Assembly (NCBI GenBank): GCA_021157625.1
Contig: JAGGWD010000003.1
Coordinates: 10,633 to 74,632 of the forward strand
Direction: 5' to 3'
Length of the DNA: 64,000 nucleotides
Source of the DNA: a bacterium
Lineage (GTDB): Bacteria > Patescibacteriota > Minisyncoccia > Minisyncoccales > JAGGXC01
A program made the position numbers and the translations under genes. Under the pieces are notes generated by a model that did no database searches, had not been told where the DNA came from, and saw only the letters and a program-made list of their open reading frames with translations. Positions 1 to 64,000 of this stretch are shown here, piece after piece. How positions within the stretch are numbered: position 1 is the first letter of the stretch; every line of letters starts with the position of its first letter.

Positions 1-498
1 CTCAAAGAAACAAATCCTGATTCTATCATTATTTCCTCTCCTCATCCTGATTGGGGATTTAATGTTCCCTTATTTTTTTTGGCATCTGGTTTTGAAGGAA
101 AAATTAAAAAATATCTTCTGGGATTAGAAAGTCCTGAGTTGTATTTTAAAAAAGGAAAAGAAGTTTATGAAAAACTAGATAAAAACAAAAAATATGCTCT
201 TATTGCTTCGGGCGATATGTCTCATGTCTTAAAAGAAGAAGGCCCTTATGGTTTTCATCCTGATGGTCCAAAATTTGATAAAGCATTCATTGAGGCTCTA
301 AAAAATAAAGATATCCAGACAATTTTAAAATTAGATGATATCTATCCAGAAGCAGGAGAATGTGGATTAAGATCTTTTTGTTTTCTTCTAGGAATCTTAG
401 AAGCATCTGGATCAAACTGGAGAGCAGAAATTCTTTCCTATCAAGGACCATTTGGAGTTGGGTATTTGGTAGCTGAATTTGTTCTTAACAATGCTTGA
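1..498 (+). CDS. Class III extradiol dioxygenase / Memo-like (LigB superfamily) protein, 5' end cut by window edge
   Basis: Frame 1 is open from base 1; the track start at 79 is an internal TTG. Motifs SSPHPDWGF, ASGDMSHVL, GFHPDGPKFD and ECGLRS resemble LigB/Memo-type proteins. An AMMECR1 gene lies two genes downstream. Confidence 0.6.
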   Translation, partial: LKETNPDSIIISSPHPDWGFNVPLFFLASGFEGKIKKYLLGLESPELYFKKGKEVYEKLDKNKKYALIASGDMSHVLKEEGPYGFHPDGPKFDKAFIEALKNKDIQTILKLDDIYPEAGECGLRSFCFLLGILEASGSNWRAEILSYQGPFGVGYLVAEFVLNNA

Positions 499-1207
499 GT
501 ATTCCATGATTTTAAGAGATCTTTTCTTTGCTGGGTTATGTCTTAGCTGGGTTTATTTTGTTGCTGTCTGTGTTGCAAGAAATTTTTATATATGGCTTAA
601 AAAAAGAGGTAGAGATAGTCAATCCTCTTCTTATCTTGTCCGAAAATTTATTCATATTGTAGGGGGTGGCATTTTTTTGTTTTTTCCTTTTATTTTCAAA
701 GAAGTAATATTGCCATTTCTCTTCTGTATTATACTTGCTTTTATTTTTTATTATCGTCATTTAAAAAAGCAAAGATTTTTTTGGTTTCAAATAGAAGAGA
801 AAAAAAGCGAAGTAATTTTCTGTCTTAGCGCAGGTTTTACAATCCTTTTGGGATGGTGGATTACTAAATCTATGTGGTTTGGTATCGTTCCTGTTTTATT
901 TATGGCTCTCGGAGATGGTGTTACTGGAATTGTACGAGGATTAAAATATGGTAAACAGAAAAAATACTGGGAAGGAAGTGCAGCGATGCTTGCAGTCTCG
1001 GTAATGATAGGTCTGATAAAGTTTGGAATAGGTGGAATATTTGCTGCTCTTGGAGCAACTCTTGTGGAGAGATTGGAATTGATAGATGATAATATCTCTA
1101 TTCCTTTTGTTTCTTTAATAATATTGATATTTTTTTGGTTGTATTTTCCTTCTTGGATTAATTCTCCCTGTCCTGTTCTCATTGAAAAAATATTCTCTTT
1201 GATTTAA
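491..1207 (+). CDS. Polytopic membrane protein, CTP-dependent polyprenol (dolichol/phytol) kinase / cytidylyltransferase-like family
   Basis: About 7 hydrophobic segments. The ALGDGVTGIVRGLKYG motif resembles the GDxxA/TxxxG signature of the dolichol kinase/CdsA superfamily. The first ATG is at 491; the track start at 479 is a TTG. Confidence 0.5.
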   Translation: MLEYSMILRDLFFAGLCLSWVYFVAVCVARNFYIWLKKRGRDSQSSSYLVRKFIHIVGGGIFLFFPFIFKEVILPFLFCIILAFIFYYRHLKKQRFFWFQIEEKKSEVIFCLSAGFTILLGWWITKSMWFGIVPVLFMALGDGVTGIVRGLKYGKQKKYWEGSAAMLAVSVMIGLIKFGIGGIFAALGATLVERLELIDDNISIPFVSLIILIFFWLYFPSWINSPCPVLIEKIFSLI

Positions 1208-1216
1208 AATAAATCT

Positions 1217-1783
1217 ATGCATCCTCTGGTTGAGCTTGCAAAATCAGCCATAGAAACTTATATAGAGGAAGGGAGGCTTATTCTACCTCCTCCTGATTTT
1301 CCTCAGGAATTTTTGACTAAAAAATCAGGAGTATTTGTCACTATTAAAAAACAGGGGCGTTTGCGAGGTTGTATTGGTACTTATCTTCCTACCCAAGAAA
1401 ACATTGCCAAAGAAGTTATTAGAAATGCTATTTCGGCTGCTACCCAAGATTATCGATTTGGTCCTGTAAGTAAAGAAGAATTGCCCTTACTTTCCTATAC
1501 TATTTATATCTTAAGCGAGCCAGAACTTATAAAAAGCAAATCAGAACTGGACCCCAAAAAATACGGAATTATTGTAAAAACAACTCCTTTCAGTAACACA
1601 GACAAAACAGATGCTATTTTTGATGGAAGAATTCCTGTCAAAACAGGAATATTGCTACCTGATTTAGAAGGGATAGATACGCCCGAAAAACAAATTCTTA
1701 TTGCATGCCAAAAAGCTGGAATTGATCCTCAGACAGAAAAGATTTTAATATATAGATTCTCGACAGAAAAGTATGGTGAATAA
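1217..1783 (+). CDS. AMMECR1 domain protein (AmmeMemoRadiSam system protein A-like)
   Basis: The hallmark LRGCIGTY motif follows GVFVTIKK. Length of 188 aa is typical of the family. Confidence 0.85.
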   Translation: MHPLVELAKSAIETYIEEGRLILPPPDFPQEFLTKKSGVFVTIKKQGRLRGCIGTYLPTQENIAKEVIRNAISAATQDYRFGPVSKEELPLLSYTIYILSEPELIKSKSELDPKKYGIIVKTTPFSNTDKTDAIFDGRIPVKTGILLPDLEGIDTPEKQILIACQKAGIDPQTEKILIYRFSTEKYGE

Positions 1784-2441
1784 AAAACTATCAGAAATTT
1801 TATTTGAGATAGCACAACTGCTTGAAATTAAAGGTGTTTCCTACAAACCAGCAGCTTATAGAAAAGCTGCTGAGGCATTGCAGAACTTAGATAAGGATAT
1901 TTCAGAAATATATAAAGAATCAGGAATCAAAGGAATTCAAAAGATACCTGGGATAGGAAAAAGTATTGCTCAAAAAATCGAGGAATATATCAAAACAAAA
2001 AAGATTAAATATTATCTGGATTTAAAAGAAGAAACGAAAATCAGACAAATTGTTACCCATTATTTTAAGACAAAAGGCCTGTCCTTGAAAGAACTCAAGA
2101 GAAACGCTAAGAAGAAAAAAATAATATATTCCAGGTTTACCAAGCCTGCCAAACAATTATTGGAATTAGCGGGATCTGTTGAGAAAGCAAAAGAAGCTAT
2201 TGATAAAGTAGCTCAATGGGCACAATCCAGAAATCTTGATTATGCAATCGAGACAGTGTTTAAAAAATGGCTAGAGCTTGATAGGTTAAAACCAAAAGAA
2301 GTAGTTAAGAAACCATTCTATAAAGGTAACCCAATGGTGTGGTCTGAGACTAAGAAAAAATGGTATGTTATTGATAAAAATGGAAATTGGCTTGAATTTG
2401 CAGGCAAAAAATCAGATATAGAATGGAAAATCATTAAATAA
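1773..2441 (+). CDS. Helix-hairpin-helix protein: PolX-type N-terminal (8-kDa/HhH) domain fused to an unknown C-terminal domain
   Basis: The first ~85 aa (LSEILFEIAQLLEIKG..YKPAAYRKAAEAL..IPGIGKSIAQKIEEYIKT) match the N-terminal DNA-binding domain of family X polymerases. No polymerase palm or PHP domain follows. Confidence 0.55.
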   Translation: MVNKKLSEILFEIAQLLEIKGVSYKPAAYRKAAEALQNLDKDISEIYKESGIKGIQKIPGIGKSIAQKIEEYIKTKKIKYYLDLKEETKIRQIVTHYFKTKGLSLKELKRNAKKKKIIYSRFTKPAKQLLELAGSVEKAKEAIDKVAQWAQSRNLDYAIETVFKKWLELDRLKPKEVVKKPFYKGNPMVWSETKKKWYVIDKNGNWLEFAGKKSDIEWKIIK

Positions 2442-2442
2442 A

Positions 2443-3390
2443 ATGAAAAAAAATCTAAAAATTATATTTATAGGAACACCTGAGTTTGGAGCTGTAATTC
2501 TTCGCGAATTAATTTTAAATAAATTAAAACCGGTACTGGTGATCACTGCTCCAGATAAGCCTCGAGGAAGAAGACAGATGGTGCTACCTCCGATAGTAAA
2601 GATTGTAGCAGAAAAATACAACATTCCTGTCCTGCAAGCAGAAAAGATTGCCACGCTAAAAAAGGAAATCTCAAAGATAGATCCTGATTTGATTATAGTT
2701 GCTGCTTTTGGACAAATTATACCTAAAACAATTCTCAAAATACCAAAGTATGGATGCATTAATGTTCATCCTTCTCTCCTGCCAAAATATAGAGGTCCAG
2801 CACCAATCAAATTTGTTATCTTAAATGGAGAAAAAGAAACAGGAGTTACTATTACTTTAATGACTGAAAAAATTGATAATGGCCCAATTATTGCCGCTGA
2901 GAAATTCATAATTAATAACAAAAAAATAACAAGTAAAGAATTAGAAAGAGATCTTGCCAGGTTAGGAGCAAAACTTCTAATAAAAACAATTCCTAAATGG
3001 ATAAAGGGAGAAATTCAACCACAACCTCAAGACGAATCGAATGCTACTTATACCAAGCTTTTAAAGAAGGAAGCGGGCAAAATAGATTGGTCTAAAAGTG
3101 CTCAGGAAATAGAAAGACAAATAAGAGCTTTCGATCCATGGCCAAGTAGTTTCTGTGACGCGAACGGAAAAGTATTAAAAATCTGGAGGGCTTCTGTTTT
3201 AAAACAAACAAAAAAGGGTCCTAAAGGACCACTGGGAAAAACATTTTTAGCACCAGATAATAAAATAGCAGTGCAGTGTGGAAAAGACTTTCTTGTTATT
3301 GAAGAACTACAAATAGAAGGAAAGAAAAGAACAAAAGTTGAAGATTTTTTAAAAGGAAATATTAACTTTGTGGGAACCATTCTTAAGTAA
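2443..3390 (+). CDS. fmt: Methionyl-tRNA formyltransferase
   Basis: IIFIGTPEFG, the INVHPSLLPKYRGPAPI (SLLP) motif, and the C-terminal OB-like domain. Confidence 0.95.
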   Translation: MKKNLKIIFIGTPEFGAVILRELILNKLKPVLVITAPDKPRGRRQMVLPPIVKIVAEKYNIPVLQAEKIATLKKEISKIDPDLIIVAAFGQIIPKTILKIPKYGCINVHPSLLPKYRGPAPIKFVILNGEKETGVTITLMTEKIDNGPIIAAEKFIINNKKITSKELERDLARLGAKLLIKTIPKWIKGEIQPQPQDESNATYTKLLKKEAGKIDWSKSAQEIERQIRAFDPWPSSFCDANGKVLKIWRASVLKQTKKGPKGPLGKTFLAPDNKIAVQCGKDFLVIEELQIEGKKRTKVEDFLKGNINFVGTILK

Positions 3391-3402
3391 TTTAATTTTT
3401 AT

Positions 3403-3975
3403 ATGATTGATTATTCAGAACTCAAAAAAGGAACAAGAATAATTTTCAAAGGACAACCTCATGAGATTATCGAAGCATTTCCTATTTTTAAAGGAAGGGG
3501 TCATTCCACTCTTCAGGTAAAGTTAAAAAATCTTATCAATGGGAATGTAATTTCTGATACATTTCATCCTTCTGATTCTTTTGAAGAAGCAGCATTGGAA
3601 AAAATAGATGCTACGTTCTTATATGCTCATCGTGGCAGATATTTCTTCTGTTATAAAGACAATCCTGCTAAAAGATTTAGTTTAGAGGAGGAAAAAATTG
3701 GCGAAAGTGCCAAATTTCTAAAACCAAATCAACCAGTGGAGGGAATTCTTTTTAATAATCAGATAATTAATATCTCTCTCCCTATAAAAATTGCTCTAAA
3801 AGTAAAAGAAGCACCTCCAGGTTTGAAAGGAGGAAGATCTCAACCCGGTACCAAGACTGTAGTACTGGAAACAGGAGCCAAAGTAGATGTTCCTTTATTT
3901 GTTCAAGAAGGCGATATTATAGAAATTAATACTCAGACAGGTCAATATACAAGAAGGATTGAAAAAGCTCGATAG
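3403..3975 (+). CDS. efp: Elongation factor P
   Basis: Full-length EF-P pattern (KKGTRIIFKGQPHEII..., KGRGHSTLQVKLKNL). The loop tip carries Arg32 instead of Lys. Confidence 0.95.
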   Translation: MIDYSELKKGTRIIFKGQPHEIIEAFPIFKGRGHSTLQVKLKNLINGNVISDTFHPSDSFEEAALEKIDATFLYAHRGRYFFCYKDNPAKRFSLEEEKIGESAKFLKPNQPVEGILFNNQIINISLPIKIALKVKEAPPGLKGGRSQPGTKTVVLETGAKVDVPLFVQEGDIIEINTQTGQYTRRIEKAR

Positions 3976-4033
3976 AGCATTTTTTGCTTTTTGAGATTTT
4001 TTCTTTTTTGGTATTTCAATTCGCACAAAAATT

Positions 4034-4834
4034 ATGAGAAAGTTAATATTTGTTAAGTTAGGAGGCGGGTTAATTACAAACAAGAAAAAACCATACACTC
4101 CTAACCTAAAGATCATAAAGCAACTCTCAAATGAAATCTTTGAAGCTAAAAAGAAAGGAAATTTTTCTTTATTGATTGGACATGGGAGCGGATCATTTGC
4201 TCATACCTCTGCAAAAAAATACAGAACAAATGAAGGATTTATAAGGAAAAATAGTAAATATGGATTTTGTGTAGTACACAGAGACGCCTTATGGTTACAC
4301 AAAATTGTTGTTGATAATCTTCTGCACAAAGGTATTGAGGCTTTTTCTATCTCTCCTTCTTCTTGTTGTCTAAAAGAGAAATCCGGAACTGTTCTTTGGG
4401 TTAAGGTAATCAAAAAAATTTTGGATTTTGATATTGTACCTGTAATATACGGAGATGCTATGGTAGATACTCAAAGAGGGTGTTGTATTTTTTCTACTGA
4501 AAAACTCTTTTATATATTAGCCCAGAAATTAAGACCAAAAAGAATAATTATTACTGATAAAGTAAATGGTGTATACACCGACAATCCTCTTAAAAATAAA
4601 AAAGCGAAATTTATTCCTAAAATAACTAAAGAGAATTGGCCTTCTATAAGAAAATGTCTTAAAGGATCTGACGGAATAGATGTAACTGGAGGAATGGTTC
4701 ATAAAGTTCAGGAAAGTATGAAAATTGCAAGAAGAAAAATAGAAGTGCTTATCATAAATGGAAAGAAAAAAGGCAATTTAAAAAAGGCTTTGCTTGGAGC
4801 AAACCCTGGAACTTTAATAAAATACGAAACTTAA
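4034..4834 (+). CDS. Isopentenyl phosphate kinase (amino-acid kinase fold, archaeal-type mevalonate pathway)
   Basis: VKLGGGLIT, IGHGSGSFAH, VPVIYGDAMVD and IDVTGGM motifs align closely with archaeal IPK as recalled. Confidence 0.85.
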   Translation: MRKLIFVKLGGGLITNKKKPYTPNLKIIKQLSNEIFEAKKKGNFSLLIGHGSGSFAHTSAKKYRTNEGFIRKNSKYGFCVVHRDALWLHKIVVDNLLHKGIEAFSISPSSCCLKEKSGTVLWVKVIKKILDFDIVPVIYGDAMVDTQRGCCIFSTEKLFYILAQKLRPKRIIITDKVNGVYTDNPLKNKKAKFIPKITKENWPSIRKCLKGSDGIDVTGGMVHKVQESMKIARRKIEVLIINGKKKGNLKKALLGANPGTLIKYET

Positions 4835-4843
4835 AATTAAAAA

Positions 4844-5545
4844 CTAAATTCCTCTTATCTTGCAAATGTCGAAAAATGGCTCAATAGCCTTTTTTATTTC
4901 TAAAAGATAATCATCTTTATATGGACGAATTTTTTCAAAAGCAGGATTAAGTGTTTTTTCTGGTCTGAAATTCTGAAGGAAATATTTTCCTCCTGGACCT
5001 ATCCATTTGGCAATTTCAATAATATCCTTTTTTTCTAAAAGCCCGGGAACTACTGTGGTTCTGAATTCATATTCTATTTTTGAATTTTTGAGAATGTTTA
5101 TGCTCTTTTCTATGTCTAAAACATTAACCTTTCTGCCCGCTGCCTCAGAATATTTTTTCTGTGGAGCTTTTATATCCATTGCTACATAGTCAATCAATTT
5201 TGCTTTGATTAATTTTGCTAACATAGAAGGATTAGAGCCATTAGTATCTAATTTCACTAAATAGTTATATTTTTTTATTTTTTTAATAAACGCAGGAAGA
5301 TCTTTATTTATAGTTGGTTCTCCTCCACAAATCACTACCCCTTCAAGTAATCCTTGCCTTTCTTTTAAAAAATCAAAAAAATCAGCTTCTTTAATACGAG
5401 GCTGATTTTCAATTTTTTCAGGAATAACAAGTTCTGAAGAATAACAGAAGGGGCAACGAAAATTGCATCCCACAACAAAAACAGTACATGCTATTTTGCC
5501 TGGATAATCAATGAGGGTAACTTTCTGAAGCCCACCGATCTCCAT
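4844..5545 (-). CDS. nrdG: Anaerobic ribonucleoside-triphosphate reductase activating protein (radical SAM)
   Basis: CNFRCPFCY radical-SAM cluster motif. Lies immediately downstream of nrdD. Confidence 0.9.
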   Translation of the reverse strand: MEIGGLQKVTLIDYPGKIACTVFVVGCNFRCPFCYSSELVIPEKIENQPRIKEADFFDFLKERQGLLEGVVICGGEPTINKDLPAFIKKIKKYNYLVKLDTNGSNPSMLAKLIKAKLIDYVAMDIKAPQKKYSEAAGRKVNVLDIEKSINILKNSKIEYEFRTTVVPGLLEKKDIIEIAKWIGPGGKYFLQNFRPEKTLNPAFEKIRPYKDDYLLEIKKAIEPFFDICKIRGI

Positions 5546-5550
5546 ATCTT

Positions 5551-7662
5551 TTAGAGAGCTTTTGTTAATTTAAATTCTTTTCTTTCTTTAAACTCCTGTT
5601 GCTTACCTTTATTCCATTGTCTTACTGGTCTAAGATATCCTACAATTCTTGAATAAACCTCGCAAGGTTGTTTTACTGTACATTTTGGACACTCAAAATG
5701 TTTACCTGAAAGGTAACCATGAACAGGACAGATAGAGAAAGTAGGAGTAAGTGAAATATATGGAAGCCGGAATTTTTCAAAAATCTTTTTGACTAATTTT
5801 TTAGCCACGTCAATCTCTTCTATCTGTTCTCCTAAGAAAAGATGCAGGACTGTTCCTCCTGTATATTTACACTGAATTTCGTCTTGAAGTTTTAGGGCTT
5901 CAAAAATATCATCTGTGTAATTCACGGGTAATTGAGAACTATTTGTGTAATAAGGAGCTTCCTTTGTGCCAGCAGTAATTATATCTGGATATTTTTCTTT
6001 ATCTTTTAGAGCAAGACGGAATGCAGTTGATTCTGCAGGAGTAGCTTCAAGGTTATAGAAATTTTCTGTTTCGGTCTGATATTTTATTAATCTCTTGCGC
6101 ATAAAATCAAGGATTTCTAAGGCAAATTTTCTTCCTCTACGAGATCCTATATCTTCTCCGATGAAATTAAGCAATGCTTCGTTCATTCCGACTAATCCGA
6201 TGGTTGAGAAATGATTTCCAAAATAACTGTTTCGCATTTTTTTCACTCCTGCAAGATAGTATCTTGAATAAGGATAAAGTCCTTTCTCCATGAAATTTTC
6301 TAGCGCTTTTCTTTTAATTTCTAAGCTTTCTTTGGCCAAATCCATTACTTCAGCCAATCTCTTAAAGAAATCTTTCTTGGTTTTTGAAAGATAACCAATT
6401 CTTGGAAGATTAATAGTTACCACTCCAATTGAACCAGTTAAAGCGCCGCTTCCAAATAATCCTCCCCCGCCCCGGTTATAAAGTTCTCTTTTGTCAAGAC
6501 GAAGCCGGCAACACATTGACCTGGCATCTTCTGGTTTCATTTCTGAGTTAATATAGTTGGCAAAGTAATTAATCCCGTATTTTGCTGAAGCCTTCCACAT
6601 AGGATTCAGTGCAGGATTATCCCATGGAAAATCTTTTGTAATGTTCACTGTAGGAATGGGAAAATGAAACGGGCGTCCCTTTGCATCTCCTTCAATCATA
6701 CACTCATAAAGAGCTTGATTTAACATATCTATCTCTTCTTGAAATTCTCCGTAAGTCTCTTTTTGAGGTTTCCCTCCAATAATAACGGGCTGATTAGCAA
6801 AGTTAGGAGATGGCACCACGTCAATAGTAATATTTGTAAATGGACACTGAAATCCTACCCTTGTAGGAATAGCACAATTAAAAAGGAATTCCTGAATTGC
6901 TTGTTTTACCTGAGTATAACTCAAATTGTCATATCTAATAAAAGGAGCGAGTAGTGTTGAAAACTCGCTTACTGCTTGTGCTCCCGCACTCTCGCCTTGA
7001 AGGGTATAGAAGAAATTCACCAATTGCCCAAGAGCAGTTCTTAGATGTTTTGCAGGTTTTGATTCAATTTTGGTAGGAACTCCTCCAAAACCTCTCAGGA
7101 GTAAGTCATATAAATCCCACCCATTACAATAAGTAGCAAGAGTATCCAAATTGTGAATGTGAAAATCTCCACTTGCTACTGCTTCTCTTATTTCTTTGGG
7201 GTAAATTTTATTTAACCAGTATTTTTTAATTAACATTGAGACTCCGTAATGATTGAGTCCCTGTAGAGAATAAGCCATATTAGCGTTTTCATGAACCTGC
7301 CAATCTATTTCTCCAATATATTGATCAAGACGCTCTACCGTTTCCTCGGTTGTGGCTACTGCTTCTCTTATTCTTCTTCTTTGCTCTCGATAGAGAATAT
7401 ACGCTTTTGCTGTTTCTACTAATCCTTCTAAGATTAACACCTCTTCAACTATATCCTGGATCTGCTCAACATCTGGAATTTCTCCCTTTCTAAACCTTCT
7501 GTTTAATATCTTTACAACTCTCTCTGCTAATTTTTTTGATTTTCTTCCATCACCTTCGTTGGTGGCAGTCAGTGCTTTGAAAATGGCGTCTTCTATCTTT
7601 TTTTGGTCAAAATCAACGATCTCTCCTGTTCTTTTTTTAACTTGGGTAATTTTGTTTTTCAT
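5551..7662 (-). CDS. nrdD: Anaerobic ribonucleoside-triphosphate reductase (class III RNR)
   Basis: N-terminal ATP-cone, a CCRLRLD segment, a C-terminal Zn ribbon (CPVHG...CPKC) and the glycyl-radical motif SRIVGYLRPV. Confidence 0.95.
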   Translation of the reverse strand: MKNKITQVKKRTGEIVDFDQKKIEDAIFKALTATNEGDGRKSKKLAERVVKILNRRFRKGEIPDVEQIQDIVEEVLILEGLVETAKAYILYREQRRRIREAVATTEETVERLDQYIGEIDWQVHENANMAYSLQGLNHYGVSMLIKKYWLNKIYPKEIREAVASGDFHIHNLDTLATYCNGWDLYDLLLRGFGGVPTKIESKPAKHLRTALGQLVNFFYTLQGESAGAQAVSEFSTLLAPFIRYDNLSYTQVKQAIQEFLFNCAIPTRVGFQCPFTNITIDVVPSPNFANQPVIIGGKPQKETYGEFQEEIDMLNQALYECMIEGDAKGRPFHFPIPTVNITKDFPWDNPALNPMWKASAKYGINYFANYINSEMKPEDARSMCCRLRLDKRELYNRGGGGLFGSGALTGSIGVVTINLPRIGYLSKTKKDFFKRLAEVMDLAKESLEIKRKALENFMEKGLYPYSRYYLAGVKKMRNSYFGNHFSTIGLVGMNEALLNFIGEDIGSRRGRKFALEILDFMRKRLIKYQTETENFYNLEATPAESTAFRLALKDKEKYPDIITAGTKEAPYYTNSSQLPVNYTDDIFEALKLQDEIQCKYTGGTVLHLFLGEQIEEIDVAKKLVKKIFEKFRLPYISLTPTFSICPVHGYLSGKHFECPKCTVKQPCEVYSRIVGYLRPVRQWNKGKQQEFKERKEFKLTKAL

Positions 7663-7692
7663 AAAATTGTTCTTGAAAAAAATTGTTATTTT

Positions 7693-7721
7693 ATTTTAAT
7701 CTTCTAAAAAAAGCGAGTCAA
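7693..7721 (-). promoter_or_regulatory. Candidate sigma70 promoter for nrdDG
   Basis: On the minus strand: TTGACT (7721-7716), a 17-nt spacer, then TAAAT-type -10 TAAAAT (7698-7693), about 30 nt upstream of the nrdD ATG. Confidence 0.45.
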
Positions 7722-7735
7722 ACTGTGGAAAACTC

Positions 7736-8326
7736 TCATATCTTTGAAATGAAGTTTTTAAGCACTTTAAAATCTTCTTCTAATATCTTCCTCATACCTA
7801 TATTATATGTCACCACTGCTGGATGATAAAGAGGAATGATTTTTATGTTCTGAAATAAATTTTTTACCTCAAAAACCTGTCCATGGATTTTACTTATCCC
7901 TTGAATTTTGTTCTTTAAGCCATATTTTTCAAAGATATAAGAAGTAGAATAGTTTCCTAAAGTACAAATTATCTTTGGTTTTATGATCTCTATTTGCCTT
8001 TCAAGATAAGGAGCGCAAGCCTCTATTTCTTTTTTTTGAGGATCTCGATTCTGAGGAGGACGACATTTCAAAATATTTGTAATAAAAATATCTTTGCGAT
8101 CTAGATCTACTATCTCTAAGAGATGATCTAATACTTTTCCTGCTGCCCCACAAAATGGTTTTCCTTCTTTATCCTCATTTGCTCCTGGCGCTTCTCCAAT
8201 AAACATAATTTTTGCTTTAAGAGATCCTTGGCCTGGTACAGGATTTATTCTTGTCCTCCAAAGGGGACATTTCTGACAATGAAGAATTTCTTGTTCTAGA
8301 GCTTTATATTTTTCTTCTAAATTCAT
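7736..8326 (-). CDS. Uracil-DNA glycosylase, family 4
   Basis: CQKCPLW Fe-S motif, GEAPGANED and the PFCGAAG motif. Confidence 0.9.
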   Translation of the reverse strand: MNLEEKYKALEQEILHCQKCPLWRTRINPVPGQGSLKAKIMFIGEAPGANEDKEGKPFCGAAGKVLDHLLEIVDLDRKDIFITNILKCRPPQNRDPQKKEIEACAPYLERQIEIIKPKIICTLGNYSTSYIFEKYGLKNKIQGISKIHGQVFEVKNLFQNIKIIPLYHPAVVTYNIGMRKILEEDFKVLKNFISKI

Positions 8327-8333
8327 TCTTCTT

Positions 8334-9419
8334 TTAACAGATTATACCTCCTCCTAAAACCTCTTGGCCTTTATAGAAAACCGCTGATTGGCCCGCGGTG
8401 ACGGCTTCTTGGGGACGAGTAAATATTACTTTGAGCAATCTTGAACTATAAGGTCTAATAATTGCCCACGCAGGTTTGTGTCTATATCTTATCTTGACCT
8501 TTATTTTGAGAGGTAATTGAGGTTTCTTTTCAGAAATCCAATTAATATCTTCAACGAGCAACTCTTTTTTCAATAAATCTTTTTTGTTTTTACTGACCAC
8601 AAGAACATTTCTTTTTAGATCCTTATCTATAACATAATACGGACCATCCGGTAGCCTTATACCTTTTCGTTGGCCAATGGTATAAAAAAACAATCCTCGA
8701 TGAAGACCAATCTCTCTTCCATTTTTGTCTATTATCTTACCAGGATTCTGTTTGAAATAATGAGTTAAAAAATCCTCTAAATTGCCAGAAACAAAACAAA
8801 TTTCTTGTGATTCAGGAATATCAAATAAAGGAAGCCCAAATTTTTTAGCTAATTTTTTTATTTCATCTTTTCTCAAATCACCTACGGGAAACAAAACACA
8901 AGCAAGCTGTTTTTGAGTGAGTCGCCATAAAAAATAGGATTGATCTTTTTGTTTATCTTTTGCTTTTAGTAATTTATACTCTATTTTGTTATTTTTTCTC
9001 TTGATCTCCTTTTTTCTTGCAAAATGACCAGTTGCTATCAAGTCAAACCCCAACTCACGAGCTTTTTTTAACAAAAGACCAAATTTAATCTCTTCATTAC
9101 AAACAACACAAGGATTAGGGGTTCTGCCTTTTCTATATTCTTTCAAAAAATACTCGACTACTCTTTTCTTAAACTCTCTCTCGAAATTAAAAACATAAAA
9201 GGGCACAGAAAGATAATTAGCTACTTGCCTTGCGCGTATTTCTGCTTCCGGAGAACAGCATTTATCCCAGCGTTTATTCAAGCTGCCGGATACTCCCGAC
9301 CATAATTTCATAAAAGCACCAGCTACATCAAAACCTTTCTTCTTTAAAAGCGCTACAGCAACAGAACTATCTATACCTCCCGACATTGCACATAGAACCT
9401 TGAGAGAAGATTTTTTCAT
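8334..9419 (-). CDS. mnmA: tRNA 2-thiouridine(34) synthase
   Basis: The CAMSGGIDSS PP-loop and full-length MnmA pattern. Confidence 0.93.
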   Translation of the reverse strand: MKKSSLKVLCAMSGGIDSSVAVALLKKKGFDVAGAFMKLWSGVSGSLNKRWDKCCSPEAEIRARQVANYLSVPFYVFNFEREFKKRVVEYFLKEYRKGRTPNPCVVCNEEIKFGLLLKKARELGFDLIATGHFARKKEIKRKNNKIEYKLLKAKDKQKDQSYFLWRLTQKQLACVLFPVGDLRKDEIKKLAKKFGLPLFDIPESQEICFVSGNLEDFLTHYFKQNPGKIIDKNGREIGLHRGLFFYTIGQRKGIRLPDGPYYVIDKDLKRNVLVVSKNKKDLLKKELLVEDINWISEKKPQLPLKIKVKIRYRHKPAWAIIRPYSSRLLKVIFTRPQEAVTAGQSAVFYKGQEVLGGGIIC

Positions 9420-9428
9420 TATAAGATA

Positions 9429-10340
9429 TTATTTATTTAAAAACCCACCAATTACTAATTCTATAGCTTCCTTTTCACTTAACCCTCTTGTTCGTAAATA
9501 GACGATTTGATCTTGAGAAATTTTTCCAACAGAAGCTTCATGAGTAATCTGAGCATCTTTATCTTTACAGATCAGTTCAGGAATTAAAGAAATTTTAGAT
9601 TTTTTATCTATCAAAATTCCTTGGCAATCAAGATGACCTTTTGAAAAAGAATGAGCTACTATTGTACTTTTTGCTTTAATTAAACTCCCCTTTCTCCCTA
9701 CTAATCTTAATTCAATTATACCCGAAGCACCTTTTTCTAAAAGATTTATTTTTTCTTCGAGATTGATTTTTGTATGAGAAGAATCACTTAAAAGACGAAT
9801 AAAAGTTGTAGAATCTTTATAAGAATCAACAGTAGTTTTTATATTCAATTGTTTGGGTGGAGAAATTGTTCTGTAGAGATAATTTAATTTACTTCCGTCA
9901 TGGAGTATAAAATGGTAGTCTGTTTTCACTTTATCATCCCTCCCCCATCTATGGATATGTTGATAATTAAAAGAAGCGCCTTCTTTTAAGACAATGACAC
10001 CTTTTGCTTTATGAGAAGCCTTTAAATGAACTTTAGAAACATTGCAGATTCCTTTTCCCTCAATATTGATCCCTTTCTCAATAACAAATAGATTGCTAAG
10101 GTTTTGATTAAACCCTTCAGAGACGATAGATATACAAGTTAAAATAGATGTGTTTATCTTTTCTTTTATCCAAACAAAATATCCATAAACAGGTTTCTTC
10201 TTAAAATACTTTCTTGTCCATTTTAACTTTTGCCATGCTTCTTTACTTGGTAGCAATATTGCCCCCTTTGGTGCAGAGAGCTTTTTAACCACTCCATCAA
10301 TCTGAAAGTAATTTGCATCTTTTGCATTTCTCATAATCAT
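9429..10340 (-). CDS. SufB/SufD-family Fe-S cluster assembly scaffold (short, minimal-type)
   Basis: The C-terminal ITHEASVGKISQDQIVYLRTRGLSEKEAIELVIGGFL matches the SufBD signature. Lies downstream of sufC. Confidence 0.8.
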   Translation of the reverse strand: MIMRNAKDANYFQIDGVVKKLSAPKGAILLPSKEAWQKLKWTRKYFKKKPVYGYFVWIKEKINTSILTCISIVSEGFNQNLSNLFVIEKGINIEGKGICNVSKVHLKASHKAKGVIVLKEGASFNYQHIHRWGRDDKVKTDYHFILHDGSKLNYLYRTISPPKQLNIKTTVDSYKDSTTFIRLLSDSSHTKINLEEKINLLEKGASGIIELRLVGRKGSLIKAKSTIVAHSFSKGHLDCQGILIDKKSKISLIPELICKDKDAQITHEASVGKISQDQIVYLRTRGLSEKEAIELVIGGFLNK

Positions 10341-11007
10341 ATTTTTCTATAATAGCCAAAACTCTTTTATAATCTTTTGCTTTACAAATAATTTTTCCCT
10401 TTATCATAACATTTGTAACAGAAGGTCTAAGAAAGTTCAAAATTACTCCAGAATGAGTAATAAGCAGTACAGAAACTCCTTTGTTTATGAGTTCTTTCTT
10501 AATGATCTTAGATACTTCCTTCAGTTTTTTGATATCAAGCCCAGTATCTATCTCATCAAAAATAACAAGCCTTGGTTTAAGATAAAGAACCTGCATAAGT
10601 TCTGCTATCTTTCTCTCTCCTCCAGAAAAATTAACATTAAATTCTCTCAAAAAAAGACTAGGATCAATTTTAAAAATTTGGTTATCCTTCTTTTTAATAT
10701 TTTCAATTATCTGAGAAAACTTAATCCCTGGAAAAGCAGGAGGCGTTTGCCAGCTTAAAACTATTCCTAAATTTACTCGGTCTTCAGGAGGAAGTTTAGT
10801 AATGTTTTTACCAGCAAAAAAAATATACCCCTTTGTTATTTCAAACCTGGGATCTCCTGCAATTGAATGAGCAAATGTTGATTTTCCGCTTGCGTTTGGT
10901 CCCAGCAGTACCTGAACTTCACCAGCTTTCATTTCAAAATCAACACCCCTTATTATCTCTCTTTCTTTGCTTTTTACCCAAAGATTCTTTATCTTGAGTA
11001 ATTTCAT
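10297..11007 (-). CDS. sufC: Fe-S cluster assembly ATPase SufC
   Basis: Walker A GPNASGKST, ABC signature FSGGERK and Walker B LVIFDEID. The 3' end overlaps the sufB-like start by 44 nt. Confidence 0.9.
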   Translation of the reverse strand: MKLLKIKNLWVKSKEREIIRGVDFEMKAGEVQVLLGPNASGKSTFAHSIAGDPRFEITKGYIFFAGKNITKLPPEDRVNLGIVLSWQTPPAFPGIKFSQIIENIKKKDNQIFKIDPSLFLREFNVNFSGGERKIAELMQVLYLKPRLVIFDEIDTGLDIKKLKEVSKIIKKELINKGVSVLLITHSGVILNFLRPSVTNVMIKGKIICKAKDYKRVLAIIEKYDYEKCKRCKLLSD

Positions 11008-11013
11008 AAATTC

Positions 11014-11712
11014 TTATTTCTTGACATTGAATTTTTCATTTAAAATATCCACGATATAATCTTTATATTTCAGTTGTGTGCTAATGCTATTGTCCATTTC
11101 TAGAGCAATAACATCCCCAAATACAAATTTAGGAAGAGTTTTTAAATAATCAAAATCGCTCAGTTTTTTAGGAAAGTGAATATCAGTGTTCTTCTCATAA
11201 GAATATCCGTTAAGATGGTTACACTTAAAATATCGCTTTGTTGCTCTTCTATTAAAGATATATATAAATTCTTTTGACCATTTTGTGGCCTCTACTTTAA
11301 AATGAGCCAAATCAATACAAAAACCTCCTATCCGAGATACATCCACTTTGCGAGAAATAAAATTATCAGTATTCATCTCAAGATAAAGCCGTTTAAAAAA
11401 TCCTCTCCATTTTTGCATTACGTTGAAACTATCCTCGTGAATGGTTAAATATAAAGAACCAAAATTTTTCACCAAAAAAGACAATTCTTCTTTTGTCATA
11501 TCATTTCTTATATGCACAAGAGGAATATCTTTAATCCTTGATTCCAAAAGCGCTTTATATATTTTTTTTCTTTGATTTTTGTCAAACCTCTCTAAGAATA
11601 AAGCAACCTTTGTTATCCCAAATTTATCTATTTCTCTTAATTTCCTCTGCCAGTGAATATCTTTATATCCAGTAATACCAACCAATATTTTTTTAGAGAA
11701 ATCTTTTTTCAT
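11014..11712 (-). CDS. Hypothetical protein (no family recognised)
   Basis: Long ORF in the coding strand run, tightly spaced with its neighbours. No motif I can name. Confidence 0.5.
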   Translation of the reverse strand: MKKDFSKKILVGITGYKDIHWQRKLREIDKFGITKVALFLERFDKNQRKKIYKALLESRIKDIPLVHIRNDMTKEELSFLVKNFGSLYLTIHEDSFNVMQKWRGFFKRLYLEMNTDNFISRKVDVSRIGGFCIDLAHFKVEATKWSKEFIYIFNRRATKRYFKCNHLNGYSYEKNTDIHFPKKLSDFDYLKTLPKFVFGDVIALEMDNSISTQLKYKDYIVDILNEKFNVKK

Positions 11713-11715
11713 ATT

Positions 11716-12957
11716 TTAGTATTTTATCAAAAAATAAATTCCTTGTCTTCTAAGACATTTTTGGCTTTTATTTTTGTCTTTCTTAAGAGAATTAATCTCT
11801 AAAAAAACAAGTAACACAACAGCAACAATACTTATTACTCCTCCCCACATAAAGGTCATATCAGGGTTTAACTGCCACAAAGCTCCAGCAATCAAACTCG
11901 AAGGAAAAGCTGCAAGACCAACTGCTGTATGGAATGTGCCTAAAGCAGTAGCTCTTAATTCCTGAGGAGATAAATCAGCAACATAAGCCCGTTGATTTGC
12001 GTCTACAATAGCATAAACTATTCCATAAAGTGCAAATAATACTATAAAAGAAGGCAATGAATTAAAAAAAGCAAAACCAAAAGAAACCAATGAGAACAAC
12101 AAAAACCCGCCCATGATAACTATTTTCCTTCCTATTCTATCCGAAAGTCGTCCAAAAGGAACAGCAAATAAAGCGTAAAAGATGTTAAAAAGAACATAAA
12201 AAAGGATTGGTGCTCCGATAGATAGCTTCCCTACAAAGAGATTCTGCACTTTGAGAATGAAAAACATATAACTGAAATTCGCCAACGCAAATATAGAAGA
12301 AATTAGAATAAAAAATCTAAGAGACCAAGGAAGACCTCCTAAGCTTATCTTCAATTCTAAATTACTTTGGGGTTTTCTTTTTTTCTCTTTTACAAAATGT
12401 AAAGGAAGCAAAGAAAAAAATGCTAAAATCGCCGCTATAAATATAATTGATTTAAACTCCAAACCAAAAAACCAAAACAAAACAAACACAGCAATAGAAC
12501 CACTAATTGCTCCAGCGGTGTCTAGCGCTCTATGAATTCCAAAACCCTCTCCCCTTTCTTTAGGCCTAGAATCAGCAATTATAGCATCTCGCGAAGCAGT
12601 TCTTAATCCCTTACCGATTCTTTCAAGACCAGCAAAGATTAAAACATGCTGCCACATCTTAGAAAAACCAAGGAGTAATTTAAAAAGAGCAGAAGTAAGA
12701 TATCCTGAAAAAACGAAAATTTTTCTTTTTCCTGTTTTGTCAGACCAATAGCCACAAAAAACTTTCAAAAGACTTGCAATGCTATCCCTTAACCCTCCTA
12801 TTATTCCGACAATCAAGCCCCCTCCTCCCAATGCAGTAATAAACATCGGCAATATCGGCATAATCATCTCACTACTTAAATCATTAAAAAAACTTACGAT
12901 TCCCAGCAGAAGAATATTTATACTAATTCCTTTTAAGTGATTATTTTTATTTTTCAT
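11716..12957 (-). CDS. MFS transporter
   Basis: About 12 TM segments and the loop motif GYWSDKTGKRK (the MFS D-R/K-x-G-R-R/K type) between TM2 and TM3. Confidence 0.85.
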   Translation of the reverse strand: MKNKNNHLKGISINILLLGIVSFFNDLSSEMIMPILPMFITALGGGGLIVGIIGGLRDSIASLLKVFCGYWSDKTGKRKIFVFSGYLTSALFKLLLGFSKMWQHVLIFAGLERIGKGLRTASRDAIIADSRPKERGEGFGIHRALDTAGAISGSIAVFVLFWFFGLEFKSIIFIAAILAFFSLLPLHFVKEKKRKPQSNLELKISLGGLPWSLRFFILISSIFALANFSYMFFILKVQNLFVGKLSIGAPILFYVLFNIFYALFAVPFGRLSDRIGRKIVIMGGFLLFSLVSFGFAFFNSLPSFIVLFALYGIVYAIVDANQRAYVADLSPQELRATALGTFHTAVGLAAFPSSLIAGALWQLNPDMTFMWGGVISIVAVVLLVFLEINSLKKDKNKSQKCLRRQGIYFLIKY

Positions 12958-13005
12958 TTAAAAACCATTCTATTCCAATTTAAGAAGTTGTTTAATGCAT
13001 GTATT

Positions 13006-13638
13006 TCAACGCTGAATCTTTTTTTGTCCTTCTAAAACTATCATTGCATGAAAATCTTGATAGATTTTTGGGTTTTTAGGAAGCTGGCTTTCAAAAAACG
13101 CTTGAAGAAAATCATAAGAGAAATTGTTGGCTAAATGATACTTTTTTGTTAATCGACGAGTATACTCATCTATTACAAATACAGGCTTATCGCAAGCATA
13201 AAGCAAGATGGAATCAGCTGTTTCCTTCCCTATGCCTTCGAGATTCAAAAGTTGTTTTCGCGCTTTATCTATGTCTTGTTTTAAAAAATTTTTAAATGTT
13301 TTGTAATTCTCTATTATAAATTTACAGAAGCCAAAAAGATATTTGGCTTTTTGTCTATAGAAACCAGAGGGTTTTATAAGCTCTTCTAAATCCGAAAGAT
13401 TATTTTTGCCTATTTGATAAATCTTTCTAATAGAGAGAATTTTTTTCTCTTCTAAATTATTCAAAACAATCTCTACATTTTTCCAATTAGTACGCTGAGC
13501 GAGAATTGCTCCTATGGCAATTTTCTCTCTTTCGTGGCTACTCTTTTTTCTTTTACACCAAAGCTTCCAGTATTTATTCAATTTTTTGTATTTCTTGCGT
13601 AACTCCAAATAAATCTTATATATATTCATTTTTCTCAT
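13006..13638 (-). CDS. HhH-GPD superfamily base-excision DNA glycosylase (endonuclease III-related)
   Basis: ILAQRTNW, the LEGIGKETADSILLY HhH motif and VFVIDEYTRR. Confidence 0.8.
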   Translation of the reverse strand: MRKMNIYKIYLELRKKYKKLNKYWKLWCKRKKSSHEREKIAIGAILAQRTNWKNVEIVLNNLEEKKILSIRKIYQIGKNNLSDLEELIKPSGFYRQKAKYLFGFCKFIIENYKTFKNFLKQDIDKARKQLLNLEGIGKETADSILLYACDKPVFVIDEYTRRLTKKYHLANNFSYDFLQAFFESQLPKNPKIYQDFHAMIVLEGQKKIQR

Positions 13639-14240
13639 TTTATTTTTCTATTTTCTGCTCTTTTAAGTTCACCAAAAATAAAAGGAAAAGTTATCAACAA
13701 GGAAAGGACAGCACCTGCGATCGCATCCTCTGGAAAATGGTAACCTGAATAAACCACAAAAAATGCTCCAAGAAAAGCAAGTAATAAACTGATACGCCCT
13801 ATTTTGGGAACCAAGAAAAATACAGGCAATGCAAGACCAAAGAGCAGCATTGTTGTTGTAGAAGGAAAGGATGTCTCCCCTACCGTCCAATTTCCTACTA
13901 AATTAACTTGAGCCAGAAGTGCGCTTGGTCGAGGCGAGAATTTAATTAACTCTCCAAACCAATAGCACAAAACTCCCCCAACCAAAGACAATATTCCAAT
14001 TATTCTATATGGTTTCAGCAACAACATAAAACCGGGCACAACAACCAAAAACGAAAGCAAAGGAACAAAAATATAAAGAAAAACAAAATCCAGCGCTGAA
14101 TGAGAAAGTTTGCCGTTTATAAATAAAAAGACCTCTGTATCTCCCACAAAAAAATCTATAAATCCTGCAAGAATTAAAACCACACAAACAAACAAAAACC
14201 TTATAAAGACTTTGGGATCTGTTTTTCTTAATAATTGCAT
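13635..14240 (-). CDS. PAP2-family membrane phosphatase-like protein
   Basis: SFPSTTT (a degenerate form of SFPSGH) and SGYHFPEDAIAG (the SRxxxxxHxxxD-type motif) within a 5-6 TM protein. Confidence 0.65.
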   Translation of the reverse strand: MQLLRKTDPKVFIRFLFVCVVLILAGFIDFFVGDTEVFLFINGKLSHSALDFVFLYIFVPLLSFLVVVPGFMLLLKPYRIIGILSLVGGVLCYWFGELIKFSPRPSALLAQVNLVGNWTVGETSFPSTTTMLLFGLALPVFFLVPKIGRISLLLAFLGAFFVVYSGYHFPEDAIAGAVLSLLITFPFIFGELKRAENRKIK

Positions 14241-14304
14241 TTTGCAGTATAAATTTAATTCAATTATTTTATTTTACCACAAACTTTTCTATTAGATGAA
14301 CTTC

Positions 14305-14336
14305 TAAAAACAAAATAGCCCCGATTTTTTTCGGGC
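14305..14336 (-). terminator. Intrinsic terminator after the M20 peptidase gene
   Basis: Minus strand reads GCCCGA-AAAAAA-UCGGG(G)C followed by UAUUUUGUUUUU. Confidence 0.6.
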
Positions 14337-14405
14337 AAAAAACTTAGAAAAGAAGGGATATTTATAAGACTATGGCAAAGTTCTGAGGATACCAAAAAAT
14401 AATTT

Positions 14406-15626
14406 TTATTTTAAAAAATCTAAAGCAGTTAAAGAATAAATTTTTGTCACATCTATTACACTTTTAATTTCCACATATTCGTTTTTATCATGCATACCTT
14501 CACCCTCACAGCCAAAATTAACTGCTGGGATTCCTTTTTCAATGAACATCCACATATCGCTCCAAGGACCGGATCCTTCTATAACTGGTTCTTTCTTTAA
14601 TATATTTTTTATATTATTTTTGAGAATTTGAACAATAGATTCTTCTGGCTTAACAAAAACCGGTGGGACATATACAATCGGAGTTAATTTATATTTTACA
14701 CCCAATTCATCGATTTTCTTTTTGATTTCCTCTTCCACAAATTCCTTTGTAATTCCTGGCAAAATTCTTGTATCCCCAAAAGCTTCACAATAATCTGGAA
14801 CAATGTTTATTGCCTTTCCACCATTAATTAAAGTAGGAAATGTTAGAACATTTTTTCTTCCTGGAAAAATTGGATGTTCTTTTGATGGAAATTTAAAATT
14901 TTGTAAAGCATTAATTATTTTTGTCATCTCAAGTATAGCGTTTAATCCTTCTTTCTTTTGCTCCCATTCTCTTGAGCCAGTATGAACAGCGTCTCCAAAA
15001 ACCTGGATTTTAAATCTGTAGCCTCCTCTATTTCCAATTGTTATTTTTCTTGTTCCTGGCTCTCCAATTATAGCTGCATCACCAATGTAACCTTTTTCTA
15101 ATAAATATCTTGTGCCAAAATGAGAAGCAGCCATTGGCTCTTCATCAATTACAAACTGCAAAAGAATCTTTCCCCTTAACACTTTCTCAAATTTCAAAAG
15201 TGCTTTTGCCATAAAAACATAACAACACAGGGCCGATTTCATATCTAAAGCGCCAGACCCATAAAGTTTGCCATCTTTAACAGTTGCCAAAAATGGATTG
15301 AAATCCCATTCATGAGCAGGTGGGACGGTATCCATATGTCCATTGAAGATTAAAATTTTCTTTCCTTGACCAAATTCGCAAACTACATTCGGTCTTGAAG
15401 GAGAGATACCTTCAAATTTTGGCTGAAGTCCTATTTCTTTAAGTTTATTAAAAATAAGTTCAGCAACCTCCAGTTCTATAGGATCATAAGGACTAGATTT
15501 CGTTGGATCATTCATATTGGGATTTACGGATTTGGCTTGTACTAATTTTTGCAAAAACTTAATTTGTTCATCTTTTGTTTTCTCAATTTCATCTATGATT
15601 TTTTGTTTAATATTGTCTATAATCAT
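14406..15626 (-). CDS. M20 family metallopeptidase (ArgE/DapE/ACY1 type)
   Basis: GHMDTVPP, GSGALDMKS and FVIDEE metal-ligand motifs. Confidence 0.85.
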   Translation of the reverse strand: MIIDNIKQKIIDEIEKTKDEQIKFLQKLVQAKSVNPNMNDPTKSSPYDPIELEVAELIFNKLKEIGLQPKFEGISPSRPNVVCEFGQGKKILIFNGHMDTVPPAHEWDFNPFLATVKDGKLYGSGALDMKSALCCYVFMAKALLKFEKVLRGKILLQFVIDEEPMAASHFGTRYLLEKGYIGDAAIIGEPGTRKITIGNRGGYRFKIQVFGDAVHTGSREWEQKKEGLNAILEMTKIINALQNFKFPSKEHPIFPGRKNVLTFPTLINGGKAINIVPDYCEAFGDTRILPGITKEFVEEEIKKKIDELGVKYKLTPIVYVPPVFVKPEESIVQILKNNIKNILKKEPVIEGSGPWSDMWMFIEKGIPAVNFGCEGEGMHDKNEYVEIKSVIDVTKIYSLTALDFLK

Positions 15627-15744
15627 AATGAATTAAAATTAAAAAGATTATCTAAATCATTCTATTAAGGAACCCGAAGGAATTACAAAGAAAGCTTTGC
15701 GGATAAAAGAAATTATTAAAGACAATTGGATAAAGAAAGTGAAC

Positions 15745-15984
15745 TTATACTTTTATCATCCCAATAACTCCTAGTATTGCTACGATTAAACCAATTATGC
15801 CAAGCCACCAGAGATATTTTAGTCTCTCATTGTAGTATCTGAAATATCCAAAAAGACTGAATAGGCAAAACAGAAATAATTGCCAAGGATCATGAAATCT
15901 AAATGCTTGAAATCCTAAGAATCCTAAAAACCCAAGGAAACCCAATTTCCATATTTGTTTTTTCTCTCCTTGTTTTTGATTCAT
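15745..15984 (-). CDS. Small membrane protein with a GFLGFLGFLGF repeat
   Basis: 79 aa with two or three hydrophobic helices. The peptide-level GFL x3 repeat is reminiscent of DUF3796-type proteins, recalled from memory. Confidence 0.5.
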   Translation of the reverse strand: MNQKQGEKKQIWKLGFLGFLGFLGFQAFRFHDPWQLFLFCLFSLFGYFRYYNERLKYLWWLGIIGLIVAILGVIGMIKV

Positions 15985-16024
15985 ATCTATAATGAATTAT
16001 CTCCTAATAATTTCACCGCTTTTG

Positions 16025-16096
16025 CTGCGGGGCCAGGGATCGAACCTGGATCAACGGCTCCAAAGGCCGCTGTGTTACCAATTACACCACCCCGCA
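16025..16096 (-). tRNA. tRNA-Gln (anticodon UUG)
   Basis: Cloverleaf read by hand: acceptor UGCGGGG/CCCCGCA with U1-A72 as in bacterial tRNA-Gln, anticodon loop CUUUGGA, T-loop UUCGAUC. No encoded CCA. Confidence 0.9.
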
Positions 16097-16101
16097 ATAA
16101 T

Positions 16102-17217
16102 CTATTTCTTTAAATCGATTGATTCAACTATAGCTAATTCCAGCGGTAGTTGAGGAATTGGAGAATATCTCATTCTGGCTTGAGCCTCTAAGAAATTGTT
16201 TAAGATCTCATAAAGAGATGATTCTTGAAATAATTTTAATTGTTCTCTAAATTTTTCTTTTTCTTCTTTAGTGAATCCAGCTACTAGCGGATCTTTAAAA
16301 TTGGAAGAGACTTTCAGAATCAAAAGTTGTCTTAGATAATTTATAAGAGTTTTGGAAAATTCATATGGATCATAACCTTTCTGAAATACTTTGTCCAGAA
16401 AGTCAATAGCTCCTTTGCTATCTTTTTGGGCAAGGAAGTCAACAAACTGACTTACCAAACTCATCTCTACTACTCCCAATAAATTTCTAACATCTTCTGT
16501 TTTTATTATTCCTTCCTCTCCTGCAAAAGTAATTGCTTGATCAAGAAAACTTTCTGCATCACGAATTGAACCATCAGAGTTGAGGGCAATCAAATTAAGT
16601 GCTTCTTCTTCGACTTTTATTTTTTCCTTTTGAACTATATTTTTGAGTTTTTTTACAATCTCTTGAGCAGTAAGTTTTCTAAAATCAAATCGCTGACAAC
16701 GAGAAACGATGGTAGGAATCATCTTATGAATTTCAGTAGTGGCCAAAATAAATATAGCATGTGAAGGAGGTTCTTCCAGAGTTTTGAGTAAGGCATTGGC
16801 AGCATCTTTTGAGAGCTGATGGCATTCATCGATAATGAAAACCTTGTATTTTGATTTGGTAGGAGAAAAACGAATTCCATCTCTTAATTCTCTAATTTCA
16901 TCGATTCCTCGATGAGAGGCAGCATCTATTTCCATAAGATCTATTGCTCTCCCCTGCTCTATTTCCAAACAAGAAGAGCACTTATTGCAAGGCTCAAATT
17001 CTTTTTCTTTGCGATTAAGACAATTAAGGGATTTTGCTAAAAGCCGTGCAATAGTAGTTTTACCTGTACCGCGAGGTCCTGCAAATAAATACGCATGAGA
17101 AACCATTCCCTCTACGATAGCGTTAGTTAAAGTTTGAACAATATGTTCTTGTCCAACGATTTCTGAGAAAGTACGAGGCCGATATTTCCTGTACAATACA
17201 AGGTTTTGTCTTTTCAT
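16102..17217 (-). CDS. dnaX: DNA polymerase III subunit gamma/tau (short form, no tau C-terminal domains)
   Basis: GPRGTGKTT Walker A, a Zn module (CNKCSSC), DECHQL and SRCQRF. Confidence 0.93.
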   Translation of the reverse strand: MKRQNLVLYRKYRPRTFSEIVGQEHIVQTLTNAIVEGMVSHAYLFAGPRGTGKTTIARLLAKSLNCLNRKEKEFEPCNKCSSCLEIEQGRAIDLMEIDAASHRGIDEIRELRDGIRFSPTKSKYKVFIIDECHQLSKDAANALLKTLEEPPSHAIFILATTEIHKMIPTIVSRCQRFDFRKLTAQEIVKKLKNIVQKEKIKVEEEALNLIALNSDGSIRDAESFLDQAITFAGEEGIIKTEDVRNLLGVVEMSLVSQFVDFLAQKDSKGAIDFLDKVFQKGYDPYEFSKTLINYLRQLLILKVSSNFKDPLVAGFTKEEKEKFREQLKLFQESSLYEILNNFLEAQARMRYSPIPQLPLELAIVESIDLKK

Positions 17218-17260
17218 ACCTAAATTAGTTTATCACACTTTGACAAAATTTCAAATCTTC

Positions 17261-17307
17261 ATCAAAAACACAAAAAGCACACCAAAAGTGGCTTTTTGTG
17301 TTTTTGA
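17261..17307. terminator. Long hairpin between the GtrA-like gene and dnaX (probable terminator)
   Basis: AUCAAAAACACAAAAAGC...GCUUUUUGUGUUUUUGAU forms an 18-bp stem plus an inner 3-bp extension. Confidence 0.5.
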
Positions 17308-17318
17308 TAGACAAACCA

Positions 17319-17948
17319 TTACTTCTTGAAGACAAAAAATTTATACCCAAAGAAATTCCAAAGATAGCTTGCAAATGCTGCACCAATCACTCCTACATTG
17401 GCCCAACTCTCGCTGGAGAACCCAAACTGAGGAGGTAGCATATTTACAATAAAGGAAGCAGCAGCTACATTTATTCCGATTCCAATTACGCTTACTATAA
17501 TAAAAGCGCCAAATTCTATCACCTTCTCTTCTGTTCTTTGCTCTTTCCCTGATTTTTCAAAAACCCACAGTTTTGCTCCAAAAAACTTAGTCAAAAAGGC
17601 TACAGTAGCAGAGATCCCTTTGAACAGAGAGTAAAAAACTCCTGCATATATCCCTGTAATTAGCATTAAAAAATTTGCCACTCCTGCATCTACTAGGGTT
17701 ACAAAGGCACCTGTTAAAAAATATTTGGCAATCTGGAAAACAACCTTAATCTTTCTGCCAATAATATAGGAGATCCAGATACCTGCTACTGCCAGAATTG
17801 GAAATAATGTAGGTAAAATCCAGTAAATACTTCTTTGCTCTATACCAAACTTTGCTGCAAGTAAACCCAATTCTTTAAAAGCTAAAAGAAAATACCAAGC
17901 AACCGCCTCTCCAATTATAGCTGATAAGAGAATATCTGTTTTTTTCAT
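17319..17948 (-). CDS. GtrA-family membrane protein
   Basis: Four or more TM helices. The C-terminal WNFFGYKFFVFKK matches the GtrA-like signature. Confidence 0.7.
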   Translation of the reverse strand: MKKTDILLSAIIGEAVAWYFLLAFKELGLLAAKFGIEQRSIYWILPTLFPILAVAGIWISYIIGRKIKVVFQIAKYFLTGAFVTLVDAGVANFLMLITGIYAGVFYSLFKGISATVAFLTKFFGAKLWVFEKSGKEQRTEEKVIEFGAFIIVSVIGIGINVAAASFIVNMLPPQFGFSSESWANVGVIGAAFASYLWNFFGYKFFVFKK

Positions 17949-18009
17949 ATATCTTTATTATACCATAAAAAAGATTATAGAAAAAATAACGAGATATGAT
18001 AAAATAAAA

Positions 18010-19431
18010 ATGATGTTGAGGGTATATAACACTCTTTCTCAAAAAAAAGAGATTTTCCGTCCGCGGGAGAACAAAAAAGTAAATCTTTTTGTTTGTGGAC
18101 CCACAGTCTACGATTTTTCTCATATAGGTCATGCTCGAACCTATATTGCTTTTGATATGATTGCAAAATATCTAAAAGAGAAAGGTTACAAAGTATTTTA
18201 TCTTCAAAACATTACCGATATCGATGATAAAATCATTAAAAGAGCAAAAGAAAAGAATATAACTCCCAAACAATTAGCAAGAAAATTTGAGAAAGAATAT
18301 TATAAGGATATGAAAGCATTAGGGATAACTAGTGTGAGTAAATACGCCCGCGCTACTGATTACATTCAGGAGATCATCAATCAAGTTAAGAAATTAATAG
18401 AAAAAGGGATAGCTTATCGCATTAATGACGGTATCTATTATGATATCACTAAATTTAAGGATTATGGAAAGCTTTCTAGACGAACTGTTCTTCAGGCAGA
18501 AGATGCAGTCTCAAGAATTGATGAGGCTAAAGAAAAAAGAAATAAAGGAGATTTCTGCTTATGGAAATTCTCAAAACCTGGCGAACCTAAATGGAAAAGT
18601 CCCTGGGGCTGGGGAAGGCCAGGATGGCATATAGAAGATACTGCTATTACCCAAAAGCACTTTGGATACCAGTATGATATTCATGGCGGAGCCAGAGATT
18701 TAATCTTTCCTCATCATGAAGCAGAAATTGCTCAAATGGAAGCAATTTCTGGCAAAAAACCAATGGCAAAATATTGGTTGCATACAGGTTTCCTTACAGT
18801 GAAAGGAAAAAAAATGTCCAAATCGCTGGGAAATTTCATTACTATTAGAGAATTTCTCAAACACAATTCACCTCAAATATTAAGGATGCTTGTTTTAAAA
18901 AATCATTACCGTTCTCCTATTGATTATTCGGAAAAAGAGATAAATCAAGCAAAAAAAGAACTTCAAAGAATTGCTGAATTAGTTGGAAAATTAAAAGATA
19001 TTGCCTCTTCTAAGAAAAAAGAGAAAAAAGATTTAGGAAGGCTAAAAAAATTGATCCAGAAAACAAAAAAAGACTTTGAAAAAAAAATGGATAATGATTT
19101 CAATACTCCAGAAGCACTCGCTGTAATTTTTGGGTTCGTAAACAAGATTAATACCCTAATAAGCAAAAACAAGTTAAAAAAAGAAGACGCTAAGAAAATT
19201 TTGGATCTTTTTGGATGGTTTGACAAAATTCTGGGGATTGGTCTTACAAAAGCCCATTATAGAGTTAGATTAAGTGAGAACATAAAATTAAAGGATTTAG
19301 TAGAAAAAAGAGAACGACTCAGAAAGGAAAGAAAATGGAAGGAAGCAGATAAAATAAGAGAAAGAATAAAAAAACTCGGCTATATAATAGAAGACACAAA
19401 AGAAGGGCCAAGATTAAAGAAAATAGATTGA
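18010..19431 (+). CDS. cysS: Cysteinyl-tRNA synthetase
   Basis: HIGHARTY (the HIGH motif), KMSKS and WHIEDTA. Confidence 0.95.
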   Translation: MMLRVYNTLSQKKEIFRPRENKKVNLFVCGPTVYDFSHIGHARTYIAFDMIAKYLKEKGYKVFYLQNITDIDDKIIKRAKEKNITPKQLARKFEKEYYKDMKALGITSVSKYARATDYIQEIINQVKKLIEKGIAYRINDGIYYDITKFKDYGKLSRRTVLQAEDAVSRIDEAKEKRNKGDFCLWKFSKPGEPKWKSPWGWGRPGWHIEDTAITQKHFGYQYDIHGGARDLIFPHHEAEIAQMEAISGKKPMAKYWLHTGFLTVKGKKMSKSLGNFITIREFLKHNSPQILRMLVLKNHYRSPIDYSEKEINQAKKELQRIAELVGKLKDIASSKKKEKKDLGRLKKLIQKTKKDFEKKMDNDFNTPEALAVIFGFVNKINTLISKNKLKKEDAKKILDLFGWFDKILGIGLTKAHYRVRLSENIKLKDLVEKRERLRKERKWKEADKIRERIKKLGYIIEDTKEGPRLKKID

Positions 19432-19478
19432 TTTCTTGAACTCCTTTTGAATTTTTGTTAGTCTCAAAAAGAGAAAAA

Positions 19479-20837
19479 ATGGCAGATAATTCTCAAAAAA
19501 ACAGCTTACCCGACAGAATTCCTCCTCAAGATATAGAGGCAGAGAAATGCTTGTTGGGATGCTTAATGTTGGACAAAGAAGCTATTGTTAAAATAGTAGA
19601 TCTTATAAAACCTGAGGATTTCTATAAAGAAGCTCACCAAAAGATTTACCAAGCTGCGGTAGAACTTTTTGAAAAGAGCCAGCCTGTTGATTTCTTGTCT
19701 CTCTCAGCACGCTTAAAAGAAAAAAAAGAGTTAGAAGAAATAGGAGGATCGGCTTATTTATCAGAATGTGTTAATTCTGTCCCTACTGCTTCTCATGTTC
19801 TAAGTTATGCTAAAATCGTTCAGAAAAAAAGAATTTTAAGAGATCTAATTGCCGCTTCTTATGATATACAACAATTAGGATACAACGAGACGGAAGATGT
19901 AGATGTTCTTTTAGATAAAGCAGAAAAAAGGATTTTCAGTATAGCACAAAAGAGTTTAACGCAGGTCTTTTGTCCTATAAAAGAAGCACTTGAGGATGCC
20001 TTCGAGCGGATAGATAGATTGTCAAAACATAAACGAAGAGTCCGTGGACTTTCTACAGGATTTATAGAGTTAGACAATTTATTAGCAGGTTTTCAAAAAT
20101 CAGATTTTATAATTTTAGCTTCCCGACCCACATTAGGAAAAACCTCTTTGGCCTTAGATTTTGCCCGGCATATTGCTGTTCATGAGAAAGTACCTGTGGG
20201 AATTTTTAGCCTAGAGATGTCTATTGATCAATTAGTAGACAGATTGATTGCTAGTCAATCTAATGTAGAATTATGGAAAATAAGAACGGGCCATCTTTCT
20301 GATGTAGGAGAAGATAATGACTTTGTAAGAATCCAGCAAGCATTAGGGGTTTTGAGTGAAGCCCCAATTTATATCGATGATGCCGCTTCTACTAATGTGA
20401 TGCAAATTAGAGCAATGGCACGAAGATTGCAAGCAGAAAAAGGATTAGGACTTATCATCATTGACTATCTTCAATTAATAGAACCAAGAACTCGTTCCGA
20501 CTCTTTCGTAAGACAGGTCACAGAAATTTCTCGTGAACTTAAACTCCTTGCTCGGGAACTGCAAGTACCAGTACTGGCTCTCTCTCAATTATCTCGAGCA
20601 GTTGAACAAAGAACGCCCCAAATACCTCGTCTCGCAGATCTAAGAGAATCAGGAGCTTTAGAGCAAGATGCGGATGTAGTAATGTTTATCCATCGACCTG
20701 ATAGATATCAACCTGAGACTGCAGAGAAAAATATTGCTGAGATAATAGTAGCAAAACATCGTAATGGACCTCCTGGTAAGGTAAAATTATATTTTGATGA
20801 AGCACATGTAACTTTTAGAAGTATTGAAAAATATTAA
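19479..20837 (+). CDS. dnaB: Replicative DNA helicase DnaB
   Basis: PPQDIEAEK N-terminus and the RPTLGKTS Walker A. The first ATG is at 19479; the track start at 19455 is a TTG. Confidence 0.93.
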   Translation: MADNSQKNSLPDRIPPQDIEAEKCLLGCLMLDKEAIVKIVDLIKPEDFYKEAHQKIYQAAVELFEKSQPVDFLSLSARLKEKKELEEIGGSAYLSECVNSVPTASHVLSYAKIVQKKRILRDLIAASYDIQQLGYNETEDVDVLLDKAEKRIFSIAQKSLTQVFCPIKEALEDAFERIDRLSKHKRRVRGLSTGFIELDNLLAGFQKSDFIILASRPTLGKTSLALDFARHIAVHEKVPVGIFSLEMSIDQLVDRLIASQSNVELWKIRTGHLSDVGEDNDFVRIQQALGVLSEAPIYIDDAASTNVMQIRAMARRLQAEKGLGLIIIDYLQLIEPRTRSDSFVRQVTEISRELKLLARELQVPVLALSQLSRAVEQRTPQIPRLADLRESGALEQDADVVMFIHRPDRYQPETAEKNIAEIIVAKHRNGPPGKVKLYFDEAHVTFRSIEKY

Positions 20838-21456
20838 GCAAATGTATCCTCCACCTATCCAAAAACTAATAGAGCAATTTTCAAAGTTTCCTACGGTGGG
20901 ACCTAGAACAGCGGCACGTTTTGTTTTCTATTTACTCCAAGCCCCAAAAGAAGAAATAGAAGAACTTGTGAACTCTATTTCAAACCTTTCCAAGGAAATA
21001 AAACTTTGTTCATTTTGTTTTAAACCATATGCTGGTCCAGGAAATCTTTGTGAGATATGTTATGATCCAAGACGAGATAGAACTAAGTTATGTATTGTAG
21101 AAAAAGAAGTAGACCTGGAAGCTATCGAGAAAACAAAAAAATACAATGGTCTTTACTTCATTCTTGGAGGTACGGTCCCCCTTTTGAAAAAAGAACCAAA
21201 AAAAATAAGGATCTCGGAATTAATTGAGAGAATAAAAGATCCAGCAATCTTTCATTTATTTAATGCTTCCTTTGAAGAAATTATAATTGCCACCAATCCT
21301 ACTCCCGAAGGAGAAGCTACTGCTCTTTATCTTGAAAAGAAGCTCAAGCCTTTTAATAAAAAAATCACTAAATTGGGACGCGGCTTACCTATTGGAGGCG
21401 AATTAGAGTATGCAGATGAAGAAACTTTAAGTGAAGCGCTTCAAAGAAGAAAGTAG
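20824..21456 (+). CDS. recR: Recombination protein RecR
   Basis: FPTVGPRTAARF HhH motif, a C4 zinc finger (CSFC...CEIC) and a Toprim segment. Confidence 0.92.
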   Translation: MKNIKQMYPPPIQKLIEQFSKFPTVGPRTAARFVFYLLQAPKEEIEELVNSISNLSKEIKLCSFCFKPYAGPGNLCEICYDPRRDRTKLCIVEKEVDLEAIEKTKKYNGLYFILGGTVPLLKKEPKKIRISELIERIKDPAIFHLFNASFEEIIIATNPTPEGEATALYLEKKLKPFNKKITKLGRGLPIGGELEYADEETLSEALQRRK

Positions 21457-21533
21457 ATCTGAAAAAATAAATAGAAAAGGATAAACTAGTAAAAATTAAA
21501 CGAATTGAATATCATTCAAATAAAAAGTCAAAA

Positions 21534-21559
21534 AGCAACCTTAATTTGGTTGCTATTTT
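21534..21559. terminator. Bidirectional hairpin terminator (recR on +, structured RNA on -)
   Basis: AGCAACC-UUAAUUU-GGUUGCU is flanked by an A-run on one side and a U-run on the other. Confidence 0.55.
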
Positions 21560-21564
21560 AAAAA

Positions 21565-21703
21565 GGTGAGGAAAAGAGGATATGCAGAAAAATCTTCGCT
21601 TCAATGGCGCTCTATCTGAGCTCACCAATAAGCCATTGAAGCGAAACAGCAGAAGGAAGATTTTTTCTCTACTCCTCTTTTCCTACCTTCTGTCCTCACC
21701 ACC
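21565..21703 (-). ncRNA. Candidate structured small RNA, class unknown (rod-like, 6S-like shape)
   Basis: A near-consensus promoter lies directly upstream. A 136-nt imperfect hairpin with four helices (7, 9, 11 and 11 bp) is followed by UUUUU and a second terminator hairpin. No ORF of 60 aa or more. Confidence 0.6.
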
Positions 21704-21709
21704 AATATA

Positions 21710-21737
21710 ATTATAACAAATTAAAAAAACTTGTCAA
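21710..21737 (-). promoter_or_regulatory. Near-consensus sigma70 promoter with extended -10
   Basis: Minus strand: TTGACA (21737-21732), a 16-nt spacer ending in TGT, then TATAAT (21715-21710). It starts 5 nt after the rplU stop codon. Confidence 0.7.
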
Positions 21738-21741
21738 GCTT

Positions 21742-22053
21742 TTAGATCTCTATTTTTGTAATTTCTACTTCTGTAAATAAATGACGATATCCTTTCTTCT
21801 TTTTATATCTTGTCTTTGGTTTGTATTTTAGAATCGTTATTTTCTCTCCTTTTGATTGCCCTACAACCTTTCCTATTACCTTAGCACCTTTTACAAAAGG
21901 TCTTCCTATCTGAATTTTATTCCCTTTCTGGACTAACAAAACCTCTTTAAAGACAACTTCGCTTCCCTCTTTTTTGTTTATTTTTTCAATTTTTATTTTT
22001 TGCGAAGGAGAAACCAAATATTGTTTCCCTCCAGTTTTTATTACTGCCAGCAT
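21742..22053 (-). CDS. rplU: 50S ribosomal protein L21
   Basis: MLAVIKTGGKQY... full-length L21 pattern. Confidence 0.95.
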   Translation of the reverse strand: MLAVIKTGGKQYLVSPSQKIKIEKINKKEGSEVVFKEVLLVQKGNKIQIGRPFVKGAKVIGKVVGQSKGEKITILKYKPKTRYKKKKGYRHLFTEVEITKIEI

Positions 22054-22057
22054 ATTT

Positions 22058-23056
22058 TTATTTATCTTTTAATTTTTTAAACTCTTTTGTTTCTAATAAC
22101 TTCTCTACTTTATCAGAAAACATACTTAGACGTTTCTCTGAACTATCATAAGCAGAGGTGGCATTCCGCAAATGATTGCCTAATTTCCGGAAATCTTCCA
22201 TTAGTTTTTGTGCATCTCTATTAATTCTTGCTAGCGACTTTAAAATCTGTTGCGTCCGACGCGAAATCTGAGTATCTCTGAACCAGTGTTCAATTGTTCT
22301 TAAGGTTAAATAAATCGTATTAGGAGAGGTAAGAATAATCCTTTTTGACCAAGCATAATTTGCTAAGTCAAACTTTCTTGAGATATTGTTAATTATCTCG
22401 TAATAAATTGCCTCAGCAGGAATATACATTAGAGCAAAATCGACTGTTCCTTCTGATGGCAAGATATATTTAGAAGCAATTTCGTTTATTCTTGCTTTTA
22501 TATCTTCAATGAATTTTTTTTGAAAAACATCTCGTTCATTTCCTTCACTTTCTATCATTTTTCCGAAATTCTCAGAAGGAAACTTAGCATCGATAGGTAA
22601 AATTCTCCCATTTGGTAATTTGAGAATTGCATCAACCTGCTCTCCTGAGGAAAACAAATATTGAATTTCATAAAGCTCGGGCGGGAAATGTTGAGATAAG
22701 ATATGCTCAAGCGATGCTTCTCCCCATTGTCCTCTCAATTTCGGAGATTTAAATATTTCCTGAAACGAAGAAACATCTTTAATAGATTCCTGAACTTGTT
22801 TCATTTCCTCTCGAATACGAACTGCTTCCTGAGTAAAAGAATGAATCTGCTCACTCATTCGACGGGAGACCCCATCTTGGGTTTCACGCATTTCTTTAAG
22901 TTGGGAAATCACAAGATCAGTAATTCTCCGTTCAAGATCCTTAATTGCGTTAGATTGTTCTGCATCAATTTTTGATTTTCTAAATAAGAAAAAAAATATT
23001 ATCCCCACCCAAGATACAGTTAAAAGAACAATAAGAATAACATAAAACTGCTCCAT
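22058..23056 (-). CDS. rmuC: DNA recombination protein RmuC
   Basis: N-terminal TM helix and coiled coil, plus RGQWGE...LPIDAKFP motifs. Confidence 0.88.
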   Translation of the reverse strand: MEQFYVILIVLLTVSWVGIIFFFLFRKSKIDAEQSNAIKDLERRITDLVISQLKEMRETQDGVSRRMSEQIHSFTQEAVRIREEMKQVQESIKDVSSFQEIFKSPKLRGQWGEASLEHILSQHFPPELYEIQYLFSSGEQVDAILKLPNGRILPIDAKFPSENFGKMIESEGNERDVFQKKFIEDIKARINEIASKYILPSEGTVDFALMYIPAEAIYYEIINNISRKFDLANYAWSKRIILTSPNTIYLTLRTIEHWFRDTQISRRTQQILKSLARINRDAQKLMEDFRKLGNHLRNATSAYDSSEKRLSMFSDKVEKLLETKEFKKLKDK

Positions 23057-23077
23057 AATGCAATAATTATGATAGCA

Positions 23078-24034
23078 CTATTTTACAATAATTTCAACTA
23101 GAACAAATAAAATATAAATCTCAATGAGAATTAAAGCTTCCTTGGGAGTAATCTTGTGTTCTGTCCAAGAAAAAATTAAAAATGCTAAGGCAGTTATTAC
23201 AGTAAAAACAATACCAACAATATAAAAAGAAATCTGAGGAATCTGAAAGGGAGCAATTACCGCCACAAGGCCAAGTGCTAAAGCAGAGTTTACCACTACT
23301 GAACCTATCGCATCTCCAGCAATCATTTCCTTATGACCCATCATTACTGATCTTATACCAAACGTTATCTCTGGAATAGAAGTTCCTACAGCTACAAAAA
23401 ATAAACCAATCACAATTAAGGGAAGATTTAATTCTAAAGAAAGAGAGGAACTAGAAAAAACTACTCCTTCAGCGCTTATCAGCAATAAAAAAACTCCTCC
23501 AAAAAATAGCAAGAGGTCTTTAAAAAACAACTTTAAGCCTTCAAGATCTCTTTTAAAATGATTTGTAAATATCTTCGTAAACTTTTCCTCTCTTTTTAAA
23601 AGCTCTCGAAAATAAAAAACCAAAGATGCAAGAAGAATTACTCCATCAATTCTAGAAACATTTCTATCCAATATGAGAAAAAGCGGAAGAAGAGATATGA
23701 TTATCGCATATATAGAAGAGGAACGAAGCGTTTTGCCTTCAAATTTTAGCCCATTTCCTAAAATTGCACCTATTCCAATGACCAAAGTAAGCGCAAGAAT
23801 ATTGGAACCAATTACATTTCCAAAAGAAAGTTGAGGTTTGTTAGAAAGAGCAGAACTTACCCCAACAAAAATCTCAGGCAAGGATGTCGCAAAAGCCATA
23901 AGGATAGAAGCTACTACAAACTCTTTCCAGCCAAGGAATTTGGCTATTCTTATCAGAGACCGAACAACCCATGTACCAGATCGCACTAACACAATACAGG
24001 AGACTATAAATATAATAGAATATACCAAGACCAT
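23078..24034 (-). CDS. Ca2+/Na+ (cation) antiporter, CaCA family
   Basis: Two alpha-repeats (GNVIGSNILALTLVIG and GDAIGSVVVNSALALG) in a 10-TM protein. Confidence 0.85.
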   Translation of the reverse strand: MVLVYSIIFIVSCIVLVRSGTWVVRSLIRIAKFLGWKEFVVASILMAFATSLPEIFVGVSSALSNKPQLSFGNVIGSNILALTLVIGIGAILGNGLKFEGKTLRSSSIYAIIISLLPLFLILDRNVSRIDGVILLASLVFYFRELLKREEKFTKIFTNHFKRDLEGLKLFFKDLLLFFGGVFLLLISAEGVVFSSSSLSLELNLPLIVIGLFFVAVGTSIPEITFGIRSVMMGHKEMIAGDAIGSVVVNSALALGLVAVIAPFQIPQISFYIVGIVFTVITALAFLIFSWTEHKITPKEALILIEIYILFVLVEIIVK

Positions 24035-24043
24035 AGTTTATTT

Positions 24044-25158
24044 TTATCTAAAAGTATAAATTATTTCATAAATAATTCCAAGAACGAATATAAGAATTAG
24101 AGGAAGTACAAAAACTAATTTGCTCCTTTTGGGATTTACCTTTCGATACATTAATATAACCAATATTCCATCGATGCCAATTGTAACTCCTCCCACGAAA
24201 CCTATTACATCAATGAAGTCCTTCACTCCTCCAATAAAAAACAATAAAGGAACAAGACAGGTAATCAACCAAGCGATATTTTTTTCTATCTTGAAATCAT
24301 ACCAAAAAATTTTCTTAAGTGTAAGACCCAAAACAATAAAAGAAGTAAAGGTTGTCAGTAATCCAAACAAAAGGGTGAACCTAACTATTCCATCTCCCAA
24401 AAAAGTCTTTAGTCCCACAATAGCCTCCTCCGAAGTGCTCTGGCCAGTTATTCCTACAACCAAGAAAATAAACAAAAGGTAAGCAATAATAGAAACAATC
24501 ACAGCAACAGGCACGATCTTTCGAAGAAGATATTTTCTTTCTTGCAGCATTTCTTCTATTTCTGGAATTAAAGCCGTGCCCCACAGGGAAAAAAGAATAG
24601 GACCATAGGGAAGAAAAAAGTCTCTCTTCTGACTTGCAACAAATAAATTATCTAAGCTAAAATGAGAAACTCCTTTAAAAGATAAAATAAACAAAACCAA
24701 GAAAAAGAGAACCAAACCCAAGAGCTCTATTGATGATATTATTTTTATATCCAAGTAAATAATAATAGCACCTAACGCAAAATAAAGGAGAGTATATAAA
24801 AACTCATTGCCTCCAAAGATGGGCTTCATTAATTCTGATAAGAATTTTCCGCCGATAATTAAATAGGCAAGATTTGCTCCAAACAATCCCAGAGTGATCT
24901 CAAAAAATGCTATTCTCTCTCCCCATTTTCCTAAGTGAAACTTTGCAAAACCAGGCATTCTCAAAAAGTCCGGCGTCTTTATGGCAACTTCTGTAAAAAG
25001 CAGATGGACAAGAATTGCCAAAAACCCCAAAGCCAAAAAATATCCAAGTATTACAAAAATCCCCACCTGTGTGGTTATATATGGTAAAGAAAAAAGACCT
25101 ACTCCAATAATAGTTCCGGCAAGCGTAGATAATGCTAAGGAAAATTTTTTTATGTCTT

Positions 25159-25162
<4 letters not shown>
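24044..25162 (-). CDS. Amino acid permease (Trp/Tyr-permease-like family)
   Basis: About 11 TM segments and an N-terminal TLAGTIIGVGLFSLPY motif. Its start overlaps the atpC stop by 4 nt. Confidence 0.6.
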
Positions 25163-27622
<2,460 letters not shown>

Positions 27623-27623
27623 A

Positions 27624-29093
27624 TTAAAAATTGGCTTTAAATTTCTCCACTAAAACAGCTATCTCCTTTTTTAATTCTTCTCTCCATCCTTTATCTGCAA
27701 GGTCATTTTTTATCTGAGGATAAAGGTCATTTAAAAATTCGTAAAACTTCTCCTCAAACTCTTTAACTCTATAAATAGGCAAATCATCTAAAAATCCTGC
27801 GAGAACAATGTAATACATTATACTCTGATTTATTGTATCAATTAACTTATGTTTCTCTTGTTTAAAAATCTCCAAAAGCATCTCAGCTCTCTTAAATCTC
27901 TTCTTTGACTCCTCAGAAAGTTTTGTTTCTAGTTGAACTAATCTTTTCAGCTCCTTGTGTTGAGACAAAATTAGCTTTAGCCCTTGAGTTACTTCTTTAA
28001 TATATTCTTTTTGAGCAAAGGATCCTATCCTTGAGACCGAAAGGCCAATGTTAACAGCAGGTCGTGCTCCTTTCTGAAAAAGGTTTGAATCTAGATACAA
28101 TTGACCATCCGTAATTGAAATCAAATTAGTGGGGATATACTCCGTAATGTCTCCTTCTTTTGTCTCACATATTGGCAACGCAGTAATTGATCCTCCGCCC
28201 AGTTTATCTGAAAGTTTTCCTGCTCTCTCCAAGAGTCTTGCGTGGAGATAAAATATATCTCCAGGATAAGCTTCTCTTCCTGGTGGAAATTTTAAAAGAA
28301 GCGAAATTTCTCTCCATACCCAGGCATGCTTCAGCAAGTCATCAAAAACAACAAGCACGTCTTTACCTTTATCTCTGAAATATTCAGCCATTACCATTGC
28401 TGAGAAAGGAGCAATATACTGAAGTACAAGAGGATCGGAAGAAGATGCACAAACAAAAATAGTATATTTTTGCGCACCAAATTCCCGAAACTTTCTTAAA
28501 ATCTCCAAAATCTCTGTTTTCTTCTGAGCTATACTACAATAGATACATATAACATTTTTGTTTTTCTGATTTAAAATAATATCCACCGCTACAGCAGTTT
28601 TACCAGTTTTTCTATCACCCAAGATTAATTCTCTTTGGCCCCTCCCAATTGGAAATAAAGCGTCTATCACCTTTATACCTGTTTCCAAAGGTTCTCTTAC
28701 AAGACCCCTTTGAGTTATTTCAGGGGGTACCCTCTCAAGAATTCTTCTTTCCTCTCCTTTTATATCCTTTCCTGTTTCTAGATCCTTTCCAAGAGGATTA
28801 ACTATTCTTCCAATAAAACTTTCCCCTACAGGAATTTTTAAAACTTCTCCTTTTCTTTCTACTCGTTGACCAATTTTGATATTTTCAGGTTTTCCTAAAA
28901 GTAAAGCAAAGACAAAATCTTCCTCGATTAAAGAAGTGGTAAATTCTCTTGCAAATTTAAGAACAAGCGCTTTTTCTTTGTTTAAAGAAATTACTTCCCC
29001 AATCTTCACTGAGGGAAGTCCTTTAATTTTTATAACCGGATCTGAAACACTAACCACCTTACCTATTTCTTTAATTTCTAAATTATTTTTCAT
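27624..29093 (-). CDS. atpA: F1 ATP synthase alpha subunit
   Basis: GDRKTGKT Walker A, VVFDDLLKHA and PGREAYPGDIFYLHARLLER. Confidence 0.95.
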   Translation of the reverse strand: MKNNLEIKEIGKVVSVSDPVIKIKGLPSVKIGEVISLNKEKALVLKFAREFTTSLIEEDFVFALLLGKPENIKIGQRVERKGEVLKIPVGESFIGRIVNPLGKDLETGKDIKGEERRILERVPPEITQRGLVREPLETGIKVIDALFPIGRGQRELILGDRKTGKTAVAVDIILNQKNKNVICIYCSIAQKKTEILEILRKFREFGAQKYTIFVCASSSDPLVLQYIAPFSAMVMAEYFRDKGKDVLVVFDDLLKHAWVWREISLLLKFPPGREAYPGDIFYLHARLLERAGKLSDKLGGGSITALPICETKEGDITEYIPTNLISITDGQLYLDSNLFQKGARPAVNIGLSVSRIGSFAQKEYIKEVTQGLKLILSQHKELKRLVQLETKLSEESKKRFKRAEMLLEIFKQEKHKLIDTINQSIMYYIVLAGFLDDLPIYRVKEFEEKFYEFLNDLYPQIKNDLADKGWREELKKEIAVLVEKFKANF

Positions 29094-29820
29094 AGAGATA
29101 TTTCTCTATTTTTCCAATTAAACTTGCATCAATTAGAAAACTCTCCTCTATAGAAATTTTGACACCAGCAATAAGTTCAGGATCGACACGTGTTTTAAAA
29201 ACAGGATTTTTTATTTTTTTAAAAATAAGGTTGGAAATTGCTTTTTCTTCTTCATCTCTTGGAGGAAAAGCAAAAACAGCCTCTACAAAAATGACATCTT
29301 TTTTCTTTAAAGAAGAGAAATCCAAAGCAGAGAGTTTCTCTATTACCTCTTGAAGATATTTTCTGTGCAAAGCTCTATCAAAAGATTCAGACAAGACTTC
29401 TTTCAAAACCTCCTTTGATTTTTTAATAATCTCTTGTCTTTCTTTCTGTCTTAGTTTCTCTATTTCTACTTCAATTCTTTCTTTTGCTTCTCTTAGCATT
29501 AACCTTGCTTGTTCTTCTGCTTTTTTTATAATTCGCTCCTTTTCTTCCCTTGAAATCTCCTTTGCTCCCTCAAGAATTTCTTTTGCTCTCTCTTTTGTCT
29601 TTTGAATAATTTCCTCCTCTTTTTTCTGAAGCTCTATCTTCTTTTTCTCTATTTCTTTCTTTCCTTCTTCTATCTCCCTTGCTTCTTTTGTTCTTTCTTC
29701 TAGAACTTTGAGAATCGGTTTATAGAGAAACTTATTAAGTAACCACAAAAGAATTACAAAATTAATAATTTGAGCAATTAAGAGCTTAGGATCAATACCT
29801 AATTTACCTAAAAGATGCAT
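29083..29820 (-). CDS. atpF: ATP synthase peripheral stalk: subunit b fused to a delta (OSCP) C-terminal-like domain
   Basis: N-terminal TM helix and a long Glu/Lys coiled coil (subunit b). The last ~90 aa (VDPELIAGVKISIEESFLIDASLIGKIEKY) match the delta C-terminal pattern. There is no separate atpH in the operon. Confidence 0.75.
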   Translation of the reverse strand: MHLLGKLGIDPKLLIAQIINFVILLWLLNKFLYKPILKVLEERTKEAREIEEGKKEIEKKKIELQKKEEEIIQKTKERAKEILEGAKEISREEKERIIKKAEEQARLMLREAKERIEVEIEKLRQKERQEIIKKSKEVLKEVLSESFDRALHRKYLQEVIEKLSALDFSSLKKKDVIFVEAVFAFPPRDEEEKAISNLIFKKIKNPVFKTRVDPELIAGVKISIEESFLIDASLIGKIEKYLYEK

Positions 29821-29824
29821 ACTC

Positions 29825-30034
29825 TTAGCTAACGAATTTTAATATCAACGCCACGATTAAATTATAAATAGCAATAGCTTCTGCAAACGCAATAGCCACT
29901 ATTGCCATTGTCTGAATTGAAGATGATGCTTGGGGATTTCGGGCTATCCCTTTACAGGCAGCATATCCGATTAAACCAATAGCTAAAGCTGGCACGATGC
30001 TGCCTATTGCCATTACGAAAGCTGATGGGTTCAT
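29825..30034 (-). CDS. atpE: Fo ATP synthase c subunit
   Basis: 69-aa helical hairpin with an ARNPQ loop and a carboxylate in AFAEAIAIY. Confidence 0.93.
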   Translation of the reverse strand: MNPSAFVMAIGSIVPALAIGLIGYAACKGIARNPQASSSIQTMAIVAIAFAEAIAIYNLIVALILKFVS

Positions 30035-30045
30035 ATTTAATTTCT

Positions 30046-30816
30046 TTATTTTTTCTTAATTTCTGCGACCTTTTTTTCTTTAAAAAATTCCATTTCACTT
30101 GACTTTATAAACACCAAAGAAAGGGTAGCAAAAATAAACGCCTGAATCACTCCCACAAAAATCTCTAAAATCATAAAAGGAAGAGGTATAAAATATGGAA
30201 CAAAAAAGGCAATAGCCATCAATAATATTTCTCCTGCTAGTATATTTCCAAAGAGTCGCAAAGACAAGGATAAAACTTTGGTAAAATCAGAAATTATTTC
30301 AAATAAACCAAGGAATAACCTAATAGGATTAGTAAAGTTAAAAAATCTTTTTAAATAATTCCTAAAACCAAGCATTTTTATTCCAAACCACTGAATAGAA
30401 AAAACAGAAACGATAGCCAAAGCCAGAGTAGTATTCCAGTCAGAGTTAGGACTTCTAAATAAAGGAACGCTTTTGCCATTAATATCTACCAAAAAAGCGC
30501 CCAAAAAGCCAGGAATTATCCCTAGAAGGTTGGCAGAGACAATAAAAAGGAAGAAGGTCATAATCAAAGGAAAAACTTCCCTTGTTAACTTTGGTGAAGT
30601 GGTGACACTATTTATAAACCTATACATCCAATCGAATAAAGCTTCAAATAGGTTCTGAAGGCTTTGAGGTTGTGGTATTTTCTTAATTCCTTTGGCTATC
30701 CAAACAGCTAAAAAAACAAGAATTGCAGAAGTAATCCAGCTACAAAGCAAGGTATTGGAAATCATAAAACTTCCAATCTTTGCAACATATTCTGGATAAA
30801 AGGTAATATGAATCAT
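30046..30816 (-). CDS. atpB: Fo ATP synthase a subunit
   Basis: LSLRLFGNILAGE signature. I prefer the internal ATG at 30816 (MIHITF...), which avoids overlap with the upstream small gene. Confidence 0.9.
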   Translation of the reverse strand: MIHITFYPEYVAKIGSFMISNTLLCSWITSAILVFLAVWIAKGIKKIPQPQSLQNLFEALFDWMYRFINSVTTSPKLTREVFPLIMTFFLFIVSANLLGIIPGFLGAFLVDINGKSVPLFRSPNSDWNTTLALAIVSVFSIQWFGIKMLGFRNYLKRFFNFTNPIRLFLGLFEIISDFTKVLSLSLRLFGNILAGEILLMAIAFFVPYFIPLPFMILEIFVGVIQAFIFATLSLVFIKSSEMEFFKEKKVAEIKKK

Positions 30817-30823
30817 AGAAAGG

Positions 30824-31060
30824 TTATTTTTTTCTTTCCAAAAAAGGGGAAAAATAATAACGAATTTCAAACACCACAAAAACAAGCGAAAAGATTACTG
30901 ATCCGATTAGAAACAAAGGAAAGGTATTTAATTTCTCATCAAGAAAAATACCAACAAGTAGAAACACTATTATAGGAATCGCAATTAGAAATCCTAACTG
31001 TAAAGATATCGAAAGAACATAAAATAATTTAAATCTTTCTTTATCCCTTTTATCTAACAT
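30824..31060 (-). CDS. AtpZ/AtpI-like small membrane protein of the ATP synthase operon
   Basis: 78 aa with two TM helices, as the first gene of the atp operon. Confidence 0.65.
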   Translation of the reverse strand: MLDKRDKERFKLFYVLSISLQLGFLIAIPIIVFLLVGIFLDEKLNTFPLFLIGSVIFSLVFVVFEIRYYFSPFLERKK

Positions 31061-31114
31061 TTCTGGTTGATTTCCTTATTAATTATAACACTTTCAGTGA
31101 TTTATATCATCATC

Positions 31115-33712
31115 TCAAACCTCAGAGGTATGCCTTGAGATAAAATACCATTTAGTAATCTCAATCAAAAACATGCTCAACACTCCTACTCCTATAATTA
31201 TGAGCCATCCTCCGATTCCCAACGCAACTGTATGCAAAATCTGCTGTAAAGGCGGAAGATAAATTGCCAAAGAGAAGGTCAAAAAGACCATTAAAGAAGA
31301 AAACACAAGCCACTTATTGGAAAATAAATTTATCTGCCAAATATTTTTTCTGAGACTTTTATAACAGAAAACTACAAATGCTGTATCCATACATATTGCT
31401 CCAAAAATTATTGTTCTGACATAATCTAAATTAAGCCCCAAAACCATCCAAAGATACCAGAAAAGAAATAAAGTAAGAAATTCATCAATCAATCCTGTAG
31501 CAAAAATTAAAAATTTCATTTCCTTGGTCAAAAGAGACTTTCCAAAAAGAGTAGGCTTTTTTTGCATTATTTCTTTCTCTCCTGGTTCAAAAGCATAAGA
31601 AATTTCTGGTAATGTATCCTCTACAAAATTGTTCCATAAAATCTGGACCGGCAAGATAGGCAAGGGCCACCCAAAAACAACTTTCGCAATTCCGATCAAA
31701 ACAATTGAAGTAAAGGAATCAGCCAAAATATAGGAAATAGATTTTCTTAGATTATCAATGATTACTCTTCCTTCCTCTATTGCCTGGACAATAATACTAA
31801 AGCTATCATTCAGTAAAATAAGGTCAGAGCTTTCTTTGGCCACTTCTGTTCCTGAACCAAGCGAAAGTCCAATATCTGCTTTTTTTAAAGCGGGAGCATC
31901 ATTTACCCCATCTCCTGTCATAGCCACGATCTTTCCTTTCTTCTGCCATGCTTGAACAATTCTCATCTTATGACGAGGCTCAACCCGAGCATAGACATTT
32001 ATTTTCTCCAACCTTTCCATAAATTCTTTTTCTGATAATTCATCAAGTTCTTTTCCATCAATAATGTTTTCTTTTTCTACCTTAAGCCCAATCTTTTGAG
32101 CTACATACTTTGCGGTTAGTTTATGATCGCCTGTAACAAGAATTGGTTTCATTCCTGCTTTTTTGCAAACCTTTATTGCATCTATAACATCCTCTCTTAG
32201 TGGATCTTCTAAAGCCAATAGCCCAGCAAATACAAAATCTTTTGCTTGTTCTTTTATCTTCTGAGGAGAATGTTTGAATTGATCCTTTTTTGAAATAGGA
32301 ATCTTTTTATATCCAACCCCAATTACTCTCAATCCCTTCTGGGTAAGCCTCTCTAGCTCAGCTTTCCATTGCTCTTTGTTTTTTGATTTCTCCAGTATTC
32401 GCTCAGGAGCTCCATTCACATAAAGAAAGAGATCGTTTCCTTCCTTTCTTAAAGAAAGTTGATATTTGTCGAGTGAATTAAATGGCACCTCCAATATCTG
32501 AACTGATTCTTTTTCCAATTCGGGTTTCAGAAAACCTCTTCTGAAACCTCCTTCCAAAAGAGCTTTGTCGGTTGAAGAACCTCTGATAACCCATTCCTCA
32601 ATTGGATCATCTGGATTTTCAATGAAAGCTTCATTACACAAAACAGCAATTTTTAAAGCCAATTCTTGATCAGGAGCCACAACCTGAGCTAGTTCCATCT
32701 TGCCTTGGGTAAGAGTACGAGTTTTATCAAAACAGATGATTTCTGTTGCACCCAAAGTCTCTACTGAAGCCAGTCTCCTCACCAATCCTTTTTTACGTAG
32801 AATTTTCTCCATTCCTATAGCCAGCACAACAGTCAATACTATTGGAAGCGATTCAGGAATTCCCCCTACAGCAATAGCAACAGAAGACTCAAACATCTCC
32901 AATGGATTTCCTTTTCTTGCCAAACCTCCAAAGAAAATAAAGATACAAATAATGCCAATAACAGCTCCTATTATTTTCGCAAATCTTGATATCTTCTTTT
33001 GAAGAGGTGTTTTTTCTTCTTTTGTTTCTCTTATCAAAGAGGCTATTTTCCCTGCCTCGGTAGAAATTCCTGTAGCCACGACAATTGCTTTTGCTTCTCC
33101 TCTCTCAACCAAAGACCCCATGTAAACCATGTTTTCCCTGTCTGCTAGGAGTGTATCTTTTGGCAAAGGATCAGTTGTTTTTCGTGAAGGCATCCATTCA
33201 CCTGTCAAAACTGCCTCTGATACAGAAAAATCCTCCACATAGATTATTCTTGCATCGGCAGGCACCCTATTTCCCGGTTTAAGAAAAATAATATCTCCAG
33301 GCACAATTTCTTCCTGAGGAATTTCCTTTTTTCTTCCATCTCTTATCACTGTAGCCTTTGTTTTCAGAGCTTTCTTTAATTTCTCAAGCACTTTGGAAAC
33401 TTTACGCTCCTGCCAAAAACCAAAAAAGGCATTAATAAAAACAGCCAGAAAAATCACTACAGTATCGGTCCACTTTCCTAAAGCAAGGGTAATGATTCCT
33501 GCAAAGCACAAAATATAAATTAAAGGACTTCTGAACTGATCCAAAAATATTTTGAAAATAGAAAAAGGTTTTTCTTCAGGAATGAAATTAGGACCGTACT
33601 TTTTCTTACGATTTTCTACTTCCTTTTCGCTCAGTCCTTTTTTAAAATCAACTTTCAAAATTTCAGCGACTTCTCGCCAAGAAAGATTGTGCCAGATATG
33701 TTTTTGGGTCAT
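31115..33712 (-). CDS. P-type cation-transporting ATPase (type IIA, Ca2+/Mg2+-like)
   Basis: LTGEW (TGES-like), IPESLP (PEGL-like), CFDKTRTLT (a variant of DKTGT), VTGDH and MTGDGVNDAPALKKADIG, with 10 TM helices. Confidence 0.9.
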   Translation of the reverse strand: MTQKHIWHNLSWREVAEILKVDFKKGLSEKEVENRKKKYGPNFIPEEKPFSIFKIFLDQFRSPLIYILCFAGIITLALGKWTDTVVIFLAVFINAFFGFWQERKVSKVLEKLKKALKTKATVIRDGRKKEIPQEEIVPGDIIFLKPGNRVPADARIIYVEDFSVSEAVLTGEWMPSRKTTDPLPKDTLLADRENMVYMGSLVERGEAKAIVVATGISTEAGKIASLIRETKEEKTPLQKKISRFAKIIGAVIGIICIFIFFGGLARKGNPLEMFESSVAIAVGGIPESLPIVLTVVLAIGMEKILRKKGLVRRLASVETLGATEIICFDKTRTLTQGKMELAQVVAPDQELALKIAVLCNEAFIENPDDPIEEWVIRGSSTDKALLEGGFRRGFLKPELEKESVQILEVPFNSLDKYQLSLRKEGNDLFLYVNGAPERILEKSKNKEQWKAELERLTQKGLRVIGVGYKKIPISKKDQFKHSPQKIKEQAKDFVFAGLLALEDPLREDVIDAIKVCKKAGMKPILVTGDHKLTAKYVAQKIGLKVEKENIIDGKELDELSEKEFMERLEKINVYARVEPRHKMRIVQAWQKKGKIVAMTGDGVNDAPALKKADIGLSLGSGTEVAKESSDLILLNDSFSIIVQAIEEGRVIIDNLRKSISYILADSFTSIVLIGIAKVVFGWPLPILPVQILWNNFVEDTLPEISYAFEPGEKEIMQKKPTLFGKSLLTKEMKFLIFATGLIDEFLTLFLFWYLWMVLGLNLDYVRTIIFGAICMDTAFVVFCYKSLRKNIWQINLFSNKWLVFSSLMVFLTFSLAIYLPPLQQILHTVALGIGGWLIIIGVGVLSMFLIEITKWYFISRHTSEV

Positions 33713-33770
33713 TATTTTTCTATGTATAACACATTCTTCTATTATACAAAGAAAAAAGAGATTTTTGTAG

Positions 33771-33794
33771 AAAAAAACTGGGCAAAAAGCCCAG
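33771..33794 (-). terminator. Intrinsic terminator after the 127-aa orphan gene
   Basis: Minus strand reads CUGGGC-UUUUU-GCCCAG followed by UUUUUUU. Confidence 0.75.
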
Positions 33795-33802
33795 ATATTT
33801 TA

Positions 33803-34186
33803 TTAAATCAGAGAATATCTGATCTCTCTTATCCAATTTTTCACAAGTTCAGCAGAGGAAGGATGTTTTTTTACCAACAAAACCTCATCTCTTGATCTAA
33901 ACAAAGCCCATTTTTCTCGACCCAAACAAGCTTTCTTTACATAGACTATTTGATAGGTCTTATACTCTCCATATTCCTCTGCTGGACTTGGATTCTTCAA
34001 TTCGGTTTCGGAAAAAATACTGGTTAATATATCTTGCAATATTTCAAAACTTCTTTCATGGCTCTTCCCATCCTCGCATAGAAACAAAATTTCTGGAATT
34101 CCTTTCACTTCTATGGCAGCAGCTGTTTGTACTCCTCGTTCTCCTATCTTTAGATATTTCCTTCTCTTTTTCTTCCTTCTTTTCAT
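33803..34186 (-). CDS. Hypothetical protein with a polybasic N-terminus
   Basis: 127-aa ORF with a strong SD (AGGAG 7 nt before the ATG) and its own terminator. No family recognised. Confidence 0.55.
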   Translation of the reverse strand: MKRRKKKRRKYLKIGERGVQTAAAIEVKGIPEILFLCEDGKSHERSFEILQDILTSIFSETELKNPSPAEEYGEYKTYQIVYVKKACLGREKWALFRSRDEVLLVKKHPSSAELVKNWIREIRYSLI

Positions 34187-34251
34187 TTTAATCTCCTAAA
34201 TTAGGAATAGCACACTTTTCAAAAAAGTCAAGATTAAGAAAATCAATCAGC

Positions 34252-34283
34252 AAAAAACAATCTCCCTTACTTAATATTGGGAG
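34252..34283 (-). terminator. Hairpin plus U-tract after tRNA-Glu
   Basis: Minus strand reads CUCCC-N12-GGGAG followed by AUUGUUUUUUG. Confidence 0.45.
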
Positions 34284-34318
34284 CTTATCACTTGAGCAGA
34301 GATAAAATTGATACTTTG

Positions 34319-34391
34319 TGGCCTCGACGGGATTCGAACCCGTGTGACATGGTTGAGAACCATGTATCCTAAACCACTAGATGACGAGGCC
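34319..34391 (-). tRNA. tRNA-Glu (anticodon CUC)
   Basis: GGCCUCG acceptor, anticodon stem CAUGG/CCAUG with loop UUCUCAA, T-loop UUCGAAU. No encoded CCA. Confidence 0.9.
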
Positions 34392-34442
34392 AATCTTCTG
34401 GTAGAAGATCATTTATTTTTTACCATAATCTTAGGAATTTGT

Positions 34443-35549
34443 CTATTTTTCTTTCTTGAGAGCATTAACTATCTTTTGCATCTGCATTTCTCTTGAACCA
34501 TCAACCAAAATCAAATCTCCTTGAGAAATTTCTTCTCGCAAAGATTGAATTGCTTCCTGCATTGTGTCAAACTGAAAGATTTTTTCCTGAGGCATTCCTT
34601 TCTCCAATGCGCCTTTAGCAATAAATTTTGCTCTTGGTCCAATTGTAAACAATAAATCCGCACACTCACTCACCTTCTCCCCTATTGTCTCATGTGCTTC
34701 AATGGTATATTTTCCAATTCCTATTACATCTCCCAGAACTGCTATTTTTCTTTTTGATGTAAGAAAAGAAGGAGAGATTTTTTCTAAATCAATCTTCTTT
34801 AATATCAAAAGAGCTTCTATCATTGAGAACGCTGTGGCTGATTCTGAATCATCTAAAATCCAAGAATTCTTCTGTCCTTCAATTAACCTCATCTTGCCAG
34901 GCAAACTTCTGTATTTCTTAAGTCCTTCGGAAACCTTTACTAAATTTAGTTTTAAAATTTCCCCTACTGAAGCTGATGCTAGCGCAGAATAAATTTGTTC
35001 TTTACCAAAAATTCTCTCTAACCAGACAGGAACTACATTCCCTTTATAATTTATTTTAAAATTTGTACCTCCATTCAATTTTAGATCTGTTGCTCGAAAA
35101 TCTGCTCCTTCCTGAAAACCAAAAGTAAAGACATTGGCTGAACTTTTGTTTTTTATATCTCTCACCGTCTCATCATCAAAATTTAAGACCAAAAACCCAA
35201 AAGAAGGAATGTTTTGGGCAAGCCTGATTATGGGCTTTGCTTGATCTAATTCAGAAGCAAAGAAATCTACTTCAGGAGGAATATCTCCAAGAGCAGTAAC
35301 TACCAAAATTGGAATCTTTGATCTCTTAATCAACATTTCTGCTCTTTCAATATTTTGGGCTTCCAGAATAATTATATCGCTTCTCAAAAGATCAAATCGG
35401 GAAATGGATTTGAGTTTTCTTGTTTTGAAATATTGACTTAAAACACTAAAAATTGCCTCACTACTGCAAGCTTTATTTTTACCGACAACTATTATGGAAT
35501 AAGGTATTTTCAGAAATGAACTAATTTTTGAAAAAATAGGGTCAGACAT
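34443..35549 (-). CDS. Mur ligase family protein, MurF-like, lacking the N-terminal domain and the canonical P-loop
   Basis: The C-terminal half matches MurF (LDDSESATAFSMIEAL, VLGDVIGIG...H, VDGSREMQMQKIV). Where GxNGKT(T/S) should be, the sequence reads VVGKNKACS. Confidence 0.65.
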   Translation of the reverse strand: MSDPIFSKISSFLKIPYSIIVVGKNKACSSEAIFSVLSQYFKTRKLKSISRFDLLRSDIIILEAQNIERAEMLIKRSKIPILVVTALGDIPPEVDFFASELDQAKPIIRLAQNIPSFGFLVLNFDDETVRDIKNKSSANVFTFGFQEGADFRATDLKLNGGTNFKINYKGNVVPVWLERIFGKEQIYSALASASVGEILKLNLVKVSEGLKKYRSLPGKMRLIEGQKNSWILDDSESATAFSMIEALLILKKIDLEKISPSFLTSKRKIAVLGDVIGIGKYTIEAHETIGEKVSECADLLFTIGPRAKFIAKGALEKGMPQEKIFQFDTMQEAIQSLREEISQGDLILVDGSREMQMQKIVNALKKEK

Positions 35550-35563
35550 AGATTTCTTGAAAT

Positions 35564-37273
35564 TTATTCTTCATAATCAGGGGGTATTTGATAGTAGTTA
35601 ATGATATACTCAGCCAATTCTTTAAATAAAGGAGCAGCAGAATATTCAGCAGTTTTTGTCTTAGGATTATTTAATTTTACCAGAATTAAAATTTTTGGAT
35701 CAAAAGCAGGGAAAAAACCAATGAATGTCTGAATCGTTTTATCAGAATAACCAGGTTTATCTATACCCAAAGAAGACCAAGCCACTTGAGCAGTACCAGT
35801 TTTGCCAGCAATATAATAACCAGGAATTCTTGCTCCCTTCCCAAAACCATTCTCAACAACACTTACCAACATCGCCGTTACTTGGGAAGCGGTTTTTGGA
35901 GAAATAACAAAGGAGTCCTGAACCTCCGGATCAATTGTTATTTCCCTTCCATCTGATCTTATAATTTTTTTGACAAAATGAGGCCTTATCAATTTCCCTC
36001 CATTAGCAAAGACCCCAAAAGCTCTTGTAAGTTGAATGGGTGTCATTTCGATGCCTTGTCCAAATGAAGCAGTTACAAAATTAATCTCATATCCTTTTTT
36101 TAATTCTTTATTTTGAGAAGCAATTTCGCCTTGAAGATCTATACCTGTTTTGTCAAAAATACCAAATTTTTTTATATAATCCAAAAAAACCTGATGAGAA
36201 ATTTGTTGCTGAGCAAACACCGCACCTGTATTTATTGACTTCTCAAGCACCTCGGTCATAGTACATTTTCCATAAGAACGCTTGTTATAATTATAAATCT
36301 TAATCCCCCCTACCTTCACAAATCCCTTGTCTAGATAAGTAGTTTGGGGAGTTATCTTCCCTTCTTCTATAGCTGAAGCTAAAGTTATCGGTTTAAACAC
36401 TGATCCTGGCTCAAAAAACTTCTGCGAGAAAGGATTTACAAAAACTGAAAGGTCATACTCGAAGTATTCATTCGGATCAAAACCAGGAAAAGAAGCAGCA
36501 GCAAGAATTTCTCCATTTTGAGGATTGTAGACTATAATTTGACCATCCTCAAACTCCAATTTTTTCTTAGCCTCTTTTAATAGTTCTTCGGACTGAAACT
36601 GGATATTAGGATCTATTGTTAATATTAAGTCAGAACCTTCTGTAGGAGGGAGGGATTTTTTTGGATCAAAGAAGATCATTCTTCCCTCTACACTCCTTTC
36701 TCCAGCGATAATTCCTCCTTTTCCTCTAAGCTCCTTCTCCCAAAAACCTTCAATGCCATATTGTCCAATTCCTTGACCTCCTACAAACCCTAGCACATAT
36801 GAAGCTAACTCATTGTGAGGATAATACCGCTCAACATCTTTTTCTAAATAAACACCTTCTTTATTGAGTTCTTTAATTGCTTTAATCTCTTGATCTGTAA
36901 GATGCCTTTTTATTACCACGAAAGGTTCCTGTGCTTTCTGAAATTTTTCTTCAATTTCTTTTTTAGGTAAACCAACTGCATCAGCCAAAGAAAGCGTTGT
37001 TTTTTCTTTATCTTTTATCTTGTCAGGAGCTATAAAAACAAAAGTTGTTTCTTTGTTTGTAGCCAAAACATATAAATCTCCATTCTTGTCCTGCGCAAAT
37101 ATTTCTCCTCTATCAGGATCAACAACTTTCACTAACCGATGTTCTCCTTTTGCTAAAGCTTGATAAAAATCATGCTTCAGAATTTGGATATAAACTAAGC
37201 GACCAACGAGAGTCGCCCCAAAAAGAATTATCAAAAATAAAACTATATTAATACGCCTGGTAAGCATATTCAT
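35564..37273 (-). CDS. ftsI: Penicillin-binding protein 2/3 type transpeptidase (FtsI-like)
   Basis: N-terminal TM helix, PBP dimerisation domain, SVFK (SxxK), SIN (SxN) and KTGTA. Lies in the dcw cluster. Confidence 0.9.
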   Translation of the reverse strand: MNMLTRRINIVLFLIILFGATLVGRLVYIQILKHDFYQALAKGEHRLVKVVDPDRGEIFAQDKNGDLYVLATNKETTFVFIAPDKIKDKEKTTLSLADAVGLPKKEIEEKFQKAQEPFVVIKRHLTDQEIKAIKELNKEGVYLEKDVERYYPHNELASYVLGFVGGQGIGQYGIEGFWEKELRGKGGIIAGERSVEGRMIFFDPKKSLPPTEGSDLILTIDPNIQFQSEELLKEAKKKLEFEDGQIIVYNPQNGEILAAASFPGFDPNEYFEYDLSVFVNPFSQKFFEPGSVFKPITLASAIEEGKITPQTTYLDKGFVKVGGIKIYNYNKRSYGKCTMTEVLEKSINTGAVFAQQQISHQVFLDYIKKFGIFDKTGIDLQGEIASQNKELKKGYEINFVTASFGQGIEMTPIQLTRAFGVFANGGKLIRPHFVKKIIRSDGREITIDPEVQDSFVISPKTASQVTAMLVSVVENGFGKGARIPGYYIAGKTGTAQVAWSSLGIDKPGYSDKTIQTFIGFFPAFDPKILILVKLNNPKTKTAEYSAAPLFKELAEYIINYYQIPPDYEE

Positions 37274-37290
37274 TTATAAATCAAAAGACT

Positions 37291-37611
37291 TTATTTAGCA
37301 GCAACTGATCCTTCAATTACTTTAATGTAATCTACTTTGGTAATTTTCTCAAAACCTAATGTTTCTAAATAATCCTGAGGTTTGATAAGAGAATTTTTTT
37401 GAGAAAGAGCAATTTCCATATTTCTATTTTCAATACTGAGACTTTTTATTTTCCTCTCATATTCATCAATAAGAAAGGATAACTTTACTATCGAACTTGA
37501 CTGAAGAATATAAAGACCAATAAGAGAAAGTATAAAAATGAAAGCAATAATTGAAAACATTTTAGAATAACTTAAATTCTTGGTTTTGATTCTTGTAAAT
37601 TTCTTTCTCAT
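37291..37611 (-). CDS. ftsL: FtsL-like cell division protein
   Basis: 106 aa with a single TM helix followed by a coiled coil, between rsmH and ftsI. Confidence 0.65.
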   Translation of the reverse strand: MRKKFTRIKTKNLSYSKMFSIIAFIFILSLIGLYILQSSSIVKLSFLIDEYERKIKSLSIENRNMEIALSQKNSLIKPQDYLETLGFEKITKVDYIKVIEGSVAAK

Positions 37612-37620
37612 AATTTTTTA

Positions 37621-38511
37621 TTATTTTATTTTTTTGGCTGCTCTTAGTTTTGCTGATCGACAGCGAGGATTCATTTTTACCTCTTCGGGTGTAGGAGTTT
37701 GAGGTTTTTTGGTTAATATTTCAAATATTCCCTTCTTGGATTGATCTTTCAGAAATTCTTTCACAACGCGATCCTCCAGAGAATGAAATGAAATAACTAC
37801 TAACCGCCCTCCGAGAGAAAGAACTTCAGGAACCTGAATTAACGCCTTCCTAAGATTTTCTATCTCATCGTTAACTGCTATTCTTAATGCAAGAAAGGTT
37901 CTGGTCGCAAAATGGATTCTTCTGTGATGATACCAAGGAGGAGTTGCTTTTCTTACTATCTCAACAAGCTGAGTGGTTGTGGTAATTGGATGTTTCCTTC
38001 TTTCTTGTTCTATTTTCCTGGCAATTCTTCTGGCAAATCTTTCTTCTCCATATTTTCTAAGAATCTCTACTATTTTTTGGAAAGGAAATTTATTCACTAT
38101 TTCCTGAGCAGTCAAGGGATTCTCTTTGGGATTGTATCTCATATCAAGATTTTCATCTTTCTGAAAAGAAAACCCTCTTTTGCTTTCTTCTATATGCCAG
38201 GTCAGGAATCCCAGATCAAACAAGATACCATCGGCCTGAAAATTGTATCTATCTGCAATTTTCTTTAACTCAGCAAAATTGCTACATACTACAATAAATC
38301 TTTCCTCAAGACCCATTCTTTTGAGCTTTTGTTTCAGATTTTGAACTACTTCTGGATCCCAGTCGATTCCTAAAATTCTTCCTTTGGGCTTGATCTTCTC
38401 TATAATTTCCAGAGAATGATTACCCTCACCAACAGTGGCATCAATGAAATTCTCATTAGTCTTTGGAGCTAGATATTTTATAACTTCTTTTTGAAGAACA
38501 GGGATGTGCAT
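37621..38511 (-). CDS. rsmH: 16S rRNA (cytosine1402-N4)-methyltransferase
   Basis: HIPVL start, DATVGEGNHS, FDLGF and SFHSLEDR motifs. Confidence 0.95.
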   Translation of the reverse strand: MHIPVLQKEVIKYLAPKTNENFIDATVGEGNHSLEIIEKIKPKGRILGIDWDPEVVQNLKQKLKRMGLEERFIVVCSNFAELKKIADRYNFQADGILFDLGFLTWHIEESKRGFSFQKDENLDMRYNPKENPLTAQEIVNKFPFQKIVEILRKYGEERFARRIARKIEQERRKHPITTTTQLVEIVRKATPPWYHHRRIHFATRTFLALRIAVNDEIENLRKALIQVPEVLSLGGRLVVISFHSLEDRVVKEFLKDQSKKGIFEILTKKPQTPTPEEVKMNPRCRSAKLRAAKKIK

Positions 38512-38512
38512 T

Positions 38513-38944
38513 TTAGACTCCTAATTCTTTAAGGCGTTCTGCTATATCCCCTACTACACTCTCTGTCTTTTTCTTATATTCTTGCCATTTCTTTTCATCC
38601 CAAATTTCCAGCCGATTAAACAATCCAATTATTACTACATTTTTTTTCAAAGAAGCATATTCTTTTAAATAATCAGGGATTAAAATTCGTCCCAGATTGT
38701 CTAGCTTCACATCCATTGCTCCTGCTAGCATTATTCGTGCAAAACGACGAGCATCAATTTGGCTTGATGGCAGTGAACCTAATTTTTTTGCCAGAATTTC
38801 CCACTCTTTGAGCGGATATACAACAAGGCAATTATCAATACCACGAGTGATTATTGCTCTACTGCCAAGTTCTTTTCTAAACTTTGAAGGAATAGCTAGA
38901 CGTTTTTTTGAGTCGATAGTATGTGAGAATTCTCCTATGAACAT
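38513..38944 (-). CDS. mraZ: Transcriptional regulator MraZ
   Basis: MFIGEFSHTIDSKKRLAIP with a second DxxxR repeat (KLDNLGRILIP). The ATG at 38944 is preferred over the track start at 38992. Confidence 0.92.
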   Translation of the reverse strand: MFIGEFSHTIDSKKRLAIPSKFRKELGSRAIITRGIDNCLVVYPLKEWEILAKKLGSLPSSQIDARRFARIMLAGAMDVKLDNLGRILIPDYLKEYASLKKNVVIIGLFNRLEIWDEKKWQEYKKKTESVVGDIAERLKELGV

Positions 38945-38951
38945 ATTGCAG

Positions 38952-39065
38952 TTTTCCACAAATCTGGGACTTTTTCCCACATTTATCCACAATTTTCCTC
39001 TGCAGTTACAGGATATCCCACTTTTGCATTAATGTCAACACTAAAAATAAGCATATTTGTCCACA
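38952..39065 (-). promoter_or_regulatory. Array of five same-orientation TGTGG(A/G) boxes upstream of mraZ (candidate MraZ operator; the boxes also resemble DnaA boxes)
   Basis: Plus-strand 9-mers are TTTTCCACA, TTTCCCACA, TTATCCACA, TATCCCACT and TTGTCCACA. CCAC cores start at 38956, 38977, 38987, 39018 and 39061, giving spacings of 21, 10, 31 and 43 nt. Confidence 0.6.
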
Positions 39066-39072
39066 AATTATC

Positions 39073-39115
39073 CCCAATCCAAAACAGCCGCTTTCAGCGG
39101 CTGTTTTGGATTGGG
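39073..39115. terminator. Perfect 20-bp hairpin after the 427-aa gene
   Basis: CCCAATCCAAAACAGCCGCT-TTC-AGCGGCTGTTTTGGATTGGG has no mismatches. It sits 15 nt past the stop codon. Confidence 0.6.
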
Positions 39116-39129
39116 AAAGCAAGAAAAAA

Positions 39130-40413
39130 CTAATGAGGTAATGGAACAGGGAGTGACTGATCAGAAGGCATCTTTACGTCGGGTGGCAAATTCATTCCTT
39201 CTGGAAAACCACCAGATTGCATCATCATACCAAAAAAGATCTTCTGTAAAATATTCTGGATTAATTCTTTAACAGTCAAAAACTCATCAGGCGCTTTTAT
39301 CTCCCCAACCTTATTGAAATCAGACAATTCCGTCTTTAGAGAAATTGAAAGCGTACCTTGAAGGAACTGATCCATTTCCTGAATGTCTTTTTGTTCAATC
39401 TTTTCTCCTTTCTTGGCAGAAATCTTCTGAAGATATTCTATCAATGCTTGTTTAAGTTGTTGTAGATCAATCTCCTTGCTAGCTTCTACTCTGTAGAGGT
39501 ATTTATCTTTCTGTCCTATCCACAATTCATATCTTACATCTCCTATATGCTCAAAAATCTTATCTATCAGCAAAGGAAGTTCAATATCCCCCATAACTTC
39601 CTTTACCTGCTCTGGAGAGATTCCTTCCTCCATTAAAGAGGAAGAAGAATACTCAATTATCGTTTCAAAAACCTCAGGTAGCAGACTCTTCAAACCTTCT
39701 TTATTTACTACCAAACGATAATGATAAACTTTTATCTTCCCTATCTTCTCGTCAGGAAGTTCTTTCTCTACATAATAAAGTTTTTTGTCTTTCAGAAGCT
39801 GAGTAAGTTTTTCTTGAAGTTCTTTTTGCTGTGCCTCAGAAAGTCCTCCAAATTCTTGCTTTTGATAAGGAATACCCATTTCTTCATAGAGTTCCTTTAT
39901 ACTCTCCTCATCAATTTTTATCCATTTTCCTTGAATCTCATCCTTTAGAGAATCAAAGATAGAAGAAAATAGACCAATCTCTTCTCCTAGCTCTGGTGTT
40001 TCTGGAATAAGAGAAAGCAGATCAGAGAAAGCAGGCATTGATTTAATTTTCAAATAAACTGTCTCTCCTAGAAGGATGATTTCAGATGAAAATGGATACT
40101 TCTGTCCTTCTAAAGAAATTATAAAATCGATATCGGAATGCTCCTTTATATTTTCTTTCTCTCGCTGATCTATATCAGAGACACTCTTTAGTGTTATATC
40201 CATATTTCTTTCCTTCTCTCTGAGATCTAATGAGAACACACTATGAAAACTATCCAAAGCCTCCATTTTTTCGGTCATCTCTGATATTACTTCTTCTGGT
40301 TCTGGTCTAAATGGGTTCCACATCGGATTCCAGGTTTGGGTAAAAAGAGCACCTACAACTCCTGCTCCAGCAAGAATTATAATTGCAGCAACACCAACAA
40401 ATATCTTCTTCAT
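39130..40413 (-). CDS. Membrane-anchored extracytoplasmic protein, unknown function (acidic, possibly LolA-like fold)
   Basis: N-terminal TM or signal anchor (VGVAAIIILAGAGVVGAL). The body is Glu/Lys-rich. No catalytic motif recognised. Confidence 0.5.
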   Translation of the reverse strand: MKKIFVGVAAIIILAGAGVVGALFTQTWNPMWNPFRPEPEEVISEMTEKMEALDSFHSVFSLDLREKERNMDITLKSVSDIDQREKENIKEHSDIDFIISLEGQKYPFSSEIILLGETVYLKIKSMPAFSDLLSLIPETPELGEEIGLFSSIFDSLKDEIQGKWIKIDEESIKELYEEMGIPYQKQEFGGLSEAQQKELQEKLTQLLKDKKLYYVEKELPDEKIGKIKVYHYRLVVNKEGLKSLLPEVFETIIEYSSSSLMEEGISPEQVKEVMGDIELPLLIDKIFEHIGDVRYELWIGQKDKYLYRVEASKEIDLQQLKQALIEYLQKISAKKGEKIEQKDIQEMDQFLQGTLSISLKTELSDFNKVGEIKAPDEFLTVKELIQNILQKIFFGMMMQSGGFPEGMNLPPDVKMPSDQSLPVPLPH

Positions 40414-40495
40414 TGTTTTTTATCTACCCTTCTATTCCTTACAGAAAAAGAAGAAAGATCAGCAGGAATAAAAGGATAGAGAGATTAATTATCTC

Positions 40496-40533
40496 AAGCG
40501 GAATATAAACATGAACATGAAAATATTCCGCTT
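40496..40533. repeat. 11-bp inverted repeat in the ClpC-like / 427-aa intergenic region
   Basis: AAGCGGAATAT-N16-ATATTCCGCTT. No clear U-tract follows. Confidence 0.4.
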
Positions 40534-40591
40534 CTTTGAAGTTTTCAATTAGGAATCTCGACCTTTATTGAATTTTGCCAAAAGCTACCTT

Positions 40592-43144
40592 TTAGGGATT
40601 TATTATCAGCTTGAATTCTTGCGCATCAATAGCTACTCTATCACCTCTCTTTATCTGACCTCTCAGCAATGCTTCTGCTAAGATATTCTCTACCTTATCC
40701 TGAATCACTCTTCTCATTTCTCGAGCACCAAAAGTAGGGTCATAACCCAGTTCTACAATTTTTTCTTTCAGTTGAGGAGTTATAACAAATTCAATATCTT
40801 TTTTGGCAAGATTTTCTTTTGATTTAGAGAGCAAGAGCTCTGCTATTTTCAAAAGATGATCTTTAGTTAATGGCCTGAAAATCACAACGGCATCAAATCT
40901 GTTGATAAGTTCTGGCCTGAAGATACCTTTCTCAAAAATGAAATCAAGGAGTTTGTCTTTGATTTGAGAAAAAGGAATCTTTTCCTTTATTGCCTCAAGA
41001 ATTATTGTATAGCCTGCATTTGAAGTAGCAATGATAATAGTGTTCTGGAAATTTACTTTCCTGCCAAGACCATCAGTAAGATGACCTTCGTCGAGTACTT
41101 GCAAGAACAAATTTAAAATATTGGGATGCGCTTTCTCAAATTCGTCCAGCAATACCAAAGAAAAAGGATTTTCCTTAACTTGGGTAGTCAAAAGTCCCTC
41201 CTGGCCCGGCGATCCAATAAGACGCTCAATATCGCTAACCGACTGAAATTCGGACATATCTAAGCGAATCATTTTTTCTTCAGAACCAAAATAAATCTCT
41301 GCAAGTGCTTTGGCTGTTTCTGTCTTCCCTACCCCTGTAGGACCAAGGAAAAGAAAAGATCCCATTGGCCCTTTTCTTGTGGTAATTTCTGTTCTTGCTC
41401 TTCTTAATGCATCACTAATTTCCTCAACAGCCTCTTCTTGGTCAATGATTCTCTTATGAATTAACTCCTCCAATTTCAGGAGTTTTTCTCTTTCCTTGGA
41501 TTCAATTTCTCCTACAGGAATTTCTGTTTTATCTGTAAAAACCTTTGCCACATGAGAAGGTAAAACTACTTTTTCCTTAAGAGAAGAGGTATATATCATT
41601 ATCTCATCAAGCATATCAATAGCTTTTTTGGGAAACGGAATATCTTGGATATATTTTGCACAGAAAGAAATGATATCTCGAATTGCTTGATAAGAAACAA
41701 AAACCTTATATTTTTTCTCTAATACCAAAACGATCCTTTCTATAATCTTTAAAGTCTCTTTCTCTGAAAGTTCAGAGACTTCCACTTTCTCAAACAAAGA
41801 AAGAATGGAGGGGTTTTGTTCTATATATTTGTGCAAACCAGCATAAGTGGTAATAGCAATTATCTGAAATTGAGGAAGATGAAGATATTTAGAGATTACC
41901 CCAGAAATATCTATTGTGCCTGCACGTACACCTCCTCTTCCTAAATAGTTATGAAAATCATCAATAACCAGAATCACATTTCCTGCTCGAATTACTTCCT
42001 GAAATATCTTGTCTAAAATAAACTCCGTTTCTTCAATATCTTGAGCTTGAGCAGCAATCCCTGAAATATCCAGTTTCACTACTCTTTTGTAATTTAGCTC
42101 TGGACGCAATTGACCCAGAACACTTTTTTCAGCCAAAGCAAAAACAATAGTATTCCTTCCTGTACCAGGTTCTCCTACAAGCAGAACATTATTAATTTCA
42201 CTACGAGAAAGAATTATCTCCATTTGAGATAATTCTTTTTGGTGTCCTATCATCAAAGGAAACCTCCTCAATTTGGCCATCTCTGATAAATCAACAGAAA
42301 ATTTATCTAAAGTAACAGTATAACCAGCAGCCCAATCCTTTCCTAAACTTCCTCTTTTTATTAAATTCTCCCATTCCCAGAATTTTTTCTCTCGCTCAAT
42401 CTCATCTCTTAAAGATTCGTACCACCAAGTTAAATTTTCTATATCCTCTGGTTTCAGTTTCAATTCAATAAGAAGCTTTTTAAAAACTATATTCTCTCTC
42501 GCAAGAGCGGTTAAAAGATCTCCTGCTTTGACGCGAATATGATTTCTCTCTGAAGCAACACGCAACGCTTCAAAGATTACTCTCTGGAAATCATCCGAAT
42601 AGCGTTCCTCAAATTTTGACCTCTCTAAATTTTTAATATGCTCTTTTAAAGCTTCCTTTATCTCTTTTTGAGAAAGAAGAAGGCGAGAAAAAATAAAATT
42701 CAATTCAGGGTTTTCTCTCAAAAGAAAATAAGCCAGCATCGAAGAAGTTAGTGCTGGAATCTTTTTTGACTTAGCAAATTTTATAGAACGCCAGACAGCT
42801 AGTGCAGATTGATAATCTAAAAAATCGGCTAAATTAAACCGAGTGGGAAAATGAAGCGCTTCATCAAGAGTATATTTTAATTCAGGCTGCTTTAGTTTTA
42901 ACTCAAAGAAAAGATCTTCTATCCACGCACCAATAAAAAATCCAAAAAACAAAAGAAAAAATATCCAATTCAGGTCAATGACATCAGAAGAGAACTTCTT
43001 ACCAAAAACCCCAAAGAAAAATAAAATTCCAGTGATCAAAGATATAACAAGAAATAACTTCTTAAATATCTTAACCCCTTCAAACCACCGTCGCCATTTC
43101 AGCGCAGGATAAATTCCTGATTTTTTTAAATTAAAATTAAACAT
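40592..43144 (-). CDS. Membrane-anchored Clp/Hsp100-type double AAA+ ATPase (ClpC-like)
   Basis: Two N-terminal TM helices (about aa 30-47 and 59-76) and Clp-N-like repeats. The D1 module has GEPGTGRNT and VIDDFH. The D2 module has canonical GPTGVGKTE and LLDEFEKAH. No IGF/LGF ClpP-docking loop was seen. Confidence 0.8.
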   Translation of the reverse strand: MFNFNLKKSGIYPALKWRRWFEGVKIFKKLFLVISLITGILFFFGVFGKKFSSDVIDLNWIFFLLFFGFFIGAWIEDLFFELKLKQPELKYTLDEALHFPTRFNLADFLDYQSALAVWRSIKFAKSKKIPALTSSMLAYFLLRENPELNFIFSRLLLSQKEIKEALKEHIKNLERSKFEERYSDDFQRVIFEALRVASERNHIRVKAGDLLTALARENIVFKKLLIELKLKPEDIENLTWWYESLRDEIEREKKFWEWENLIKRGSLGKDWAAGYTVTLDKFSVDLSEMAKLRRFPLMIGHQKELSQMEIILSRSEINNVLLVGEPGTGRNTIVFALAEKSVLGQLRPELNYKRVVKLDISGIAAQAQDIEETEFILDKIFQEVIRAGNVILVIDDFHNYLGRGGVRAGTIDISGVISKYLHLPQFQIIAITTYAGLHKYIEQNPSILSLFEKVEVSELSEKETLKIIERIVLVLEKKYKVFVSYQAIRDIISFCAKYIQDIPFPKKAIDMLDEIMIYTSSLKEKVVLPSHVAKVFTDKTEIPVGEIESKEREKLLKLEELIHKRIIDQEEAVEEISDALRRARTEITTRKGPMGSFLFLGPTGVGKTETAKALAEIYFGSEEKMIRLDMSEFQSVSDIERLIGSPGQEGLLTTQVKENPFSLVLLDEFEKAHPNILNLFLQVLDEGHLTDGLGRKVNFQNTIIIATSNAGYTIILEAIKEKIPFSQIKDKLLDFIFEKGIFRPELINRFDAVVIFRPLTKDHLLKIAELLLSKSKENLAKKDIEFVITPQLKEKIVELGYDPTFGAREMRRVIQDKVENILAEALLRGQIKRGDRVAIDAQEFKLIINP

Positions 43145-43153
43145 ATTAAGGAA

Positions 43154-43570
43154 TTAACAAGCAGTTAACCAAATACCAAGAGCCATTCCTGCAACTAAAA
43201 CTATCGGCCAGGTAAACCACAAGATTAATCCAATAATTCCCCCTATGAGAATAAGGAATTCGACTCCAATTCCAATAATTATTAAAAAAATTCTCAAGAT
43301 TGCACCAAGACCTCGAGAAATAGCATTGGAAACAAATGCTTCTAAATATCTCCTTAAATCAAAACCGCGGCCATAAGACCAACGGTATCTTTTCCAAGGA
43401 GAGAACAAAGTTTTCAAGAGTAAAGGAATCGAGAAATATTCTAAATTAAATTTAAGAAGATTCTTCCACCCTCTAATAATCCGTTGAGGATGTTCAAAAA
43501 AATACCACTCAATAAATTTATGAAATATAATCTTTCTTTCAGCTGCTTGCTCCATTCTTTCATTTATCAT
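43154..43570 (-). CDS. Small membrane protein, unknown function
   Basis: The internal ATG (MINERMEQ...) avoids a 49-nt overlap with the upstream gene. There are two C-terminal TM helices. Confidence 0.5.
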   Translation of the reverse strand: MINERMEQAAERKIIFHKFIEWYFFEHPQRIIRGWKNLLKFNLEYFSIPLLLKTLFSPWKRYRWSYGRGFDLRRYLEAFVSNAISRGLGAILRIFLIIIGIGVEFLILIGGIIGLILWFTWPIVLVAGMALGIWLTAC

Positions 43571-43593
43571 AACAAAATTTTCAAAAAAGTAAA

Positions 43594-44133
43594 TTAGACT
43601 TGTTTTTCCTTTTTTGGTATAACAACCCTTCCACCTTGCCATTGTCCGCGATAGAGATTCGTTTTTCCAGAAATTTCAAAAAACATAATATGAATTACTC
43701 GTGCGCCTAACTCAAGATCAAAATCTTTATCTCTGAAATTACATATCCCCATTGTAAGCTGCCCTCTGTATCCAGGAGGAACCTGCCCTCCAAAAATATA
43801 AACACCTGATCTAAACAATGTAGAACGAGGAGTAAAGAGTGCCAAAAGGTTAGAAGGAAGATTAACCTTCTCTAGCGTTCTAATTAAATAATATTTGTTT
43901 GGCTTCAAAGAAATTATTTCTCTTTTCTTGGGATCAAAAGAGGCCACCAATTCTACTTTTGGAGTCTTTCTCTCTTCAATCCCCAAAAAACCTTTGCCCT
44001 TTATTTCATAAATCTCCCCTACTCTCAAATCAAAACCTGCACCTTCAGGATTTTTTAATTCTCTCTCTGAAAGATTCTCAACAAGTTTCTTTTCTCTCAC
44101 CAATTGTAATAATTTATCTGTTCCCAAAACCAT
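43594..44133 (-). CDS. Dcd/dUTPase-fold paralog with atypical active-site residues
   Basis: Aligns to the canonical Dcd in this window (RSTLFRSG vs RSSLGRLG) but reads VPPGYRGQLTMGICN where Dcd has FDPGWKGKAIMEIGN. Confidence 0.6.
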   Translation of the reverse strand: MVLGTDKLLQLVREKKLVENLSERELKNPEGAGFDLRVGEIYEIKGKGFLGIEERKTPKVELVASFDPKKREIISLKPNKYYLIRTLEKVNLPSNLLALFTPRSTLFRSGVYIFGGQVPPGYRGQLTMGICNFRDKDFDLELGARVIHIMFFEISGKTNLYRGQWQGGRVVIPKKEKQV

Positions 44134-44965
44134 ATTTCTTTTTTTGAGCTTTAGCTCCTAAATAAACATTTTTTAAAAGCAAAGCCACAGTTAAAGGGCC
44201 AACACCCCCAGGAACAGGAGTCAAAAAAGAAGCTTTGTTATCCAGACTTTTTCTGTCTACATCTCCTACCACCTTACCTTTGACAATTCTTATTCCTGCA
44301 TCGATTAAGGCAACGCCTTTCTTTACCATTTCTCCCTTAATAAAATAAGGTCTACCGCAAGCAGAAATAATTATATCAGCCCTCTTAAGAGGCAAGAAAA
44401 TTTTATTTTTCCCAAGTAAATATTTTATTTTCACTCCCTTTTTATCAAAAAATGTCTTCAAGGTTTTACCAAATATATCAGAATTAACTAAAGCAATAAT
44501 TCTTTTCTCTTTTATCTCAAAAGGCAAAGATTTTATAATAGTAAAAATTGCCGAAGGTAAAACAGGAAAAAAATAAGGTTTATTTTTCTTGAGCATAGTT
44601 CTGTTCTTTTCACAGAAACCATCAACATCCTTTTTGGGATCAATAGAGTTAATAATCTTGGATGTGTTAAGTCCTTGAGGTAAGGGCAACTGCACAATGA
44701 TACCATTTATTGATTGATCATCATTGAGTTTTTTTATTTTTTTGATAATTCTTTCTTCTCCGACATTTTTTCTAAATTCACAAAGGACAATTTTAATACC
44801 TACTTTTTCTGCTGCTTTTTTCTTATTTTTTATATAGAGCAGTGATTCTGGATTTTTTCCAACAAGCACAACAGCAAGAGAGGGAGAAAGTTTTTCTCTC
44901 TTGATTCTCTTTTTTAAATCAATGAGAATCTTCTCTGCTTCTTTTTTACCATCGAAGATTTCCAT
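44114..44965 (-). CDS. folD: Bifunctional methylenetetrahydrofolate dehydrogenase/cyclohydrolase
   Basis: LAVVLVG.NPES..YIKNKKKAAEKVGI, GIIVQLPLP and TPVPGGVGPLTVA. Confidence 0.93.
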   Translation of the reverse strand: MEIFDGKKEAEKILIDLKKRIKREKLSPSLAVVLVGKNPESLLYIKNKKKAAEKVGIKIVLCEFRKNVGEERIIKKIKKLNDDQSINGIIVQLPLPQGLNTSKIINSIDPKKDVDGFCEKNRTMLKKNKPYFFPVLPSAIFTIIKSLPFEIKEKRIIALVNSDIFGKTLKTFFDKKGVKIKYLLGKNKIFLPLKRADIIISACGRPYFIKGEMVKKGVALIDAGIRIVKGKVVGDVDRKSLDNKASFLTPVPGGVGPLTVALLLKNVYLGAKAQKKKYGFGNR

Positions 44966-46211
44966 AAATTGGAAATTTTCTGCAAATCATTTTGACTTTC
45001 TCTTTAATCTTTTGTTTTTTGGATGCTGATTTAATGTTCTTTATCAGCTCACAAACCAAATAAGCTACTTCTTGACAATCTTTTTCTTTTAATCCTCTTG
45101 TAGTAATAGCAGGAGTACCCATTCTAATACCCGATGGATCGAAAGCACTTCTTTTATCAAAAGGAATCATATTTCTGTTCACAAAAATATTGACTTTCTC
45201 TAATTCTTGCTGAATGAAAAGAGAAGAGAGGCCAGTAGGAGAAATATCTATCACAAAGAGATGATTATCTGTTCCATTACTAATCACTCTAAAACCTTGA
45301 TCTTTAAATACCTCAACCATTGCTTTAGAATTTTTAATTATCTGCTTTTGGTATTTCAAAAAACCAGGTTCCATAGCTTCTCTAAAGCAAACTGCCTTCG
45401 CTGCAATTACATGCTCAAGAGGTCCTCCCTGTGTGCCTGGAAAAACGGCACGATCAATTTTTTGGGCTAAATTGCTGCCATCAAGACGATCTCTTTTCTT
45501 GGACAATATCAATCCTCCACGAGGCCCTCTTAATGTTTTATGAGTCGTTGTAGTAACAACATCGGCAAAAGGAAAAGGATGAGGATGAAGTCCAGCAATA
45601 ATAAGACCGGCAATATGAGCAATGTCGGCCATTAAATATGCACCTACTTTATCTGCTATTGCTCTAAATCTTTTAAAATCAAGTTTTCTTGAATAAGAGG
45701 TAGTTGAGGCAATGATGAGTTTAGGTTTGTATCTTAGGGCTTTTTTCTCTACTTCATCAAAATCAATCAATTCAGTTTTTCTATTCACGCCGTAATGAAA
45801 AAATCTATAAAACCTTCCCGAGAAATTAATTTTGGCACCGTGACTCAAATGACCACCAGCCGATAAATCAAGAGCGAGTACTCTATCTCCTGGCTTAAGC
45901 AAAGCAAGATAAACTGCCTCATTTGCTTGTGTGCCAGAATGAGGTTGAACATTGGCGTGTTGAGCCTTAAATATTTTCTTTGCTCGCTCAATTGCTATAC
46001 TCTCAATTTCATCAATAAATTTATTCCCTGAATAATATCTTTTTTGGGGATAGCCTTCAGAATATTTATTACTTAAAGGAGTAGCCATCGCAGAAAGCAC
46101 CTCCAAAGAAGCATAGTTCTCGGAAGGTATCAAAACCAGTCCTTCTTTTTGACGAGCAACTTCTCGTCTTATAAGATTGTATATTTTGGGATCCTTATTT
46201 TTGAGCTTCAT
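44946..46211 (-). CDS. glyA: Serine hydroxymethyltransferase
   Basis: LIPSENY, GYPQKRYY and the TTTTHKTLRGPRGG PLP-lysine motif. Confidence 0.95.
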   Translation of the reverse strand: MKLKNKDPKIYNLIRREVARQKEGLVLIPSENYASLEVLSAMATPLSNKYSEGYPQKRYYSGNKFIDEIESIAIERAKKIFKAQHANVQPHSGTQANEAVYLALLKPGDRVLALDLSAGGHLSHGAKINFSGRFYRFFHYGVNRKTELIDFDEVEKKALRYKPKLIIASTTSYSRKLDFKRFRAIADKVGAYLMADIAHIAGLIIAGLHPHPFPFADVVTTTTHKTLRGPRGGLILSKKRDRLDGSNLAQKIDRAVFPGTQGGPLEHVIAAKAVCFREAMEPGFLKYQKQIIKNSKAMVEVFKDQGFRVISNGTDNHLFVIDISPTGLSSLFIQQELEKVNIFVNRNMIPFDKRSAFDPSGIRMGTPAITTRGLKEKDCQEVAYLVCELIKNIKSASKKQKIKEKVKMICRKFPIYGNLRW

Positions 46212-46214
46212 TGG

Positions 46215-47807
46215 CTATAGAGCTTTTTGAATTTTTTGAAATCTCTCCTCAAGTTCCTTTTTCATTTCTTGATGGAATTTTTCATCGTAGTCTTTCACAA
46301 GTTCTCTTATCTGAGCACAGAAATTCTGCTCAGGACAAAAGCCTATTGTATGACATTTAGGGACAAGAAAAGAAGAAAACCATCCATATCCTTTTGCAGA
46401 AAGAAGAGTTTTTATTGCCTTAACCTCTTTGAGAGTATTTCTTCTCATTTCCTCTTCAGCAGTTTGACAAAGCCGTAAAGGATAATAGCCTGTCAAAAAA
46501 TTATATAAATTATATTCCTGCAACACATCAATTTTTACAGCTCTAGGAATTAAAAAGATTGCGTCTCTGGGAGGTATGTTTTCTTGAATTAATCTATCAT
46601 AACTCTCAAAAGCAAAAAGAGCGACTCTTAGGTATTCTTTTAAAAATTCATTATTATTTTTAATCAAAGGAGGGATCGAGAAAACTTTTTCAATTTCGGT
46701 GATTAATTTTTTGTTCAATGTGCCTTTCTGTATTTTGGTTTTGAACTTTGAAAATTTCTCTCCTGCTCTTTGAATACAATAATAAATCGATTCAACAACC
46801 TGAGGACAAGTTCTATGTCTCTTTTTCTCACCCCAGACACGCCACGCAACAGAAGAGAGAATTTTTATATCAATAGCAGAATTATAGTCTCTTATAATGC
46901 GACGTCTCCACAAGAGCAATTCATACCATTTTTTCTTTATTTCTTTCTTATTTCTGGCAATTTTTCTAATTGCTTTATCAAGATTAAGGATTTCTTTTTT
47001 AAACTCTTTATTAAAAGAAACATTGAAAGAAACAATTTTAAATCCCCTCTTGAGATCGGGTTTTAGTGCACGTACCAAATTAGAATTCTTGGGATTTTTA
47101 AAGATATTGGGATAAAAATAGGTATTCCGTGGAGCTATCAAACGAGTGCTGTAGAGCAAATCTACTCCTAACTTCTTTAAAGCGCCTTCTATTTCCTTTA
47201 TCAAAATACCAACCTCTCTGGGCATCCATTCTTTTTCTATCTCATATTCTCTTTTCAAAGAAATAAAAGATTCAAGCGGAAGTTGAACAATTCCTGTTCC
47301 ATAAATTCCATATTGAAGAATTTTGGAAGAAACATCTTTTCCAATACCTTTCTGGCACAAAAGTTGGTAAAAACTAATCGTTTTTTGAGCACAAGATTTA
47401 TAAATATAAAAAGCCTTCTTTTTTTTAAGGATATTTTTAGGATAAACTATGTCTTTGAAAGTGGTATCTGTTCTTCTTCCTGAACTTACCAGAAAGGAAC
47501 CAAAATACATACCTGTAAGAACAGAATCAAGAAACTTACTCCCCTCGTATACAAAGCAAATCACCGGAGTAGTAGACAAAGAGGCGTGACCGCGCAAAGA
47601 GGAATTTCTTAAAATTCTTTTTATTTTTTGCTCTACCCTCTCTCCTTTCTTTAAACTTTCCTTTATTAACTTCTGAACTGACTTTCCTTTAAAAGTAAGT
47701 AAAGCAGAGAAAGCAACAATCTCTTGAGGACTAAAAAAACCTATTTTCTTTTTCAAAATAGGTAGAATCCCTAAGAATTTTATTTTTAAATTATCTGTAG
47801 TAATCAT
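46215..47807 (-). CDS. ThyX-like (Thy1 fold) protein, internally duplicated, 530 aa
   Basis: The C-half carries RHR (aa 330-332, nt 46812-46820) plus R..LP and N..L.NF...R....A.EE patterns like ThyX. The N-half aligns to the same fold (RGHASL..., SSGRR) but has GMY in place of RHR. Confidence 0.5.
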   Translation of the reverse strand: MITTDNLKIKFLGILPILKKKIGFFSPQEIVAFSALLTFKGKSVQKLIKESLKKGERVEQKIKRILRNSSLRGHASLSTTPVICFVYEGSKFLDSVLTGMYFGSFLVSSGRRTDTTFKDIVYPKNILKKKKAFYIYKSCAQKTISFYQLLCQKGIGKDVSSKILQYGIYGTGIVQLPLESFISLKREYEIEKEWMPREVGILIKEIEGALKKLGVDLLYSTRLIAPRNTYFYPNIFKNPKNSNLVRALKPDLKRGFKIVSFNVSFNKEFKKEILNLDKAIRKIARNKKEIKKKWYELLLWRRRIIRDYNSAIDIKILSSVAWRVWGEKKRHRTCPQVVESIYYCIQRAGEKFSKFKTKIQKGTLNKKLITEIEKVFSIPPLIKNNNEFLKEYLRVALFAFESYDRLIQENIPPRDAIFLIPRAVKIDVLQEYNLYNFLTGYYPLRLCQTAEEEMRRNTLKEVKAIKTLLSAKGYGWFSSFLVPKCHTIGFCPEQNFCAQIRELVKDYDEKFHQEMKKELEERFQKIQKAL

Positions 47808-47815
47808 AGAAAGTA

Positions 47816-48391
47816 TTAATATAGCTCTTCATTTATTCGACTTGCCCGGGCAGTCCTTTGACCCGCATATTTATGATCTCTTTGTTGCAAATAAGGAACC
47901 TCAGCAGGAGAAGATAGAGTTTCAAATGTCATCGCACAGATTCTTATACCTGGATATAAGGCAATAGGAATAACTCCCAAATTACCTATTTCCATTATCG
48001 CTTTTCCTTTCCAACCAGGATCAAATCGTGCTGCTGTAGAATGTACTACCAATCCAAGCCGTCCCAAAGAACTTCGGCCATCTAAACGGCCCATAATATC
48101 AGGAGGAAGAATAATTTCTTCTTCAGTCACTGCTATCACAAAATCACGAGGACGCAAAATTAAAGGTTTTCTGCGAGATATTTTTATAACTCTCATCATC
48201 CTCTCTATAGGAGTTTTGCAGTTCTTCAAATCAATAAAGGGATGTTCGGTGTATTTAAACACTTTAAAAACATTACCAAGATGAAGATCTAAAGAACAAG
48301 GTCCCAGTTGTTTCTTGAAATTGGGCTTGGGAATAATTTTTATCCTTCCTTCTCTTATATATTTTTTGATGTCTCGATCTGAGAGAATCAT
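47816..48391 (-). CDS. dcd: dCTP deaminase
   Basis: MILSDRDI start, GRSSLGRLG and FDPGWKGKAIMEIGN with the catalytic Glu present. The ATG at 48391 is preferred. Confidence 0.9.
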   Translation of the reverse strand: MILSDRDIKKYIREGRIKIIPKPNFKKQLGPCSLDLHLGNVFKVFKYTEHPFIDLKNCKTPIERMMRVIKISRRKPLILRPRDFVIAVTEEEIILPPDIMGRLDGRSSLGRLGLVVHSTAARFDPGWKGKAIMEIGNLGVIPIALYPGIRICAMTFETLSSPAEVPYLQQRDHKYAGQRTARASRINEELY

Positions 48392-48395
48392 AAAT

Positions 48396-48818
48396 TTATT
48401 TAATCTCAATTCCCATATTTTTTGCTGTTCCCTCGATGATCTTCATTGCCTTTTGAATATCATCAGTATTGAGATCTTCCATCTTCTGCTGAGCAATCTG
48501 CTTCAATTGTTCTTTTGTAATAGAGCCCACCTTTTTTCTGTTTGGCTCACCTGAGCCTTTCTCTATTCCTGCTGCTTTCTTAAGCAACTCAGAAGTAGGG
48601 GGTTGCTTTAATTTAAACTCATAGCTTTTATCTTCATAAATTTTAATTTCCACGGGAATAGTCCATCCCTTTTTGTCCTGAGTCGCATCATTAAATCTTT
48701 TACAAAACTCAGAAATATTTATTCCATACTGAGCCAAAGTAGGCCCTATAGGAGGTGCAGGTGTTGCTTGACCTGCTGGAATTTGAAGTTTTACTATAGC
48801 CTGAATCTTTTTTTCCAT
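48396..48818 (-). CDS. rplK: 50S ribosomal protein L11
   Basis: [27 protein letters not shown] pattern. Confidence 0.96.
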
Positions 48819-48823
48819 AGTTT

Positions 48824-49369
48824 TTAAACTTTTTTAATCTGAAGAGAATCAAGTTCCACAGGTGTATCCCTGCCAAACATATCAACAAGCACTTTAATCT
48901 TGCCTCTTTCTGTATCGACCGACTCCACCTTTCCATCTAAATCCTTAAAGGGACCATCAATAATTTTCACTAGATCTCCTTTCTTAAAGTCAATTTTATA
49001 TTTGGGTTCTTTTACTCCGATCCTCTTCTTTAACTCCTGAATTTCTTCTAATTTCACAGGAATAGGAGTAGTTCCTGCACCAATGAATCCTGTTACTCCT
49101 GGTGTATTTCTTACTACATACCAAGAATCATCAGTCACAATCATCTCTACCAACACATAACCCGGATATATTTTCTCTTCCACTACTCTTCTTTTACCAT
49201 TCTTAATTTTTATTTTCTTCTCTTTGGGAACCAAAACATTAAAAATCTTATCTTCCATTCCCAAATTCTCGATGCGCTGCTTTAAATTCTTTGCCACAGC
49301 ATCTTCATATCCAGAATAAGTGTGGATCACATACCATCTTCTTTCTTTTGGAAGTTTTTGTCTTGGCAT
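48824..49369 (-). CDS. nusG: Transcription termination/antitermination factor NusG
   Basis: [14 protein letters not shown] domain and the C-terminal KOW domain ([18 protein letters not shown]). Confidence 0.95.
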
Positions 49370-49384
49370 AGGAGTTTGATATCA

Positions 49385-49588
49385 TTAGCGAAGAATAAAT
49401 ATATTGAGAAAACGAGAAAATATAAAATCAAGACCACCAAGAAAAGCAGCAACAGCAGCAGAAATGCCAATAACCATCATTGTATATTTAAGAGTTTCTT
49501 TTCTTGTAGGCCAATTTACTTTCTTGATCTCAAGATAAACCTCCTTGAGAAAAGAAACAATCTTTGAAAAAATATTTGTGATTTTCAT
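49385..49588 (-). CDS. secE: Preprotein translocase subunit SecE
   Basis: 67 aa with the KKVNWPTRKE motif followed by a single TM helix, upstream of nusG. Confidence 0.9.
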   Translation of the reverse strand: MKITNIFSKIVSFLKEVYLEIKKVNWPTRKETLKYTMMVIGISAAVAAFLGGLDFIFSRFLNIFILR

Positions 49589-49603
49589 AATTTGATCTGC
49601 TAT

Positions 49604-49626
49604 CTAAAAAGCCCTTTACGGGCTCC
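49604..49626 (-). terminator. Intrinsic terminator between capA-like gene and secE
   Basis: Minus strand reads AGCCC-GUAAA-GGGCU followed by UUUUU. Confidence 0.6.
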
Positions 49627-49634
49627 ACCTCTAA

Positions 49635-49663
49635 ATATTATCAGAATGAAGCCTCTCTGTCAA
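49635..49663 (-). promoter_or_regulatory. Promoter-like motif immediately upstream of the terminator hairpin
   Basis: Minus strand: TTGACA (49663-49658), a 17-nt spacer, then TAATAT (49640-49635). Confidence 0.35.
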
Positions 49664-49666
49664 ATT

Positions 49667-50680
49667 TCAAAAATAAGGCTGAAAATATTTTGAAATTTTC
49701 ACCTCTCTTTTCTTAATTTCTTTTATTTTACCATTTCTTATTTTAATCTCCAAGACAAGACCTCTCATTGTATCCTGTAAAAAACTTTGGTCAAAAACAA
49801 AGTTACCTAAACTATAAGCAATCCAACCATTTTTGTATTTTATCACTGGCTGGATGACATGAGGATGATGACCTATTACTATATCAGCTCCATTCTCAAT
49901 GCACAGTTTAGCAAATTTTCTCTGAAAATCATCGGGAAAAGAAACATATTCAACTCCTGAATGCAAAGAAACTATCAAAATATCTGTTTGTTTCTTTGCA
50001 TCTCTTATCTGTTGGACAATTTGAGGAAAATAATCCTCATCGATCCAGGCTATTCCAGGCATATTTTCCTTTGCAGACCAATTATTAGGTCCTAGATTTG
50101 TATATGCAAGAAAACCCACTTTTGTGTTTTTTATCTTTATTATTTTCAAAGAATAGGCTTCTTTTTTATTCATTCCTGCTCCCACATATTCAATATTGTT
50201 TTTTTTCAAAATATTCATTGTATCTATAAGAGCAACTCTTCCATAATCAAACATATGATTATTTGCTAATGACAAGATATCAAATCCTGCATATCTCAAT
50301 CCTTCTACTGCCCTGGGATCCATACGAAAAGAATAAATACTTCCTGACTTCGTGCCTCTATGTGAAATAGGACCTTCAAGATTTCCAAACAAAATATCTG
50401 CTTTATTTAGATTATTAGCTATTTTCAAAAAAGGAAAACGAAAATCTCCATTGCCTTTTTCCTCTATCACATACTCTACCCCTCTATTTAGCATTATATC
50501 CCCCACAACCAAAAGAGTAATTTCAGAACTTCTTGATTTTTTTAGCAATTTCATCAAATGATAATAGGAAATTGCTGAATTAATCTCGTCTTCTAAAACG
50601 GAGTGATTCAGGCAAAAAAATAAAGCACAAAAGAAAAAAACACACCAAATAAAAATTATAACCATTAAAAAATGCTTCAT
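49667..50680 (-). CDS. CapA-family metallophosphoesterase (poly-gamma-glutamate capsule synthesis-like)
   Basis: N-terminal TM helix plus VVGDIMLNR, GNLEGPIS, LANNHMFDYG and GHHPHVIQP. Confidence 0.8.
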   Translation of the reverse strand: MKHFLMVIIFIWCVFFFCALFFCLNHSVLEDEINSAISYYHLMKLLKKSRSSEITLLVVGDIMLNRGVEYVIEEKGNGDFRFPFLKIANNLNKADILFGNLEGPISHRGTKSGSIYSFRMDPRAVEGLRYAGFDILSLANNHMFDYGRVALIDTMNILKKNNIEYVGAGMNKKEAYSLKIIKIKNTKVGFLAYTNLGPNNWSAKENMPGIAWIDEDYFPQIVQQIRDAKKQTDILIVSLHSGVEYVSFPDDFQRKFAKLCIENGADIVIGHHPHVIQPVIKYKNGWIAYSLGNFVFDQSFLQDTMRGLVLEIKIRNGKIKEIKKREVKISKYFQPYF

Positions 50681-50756
50681 CTGTTTATGGCTAAAAATTC
50701 TATAGAACAGAGTATTAAAAAATAAGCTATTTTAAAAAATGAGCTCTCAATCGCAC

Positions 50757-52745
50757 TTAAATATCCAAATTCTTGACCATTTTGGCATGGGTCTGAATAA
50801 ATCTTTTTCGAGGAAGAACTTCTTTTCCCATTAGAGTATCAAAAATGCGATCGGCTTCTTTGGCATCTTCAATAGTCACTCTAAGAAGTATTCTATTCTT
50901 AGGATCCATTGTAGTTTCCCAAAGCTGATCGGGATTCATTTCTCCCAAACCTTTATAGCGTTGAATGCTGGGTTTCAGATTCTGTTTTTTCATATCTTCA
51001 AGAATTTCAGCTTTATCACTTTCGGTATAAGCATATTCTACCCTCTTCCCTGCCTGAATTCGATACAAAGGCGGCTGAGCAATATAGAGATATCCCTTCT
51101 CAATAATAGGCTGAAAATACCGAAAGAACAATGTCAAAAGTAATGTTCTTATATGCGCTCCATCAACATCAGCATCAGTCATAATGATTATCCGATGATA
51201 TCTTAATTTATTCAAATCAAAATCCTCAGCAATCGCGGTTCCTAGTGCTATAATCAACGATCTGATTTCTTTTGAAGCCAGTATCCTATCAAGCCGAGCT
51301 CTTTCCACATTCAAAATCTTGCCTCGGAGAGGAAGAATCGCCTGAAACCTTCGATCACGAGCTTGTTTACTGGAACCTGCTGCGCTCTCTCCTTCTACAA
51401 TAAAAAGTTCAGATTCTTCAGGATTGCGAGAACTACAATCAGCAAGTTTTCCAGGAAGAGTTAATCCTCCCAACGCTCCTTTTCGCAATACAGTCTGACG
51501 TGCAGCCTTCGCTGCTTTTCTGGCCTTCTGAGCTAAAAGACAATTCTCAATAATAGCTCGTGCATCCTGAGGATTTCTCTCCAAGAAATCTTCCAAACCT
51601 TCACTCACTACTCTTTCTACTGCTGATTTTGCTTCAGGATTACCCAACCGAGCTTTAGTTTGACCTTCAAATTGAGGATTCTGTAGTTTTACAGAAACCA
51701 CTCCTGTAAAACCTTCCCGAATATCCTGTCCAGTAAAATTCTCATCTTTCTCCTTGAGATAGCCTTCTTTTCGAGCGTAATCATTAAGGGTTCTTGTTAA
51801 AGCACTTCTAAAGCCTGTTAAGTGAGTGCCGCCTTCTCCTGTATAGATATTGTTAGCAAAACTCTCCTCAAAACACTCTCTTTCTTGAGTATATTGAAAA
51901 GCAGCTTCCACTATAACACCGTTGACTTCTCCGGAAGTATAGAAGATATTTTTTTGGCGAGGTTCGGAATTTTGAACTAGATATTTAATATAGGACTTAA
52001 GCCCTCCCTCAAAATAAAAAGTATAGGTGAAATGTTTCAGAGGATCTTTCTCTCTTAAATCTTTAACAGTGATTCTTACTCCTCTGGTTAAATAAGCTTG
52101 TTGACGAAGATGATTCAAAATTCGATTTCGGTCAAATTTAATCTCTTTGAAAATCTCTGGATCTGGCTCAAAAATGACTGTAGTTCCCGTTTGATTACAT
52201 TTACCCACTTTTTTTACCTTTGTCTTAGCCACTCCTTTGGCATATTCTTGGACATATTTATTCCCCTCCCGACATACCTCAACTCTCATCCATCTAGATA
52301 AAGCACAAACAACAGAAACCCCTACTCCATGTAGACCTCCAGCTACTTGGTATGCTTTTCCACCAAATTTTGCTCCGGCATGCAAAGTAGTCATTACTGT
52401 TTCCAGAGCAGATTTGCCAGTTTGGGGATGTTTCCCAACAGGAATTCCTCTTCCATCATCAGAGGTGCTTATTCTATTTCCTGCCAACAATGAAACTTCA
52501 ATGTTTTTAGCATATCCAGCAATTGCTTCATCTAATGAATTATCTACGCACTCCCATATCAAATGATGAAGACCATCAGGGCCAGTAGAACCAATATACA
52601 TTCCGGGCCTTTTCCGCACTGGCTCAAGCCCCTTAAGCACATAAATATCTTTAGCCTCATAGCTGGATTCCTTTACAACATTCTTCTTTGTTGCTTTAGT
52701 CTCTGAAGATGGTTTTTTTGAATTCTTTTTTTGTTTTTTTGCCAT
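50757..52745 (-). CDS. gyrB: DNA gyrase subunit B
   Basis: LEPVRKRPGMYIG, GGLHGVG, EGESAGGS (read EGESAAGS) and the PLRGKILNVE Toprim motif. There is a ~25-aa Lys-rich N-terminal extension. Confidence 0.95.
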   Translation of the reverse strand: MAKKQKKNSKKPSSETKATKKNVVKESSYEAKDIYVLKGLEPVRKRPGMYIGSTGPDGLHHLIWECVDNSLDEAIAGYAKNIEVSLLAGNRISTSDDGRGIPVGKHPQTGKSALETVMTTLHAGAKFGGKAYQVAGGLHGVGVSVVCALSRWMRVEVCREGNKYVQEYAKGVAKTKVKKVGKCNQTGTTVIFEPDPEIFKEIKFDRNRILNHLRQQAYLTRGVRITVKDLREKDPLKHFTYTFYFEGGLKSYIKYLVQNSEPRQKNIFYTSGEVNGVIVEAAFQYTQERECFEESFANNIYTGEGGTHLTGFRSALTRTLNDYARKEGYLKEKDENFTGQDIREGFTGVVSVKLQNPQFEGQTKARLGNPEAKSAVERVVSEGLEDFLERNPQDARAIIENCLLAQKARKAAKAARQTVLRKGALGGLTLPGKLADCSSRNPEESELFIVEGESAAGSSKQARDRRFQAILPLRGKILNVERARLDRILASKEIRSLIIALGTAIAEDFDLNKLRYHRIIIMTDADVDGAHIRTLLLTLFFRYFQPIIEKGYLYIAQPPLYRIQAGKRVEYAYTESDKAEILEDMKKQNLKPSIQRYKGLGEMNPDQLWETTMDPKNRILLRVTIEDAKEADRIFDTLMGKEVLPRKRFIQTHAKMVKNLDI

Positions 52746-52760
52746 ATCCTTAGAAATATT

Positions 52761-54815
52761 TTATTTTCTTACTTCCCATTCGGGATTTTCTTCTAAGGCC
52801 TTTATTATTTTATTCTGAAGCTCATCAATTTCTTCTTTTCTGAGAGTCCTGTCTGGAGCTTGATAAATGATATGGAAAGCTAAATTTTTCTTTCCCTCAG
52901 GAATTTCTTTACCTTCGTAGATATCAAAGAGATCAACATCTCTTACAAGAGGGCCACCTGCTGTATTTATTTTATTAAGCACCTCTACTACTTTTATCTG
53001 GCGAGGAACTAAAACTGCTAAATCTCTCACAGCTGCTGGAAATCGAGATATAGGCTGATATTCGTGTTCCTCGCAACAAAGATTCTGAAGTTTTTCAAAA
53101 TCAAGATCAAAAACTACTACCGAAAAAGAGATTTTTAATTTTTCAAGTATTTTTTTAGAAATCTCGCCAATAAATCCAACCTCGGTATGGTCTGTTTTGA
53201 TTTCAGCACATCTTTGGGGGCGCCAAAAGGAAATCTTTGATTCCTCAGGTGTGGGCTGAACTTCATCATACCAAACATTGGAGATTCCTAATTTAGCAAA
53301 CAATAAATCAATTATCCCCTTTGCATAATAGAAATTCTGAGTACCCGAGCCAGAAGTCAGAATAACTCCGGTTAATGCTCTCTTTTCTGAGATAGGTAGT
53401 TTCTTATATATCTTTCCTAGCTCAAAAATCTTCATTTCAGAAAAATATTTCAGATTCTCCTTCACATTTTTAAGCAAATTAGGAATAAGCGAAGGTCTCA
53501 GATACTTATATTCTCTACTGATTGGATTCTCTATTTCTATTAATTCTTTTTCTTTAAAAGAGAAACACTTAGCATCTTGATCGCTAATAAATGAATAATT
53601 GTATACTTCACAAAAACCCATCTCTTTCAAAATATCCTTTGCCATTCCTTCCCAAAAGACACTATCATTTCGCTCAGGAGGCAAAGCCAAAACTCTTGGA
53701 ATAACAAGGGGAAGTTTATCAAAACCATAGAGCCTACCTATCTCTTCAACCAGATCCTGAGGTATAGATAAATCTTGGCGAAATGTAGGCACTTCTACCA
53801 AGAGTGTATTTTTATTGTAATCCAATATTTTAAGTTCTAATTTTTTAAAAAATCGTTTAATCTGCGCAAGACTTACTTTAACACCTAGAATTTTCTCTAC
53901 CTGATCTAAATCGAGTTTAATTCTTTTTGGAACAACCTTTTTGGGATAAAAATCAATTATACCTTTTGCAACTTTTCCTTTGCAATATTTTTGGATCAAC
54001 CAACAGGCTCTATTAATGGCAAATAAAGTAAGGTTTGGATCAGGTTCATGTTCGAACCTTAAAGAAGCATCTGTTTGAAGATTTAACTTTTGACGAGCGC
54101 GGCGGATGGCTTTCATTTGAAAGTTTGCCGCCTCAATTACGATCCTTCTTGTTGATTTGCTAATTTGGGCTTTTTTTCCTCCTTTTATTCCAGCAACAGC
54201 TACCGGACTCTTTGAATCAGAAATGACCAAAATATCTCTATCTAATTGGAATTTTTTATCATCTAAAGTTATTATTCTTTCTCCTTTTTTTGCTCTCCTT
54301 ATAATTATTTTCTTGGGAATTTTGCCATCTAACTTATCAAGATCAAAAGCATGAAGAGGCTGCCCTGTCTCCAGCATTACATAATTCAAAATATCCACCA
54401 CATTATTAATAGGCTCCAACCCCATCCTCTTTAGGCGTTGCTGAATCCAAGAAGGAGATGAAGCTACATTCACATCAACCATTACTCTTGCTGTATACCG
54501 AGGACACAGTTCTTTTTCTTTCACTTCAACACAAACAAAATCGCTAATTTTTATATTTTTGTCTTCTTTGATTTTAAAAACTGGAGGCGTATAAACTAAA
54601 TTTGCTATTGCACAACATTCCCTGGCAATACCAAGATATGATAGACAATCATGAGCTCTATTTGGCAAAACATCAATATCAAACAACCAATCATTATCTA
54701 TCTTTCTTAATTCCTCTACCTCAAAACTATGCATTGTAATAAGGTCAGCTAATTTCTTTGCTGGAGGAATTTTGCCTTTTATGTAATCTTTAAGCCAATT
54801 ATAAGAAATCAACAT
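52761..54815 (-). CDS. pheT: Phenylalanyl-tRNA synthetase beta subunit (lacks the OB-fold tRNA-binding insert)
   Basis: MLISYNWLKDYI start, B3/4 and B5 regions, and the C-terminal FDX-ACB-like domain. At 684 aa it is about 110 aa shorter than the E. coli-type protein. Confidence 0.92.
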   Translation of the reverse strand: MLISYNWLKDYIKGKIPPAKKLADLITMHSFEVEELRKIDNDWLFDIDVLPNRAHDCLSYLGIARECCAIANLVYTPPVFKIKEDKNIKISDFVCVEVKEKELCPRYTARVMVDVNVASSPSWIQQRLKRMGLEPINNVVDILNYVMLETGQPLHAFDLDKLDGKIPKKIIIRRAKKGERIITLDDKKFQLDRDILVISDSKSPVAVAGIKGGKKAQISKSTRRIVIEAANFQMKAIRRARQKLNLQTDASLRFEHEPDPNLTLFAINRACWLIQKYCKGKVAKGIIDFYPKKVVPKRIKLDLDQVEKILGVKVSLAQIKRFFKKLELKILDYNKNTLLVEVPTFRQDLSIPQDLVEEIGRLYGFDKLPLVIPRVLALPPERNDSVFWEGMAKDILKEMGFCEVYNYSFISDQDAKCFSFKEKELIEIENPISREYKYLRPSLIPNLLKNVKENLKYFSEMKIFELGKIYKKLPISEKRALTGVILTSGSGTQNFYYAKGIIDLLFAKLGISNVWYDEVQPTPEESKISFWRPQRCAEIKTDHTEVGFIGEISKKILEKLKISFSVVVFDLDFEKLQNLCCEEHEYQPISRFPAAVRDLAVLVPRQIKVVEVLNKINTAGGPLVRDVDLFDIYEGKEIPEGKKNLAFHIIYQAPDRTLRKEEIDELQNKIIKALEENPEWEVRK

Positions 54816-54823
54816 AGTTGTTT

Positions 54824-55861
54824 TTAGAATTGTTTTAGAAAGCGTAAATCACCATTATAAAACAATCTGATATCGCCAATCTTATAAGTCATCATTGCCA
54901 ATCTATCCAGTCCCATTCCAAAAGCAAAACCTTGCCAGTTTTTAGGATTAAGCCCCCCCGCTTTCAACACATTAGGATGGACCATTCCACCCGGACATAA
55001 CTCAACCCATCCAGTTTGGCTGCAGGTTGAGCATCCTTTTCCCTGACAAATAAAACACTGCACATCTATTTCAAAACCAGGTTCCACAAAAGGAAAATAT
55101 CCTGGTCTCAGGCGGGTTTTGATTTTCCGATTAAAGAATTTTCTCAAAAATTGATCGATGATGCCTTTGAAATTGGTAACCGAAATATCTGTATCAATCA
55201 TCAACCCCTCAACTTGATAGAACTGAATATCATGAGAAGCATCAGATGCCTCATGACGAAAAACTCTTCCAGGAACAATAATCCTAAAAGGAGGATTGTG
55301 TTTTTCCATATAACGAACCTGAACAGGCGACGTATGAGTCCTTAAAAGCAATTTTTCTTTATTTCTTTTTTGATCGAGCCAAAAAGTATCCCAGAGATCT
55401 CTGGCAGGATGATCTTTGGGAATGTTTAAAGCATCAAAATTATACCATTCTGTCTCAATATGAGGACCCTGGACTACACAAAATCCCATAGATTCAAAAA
55501 TTTTCTCTACTTTTCTTCTTACCAATGTCAAAGGATGAAGATGGCCTGTTTCGGGTCTTTTTGCAGGAAGTGTAACATCTATTGATTCATCCTTCTCTGA
55601 TTCTTGCTCGATTTGTTTTTTTATTGCTATTTCTCTTTTTTCTTTCTCTTTCTCAATAATACTTTTTAATAAATTTGCCTGTCTGCCAATCTTGCTTCTC
55701 TTTTCTTTGGGTAGATTCTTTAAGGAACTCAAAATTTGGGTAATAATTCCTTTTTTACCTAAATATTTCTTAAAAATCACATTGAGCTCCTCTAAATCAG
55801 TAGCTCTTTTTATTTCTTTTTCTGCTTTGTTTCTAAGAAGAGAAAAGTTTATCCTCTCCAT
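54824..55861 (-). CDS. pheS: Phenylalanyl-tRNA synthetase alpha subunit
   Basis: Class II motifs (HPLT, FRIIVPGRVFR, GFAFGMGLDRL). Confidence 0.95.
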   Translation of the reverse strand: MERINFSLLRNKAEKEIKRATDLEELNVIFKKYLGKKGIITQILSSLKNLPKEKRSKIGRQANLLKSIIEKEKEKREIAIKKQIEQESEKDESIDVTLPAKRPETGHLHPLTLVRRKVEKIFESMGFCVVQGPHIETEWYNFDALNIPKDHPARDLWDTFWLDQKRNKEKLLLRTHTSPVQVRYMEKHNPPFRIIVPGRVFRHEASDASHDIQFYQVEGLMIDTDISVTNFKGIIDQFLRKFFNRKIKTRLRPGYFPFVEPGFEIDVQCFICQGKGCSTCSQTGWVELCPGGMVHPNVLKAGGLNPKNWQGFAFGMGLDRLAMMTYKIGDIRLFYNGDLRFLKQF

Positions 55862-55882
55862 ATTCAGATGATTCTTTCTTTT

Positions 55883-55911
55883 ATTCTACCTTATTTTTTC
55901 TCTTGACTCAA
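55883..55911 (-). promoter_or_regulatory. Candidate sigma70 promoter for pheST
   Basis: Minus strand: TTGAGT (55911-55906), a 17-nt spacer, then TAGAAT (55888-55883), 22 nt before the pheS ATG. Confidence 0.45.
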
Positions 55912-55955
55912 GCCCATTCCTGAGCAAGAATTTCTGTTTTTTCGTTCCTATTTTT

Positions 55956-55998
55956 AAATAAAAAATGAGGGGTTTTATTCTATTACTGCTATCCCCTC
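55956..55998 (-). terminator. Hairpin plus U-tract ending the small-ORF transcription unit
   Basis: Minus strand reads GAGGGG-N20-CCCCUC followed by AUUUUUUAUUU. The stop codon lies in the loop. Confidence 0.45.
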
Positions 55999-56130
55999 TT
56001 CTTTTAAAATATCCTCAAATTTCTTGGGCGAAGGTCCCAAAACCTGCTTTACCAACGGATGGTTTTTTGGAAGGTGCTTTTCTGATAACTTTCTTATCTC
56101 CTCATGCGTTTTCATTCCTTCCACCTCCAT
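55975..56130 (-). CDS. Unannotated small protein (51 aa from the first ATG; 46 aa from the SD-led ATG at 56115)
   Basis: Hand translation gives MEVEGMKTHEEIRKLSEKHLPKNHPLVKQVLGPSPKKFEDILKEEGIAVIE. GGAGG lies 8 nt before the second ATG. A perfect consensus promoter lies upstream and a terminator-like hairpin downstream. The ORF is below the track's 60-aa cut-off. Confidence 0.6.
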   Translation of the reverse strand: MEVEGMKTHEEIRKLSEKHLPKNHPLVKQVLGPSPKKFEDILKEEGIAVIE

Positions 56131-56134
56131 TTTT

Positions 56135-56163
56135 ATTATATCTCAAATCTTAAACAATGTCAA
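56135..56163 (-). promoter_or_regulatory. Perfect consensus sigma70 promoter
   Basis: Minus strand: TTGACA (56163-56158), a 17-nt spacer, then TATAAT (56140-56135). The predicted start is at about 56128-56130. Confidence 0.7.
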
Positions 56164-56236
56164 GCCCTACATACCAACACTTCTCCTCTCAACTTTTAGT
56201 TTTTGTATCATTTACTTAACTTTTTTATCATTTCAG

Positions 56237-57619
56237 TCAACTCCTAGCTTCTGAAATCAATTGATTGGAAATTCCCATCATTGTAATTGTAACAGTTGCT
56301 CCAAAAGGTTGTCCTAATTTATAAAAAGCAATTTCTCCTGCCGAAGAAATTCCAAAAATAGGCAAATCCTCTTTATTGAATGCTTGCTCTATAAAAGAAA
56401 TCTCTTTTGGATATTTTGTTCCCAAAATTCTTCCTCTCAAAGGACAAGAAAAATAAAACACAAAACCAAAATCATCTGTCCCTGCATCTTCTTTTACCAA
56501 TTCACACACTTTCAAAGTGGCATCGAGACATGTCTCTTTGGTAATCTTTGATAAAACCAAAATTGTATTTTCTTTTATGAAATTCATAAAGACAACACTT
56601 TTTCCTTCGTATCTTATAGGAATCACAGGCCACAAAAATCCCGTTGAGGTTTCTTGACGAGCGGGTAAAATTCCTTTTGTGCCAGCAATTAGAGGATCTT
56701 CTCTAATACCTGCTTCTTTGTAAATTTCTCTTAATCTCTCAAGTGCAGGTTTTCGGTCAATCTCTTCTACTTTATTTCCTTTTGATTTTGTCACAAGCAT
56801 TATTTTTCCCAAAGACTGAGCTCCTACAAAAGTTCCAAATCCAATTTCTAAATCAGAACCAAAAACAACACAAATTAAAGAATTCTGATAAACCTTGCCA
56901 TTGAAAAATTGAAAAGAAGGTAAAGCAAAACCTAATCCTTCTTTTTCTATTTTTACTTCTGCACTCACTCCTCCTCCTATTACTCTTGTGGTTCCTTTTG
57001 TGACAGAAGTAATTCCTTCTATAAATTGCTGATTTAACAAAAGTCCTTGAGCAGTATTGCCAGGAGTAAGAACAATTGCGTTTAAAGGTCTGAATCTTGT
57101 AATGTCTTTTACTCCTTTTTTTAGCATTGCCAAATAGGCTACAGAGGGATTATATTCTAAATTTTCTAAAGCCATTTCTATGGCTTCCTTTCCTGCTTTT
57201 TGAGGATTTAAAAAAGCATTTTCTCCTATTCCTGCTCCTACTGAAAGATACTCTGAAGAAAGAGCAATTACCGAAAAACCGAATTTTTTAAAAGGTTTTA
57301 CTATCTTTTCTACTCCTTTAAGTAAAAGACCTAAATATTTTCCCATAAGCTTTACATCAAGATAATATCTTCCTTTCGTAAAAAAACCTATCACTGGACC
57401 CCCCACCAAGGGAATATTTCTATCTCCGAACACATTGTATATTTCATCTAATGCCTTTTGATAGTCCTTTTCAGGATAAGCGCCAACAGTAAGAAAACAC
57501 ATCAAAAGTTTTGGTTTTTTTGAACCTATTTTTTCTTTTGCCTCCTTTGCTGCTTCTCTGGCAGCCTCTATTAAATTCTCTTTTTGGGATATACCTATGC
57601 CAGCATTAACTAATGGCAT
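56237..57619 (-). CDS. FIST (N+C) domain protein, stand-alone
   Basis: The N-terminal pattern (AGIGIS....EAAREAAKEAKEKIG..KPKLLMCF...PLVGG) and C-terminal pattern (FYFSCPLRGRILG...PIFGISSAGEI) match FIST_N/FIST_C as recalled. Confidence 0.6.
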   Translation of the reverse strand: MPLVNAGIGISQKENLIEAAREAAKEAKEKIGSKKPKLLMCFLTVGAYPEKDYQKALDEIYNVFGDRNIPLVGGPVIGFFTKGRYYLDVKLMGKYLGLLLKGVEKIVKPFKKFGFSVIALSSEYLSVGAGIGENAFLNPQKAGKEAIEMALENLEYNPSVAYLAMLKKGVKDITRFRPLNAIVLTPGNTAQGLLLNQQFIEGITSVTKGTTRVIGGGVSAEVKIEKEGLGFALPSFQFFNGKVYQNSLICVVFGSDLEIGFGTFVGAQSLGKIMLVTKSKGNKVEEIDRKPALERLREIYKEAGIREDPLIAGTKGILPARQETSTGFLWPVIPIRYEGKSVVFMNFIKENTILVLSKITKETCLDATLKVCELVKEDAGTDDFGFVFYFSCPLRGRILGTKYPKEISFIEQAFNKEDLPIFGISSAGEIAFYKLGQPFGATVTITMMGISNQLISEARS

Positions 57620-57631
57620 ATTAATAGAAAG

Positions 57632-59026
57632 TTATTCTCTCAGTATACCATAAAAAGGTGATAAAGAGTAATTCTTCCAGATCCAGCGATAGATTCTCTG
57701 AGTATCTGCCCGCAAGTTTCTGGAATCCAAGAGGACGATCGCTATATTGCGGATTTTGCCCGTGTCTGTCATAAATCTAAAGACAAAAACTCCATTATAA
57801 CCCGATTGTTTAATATAGCCTGTTTTCCCTCCCACAAAACTTTTGTCGTAAATAAAGATATTTTTATTCCATAGATCCTTAATCTTAAAATGAACTTTTC
57901 CAAAACTAGGAACTTCTTTTGCTTTGGTGATCTCCCAAAGAAGGGGTCGGGTATTTGAGATATATCGAGCTAACTGAAAAAGATCTTGAGCAGTAGAGAT
58001 ATTTCTGTAGTCAAAACCATGAGGGTCAACAAACTCTGTGTTTTTCATAAGAATTGATTTAGCTTTCTCATTCATCTTTTCTATAGTTTTGGCTCTACCT
58101 AAATAACCTGCTAAAACTTCAGCAGCATCATTTGATGACTCAATCAAAAGAGGATAAAACAATTCTACTGGTCTGAATTTTTTGCCTTCTCTCAATCCCT
58201 CTGTTGAACCATAGGCTTCCAGCATTGTTTTGTTTACCGTGATATATTGTCTCAAATCAACATTTTCTGACACAACTACCGCAGTCATTAGTTTCGTCAA
58301 AGAAGCAATTGGCAATTCTTTCTGAATGTCTTTCTGCAAAAATACAAAACCTGAATCTAAATCAGCTACCAGATAACTCCTTGCTGAAATCTCAGGTGGA
58401 GAAAATAAATTCTTGTTTTCAAATTGATACTGATCTTTTTCCTTTGCAACTACTAAAACAGGCATATTTAATTCGCTTAACTCATAAATATCTCTAGCAT
58501 CTTTGTCTTTGAGTCGGATACATCCTCCTGAGACCGACGAGATAAGTTTTCTTCCTCCTGGATAGTAAGGCTCGCCATGGATATAATATTTTCCATAATA
58601 ATGAAGAGCCCAAGGCATATAAACATCAGAGACAACAGAAAAACTTAATTTATGCCCATCTAAAATTTTGTAAAGCCCTGCTGCTGACCCTCCCCAATTT
58701 TGAGGATCACCAATTGTTAAAATTGAGGCTACTCTTATTGGTTTCCCCTCTTTATATAACCTTACCTTCATCAAAGAAAGATTTACTTCCAAAAAATCTT
58801 TCTTTTGGGCAATGAATTTGGTTTTCAGATCAGAAATTGTCTCAAGGTATAGTGGTGCTTCCTTAAGATTGATATCTTCTGAACTGGTACTGGAGAAAAC
58901 CTCAGATAAAACATCAGAAGAATTAAAAGAATAATCCTCCCCTACTTTCTGAGGAATTAAAGAACCAAAAAGAAAAATGAAAACAAACACGAGAAAGTAT
59001 ATTACTGACCTCCTCAAAAAACTCAT
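57632..59026 (-). CDS. Fusion protein: L,D-transpeptidase (YkuD) domain plus serine DD-carboxypeptidase (S11/PBP5-like) domain
   Basis: N-terminal TM helix. The YkuD motif is YYIHG(150)...SGGC(169)IRL. The S11 motifs are S242-LTK, S298-SN and K401-TG. Confidence 0.8.
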   Translation of the reverse strand: MSFLRRSVIYFLVFVFIFLFGSLIPQKVGEDYSFNSSDVLSEVFSSTSSEDINLKEAPLYLETISDLKTKFIAQKKDFLEVNLSLMKVRLYKEGKPIRVASILTIGDPQNWGGSAAGLYKILDGHKLSFSVVSDVYMPWALHYYGKYYIHGEPYYPGGRKLISSVSGGCIRLKDKDARDIYELSELNMPVLVVAKEKDQYQFENKNLFSPPEISARSYLVADLDSGFVFLQKDIQKELPIASLTKLMTAVVVSENVDLRQYITVNKTMLEAYGSTEGLREGKKFRPVELFYPLLIESSNDAAEVLAGYLGRAKTIEKMNEKAKSILMKNTEFVDPHGFDYRNISTAQDLFQLARYISNTRPLLWEITKAKEVPSFGKVHFKIKDLWNKNIFIYDKSFVGGKTGYIKQSGYNGVFVFRFMTDTGKIRNIAIVLLDSRNLRADTQRIYRWIWKNYSLSPFYGILRE

Positions 59027-59067
59027 AGAAATTCCAAGCCAAATGCTTTTTTAATTTTATCATAAAT

Positions 59068-59097
59068 AAAAAAAGGAGGTTAAACATTCTCCTTTTT
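59068..59097. terminator. Bidirectional hairpin terminator
   Basis: AAAAAGGAG-N10-CUCCUUUUU, followed on the minus strand by additional U residues. Confidence 0.6.
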
Positions 59098-59197
59098 ATA
59101 GGCATCAAAGCAATTAGAAAACAAAACAGATTCTACTATCACATTCTTTCTTACCCTCATCTATTAGAGATGTTCTTATTCACCTCCATTCAATACT

Positions 59198-59217
59198 TTA
59201 TCACAAATTATCACAAA
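59198..59217. repeat. Perfect tandem 10-nt direct repeat TTATCACAAA x2
   Basis: 59198-59207 is identical to 59208-59217. On the minus strand this reads TTTGTGATAA twice, one helical turn apart. Confidence 0.8.
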
Positions 59218-59237
59218 ATATTATAATATCAACATTA

Positions 59238-59915
59238 TTATCCAACAGGAACTTCTTTTACCACTTCAATGTCTTTGTTGTCCAGAACTTTTACTGTAAA
59301 GAAGATATTAGAATCATCGCCAGTAGTTATTACAAACTCTTTCTTATCTGAAGGAACTTCAAAAATTACTTCCTGATCGTAATAGGTTTGATTATCTCCA
59401 AAACATCCTTCATTGAATCTTTTGTTTATAGGAGCAGCCAGATCTCCTTGCTCATTCAGAACCATTCTAAGAGAAACATCTATACATATTTTAGCTCCGT
59501 ATCGACCTATATTATCTATTTTAAAATATAAAGTAAGTGCGTTAATCTCTTTGCCTGTATTTTTATCAACAAACGAAGGAATTTTTCTTTTTCCCAAAGA
59601 AACACCTGTAAGACTGTATTTAAAATAGCGAGTCTTCGTGTAATAAGAAATCCATTCAATAGGATAGGGATAAGAAAAGTCTTTACGAACCAAGTTTGGA
59701 TTTTCTGATATACTTTCTGTGCCTGTCTGGCTTTCCATCCTATTCTCACTTTCCGGTACTTTCTTCTCCAATTCTGTCGTTTTGCCAATCAATTCTTCTA
59801 CATTACTGTTCTCATAAGTCTTTGTATATTGCCAATATGTCGCTGCTATTGCAGAAATCAAAACAGCAAATACGACAATTATAATTAAAGATGCTGGTAT
59901 ACCTTCTTTAAACAT
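59238..59915 (-). CDS. Membrane-anchored hypothetical protein (possible DUF4352-like beta-sandwich)
   Basis: N-terminal TM helix. The C-terminal region has alternating beta-strand-like patterns. The family assignment is a guess. Confidence 0.45.
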   Translation of the reverse strand: MFKEGIPASLIIIVVFAVLISAIAATYWQYTKTYENSNVEELIGKTTELEKKVPESENRMESQTGTESISENPNLVRKDFSYPYPIEWISYYTKTRYFKYSLTGVSLGKRKIPSFVDKNTGKEINALTLYFKIDNIGRYGAKICIDVSLRMVLNEQGDLAAPINKRFNEGCFGDNQTYYDQEVIFEVPSDKKEFVITTGDDSNIFFTVKVLDNKDIEVVKEVPVG

Positions 59916-59933
59916 ATTCTATTAATTTTTATT

Positions 59934-60281
59934 TTATTTCTTTTTTAGAGCAAAATAACGGACAATAATACAAGCAACAATATATGAGACAATCACTGAA
60001 ATCCATTGAAGAATCCAGTAGAGAAAAATTATACCACTACCTGCACTCTTGCAATTTATCAGAACCGGCGCGCAAATCATTCGAGGGTATAAAAGATGGC
60101 TTATTCTAAAAAATGTCATGAAAATTCCCAAAAGAGGCGAAACCCAAGACAAAAGAGGTAACATAAAGGGAAAACAAGGCCCATCGGGACCACAAATCGG
60201 AGCAGGAATAATAAATATCCAAAAAAGCAAAAACCAACCAATTTTGGGAAGAGTGGGTTTGAGAAATTGTTTCCAGTTCAT
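59934..60281 (-). CDS. Small Cys-containing polytopic membrane protein, unknown function
   Basis: 115 aa with 3-4 TM segments and several Cys residues (PICGPDGPCF). Confidence 0.45.
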   Translation of the reverse strand: MNWKQFLKPTLPKIGWFLLFWIFIIPAPICGPDGPCFPFMLPLLSWVSPLLGIFMTFFRISHLLYPRMICAPVLINCKSAGSGIIFLYWILQWISVIVSYIVACIIVRYFALKKK

Positions 60282-60386
60282 ATTGAAAAGTTATATTAAT
60301 TTGTTTTGTGTAACCTTTATTATTTTATTCTACCACAAAACCCGAGCTCTTTCGCTCGGTTTTTGTTCAATCTCAAATATTTTATT

Positions 60387-60463
60387 TGGCGGGGACGACC
60401 GGACTCGAACCGGCAACCTTCGCTGTGACAGAGCGACGATCTAACCAATTGATCTACGCCCCC
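60387..60463 (-). tRNA. tRNA-Asp (anticodon GUC), CCA encoded
   Basis: GGGGGCG acceptor, anticodon loop CUGUCAC, T-loop UUCGAGU and a 3' GCCA. Confidence 0.9.
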
Positions 60464-60498
60464 TCTTAATTTTTATTTCAATTTCCTCTATCGTGAGG

Positions 60499-60571
60499 TG
60501 CCGGTGGCTGGATTCGAACCAGCGACCTTAGCCTTATGAAGACTCTGCTCTAACCACTGAGCTACACCGGC
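60499..60571 (-). tRNA. tRNA with CAU anticodon, elongator type (Met, or Ile2 if lysidinylated)
   Basis: GCCGGUG/CACCGGC acceptor with G1-C72, anticodon loop UUCAUAA, T-loop UUCGAAU. Confidence 0.85.
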
Positions 60572-60582
60572 ATTGTGGTTGT

Positions 60583-60611
60583 AATTTGCTCCGAAGATAT
60601 CGGAGCAAATT
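60583..60611 (-). other. Perfect 12-bp hairpin between two tRNA genes (processing or termination signal)
   Basis: AATTTGCTCCGA-AGATA-TCGGAGCAAATT. Confidence 0.5.
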
Positions 60612-60625
60612 AATTAAAATCCTTG

Positions 60626-60696
60626 TTGCGGGGGCCGGAATTGCACCGGCGCCTTGGGCTTATGGGACCCACGAGGTACTACTCCTCCACCCCGCG
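60626..60696 (-). tRNA. Initiator-like tRNA-fMet (anticodon CAU) with atypical loops
   Basis: The acceptor CGCGGGG...CCCCGCA-A (C1 opposite A72) matches the E. coli tRNA-fMet acceptor as recalled. The D-loop is AGUAGUA, the anticodon loop CCCAUAA and the T-loop UGCAAUU. Confidence 0.7.
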
Positions 60697-60737
60697 TCAT
60701 ATTATTTATTTTATTAAATTAAATTTTAAAAATCAAG

Positions 60738-61280
60738 TCAAATCACCTCCAACTCTTCAAATGTTTTCTTGTAAACTAACAAAATTTTCTTTGCCTCTTC
60801 CTTTGTAAGATGATAACTAGGATCACGCACTATATCACTTTCTATCTGATGAACTTTTTTGAGCTCTTCCAGATTCGAAATAGCATCAGTGGTAACCTTC
60901 TCCAGCCTTTCATCAATAGTATCTCCTTTATAACCTATCTTTTTCAACACCTCGTCTAAAATAGCATCTGCTTCAATAATAGCCAATTTATATTCTTCCT
61001 CAGAGTCTGACTTAAGTCTCTCTACAATCCGTTTCCATTGCTTGTCAATTTTTTTAACCCCGTATGGTCTTTGAGTTAAAAGAGAAGTAACCGGTTCTCC
61101 ATAAAGCCATTGAAGATAATGCGTTTTTGATAAGAAGTAAATAATGCCTGCAAGAAAATAGAGGGATATCAATATAAACAATATTTTTATAATAAAAAAT
61201 GTTTTAGGAAAAGGAGGTGAAATAATCCAAGAAATTATATCTAGATTAGTAATGTCTAAATTAGAAATATTTGTCATCAT
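60738..61280 (-). CDS. Membrane-anchored hypothetical protein with a helical C-terminal domain
   Basis: One TM helix (IKILFILISLYFLAGIIYFL). Overlaps the gatA stop by 4 nt, which suggests co-transcription. Confidence 0.5.
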   Translation of the reverse strand: MMTNISNLDITNLDIISWIISPPFPKTFFIIKILFILISLYFLAGIIYFLSKTHYLQWLYGEPVTSLLTQRPYGVKKIDKQWKRIVERLKSDSEEEYKLAIIEADAILDEVLKKIGYKGDTIDERLEKVTTDAISNLEELKKVHQIESDIVRDPSYHLTKEEAKKILLVYKKTFEELEVI

Positions 61281-62695
61281 AATTTTTCTACTACTTCTCC
61301 TACTTTTAAAATCATCTCTTCTTCGAAAGGTTTGCCAATGATTTGAATTCCTACAGGAAGATTCTCTACTTTTCCAGAAGGAACAGAAAGAGCTGGTATA
61401 CCTGCAAGATTAACAGCGGTCATAAAAATATCAGAAAGATACATCGAGAGAGGATCTTTTGTTTTCTCTCCAATCTTGAAAGGCAGAGTGGGAGAAGTGG
61501 GAGTCAAGATAACATCTACTTTCTCAAAAGCTTTCCTAAAATCCTCTCTGATAAGAGTTCTTACCTTTTGGGCGCGAAGATAGTAAGCATCGTAGTATCC
61601 AGCAGAAAGAGCAAAGGTGCCAAGCATTATTCTTCGTCGTACTTCTTGTCCAAAGCCCTGTTGGCGCGAGCGAGAATAAACTTCTTTTAGGTCATTGCTC
61701 TCCTGCACAGAAAGACCATATTTTATTCCATCATAGCGAGCAAGATTACTTGATGCCTCAGAAGGCATAATAATATGGTAAGTAGCCAATGCATAATCAG
61801 TGCAATGAGGAAGAGAAATTTCCTGGATTTTTGCTCCCTCGTTTTCTAATCTTTTAATGGATTCTGTTGTGAGTTTTTCTATTCGAGGATCTATGCCTTT
61901 AACAAAAAATTCTTTAGGTATTCCGGCTCGCAATTCCTTTATATTAAATTTTGAATCAGACTTTTCTATCCAAAAAGAAGTAGAATCAAGTGGGTCTTTG
62001 CCTTTGATTATATTAAAAACTGTGCGAGCATCTTGAATCGTTCTGGTAATAGGCCCGATTTGGTCAAGAGAAGAAGCCATAGCAATAAGACCAAATCGAG
62101 AAACTGCTCCATAAGTAGGCTTCAGCCCCACCACTCCGCAAAAACTTGCTGGTTGACGAATAGAACCACCGGTATCAGAACCTAACGCAAAGACTGCCAA
62201 TCCTGCTGATACTGCTGCCGCTGAACCTCCAGATGACCCACCAGGCACTCTTTCTTTATCTAAAGGATTGCGCGTTGGACCAAAAGCAGAATACTCAGTT
62301 GAAGAACCCATAGCAAATTCATCCAAATTAGTCTTCCCTAAAAGAACTGCTTTCTGATTTTTGAGTTTTTTTATAACTGTAGCATCATAGGGAGCAATAT
62401 AATTTTCCAATATCTTTGATCCTGCTGTACAAGGAAGATCCTTTACCAAAATATTGTCCTTTACAGCAAAAGGAATCCCTCCAAGCACAGGTAATTCTCT
62501 CCCCTGAGCAATAAGTTGATCAATTTCTTTTGCTTGCTGAAGTGCTCCTTCTTGGTCAACAAAAATATAAGCAAAAATTTCTTTATTTTCTTCCTCGATT
62601 CTTTTCAAAAAACTTTCAACAAGCTCGGTAGCAGAAAAATCTTTATTTCTCAAGCCTTGATGTATTGCTTTAATAGTGAGATTTTGAATTTCCAT
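61277..62695 (-). CDS. gatA: Glu-tRNA(Gln)/Asp-tRNA(Asn) amidotransferase subunit A
   Basis: Amidase signature GGSSGGSAAAVSAG...GSDTGGSIRQPA. Confidence 0.95.
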   Translation of the reverse strand: MEIQNLTIKAIHQGLRNKDFSATELVESFLKRIEEENKEIFAYIFVDQEGALQQAKEIDQLIAQGRELPVLGGIPFAVKDNILVKDLPCTAGSKILENYIAPYDATVIKKLKNQKAVLLGKTNLDEFAMGSSTEYSAFGPTRNPLDKERVPGGSSGGSAAAVSAGLAVFALGSDTGGSIRQPASFCGVVGLKPTYGAVSRFGLIAMASSLDQIGPITRTIQDARTVFNIIKGKDPLDSTSFWIEKSDSKFNIKELRAGIPKEFFVKGIDPRIEKLTTESIKRLENEGAKIQEISLPHCTDYALATYHIIMPSEASSNLARYDGIKYGLSVQESNDLKEVYSRSRQQGFGQEVRRRIMLGTFALSAGYYDAYYLRAQKVRTLIREDFRKAFEKVDVILTPTSPTLPFKIGEKTKDPLSMYLSDIFMTAVNLAGIPALSVPSGKVENLPVGIQIIGKPFEEEMILKVGEVVEKL

Positions 62696-62698
62696 ATT

Positions 62699-62998
62699 CT
62701 ACTCACTGTGCTTGAGTATTGCTTTTACTTTAATATATGTTTTTTCACGCAAAGGAGCAGCTTTAAGCAATTTTTGAACCGTCTCAATATCTGAGCATCG
62801 CGGAATATCTTTTCTCATCACATTTTTTATCTCAAAAGGATGACTGGTAGGTTCAACTTTTGATGTATCTATTTCTTTTAGTTTTTCAATATATTTCAAA
62901 ATAGAAGAAAGTTCTTTAGCAAATCTTTCCTCTTCTCTTGGTGTCATATTAAGACGTGCCAATTTTGCTATATGTTGAACTTCTTTTTTTGTAATCAT
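62699..62998 (-). CDS. gatC: Glu-tRNA(Gln)/Asp-tRNA(Asn) amidotransferase subunit C
   Basis: 99 aa with V.HIAKLARL...E pattern, directly upstream of gatA. Confidence 0.9.
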   Translation of the reverse strand: MITKKEVQHIAKLARLNMTPREEERFAKELSSILKYIEKLKEIDTSKVEPTSHPFEIKNVMRKDIPRCSDIETVQKLLKAAPLREKTYIKVKAILKHSE

Positions 62999-63000
62999 AT

Positions 63001-64000
63001 TTATTTGGGAGGTTCAAGAAATTGAGTATCTGCTAATACTTCTTTCAATTTATCTAGGTTTTCCAGCACTATCCCAGCACCTCTCACAACAGCGGTAAGA
63101 GGGTCATCGATCACTTTGGTTGCAATTTTTGTCTTTTTTGTAATCAAAGTGTCAAGACCTCGCAAAAGCGAACCCCCTCCAGCAAGACAAATACCTTTAG
63201 ACATAATATCTGACAAAAGTTCAGGAGGAGTTTCTTCTATAGTGACTCTAATTGCCTCTATTATCTGATCAACTGATTTCTCCATTGCTTTTCTTATCTC
63301 TTCATCAGAAATCATTATCTCCTCTGGTAAACCGGTAATTAGATTCCTGCCTCTCAGAGGCATTTCTTTTTTTTGTCTTAAAGGAATGGCAGAACCAATG
63401 GCTATTTTTACTCTCTCAGCCGTTCTTTTTCCTATCAGAAGTTTATATTCCTCTTGTACGAAATTAATAATATCCTCATCAAGACGATCTCCAGCAATGC
63501 GCAAACTTCTTGATGTAACTATTCCTCCCAAAGATATTACTGCTACTTCTGTAGTACCTCCTCCTATATCTACTATAAAATTTCCTCCAGCTTCCTGAAC
63601 AGGAAGACGGGCACCGATAGCAGCTGCCATTGGTTGTTCAATTAAATAAACTTCTCTTGCTCCTGCATTCTTGGCTGCATCTTGAACTGCTTTCTTCTCT
63701 ACCTCAGTTACTCCACAAGGGATTCCTACAATTACTCTTGGATGAGGAAATAAAGTCATTTTTTTTCGATGAGCTTTCTCAATAAAATATCTGAGCATTT
63801 GCTCAGTTACTTCAAAATCAGAAACCACTCCTTCAACTAAAGGACGGGTAGCTACAATATGAGCCGGGGTTCTGCCCACCATTTCTTTTGCTTCCTGACC
63901 AATTGCCAGAATTTGGCCTGTTTTTTGGTTGACAGCAACCACTGATGGCTCCGAAATTACAATTCCTTCTCCTCCTACATATACCAACGAATTCGCAGTT
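63001..64000 (-). CDS. mreB: Rod shape-determining protein MreB (5' end beyond window edge)
   Basis: Actin-fold motifs (VDIGGGTTEVAV, LAGGGSLLRGLD). The reading frame stays open to base 64000 (..TANSLVYVGGEG), so the track start is an internal TTG. Confidence 0.93.
   Translation of the reverse strand, partial: TANSLVYVGGEGIVISEPSVVAVNQKTGQILAIGQEAKEMVGRTPAHIVATRPLVEGVVSDFEVTEQMLRYFIEKAHRKKMTLFPHPRVIVGIPCGVTEVEKKAVQDAAKNAGAREVYLIEQPMAAAIGARLPVQEAGGNFIVDIGGGTTEVAVISLGGIVTSRSLRIAGDRLDEDIINFVQEEYKLLIGKRTAERVKIAIGSAIPLRQKKEMPLRGRNLITGLPEEIMISDEEIRKAMEKSVDQIIEAIRVTIEETPPELLSDIMSKGICLAGGGSLLRGLDTLITKKTKIATKVIDDPLTAVVRGAGIVLENLDKLKEVLADTQFLEPPK

Follow-up and report, generated by a model that had tools for sequence, protein, structure and literature searches.

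A narrowly distributed candidate small RNA in the recR/rplU gap of Patescibacteria, apparently derived from a small-ORF cassette

We find that the convergent recR/rplU gap in the 64,000-nt stretch of DNA analysed here (the window) holds, on its minus strand, a genuine, new and narrowly distributed small RNA candidate, which stands alone and appears to derive from a small open reading frame (sORF) unit. Its promoter-to-terminator anatomy, the retention of a consensus promoter and the compensatory evolution of helices P1 and P3 show a putative, independently promoted structured RNA outside the curated families, and the locus combines what is generic to stand-alone small RNA genes: a predicted promoter and terminator, no apparent coding capacity and a conserved predicted structure. 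With its counterparts in relatives it forms a candidate small, lineage-restricted family, here called type A, in one narrow clade of Patescibacteria. Transcription of the locus, the exact RNA ends, action in trans and the existence of a partner are what we infer from sequence. We lean, with about even confidence, to the explanation in which selection acts on the RNA module and the module functions as a stable noncoding RNA, because three lineages that lack the sORF keep the RNA, two of them with a perfect promoter.

All features below lie on the minus strand. A sigma-70-type promoter (21710-21737) begins at the fifth nucleotide past the rplU stop codon (TAA, 21744-21742) and matches the consensus at 12 of 12 positions, with TTGACA as the -35 element (21737-21732), a 16-nt spacer, TATAAT as the -10 element (21715-21710) and an extended -10 TG (21718-21717), exactly as the initial annotation had read it. 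Its ranking of this promoter as the best in the window together with one other site also holds, as 64 kb contain exactly two 12/12 matches on both strands, the second at 56163-56135. The same 12/12 promoter with TG and a 16-nt spacer is found in the related loci L090, L087 and L170 while the neighbouring sequence diverges; the -10 box of a further relative, L169, is weaker (TATCCT). Judged from the -10 spacing, the transcript is predicted to start at about 21703, opening with GGUGGUGAGG... some 7 nt past the -10 box, and to carry an unpaired 5' tail, GGUGGUGAGGACAG (21690-21703). At the other end, the 3' arm of P1, UCCUCUUUUCCUCACCUU, runs into five uridines (21560-21580, with U5 at 21564-21560 directly after the rod), giving the rod itself the shape of an intrinsic terminator, and a U-run after P1 is common to L090, L169 and L087. 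A second, conventional terminator begins 6 nt beyond the rod and consists of AGCAACC-N7-GGUUGCU (hairpin 21554-21534) and then a T-run, UUUUUGACUUUUU, the whole spanning 21525-21554; this hairpin, AUAGCAACC...GGUUGCU, is kept in L090, L169, L087 and L091. The earlier statement that the gap has no ORF of 60 aa or more is borne out: there are none in 21457-21741, where only mechanical ORFs of 38 and 42 aa are listed, and comparison with relatives shows no conserved small ORF.

The predicted 144-nt transcript folds with a minimum free energy (MFE) of -58.4 kcal/mol (z = -5.6), and none of 200 shuffles folds equally well; a 146-nt piece gives z = -5.15, again with none of 200 shuffles as stable. 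Folding therefore confirms a stable rod, which is present in a single copy within the window. The 136-nt hairpin and helices drawn by the initial annotation are upheld by these z values of about -5 and by an inverted-repeat scan, which returns a perfect 14-bp repeat (I3), 29 nt at 79% (I1) and 15 nt at 80% (I6), but the closing helix GGUGAGG/CCUCACC gives way in the MFE fold to pairing between AAGGUAGG... and ...CCU-C-ACCUU, which leaves the first 12-14 nt or so single-stranded. The smaller elements it had named, namely the mini-hairpin, U5, the second terminator and the CAGAAGG/CCUUCUG complementarity (inverted repeat I11), are all present.

From its base upwards, the rod begins with the purine-rich closing helix P1 (5' arm AAGGUAGGAAAAGAGGA, 21673-21689; partner 21563-21580), followed by P2, whose 5' arm GUAGAGAA (21665-21672) is almost invariant in sequence. 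Next comes a pyrimidine-rich internal loop or bulge on the 5' side, AAAAUCUUCCUUCUGCUGUUUC (21643-21664), that varies in length and sequence by lineage and measures 22-35 nt in relatives; the AUCUUC within it can pair with GAAGAU, whereupon a bulge of about 13 nt remains. The long apical stem P3 (5' arm GCUUCAAUGGC, 21632-21642; 3' arm GCCAUUGAAGC, 21598-21608, recognised from inverted repeats and covariation) is a perfect 11-bp helix extendable to the 14 bp of I3. Its apex is a 23-nt loop, UUAUUGGUGAGCUCAGAUAGAGC (21609-21631), in which the conserved loop sequence UUAUUGGUGA precedes a mini-hairpin, GCUC-AGAUA-GAGC, with invariant pairs. On the descending strand the 3' junction GAAGAU, the P2 3' arm UUUUCUGC and a 3-nt bulge, AUA (together 21581-21597), are delimited by the fold and by covariation.

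Type A RNAs lie in the same recR/rplU gap in strain variants of the window (L081-85 and L089) and in L090, L169 and L087, whose RecR proteins are 93%, 89% and 84% identical; the type thus spans four lineages at RecR identities of 84-100%, three of them with the perfect promoter. A covariance model, R1, with the window, L089 and L090 as its training sequences, also detects L169 (E = 3e-12, 56 bits) and L087 (E = 3e-8, 41 bits), strongly diverged as these are (vs 153 bits), and turns up nothing else convincing in 176 loci (1.17 Mb), the rest of the window or 17 viral loci, the type C RNA described below giving a weak match at E = 0.05. A 15-base motif matched viral contigs 17 times, but the covariance model accepted none of these matches, and with a stricter motif there was no match. 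With flanks of up to 6 kb searched, type A was found only at the recR/rplU locus and only where RecR is at least 84% identical. Folded lineage by lineage, L090, L169 and L087 each give rods, with z from -4.8 to -7.5 (L169, -4.8; L087, -6.2).

In an alignment of five rows from four lineages (A6), fitted to the model's own structure, standard pairs occupy 96.4% of cells and double compensatory changes occur at 21 of 40 pairs; 0 of 500 shuffles reach the observed values, and partners slid by 1-3 columns pair in 45-54%. These double changes are found at 12 of 17 pairs in P1 and 7 of 9 in P3 (helix 4). P2 (helix 2, GCAGAGAA/UUUUCUGC) is 100% paired, with 6 of 8 pairs invariant and 2 that switch only between wobble and Watson-Crick, and the GCUC/GAGC pairs of the mini-hairpin (helix 5) show no change across the alignment. 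The apical loop reads GGCUUAUUnnUGAGCUC...GAGCGCC in the window, L090 and L169 and GGGUUAUAAUGAGCUC...GAGAGCCCC in L087, and both arms of L169 contain a duplication, GAGGAGCA in the 5' arm being matched by AAAUCCUC in the 3' arm, which leaves the rod intact. Between the window and strain variants L082-84 and L089 there are four substitutions, all structure-neutral: the 5' bulge has two, the tail one and P2 one, a change from U.G to C-G in L089; at this level the RNA (4/144 nt) changes no more slowly than its flanks (103/6312 nt). The spacers of relatives thus reveal helices that are conserved and covary, and the stand-alone structured RNA of the initial annotation survives the comparison, with same-strand promoter and terminators kept in relatives and no known family.

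What surrounds type A in related genomes bears on its origin. Relatives were gathered as 80 RecR-anchored metagenome loci and 13 loci from exact-protein look-ups; L21 and RecR identify Patescibacteria (Candidate Phyla Radiation, CPR), the nearest named RecR matches are Nealsonbacteria-like at about 70% identity, and an identical L21 is found on contigs from at least seven metagenomes. The convergent recR/rplU order is kept throughout the collected relatives, and tblastn with an approximate E. coli L27 sequence, a weak test, gives no match to rpmA in the window. The gap is 60 nt or less in 39 of 64 relatives and therefore has no room for an RNA. Every relative with a RecR identity of at least 74% and a readable gap has a large gap with a promoter-driven cassette and a structured RNA, and between 74 and 85% all except L087, which has no sORF, carry sORF-plus-RNA cassettes. 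These are ordered as strong promoter, Shine-Dalgarno site, sORF, structured RNA and terminator.

Both the ORF and the RNA type differ between lineages. In relatives a little further removed, with comparable promoters and Shine-Dalgarno sites, small ORFs are followed in L170 and L173 by a type C RNA with the base module of type A (GAGGA-GCAG ... CUGC-NNN-UCCUC) and a different apex, in L195 by another rod (type E, z = -4.7) on the same base plan as type A, in L088, L092, L093, L171, L175 and L194 by a multi-helix type B RNA of about 180 nt that is unrelated to type A, and in L174 by yet another RNA; the base module of P1, 3-nt bulge and P2 that recurs in types C and E reads GAGGA-GCAG ... CUGY-NNN-UCCUC. 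By eye, ORF families and RNA types are mixed, with ...SPREFLLPWQ accompanying type B or D and ...DYDPS...GG.. accompanying type B or C. The encoded peptides are hydrophilic, not membrane-toxin-like, and the small ORFs of relatives give no Pfam match; the RNAs of 16 related loci give no Rfam match at the gathering score, and a type B locus gives only noise at E<=10. The Shine-Dalgarno sequence of L175 is hidden in a 5'-UTR hairpin, and L172 has an IS insertion at the recR/rplU gap.

Searches of known families return no counterpart of the window RNA. cmscan of the whole window at the gathering score reports five tRNAs only, and a scan of the 401-nt region 21400-21800 at E<=10 gives 20 low-scoring, unrelated matches, including snoRNA and miRNA models and the ylbH leader, the last at 20.5 bits vs a gathering score of 50; the Rfam check proposed at the outset thus yields no family, even at E<=10. 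nhmmer with the RNA against 80 rplU loci of GTDB genomes finds no match, BLAST against phage and plasmid collections finds nothing relevant, and within the window complements of the apical loop occur at chance level while complements of the bulge give five weak matches with 2-3 mismatches. Full-text literature searches on Patescibacteria 6S RNA and CPR structured RNAs turned up no description of this RNA. A bacterial small SRP RNA (4.5S) was rejected on the lack of an Rfam SRP match and on a 23-nt apical loop in place of the domain IV loops with a GNRA tetraloop, and a Y RNA or tRNA-like RNA and a CsrB-like sponge were rejected by eye from the sequence.

The 6S resemblance suggested by the initial annotation does not hold up. 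A 6S-like RNA would mimic an open promoter and sequester the RNA polymerase holoenzyme, and the rod with its paired 5' and 3' ends, the strong promoter, the stand-alone gene and an asymmetric internal loop between P2 and P3 are all in keeping with this, as is UUGGUGAGC, which may resemble part of E. coli 6S RNA. However, neither 6S (RF00013) nor 6S-Flavo (RF01685), nor SRP or Y RNA models, is among the E<=10 matches, and 6S RNAs are typically longer than its roughly 144 nt. A central bubble open on both sides is missing; the window has about 13 nt on the 5' side vs 0 nt on the 3' side in both MFE and centroid folds, and the loop in relatives, 22-35 nt vs 6-12 nt, is partly paired. The GG of UUGGUGAGC is not conserved, relatives reading UUAUUGAGC, UUAAUGAGC and UAAUGAGC. 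The distribution is patchy: at this position close relatives have RNAs of unrelated structure (types B and D) and more distant ones have none. As most relatives either lack the RNA or have an unrelated one in its place, it cannot be counted among housekeeping RNAs. We consider a 6S-like function highly unlikely.

A comparison with L090 suggests how the window RNA arose. Behind its promoter, L090 has AGAGGUGAGGACGAAAAUG and then an ORF of 27 codons (27 aa), whose stop codon leads straight into the rod; the window shares GGUGAGGAC with L090 but is without the stretch of about 80 nt that holds the ORF, and its 5' tail, GGUGGUGAGGAC, has no start codon after the Shine-Dalgarno sequence. With this sequence kept and the ORF stretch gone, the window tail amounts to an orphaned Shine-Dalgarno region. 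Not even this tail is found in L087 and L169, where P1 starts at the predicted +1. Of the four lineages (the window, L090, L169 and L087), only L090 has the ORF; all have kept the RNA, and three the perfect promoter. The window RNA thus appears to be an sORF-less derivative of a fast-changing cassette of sORF and structured RNA.

The same comparison feeds the strongest rival, a minority possibility that deserves serious weight, in which the rod is only the 3' terminator or stabiliser of an sORF mRNA and the window has recently lost its ORF, with promoter and rod not yet decayed. L090, at 93% RecR identity, keeps its ORF between the same Shine-Dalgarno sequence and the rod where the window keeps only the orphan, cassettes with both parts prevail in all the RecR 74-85% relatives except L087, the rod ends in a U-run, and L169 has a degraded -10 box. 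Substitutions between strains are no rarer than in the flanks, and the compensatory changes could predate the loss of the ORF, so that they would reflect selection on an mRNA 3' element and not on a free RNA; it is these two points that keep the rival alive. Against it, the rod is kept in three ORF-less lineages, two with a perfect 12/12+TG promoter, and L087 and L169 have diverged a great deal and yet still form rods. The apical loop sequence is conserved, of which a terminator has no need, and the rod is dispensable for termination because a conventional terminator follows immediately.

The orphaned Shine-Dalgarno region also underlies two readings that turn on alternative pairing. In the first, which we regard as very unlikely, the locus is a type I toxin-antitoxin-like unit or the remnant of a fold-back sORF mRNA, in which pairing of the 3' end with the Shine-Dalgarno sequence (GGUGAGG/CCUCACC) silences the ORF. 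The window CCUCACC is indeed complementary to GGUGAGG in the Shine-Dalgarno remnant (I6), the full-length L090 transcript has a centroid fold in which its Shine-Dalgarno region pairs with the 3' tail, the locus is hypervariable, and related cassettes such as that of L175 hide the Shine-Dalgarno sequence in 5'-UTR hairpins. But the window has no ORF, the peptides of relatives are hydrophilic, and the Shine-Dalgarno tail is absent from L087 and L169; as for an antisense RNA, the window gap and L087 have no opposite-strand promoter, and L090 and L170 have only weak, non-conserved 9/12 matches.

The second is the conformational switch raised by the initial annotation, riboswitch-like or thermometer-like and driven by competing pairings: in the window the 3' end can pair with either GGUGAGG or AAGGUAGG, and CAGAAGG is complementary to CCUUCUG. 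It fares poorly: the segments that would compete belong to the 5' tail, which L087 and L169 are without, the minus strand offers no gene further downstream for a switch to control, and no riboswitch family matches, which makes a switch extremely unlikely. Because the 5' tail is missing in L087 and L169 and is the Shine-Dalgarno region of a small ORF in L090, the alternative pairings are a lineage-specific leftover.

Sense and antisense strands fold with equally good energies; as folding cannot tell them apart, the promoter and the U-runs alone identify the strand. Such symmetry would also fit a DNA-level inverted repeat, whether a MITE, an integron attC-like site or another recombination site, and here an imperfect inverted repeat of 130 nt, bulged on one arm, lies directly 3' of the small ORFs of relatives, at a hot spot with module shuffling and, in L172, an IS insertion. 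We nevertheless give this reading almost no credence. The element is single-copy in the window and in all loci and occurs at this locus only, no recombinase gene is adjacent, the perfect promoter and U-runs flank one strand, and phage and plasmid records show no similarity. The GTTRRRY/RYYYAAC boxes of attC sites are not conserved either: the base of P1 reads GGUAGG/CCUCACC in the window, GUUAGG/CCUAAC in L090 and GGUAAG/CUUACC in L087, and two of four lineages have GGT for the expected GTT.

In the explanation we prefer, selection on the RNA module itself, the window would have kept three parts of an ancestral cassette: the promoter, the RNA module and a remnant Shine-Dalgarno site cut off from its ORF. 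The consensus sigma-70 promoter would start an RNA at about 21703 that forms a four-helix rod (P1-P4) and ends either at the U-run past P1 (about 144 nt) or at the back-up terminator (about 175 nt). P1 with its U-run would terminate transcription and bury both RNA ends except for a short 5' tail, and the covarying P1 and P3 would serve as scaffold only. A trans partner, either protein or RNA, may read the invariant surfaces: on the one hand P2 (GCAGAGAA/UUUUCUGC) and the 3-nt bulge that goes with it, on the other the apical loop, UUAUUnnUGA plus the GCUC/GAGC mini-hairpin.

A broader proposal, which we put forward as distinctly speculative and improbable, is that the recR/rplU gap of this clade hosts an undescribed, modular and fast-evolving cassette, with a perfect constitutive promoter, an exchangeable sORF and exchangeable RNA types A-E, of which A, C and E would present a hypervariable apex on a conserved base of P1, bulge and P2. 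On that view, the window would carry the RNA-only version of a new conflict or symbiosis module, centred on RNA, in episymbiotic bacteria with reduced genomes. A role in conflict (defence, addiction or anti-phage decoys) is suggested by the turnover at one fixed hot spot, which is characteristic of such systems.

To our knowledge, the small regulatory RNAs of the CPR (Patescibacteria) are almost unexplored, as these organisms are uncultured, and the locus offers a cleanly delimited candidate from promoter to terminator with covariation support. It is also a natural experiment, since sister lineages carry the same RNA, in some behind a small ORF and in others on its own, a contrast that could show how sORF mRNAs become noncoding RNAs. 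Its significance is limited by the very narrow distribution and by the lack of a functional clue.

Several known systems share part of this anatomy. Like intrinsic (Rho-independent) terminators, the rod is a helix followed by a U-run between convergent genes, but unlike them it has four helices over 136 nt, a conserved loop sequence, its own promoter and a normal terminator 6 nt later. Like 6S RNA, it is a rod with paired ends, a strong promoter of its own and an internal loop between two long helices; unlike 6S RNA, it has no covariance-model match and a one-sided bulge, is shorter and patchily distributed, and is replaced in close relatives. Fold-back type I toxin mRNAs, with paired 5' and 3' ends, are exemplified by hok and aapA1, and the window resembles these in a Shine-Dalgarno-like 5' segment that can pair with the 3' end, in the small ORF of its relatives and in a hypervariable locus, but differs in having no ORF, in relatives' peptides that are not hydrophobic and in the absence of an antisense RNA promoter from the gap. 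Dual-function, sORF-carrying small RNAs include RNAIII/hld, SgrS/SgrT and SR1/SR1P, and there are also 3'-UTR-derived small RNAs that share the mRNA terminator. There is no homology to any of these in sequence or structure, and whereas they bear a seed in a single-stranded region, the window RNA is a long rod with a conserved apical loop. As in those RNAs, one short, strongly promoted unit joins, in sister lineages, a small ORF to a conserved RNA domain that ends in a terminator, and the RNA domain persists where the ORF is absent.

The convergent gap between recR and rplU is an insertion hot spot in relatives of the window's genome (loci L100, L106, L128, L130, L135, L136, L141, L144, L146, L159 and L172). 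Its contents vary in length between 0 and 1.5 kb, with unrelated small genes among them, and at L172 the gap holds a PaaX-like gene and an rve-family integrase. Several more distant relatives have a short gap occupied by AT-rich repeats, both direct and inverted, built on a CGAAAAU/AUUUCGA-like unit, among them L107 (2495-2616), L152 (3122-3242) and L133 (780-894), and the cassette of promoter, Shine-Dalgarno site, small ORF, structured RNA and terminator is absent from these gaps. The gap transcripts of L128, L135 and L136 open with a purine-rich run (e.g., GGAAGGGAAGGGA), and because this run is complementary to a pyrimidine-rich 3' end immediately 5' of the U-run, their sequences suggest 5'-3' panhandles that would span the whole transcript.

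Six relatives carry in this gap, 3' of small ORFs, a multi-helix RNA of ~175-190 nt (type B) that is unlike the rod-shaped type A RNA of the window: L088 (3540-3730, minus strand), L175 (2240-2430, minus strand), L092, L093, L171 and L194. Its conserved blocks are CCAG..AGGUGAAUA..GUUAGA, CAAGAGCUUU, CCGCAGACAnAnnUGCGG, AAACUCUUG and GAAUUCCCCUGGAAUUC, and the RNAalifold consensus fold has 42 predicted pairs, 4 of which show compensatory changes. Comparison of type B with Rfam gives no match at the gathering score, and only noise at E ≤ 1. The ...SPREFLLPWQ family of small ORFs has a hairpin in its 5' UTR (L175:2640-2700, minus strand; also L088, L093, L174 and L194), in which CCUUCUUGUUU pairs with AAACAAGGAGG and the Shine-Dalgarno sequence is therefore sequestered, an arrangement that looks like translational control.

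The sole other perfect promoter within the window, TTGACA-17-TATAAT, lies in a minus-strand unit at 55975-56163, where it is followed by a strong Shine-Dalgarno site (GGAGGUGGAAGGAAUG), an ORF of 46-51 aa (MKTHEEIRKLSEKHLPKNHPLVKQVLGPSPKKFEDILKEEGIAVIE) with no match in Pfam, and a GAGGGG...CCCCUC terminator, with pheS downstream. Small-ORF units with strong promoters seem typical of this genome.

Among type A RNAs, that of L169 (1636-1790, minus strand) has a tandem duplication in its 5' arm (GAGGAGCA twice) and a matching one in its 3' arm (AAAUCCUC twice), such that the rod pairing is kept. The apical loop of the window's type A RNA carries a conserved mini-hairpin, UGA-GCUC-AG..A-GAGC-G (21609-21624, minus strand). 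It is similar in sequence to the tRNA D-arm consensus, UA-GCUC-AG...A-GAGC-G. The mini-hairpin is accompanied by neither a T-arm nor an acceptor-like element, and the tRNA and Y RNA models of Rfam find no match in the region that holds it. The likeness to the D-arm is probably a coincidence.

Follow-up and report, generated by a model that had tools for sequence, protein, structure and literature searches.

L,D-transpeptidases (LDTs) depend on tetrapeptide stems, made by other peptidases, as donors. This need is behind the bypass of beta-lactams in E. faecium and E. coli and behind the essentiality of LDTs in C. difficile. The supply of these donors by DD-carboxypeptidases has been established experimentally for separate enzymes, with E. 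coli DacA (PBP5) feeding YcbB (LdtD) (PMC5089857) and C. difficile DacA and DacC feeding the LDTs of that species, Ldt1-5 (PMC13344953). In both systems the partners belong to the S11 and YkuD families, reside on separate polypeptides and act in the order pentapeptide, tetrapeptide, 3-3 cross-link, and the DacA-type enzymes carry a C-terminal PBP5_C domain followed by a C-terminal membrane helix. A different use of the YkuD fold is seen in H. pylori Csd6 (PMC4599014) and C. jejuni Pgp2 (PMC8038945), where the catalytic domain is combined with a non-LDT accessory domain of the NTF2-like type. These two enzymes have no S11 module, act on tetrapeptide stems made by other peptidases and only trim them.

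In the 64-kb stretch of DNA analyzed here (hereafter, the window), from an ultra-small bacterium of the CPR/Patescibacteria, members of the S11 and YkuD families are encoded by one gene (Table 1). Its product does combine, in a single polypeptide, a domain of the YkuD L,D-transpeptidase fold with an S11 DD-peptidase domain, a real, uncharacterized variant of the known enzyme pairing. The two domains are joined on one chain by a short conserved linker, and the protein has neither PBP5_C nor a C-terminal membrane helix, its anchor being an N-terminal TM helix. A first-pass annotation of the sequence had proposed this TM anchor, a YkuD domain with IHG at 149-151 and Cys169 within SGGCIRL, and an S11 module with S242-LTK and K401-TG. 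All of these are borne out: PF03734 and PF00768 both match above their Pfam cutoffs, the motifs lie at the positions given (242-245 and 401-403 for the S11 module), and the hydrophobic segment at about residues 4-25, with a Kyte-Doolittle mean of up to 2.45, forms a helix at residues 4-21 of the AF2 model.

Table 1. Coordinates of the fusion gene, its domains and motifs, and other genes discussed in the text (nucleotide positions in the window; aa, residues of the fusion protein).
Feature	Position	Strand	Basis
YkuD-S11 fusion gene, 464 aa	57632..59026	(-)	ORF; both Pfam domains above gathering thresholds
N-terminal TM anchor, aa 4-25, LRRSVIYFLVFVFIFLFGSLIP	58952..59017	(-)	Kyte-Doolittle; AF2 helix
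Tether, low-complexity, poorly conserved, aa 26-55	58862..58951	(-)	AF2 pLDDT, alignment
YkuD (L,D-transpeptidase-fold) domain, aa 60-193	58448..58849	(-)	PF03734
I149-H150-G151, YkuD catalytic His	58574..58582	(-)	Motif position, conservation
S166-G-G-C169-I-R-L, YkuD catalytic Cys motif, aa 166-172	58511..58531	(-)	Motif position, conservation
Inter-domain linker, short, conserved, aa 193-207, VAKEKDQYQFENKNL	58406..58450	(-)	Continuous reading frame
Single-domain S11 DD-peptidase module, aa 208-457	57656..58405	(-)	PF00768
S242-L-T-K245, SxxK, nucleophile Ser and general-base Lys	58292..58303	(-)	Motif position
S297-S298-N299, SxN motif	58130..58138	(-)	Alignment to B. subtilis DacB 'SGN'
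K401-T402-G403, KTG motif	57818..57826	(-)	Motif position
FIST_N + FIST_C protein gene, 13 nt downstream of the fusion gene	56237..57619	(-)	Pfam
PGA_cap (CapA-like) gene, stand-alone	49667..50680	(-)	PF09587 E=2e-77
mraW	37621-38511		Flanks class B PBP
Class B PBP, classical 4-3 D,D-transpeptidase	35564..37273	(-)	PF00905 E=7e-72, PF03717 E=9e-20
Mur ligase	34443-35549		Flanks class B PBP

Homologues of the fusion protein align over the full length with 53-96% identity, and the AF2 model of the whole protein has a pLDDT of 87.9 and a pTM of 0.85. Since positive residues precede the TM helix, the predicted topology is N-in/C-out, which would place both catalytic domains outside the membrane. 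Residues 22-55, with pLDDT values below 50, vary in length and sequence among close relatives (alignment of 48), and the combination of a TM helix with a disordered tether fits a surface-anchored enzyme. The linker between the domains contains three residues, K195, D198 and Y200, that are at least 90% conserved in the close-clade alignment (n=48). Although the pLDDT falls to about 72 in the linker, the pTM of the whole protein, together with the shortness and conservation of this segment, suggests that the two domains are held in a fixed arrangement. A Foldseek search with the whole protein returned S11 matches only, with TMq of at most 0.47, so that no solved structure covers both domains. 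No other peptidoglycan-binding domain (LysM, PG_binding, SH3) was found in the protein by Pfam search.

For the YkuD half, PF03734 matches residues 78-192 (E=1e-9, 39.5 bits for a cutoff of 23.4), and the 'lid' region is short relative to the model, with 115 residues matched over 144 profile positions. H150 and S166-G-G-C169 are arranged in the catalytic context H-x(14-18)-[ST]-x-G-C. The domain alone is modeled by AF2 with a pLDDT of 88.7, and its top 50 Foldseek matches in the PDB are all L,D-transpeptidases (prob 1.00, TMq 0.56-0.65). E. faecium Ldtfm, M. tuberculosis LdtMt1/2/5 and B. subtilis YkuD share the fold and the His...Ser/Thr-x-Gly-Cys motif with the fusion protein, but the identity to these characterized enzymes is only 14-22%, and the short lid, the SGGC sequence where SHGC is common and a WGGS loop in place of TPxG, the usual motif of characterized YkuD L,D-transpeptidases, set it apart. 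Its accessory domain is an S11 peptidase, instead of the LysM, PG_binding or Ig-like domain of characterized LDTs. The sequence of the YkuD domain would suit either cross-linking or mere stem trimming and does not tell the two apart.

The S11 half is matched by PF00768 over residues 208-432 (E=3.8e-37, 128.5 bits for a cutoff of 27.6, profile positions 5-235 of 239). With no PBP5_C domain detected by Pfam at E<=1 and about 30 residues left after the S11 match, this is a single-domain module like PBP7/PbpG, M. tuberculosis DacB1/Rv2911 and Listeria PBPD2, all of which are without a C-terminal beta-sandwich domain. The first-pass label 'S11/PBP5-type' is therefore right in its first part but not, in the strict sense, in its second, which is also at odds with the DacA, DacC and DacD equivalog scores of 52, 60 and 71 bits in NCBIfam, below cutoffs of 694, 765 and 610. 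Sequence matches in the PDB include DacB, PBP7 and PBP5, and Foldseek retrieved B. subtilis DacB, M. tuberculosis Rv2911/Rv3330, PBP7 and PBP5/6 with E values from 5e-18 to 1e-13. The best matches over residues 208-457 are B. subtilis DacB (PBP5*, PDB 3mfd), PBP7/PbpG (6muq, 6azi), Rv2911/Rv3330 and PBPD2, and for DacB the identity is 29-30% in the Foldseek alignment, with E=1.3e-24 for the sequence and 4.8e-18 for the fold. The geometry of the SxxK, SxN and KTG motifs is identical in these enzymes and in the fusion protein, where the module, unlike in them, sits behind a YkuD domain. Alignment to DacB confirms the SxN motif proposed earlier but moves its catalytic Ser from S298 to S297. In NCBIfam the highest-scoring model is that of the PBP7-type DD-endopeptidase (NF008668), at 97.2 bits and below its cutoff of 294, and the likeness to PBP7 goes no further than a single-domain S11 layout. 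With scores far below every equivalog cutoff, the S11 half is not an orthologue of any named enzyme, and the pointers to its bond specificity disagree, the best NCBIfam model being the PBP7 endopeptidase and the best PDB match the DacB carboxypeptidase.

Judged by alignment, this protein has the full set of predicted catalytic residues in both domains, and so does its close clade (n=48, identities of 53-96%). H150, G151, C169, S297, S298 and K401 are invariant there, as is G168, and S242, K245, N299, T402 and G403 each occur in 90% or more of the sequences; the S11 catalytic residues are intact in 47 of the 48, the exception being P0026. Among 93 divergent fusions the two domains behave differently. 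H150, G151, G168 and C169 remain invariant (93/93) and position 171 is Arg in 79, whereas the S11 nucleophile S242 is kept in only 58, K245 and S297 in 67 each, K401 in 54 and N299 in 53. All seven scored catalytic residues are retained in only 40 of these representatives, S11 residues being lost in the other 53. The losses are scattered, corresponding to about 19-21 independent changes on an NJ tree, and stable within clades, and they are real substitutions because the motif flanks align cleanly. In the P0150 clade, for example, relatives with as little as 57% identity still show the Ser-to-His/Tyr and Lys-to-His changes, with the rest of the fold conserved. Donor supply by the fused module thus seems dispensable for the family, whose constant would be L,D-transpeptidase activity, with the S11 module as an often non-catalytic partner that is intact in this clade. 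The substrate channelling put forward in the first-pass annotation finds both sets of active-site residues in place here, but it is not the general reason for the fusion, because more than half of the representatives have lost the S11 site, against an invariant YkuD site.

The same annotation had concluded that the wall of this organism is largely independent of classical 4-3 transpeptidation. This is unsupported, because the window also encodes MreB and a class B PBP (bPBP) with PBP_dimer and Transpeptidase domains (Pfam) and intact SVFK291, SIN346 and KTG491 motifs, located within a small dcw-type cluster between mraW and a Mur ligase gene. The fusion does not indicate a loss of classical cross-linking in this organism. 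In LDT-based bypass, as in E. faecium M512 or through YcbB in E. coli, D,D-transpeptidase PBPs are dispensable or absent, and here one is encoded. S11 modules are themselves penicillin-binding targets. The proposed relevance to beta-lactam insensitivity is doubtful because an inhibited S11 module would starve the LDT fused to it, and the fusion does not indicate such insensitivity in this organism. A bPBP survey leaves Patescibacteria unmentioned (PMC12516126).

The reading we favor, with a probability of roughly 60%, is that of a membrane-tethered, extracytoplasmic two-domain peptidoglycan-remodelling enzyme in which the S11 module acts ahead of the YkuD domain, and whose activity would add to a wall built by the class B PBP without replacing it. 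In a first step, the C-terminal S11 module would cleave the D-Ala4-D-Ala5 bond of pentapeptide stems or, alternatively, act as a PBP7-like endopeptidase on the D-Ala4-diamino-acid bond of 4-3 cross-links; a tetrapeptide stem would be left in both cases. The YkuD domain would then take this tetrapeptide as acyl donor through Cys169/His150, yielding mainly 3-3 cross-links, with trimming of the stem to a tripeptide as a further possible outcome. The feeding of L,D-transpeptidases by DD-carboxypeptidases, which the first-pass annotation took as its premise, is well founded for separate enzymes (PMC5089857, PMC13344953), and this makes a similar coupling plausible within the fusion protein, where the retention of the catalytic residues in its clade points to it. 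The favored reading also agrees with the fusion of the same YkuD subtype to Peptidase_M23 in other members, which carry the NCBI label 'peptidoglycan DD-metalloendopeptidase family protein' and whose partner domain would likewise cleave cross-links and generate tetrapeptides. In other lineages the S11 domain would be a retained inactive fold, probably serving as a stem-peptide-binding or positioning module. The literature searched contained no muropeptide analysis of CPR bacteria.

It is also conceivable, if unlikely, that the two activities end in trimming. The S11 module would remove D-Ala5 and the YkuD domain, working as an L,D-carboxypeptidase, D-Ala4, with no 3-3 cross-links formed; pentapeptides would be turned into tripeptides unable to donate, with limited cross-linking, cell shaping or D-Ala release as the outcome. 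Precedents exist in Csd6 (PMC4599014) and Pgp2 (PMC8038945), YkuD-fold enzymes dedicated to L,D-carboxypeptidase activity that trim stems and determine cell shape, and in C. difficile, where catalytic mutants of LDTs as well as the wild-type enzymes also make tripeptides (PMC10980060). The reduced lid region and the presence of MreB and a bPBP for the primary cross-links are in keeping with this. However, the 50 best structural matches to the YkuD half consist of bona fide 3-3 transpeptidases and generic LDTs, with no Csd6 or Pgp2 entry among them, and the many members with a dead S11 and a fully conserved YkuD site indicate that sequential trimming from penta- to tetra- to tripeptide is not the conserved role.

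The same losses bear on a further reading, in which S11, also in members with intact motifs, serves chiefly for recognition or positioning and not for catalysis. By binding stems that end in D-Ala-D-Ala, or tetrapeptide stems, it would direct the LDT to particular peptidoglycan, for example nascent material, the donors coming from elsewhere. The retention of all seven catalytic residues in fewer than half of the divergent fusions against the invariance of H150 and C169, the number and scatter of genuine substitutions, the stable active-site changes of the P0150 clade on an otherwise conserved fold, and the lack of any other peptidoglycan-binding domain in the fusion protein (LysM, PG_binding, SH3) are all consistent with it. 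For the protein studied here we nevertheless regard it as decidedly unlikely. The retention of the catalytic residues in 47 of 48 members of its own clade, down to 53% identity, indicates purifying selection on catalysis itself, beyond the fold, and intact members are closer to the query in S11 (identity 0.41) than degenerate ones are (0.34), with an equal YkuD identity of 0.38 in both groups.

A more far-reaching version, which we consider rather improbable, would make the S11 fold, active or dead, a stem-peptide reader that docks the LDT on D-Ala-terminated stems, as part of a lineage-wide, CPR-specific cross-linking module. If so, Patescibacteria walls would have 3-3 (L,D) cross-linking as a major and conserved feature, and S11-intact clades such as this one would carry out an intramolecular hand-over of tetrapeptides between active sites. 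PGA_cap, encoded by a stand-alone gene in the window, is fused to YkuD or YkuD-S11 in three family members (P0142, P0248, P0250). Under the stem-reader assumption, these fusions and those of the YkuD subtype to M23 would mark a modular, CPR-specific toolkit for wall remodelling.

An enzyme directed at the peptidoglycan of an attached host or prey bacterium, and not at the producer's own wall, is very improbable. CPR bacteria are generally described as episymbionts, and T6SS effectors with a YkuD-fold L,D-carboxypeptidase/transpeptidase domain attack the walls of rivals (bioRxiv 10.1101/2020.02.18.954545; PMC9638812), but the uncleaved-looking N-terminal TM anchor and the tether of about 30 residues would keep the protein at the membrane of its producer, no toxin-delivery or immunity gene is apparent nearby in the window or in the neighborhoods of two further loci, L081 and L083, and the gene is broadly conserved, single-copy-like and placed amid housekeeping genes.

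The fusion architecture is not rare but characterizes a large family that is common in CPR/Patescibacteria. It is found, continuous and with the linker conserved, in all of the at least 120 90%-identity clusters among the matches listed, which come from independent NCBI, JGI, ENA and Logan assemblies, in 118 of the 150 closest 50%-identity representatives of the YkuD subtype, in two related loci (L001, L002) and in a closed 689-kb genome. Given this recurrence in hundreds of independent sequences, and a junction that lies within one continuous frame, the joining of adjacent YkuD and dacB-like genes by a frameshift or assembly error, which the first-pass annotation had named as an alternative, can be dismissed as practically impossible, its sole hint being short YkuD-only entries (e.g. 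P0121, 227 aa, 100% identical to residues 56-205), most of which have their end no more than about 50 residues from the YkuD domain, as would fit truncated records.

The named members of the family are nearly all Patescibacteria, and look-ups of the clusters behind ten divergent representatives yielded hardly any taxon names. A contig scan limited to query-specific peptides retrieved only two full-length relatives and stand-alone S11 genes, and the absence of the fusion outside CPR is not established. Matches from Blautia, Faecalimonas and Verrucomicrobiaceae whose start appeared to fall within the YkuD region were set aside, since the family HMM finds no YkuD domain in them. NCBI annotates the family generically, as 'L,D-transpeptidase family protein' or 'serine hydrolase', and we found no curated family model for it. 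In agreement with the earlier impression that the architecture is uncharacterized, no description of a YkuD-S11 fusion was found in the literature searched, including a 2025 review of L,D-transpeptidases (PMC12729407).

The fusion points to an unstudied aspect of Patescibacteria cell-wall biology. As a widespread natural single-chain arrangement, it offers a ready-made system for asking whether the proximity of donor production and L,D-transpeptidation matters, and the occurrence of S11-active and S11-dead versions within one family provides built-in controls.

Promoter and terminator scans around the fusion gene gave counts no higher than the shuffled expectation. The FIST gene does not accompany the fusion gene in L081 and L083, and since it is kept in this position only in the close relatives L001 and L002, we rejected it as a conserved operon or functional partner. 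In L001 and L002 an orthologue of the FIST gene, with 71% and 63% identity respectively, comes after the fusion gene, and in the window the FIST gene is probably co-transcribed with the fusion gene.

The ORF predicted by the first-pass annotation to join an L,D-transpeptidase (LDT) to a DD-carboxypeptidase matches both PF03734 and PF00768 within a single polypeptide. The motif positions proposed for IHG, SGGCIRL (C169), SLTK and KTG held, while the SxN triad is S297-S298-N299, the earlier reading of S298 as its first residue being off by one. The GC content of the gene (0.33) is the same as that of the remaining window.

Features of the fusion protein and of the surrounding window
Feature	Position	Strand	Details
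Fusion ORF	57632-59026	-	464 aa
Hydrophobic N-terminal helix	~aa 4-25		first part of the fusion protein
Tether	aa 22-55		low model confidence, poor conservation
YkuD domain	aa 78-192		PF03734, E=1e-9, 39.5 bits (cutoff 23.4)
Linker	between YkuD and S11		15 residues
S11 domain	aa 208-432		PF00768, E=3.8e-37
YkuD motifs	149-151; 166-172		IHG; SGGCIRL (C169)
S11 motifs	242-245; 297-299; 401-403		SLTK; SSN (SxN); KTG
FIST_N + FIST_C protein	56237-57619	-	460 aa, downstream of the fusion gene after a 13-nt gap
Sigma-70 consensus	56135-56163	-	between the FIST gene and pheS
gyrB	50757-52745	-	662 aa
Stand-alone PGA_cap gene	49667-50680	-	CapA-like, PF09587; fifth gene downstream
Small predicted membrane proteins	59238-59915; 59934-60281	-	225 and 115 aa, just upstream
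tRNA-Asp(GTC) and two tRNA-Met(CAT)	60387-60696	-	cluster upstream of the locus
Thy1 (ThyX) protein	46215-47807	-	530 aa
clpB-like gene	40592-43144
ORF between clpB-like gene and mraW	39130-40413	-	427 aa
mraW	37621-38511
Class B PBP	35564-37273		PF00905, E=7e-72; SVFK291, SIN346, KTG491
Mur ligase	34443-35549

The AlphaFold2 model of the whole chain, computed from a family alignment of 48 sequences, reaches pLDDT 87.9 and pTM 0.85. In a Foldseek search of the PDB with this model, the S11 half alone was matched, best by B. subtilis DacB (3mfd, E=4.8e-18) and then by Mtb Rv2911/Rv3330, PBP7 and PBP5/6; with TMq values of at most 0.47, no solved structure covering both domains was found. Modelled separately (pLDDT 88.7), the YkuD half retrieved exclusively L,D-transpeptidases among its top 50 PDB matches (TMq 0.56-0.65), including Ldtfm, LdtMt1/2/3/5, M. 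abscessus Ldt2 and B. subtilis YkuD. The protein has two domains, with LDT and DD-peptidase folds, and is predicted to be tethered to the surface. The S11 module had been described as PBP5-type, a label that does not fit: the Pfam search revealed no PBP5-type C-terminal domain, and the scores against the NCBIfam equivalog models of DacA, DacC, DacD and PBP7 are far under their cutoffs. The module is thus a generic single-domain S11 peptidase rather than the orthologue of any named enzyme.

A homologue search with the fusion protein gave 3372 matches, of which 120 were listed; all 120 combine PF03734 and PF00768 (55-96% identity, ~375-510 aa). The assemblies behind these sequences are from NCBI, JGI, ENA and Logan. 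Members with a name are called either 'serine hydrolase' or 'L,D-transpeptidase family protein' and are assigned to Patescibacteria, Parcubacteria or Nealsonbacteria. An exhaustive HMMER search using the YkuD part only (aa 56-205) yielded 477 representatives clustered at 50% identity, and in 118 of the best 150 S11 directly follows YkuD; most of the others end within ~50 residues past YkuD, as expected of incomplete records. The occurrence of the same architecture in independent assemblies, and of one member in the closed 689-kb genome CP179887.1, refutes a frameshift or assembly artefact. The YkuD-S11 fusion is therefore a real and widespread joining of two well-known peptidoglycan enzyme families, whose named carriers to date are CPR/Patescibacteria. 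It is also uncharacterised, as had been supposed: the literature search found no description of it, and no family-specific NCBIfam model exists.

Across the 48 sequences of the close clade, at 53% identity or more, the catalytic residues of both domains are all conserved, with P0026 as the sole exception. Among 93 divergent full-length representatives (26-52% identity), the YkuD residues H150 and C169 are kept in every sequence, whereas S242 is kept in 58, K245 and S297 in 67 each, N299 in 53 and K401 in 54, and all seven scored residues occur together in just 40. The flanks of the motifs align cleanly, so the S11 losses are not due to misalignment. On a neighbor-joining tree, the intact or degenerate S11 state requires ~19-21 changes, compared to a mean of 31 with shuffled labels; in one clade, Ser->His/Tyr and Lys->His substitutions persist down to 57% identity with the rest of the fold kept. 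This pattern argues that the L,D-transpeptidase site is the constant of the family, while the S11 fold, always retained, would often be catalytically dead. The window protein falls in the S11-intact subgroup, and residue conservation in its clade indicates that both active sites are intact and under purifying selection.

In such a protein, the S11 module would turn pentapeptide stems, or 4-3 (classical) cross-links, into tetrapeptides, which the adjacent YkuD domain would take as donors for 3-3 (L,D) cross-links. Coupling of a DD-peptidase to an LDT has solid precedent for separate enzymes (PMC5089857; PMC13344953). Stem trimming by the YkuD domain may be a side or alternative reaction, and the rival reading of the whole protein as a penta-to-tri trimming enzyme can invoke the YkuD-fold L,D-carboxypeptidases Csd6 and Pgp2. 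The S11 site is dead so often elsewhere in the family that catalytic coupling cannot be what generally keeps the fusion in place; the most economical role common to all members would be binding, positioning or scaffolding by the S11 fold. A second rival, in which the S11 module does no catalysis at all, has against it the intact S11 motifs of the window protein's clade; action on host walls is a third.

The same YkuD subtype also occurs with Peptidase_M23 instead of S11 (P0215, P0253, P0259 and P0269, the last, of 1061 aa, additionally carrying DUF4012). Members of the P0215 cluster, from Candidatus Paceibacterota, are named 'peptidoglycan DD-metalloendopeptidase family protein' by NCBI. These fusions fit a pattern in which an LDT is paired with a hydrolase that cuts cross-links or stems. 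In other CPR relatives, PGA_cap is joined to YkuD or YkuD-S11 at either end, once together with Memo (relatives P0142, P0248 and P0250). The architectures of this kind are PGA_cap+YkuD+S11, YkuD+S11+PGA_cap and Memo+PGA_cap+YkuD. As a Rosetta-stone link, this suggests a part for PGA_cap proteins in the wall remodelling to which YkuD-S11 belongs. A sub-group of 600-680 aa (P0137, P0141, P0152, P0159, P0170, P0175-P0177, P0182, P0187, P0198) carries an extra N-terminal region of ~250 residues, without a Pfam match in the two members scanned, P0137 and P0141.

Three new facts stand out as the most informative: the contrast between an invariant LDT site and a frequently dead S11 site, these alternative M23 and PGA_cap fusions, and the coexistence of the fusion protein with a classical class B PBP, whose motifs are intact. 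This PBP, the dcw-type cluster and MreB, all in the same window, speak against the earlier proposal of a wall largely independent of classical 4-3 transpeptidation. Nor does beta-lactam insensitivity, for which the fusion had been held relevant, follow from it: S11 modules are themselves penicillin-binding. In C. difficile, blocking carboxypeptidases is argued to starve LDTs (PMC10980060).

No second YkuD or S11 copy lies within the window. The fusion gene is followed by the FIST protein gene, pheS, pheT, gyrB and the PGA_cap gene, and preceded by the two small membrane protein genes, the tRNA cluster, a gene for a 180-aa protein, gatA and mreB. The FIST protein consists of sensor domains only, without an output domain; the close relatives' loci L001 (71% identity) and L002 (63%) have it in the same position, whereas distant members do not. 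The two small membrane proteins have no Pfam match, and L002 has ORFs of the same size and order. The sigma-70 consensus between the FIST gene and pheS is a perfect 12/12 match (TTGACA-17-TATAAT). GyrB is longer in L001 (1200 aa; 6422-10024, +) because of an intein (Intein_splicing and a weak LAGLIDADG match) inserted after the Toprim region. No Pfam family matches the 427-aa ORF at E<=0.01. The Thy1 protein, matched in two stretches (best, aa 323-460), is largely unannotated and much longer than flavin-dependent thymidylate synthases usually are.
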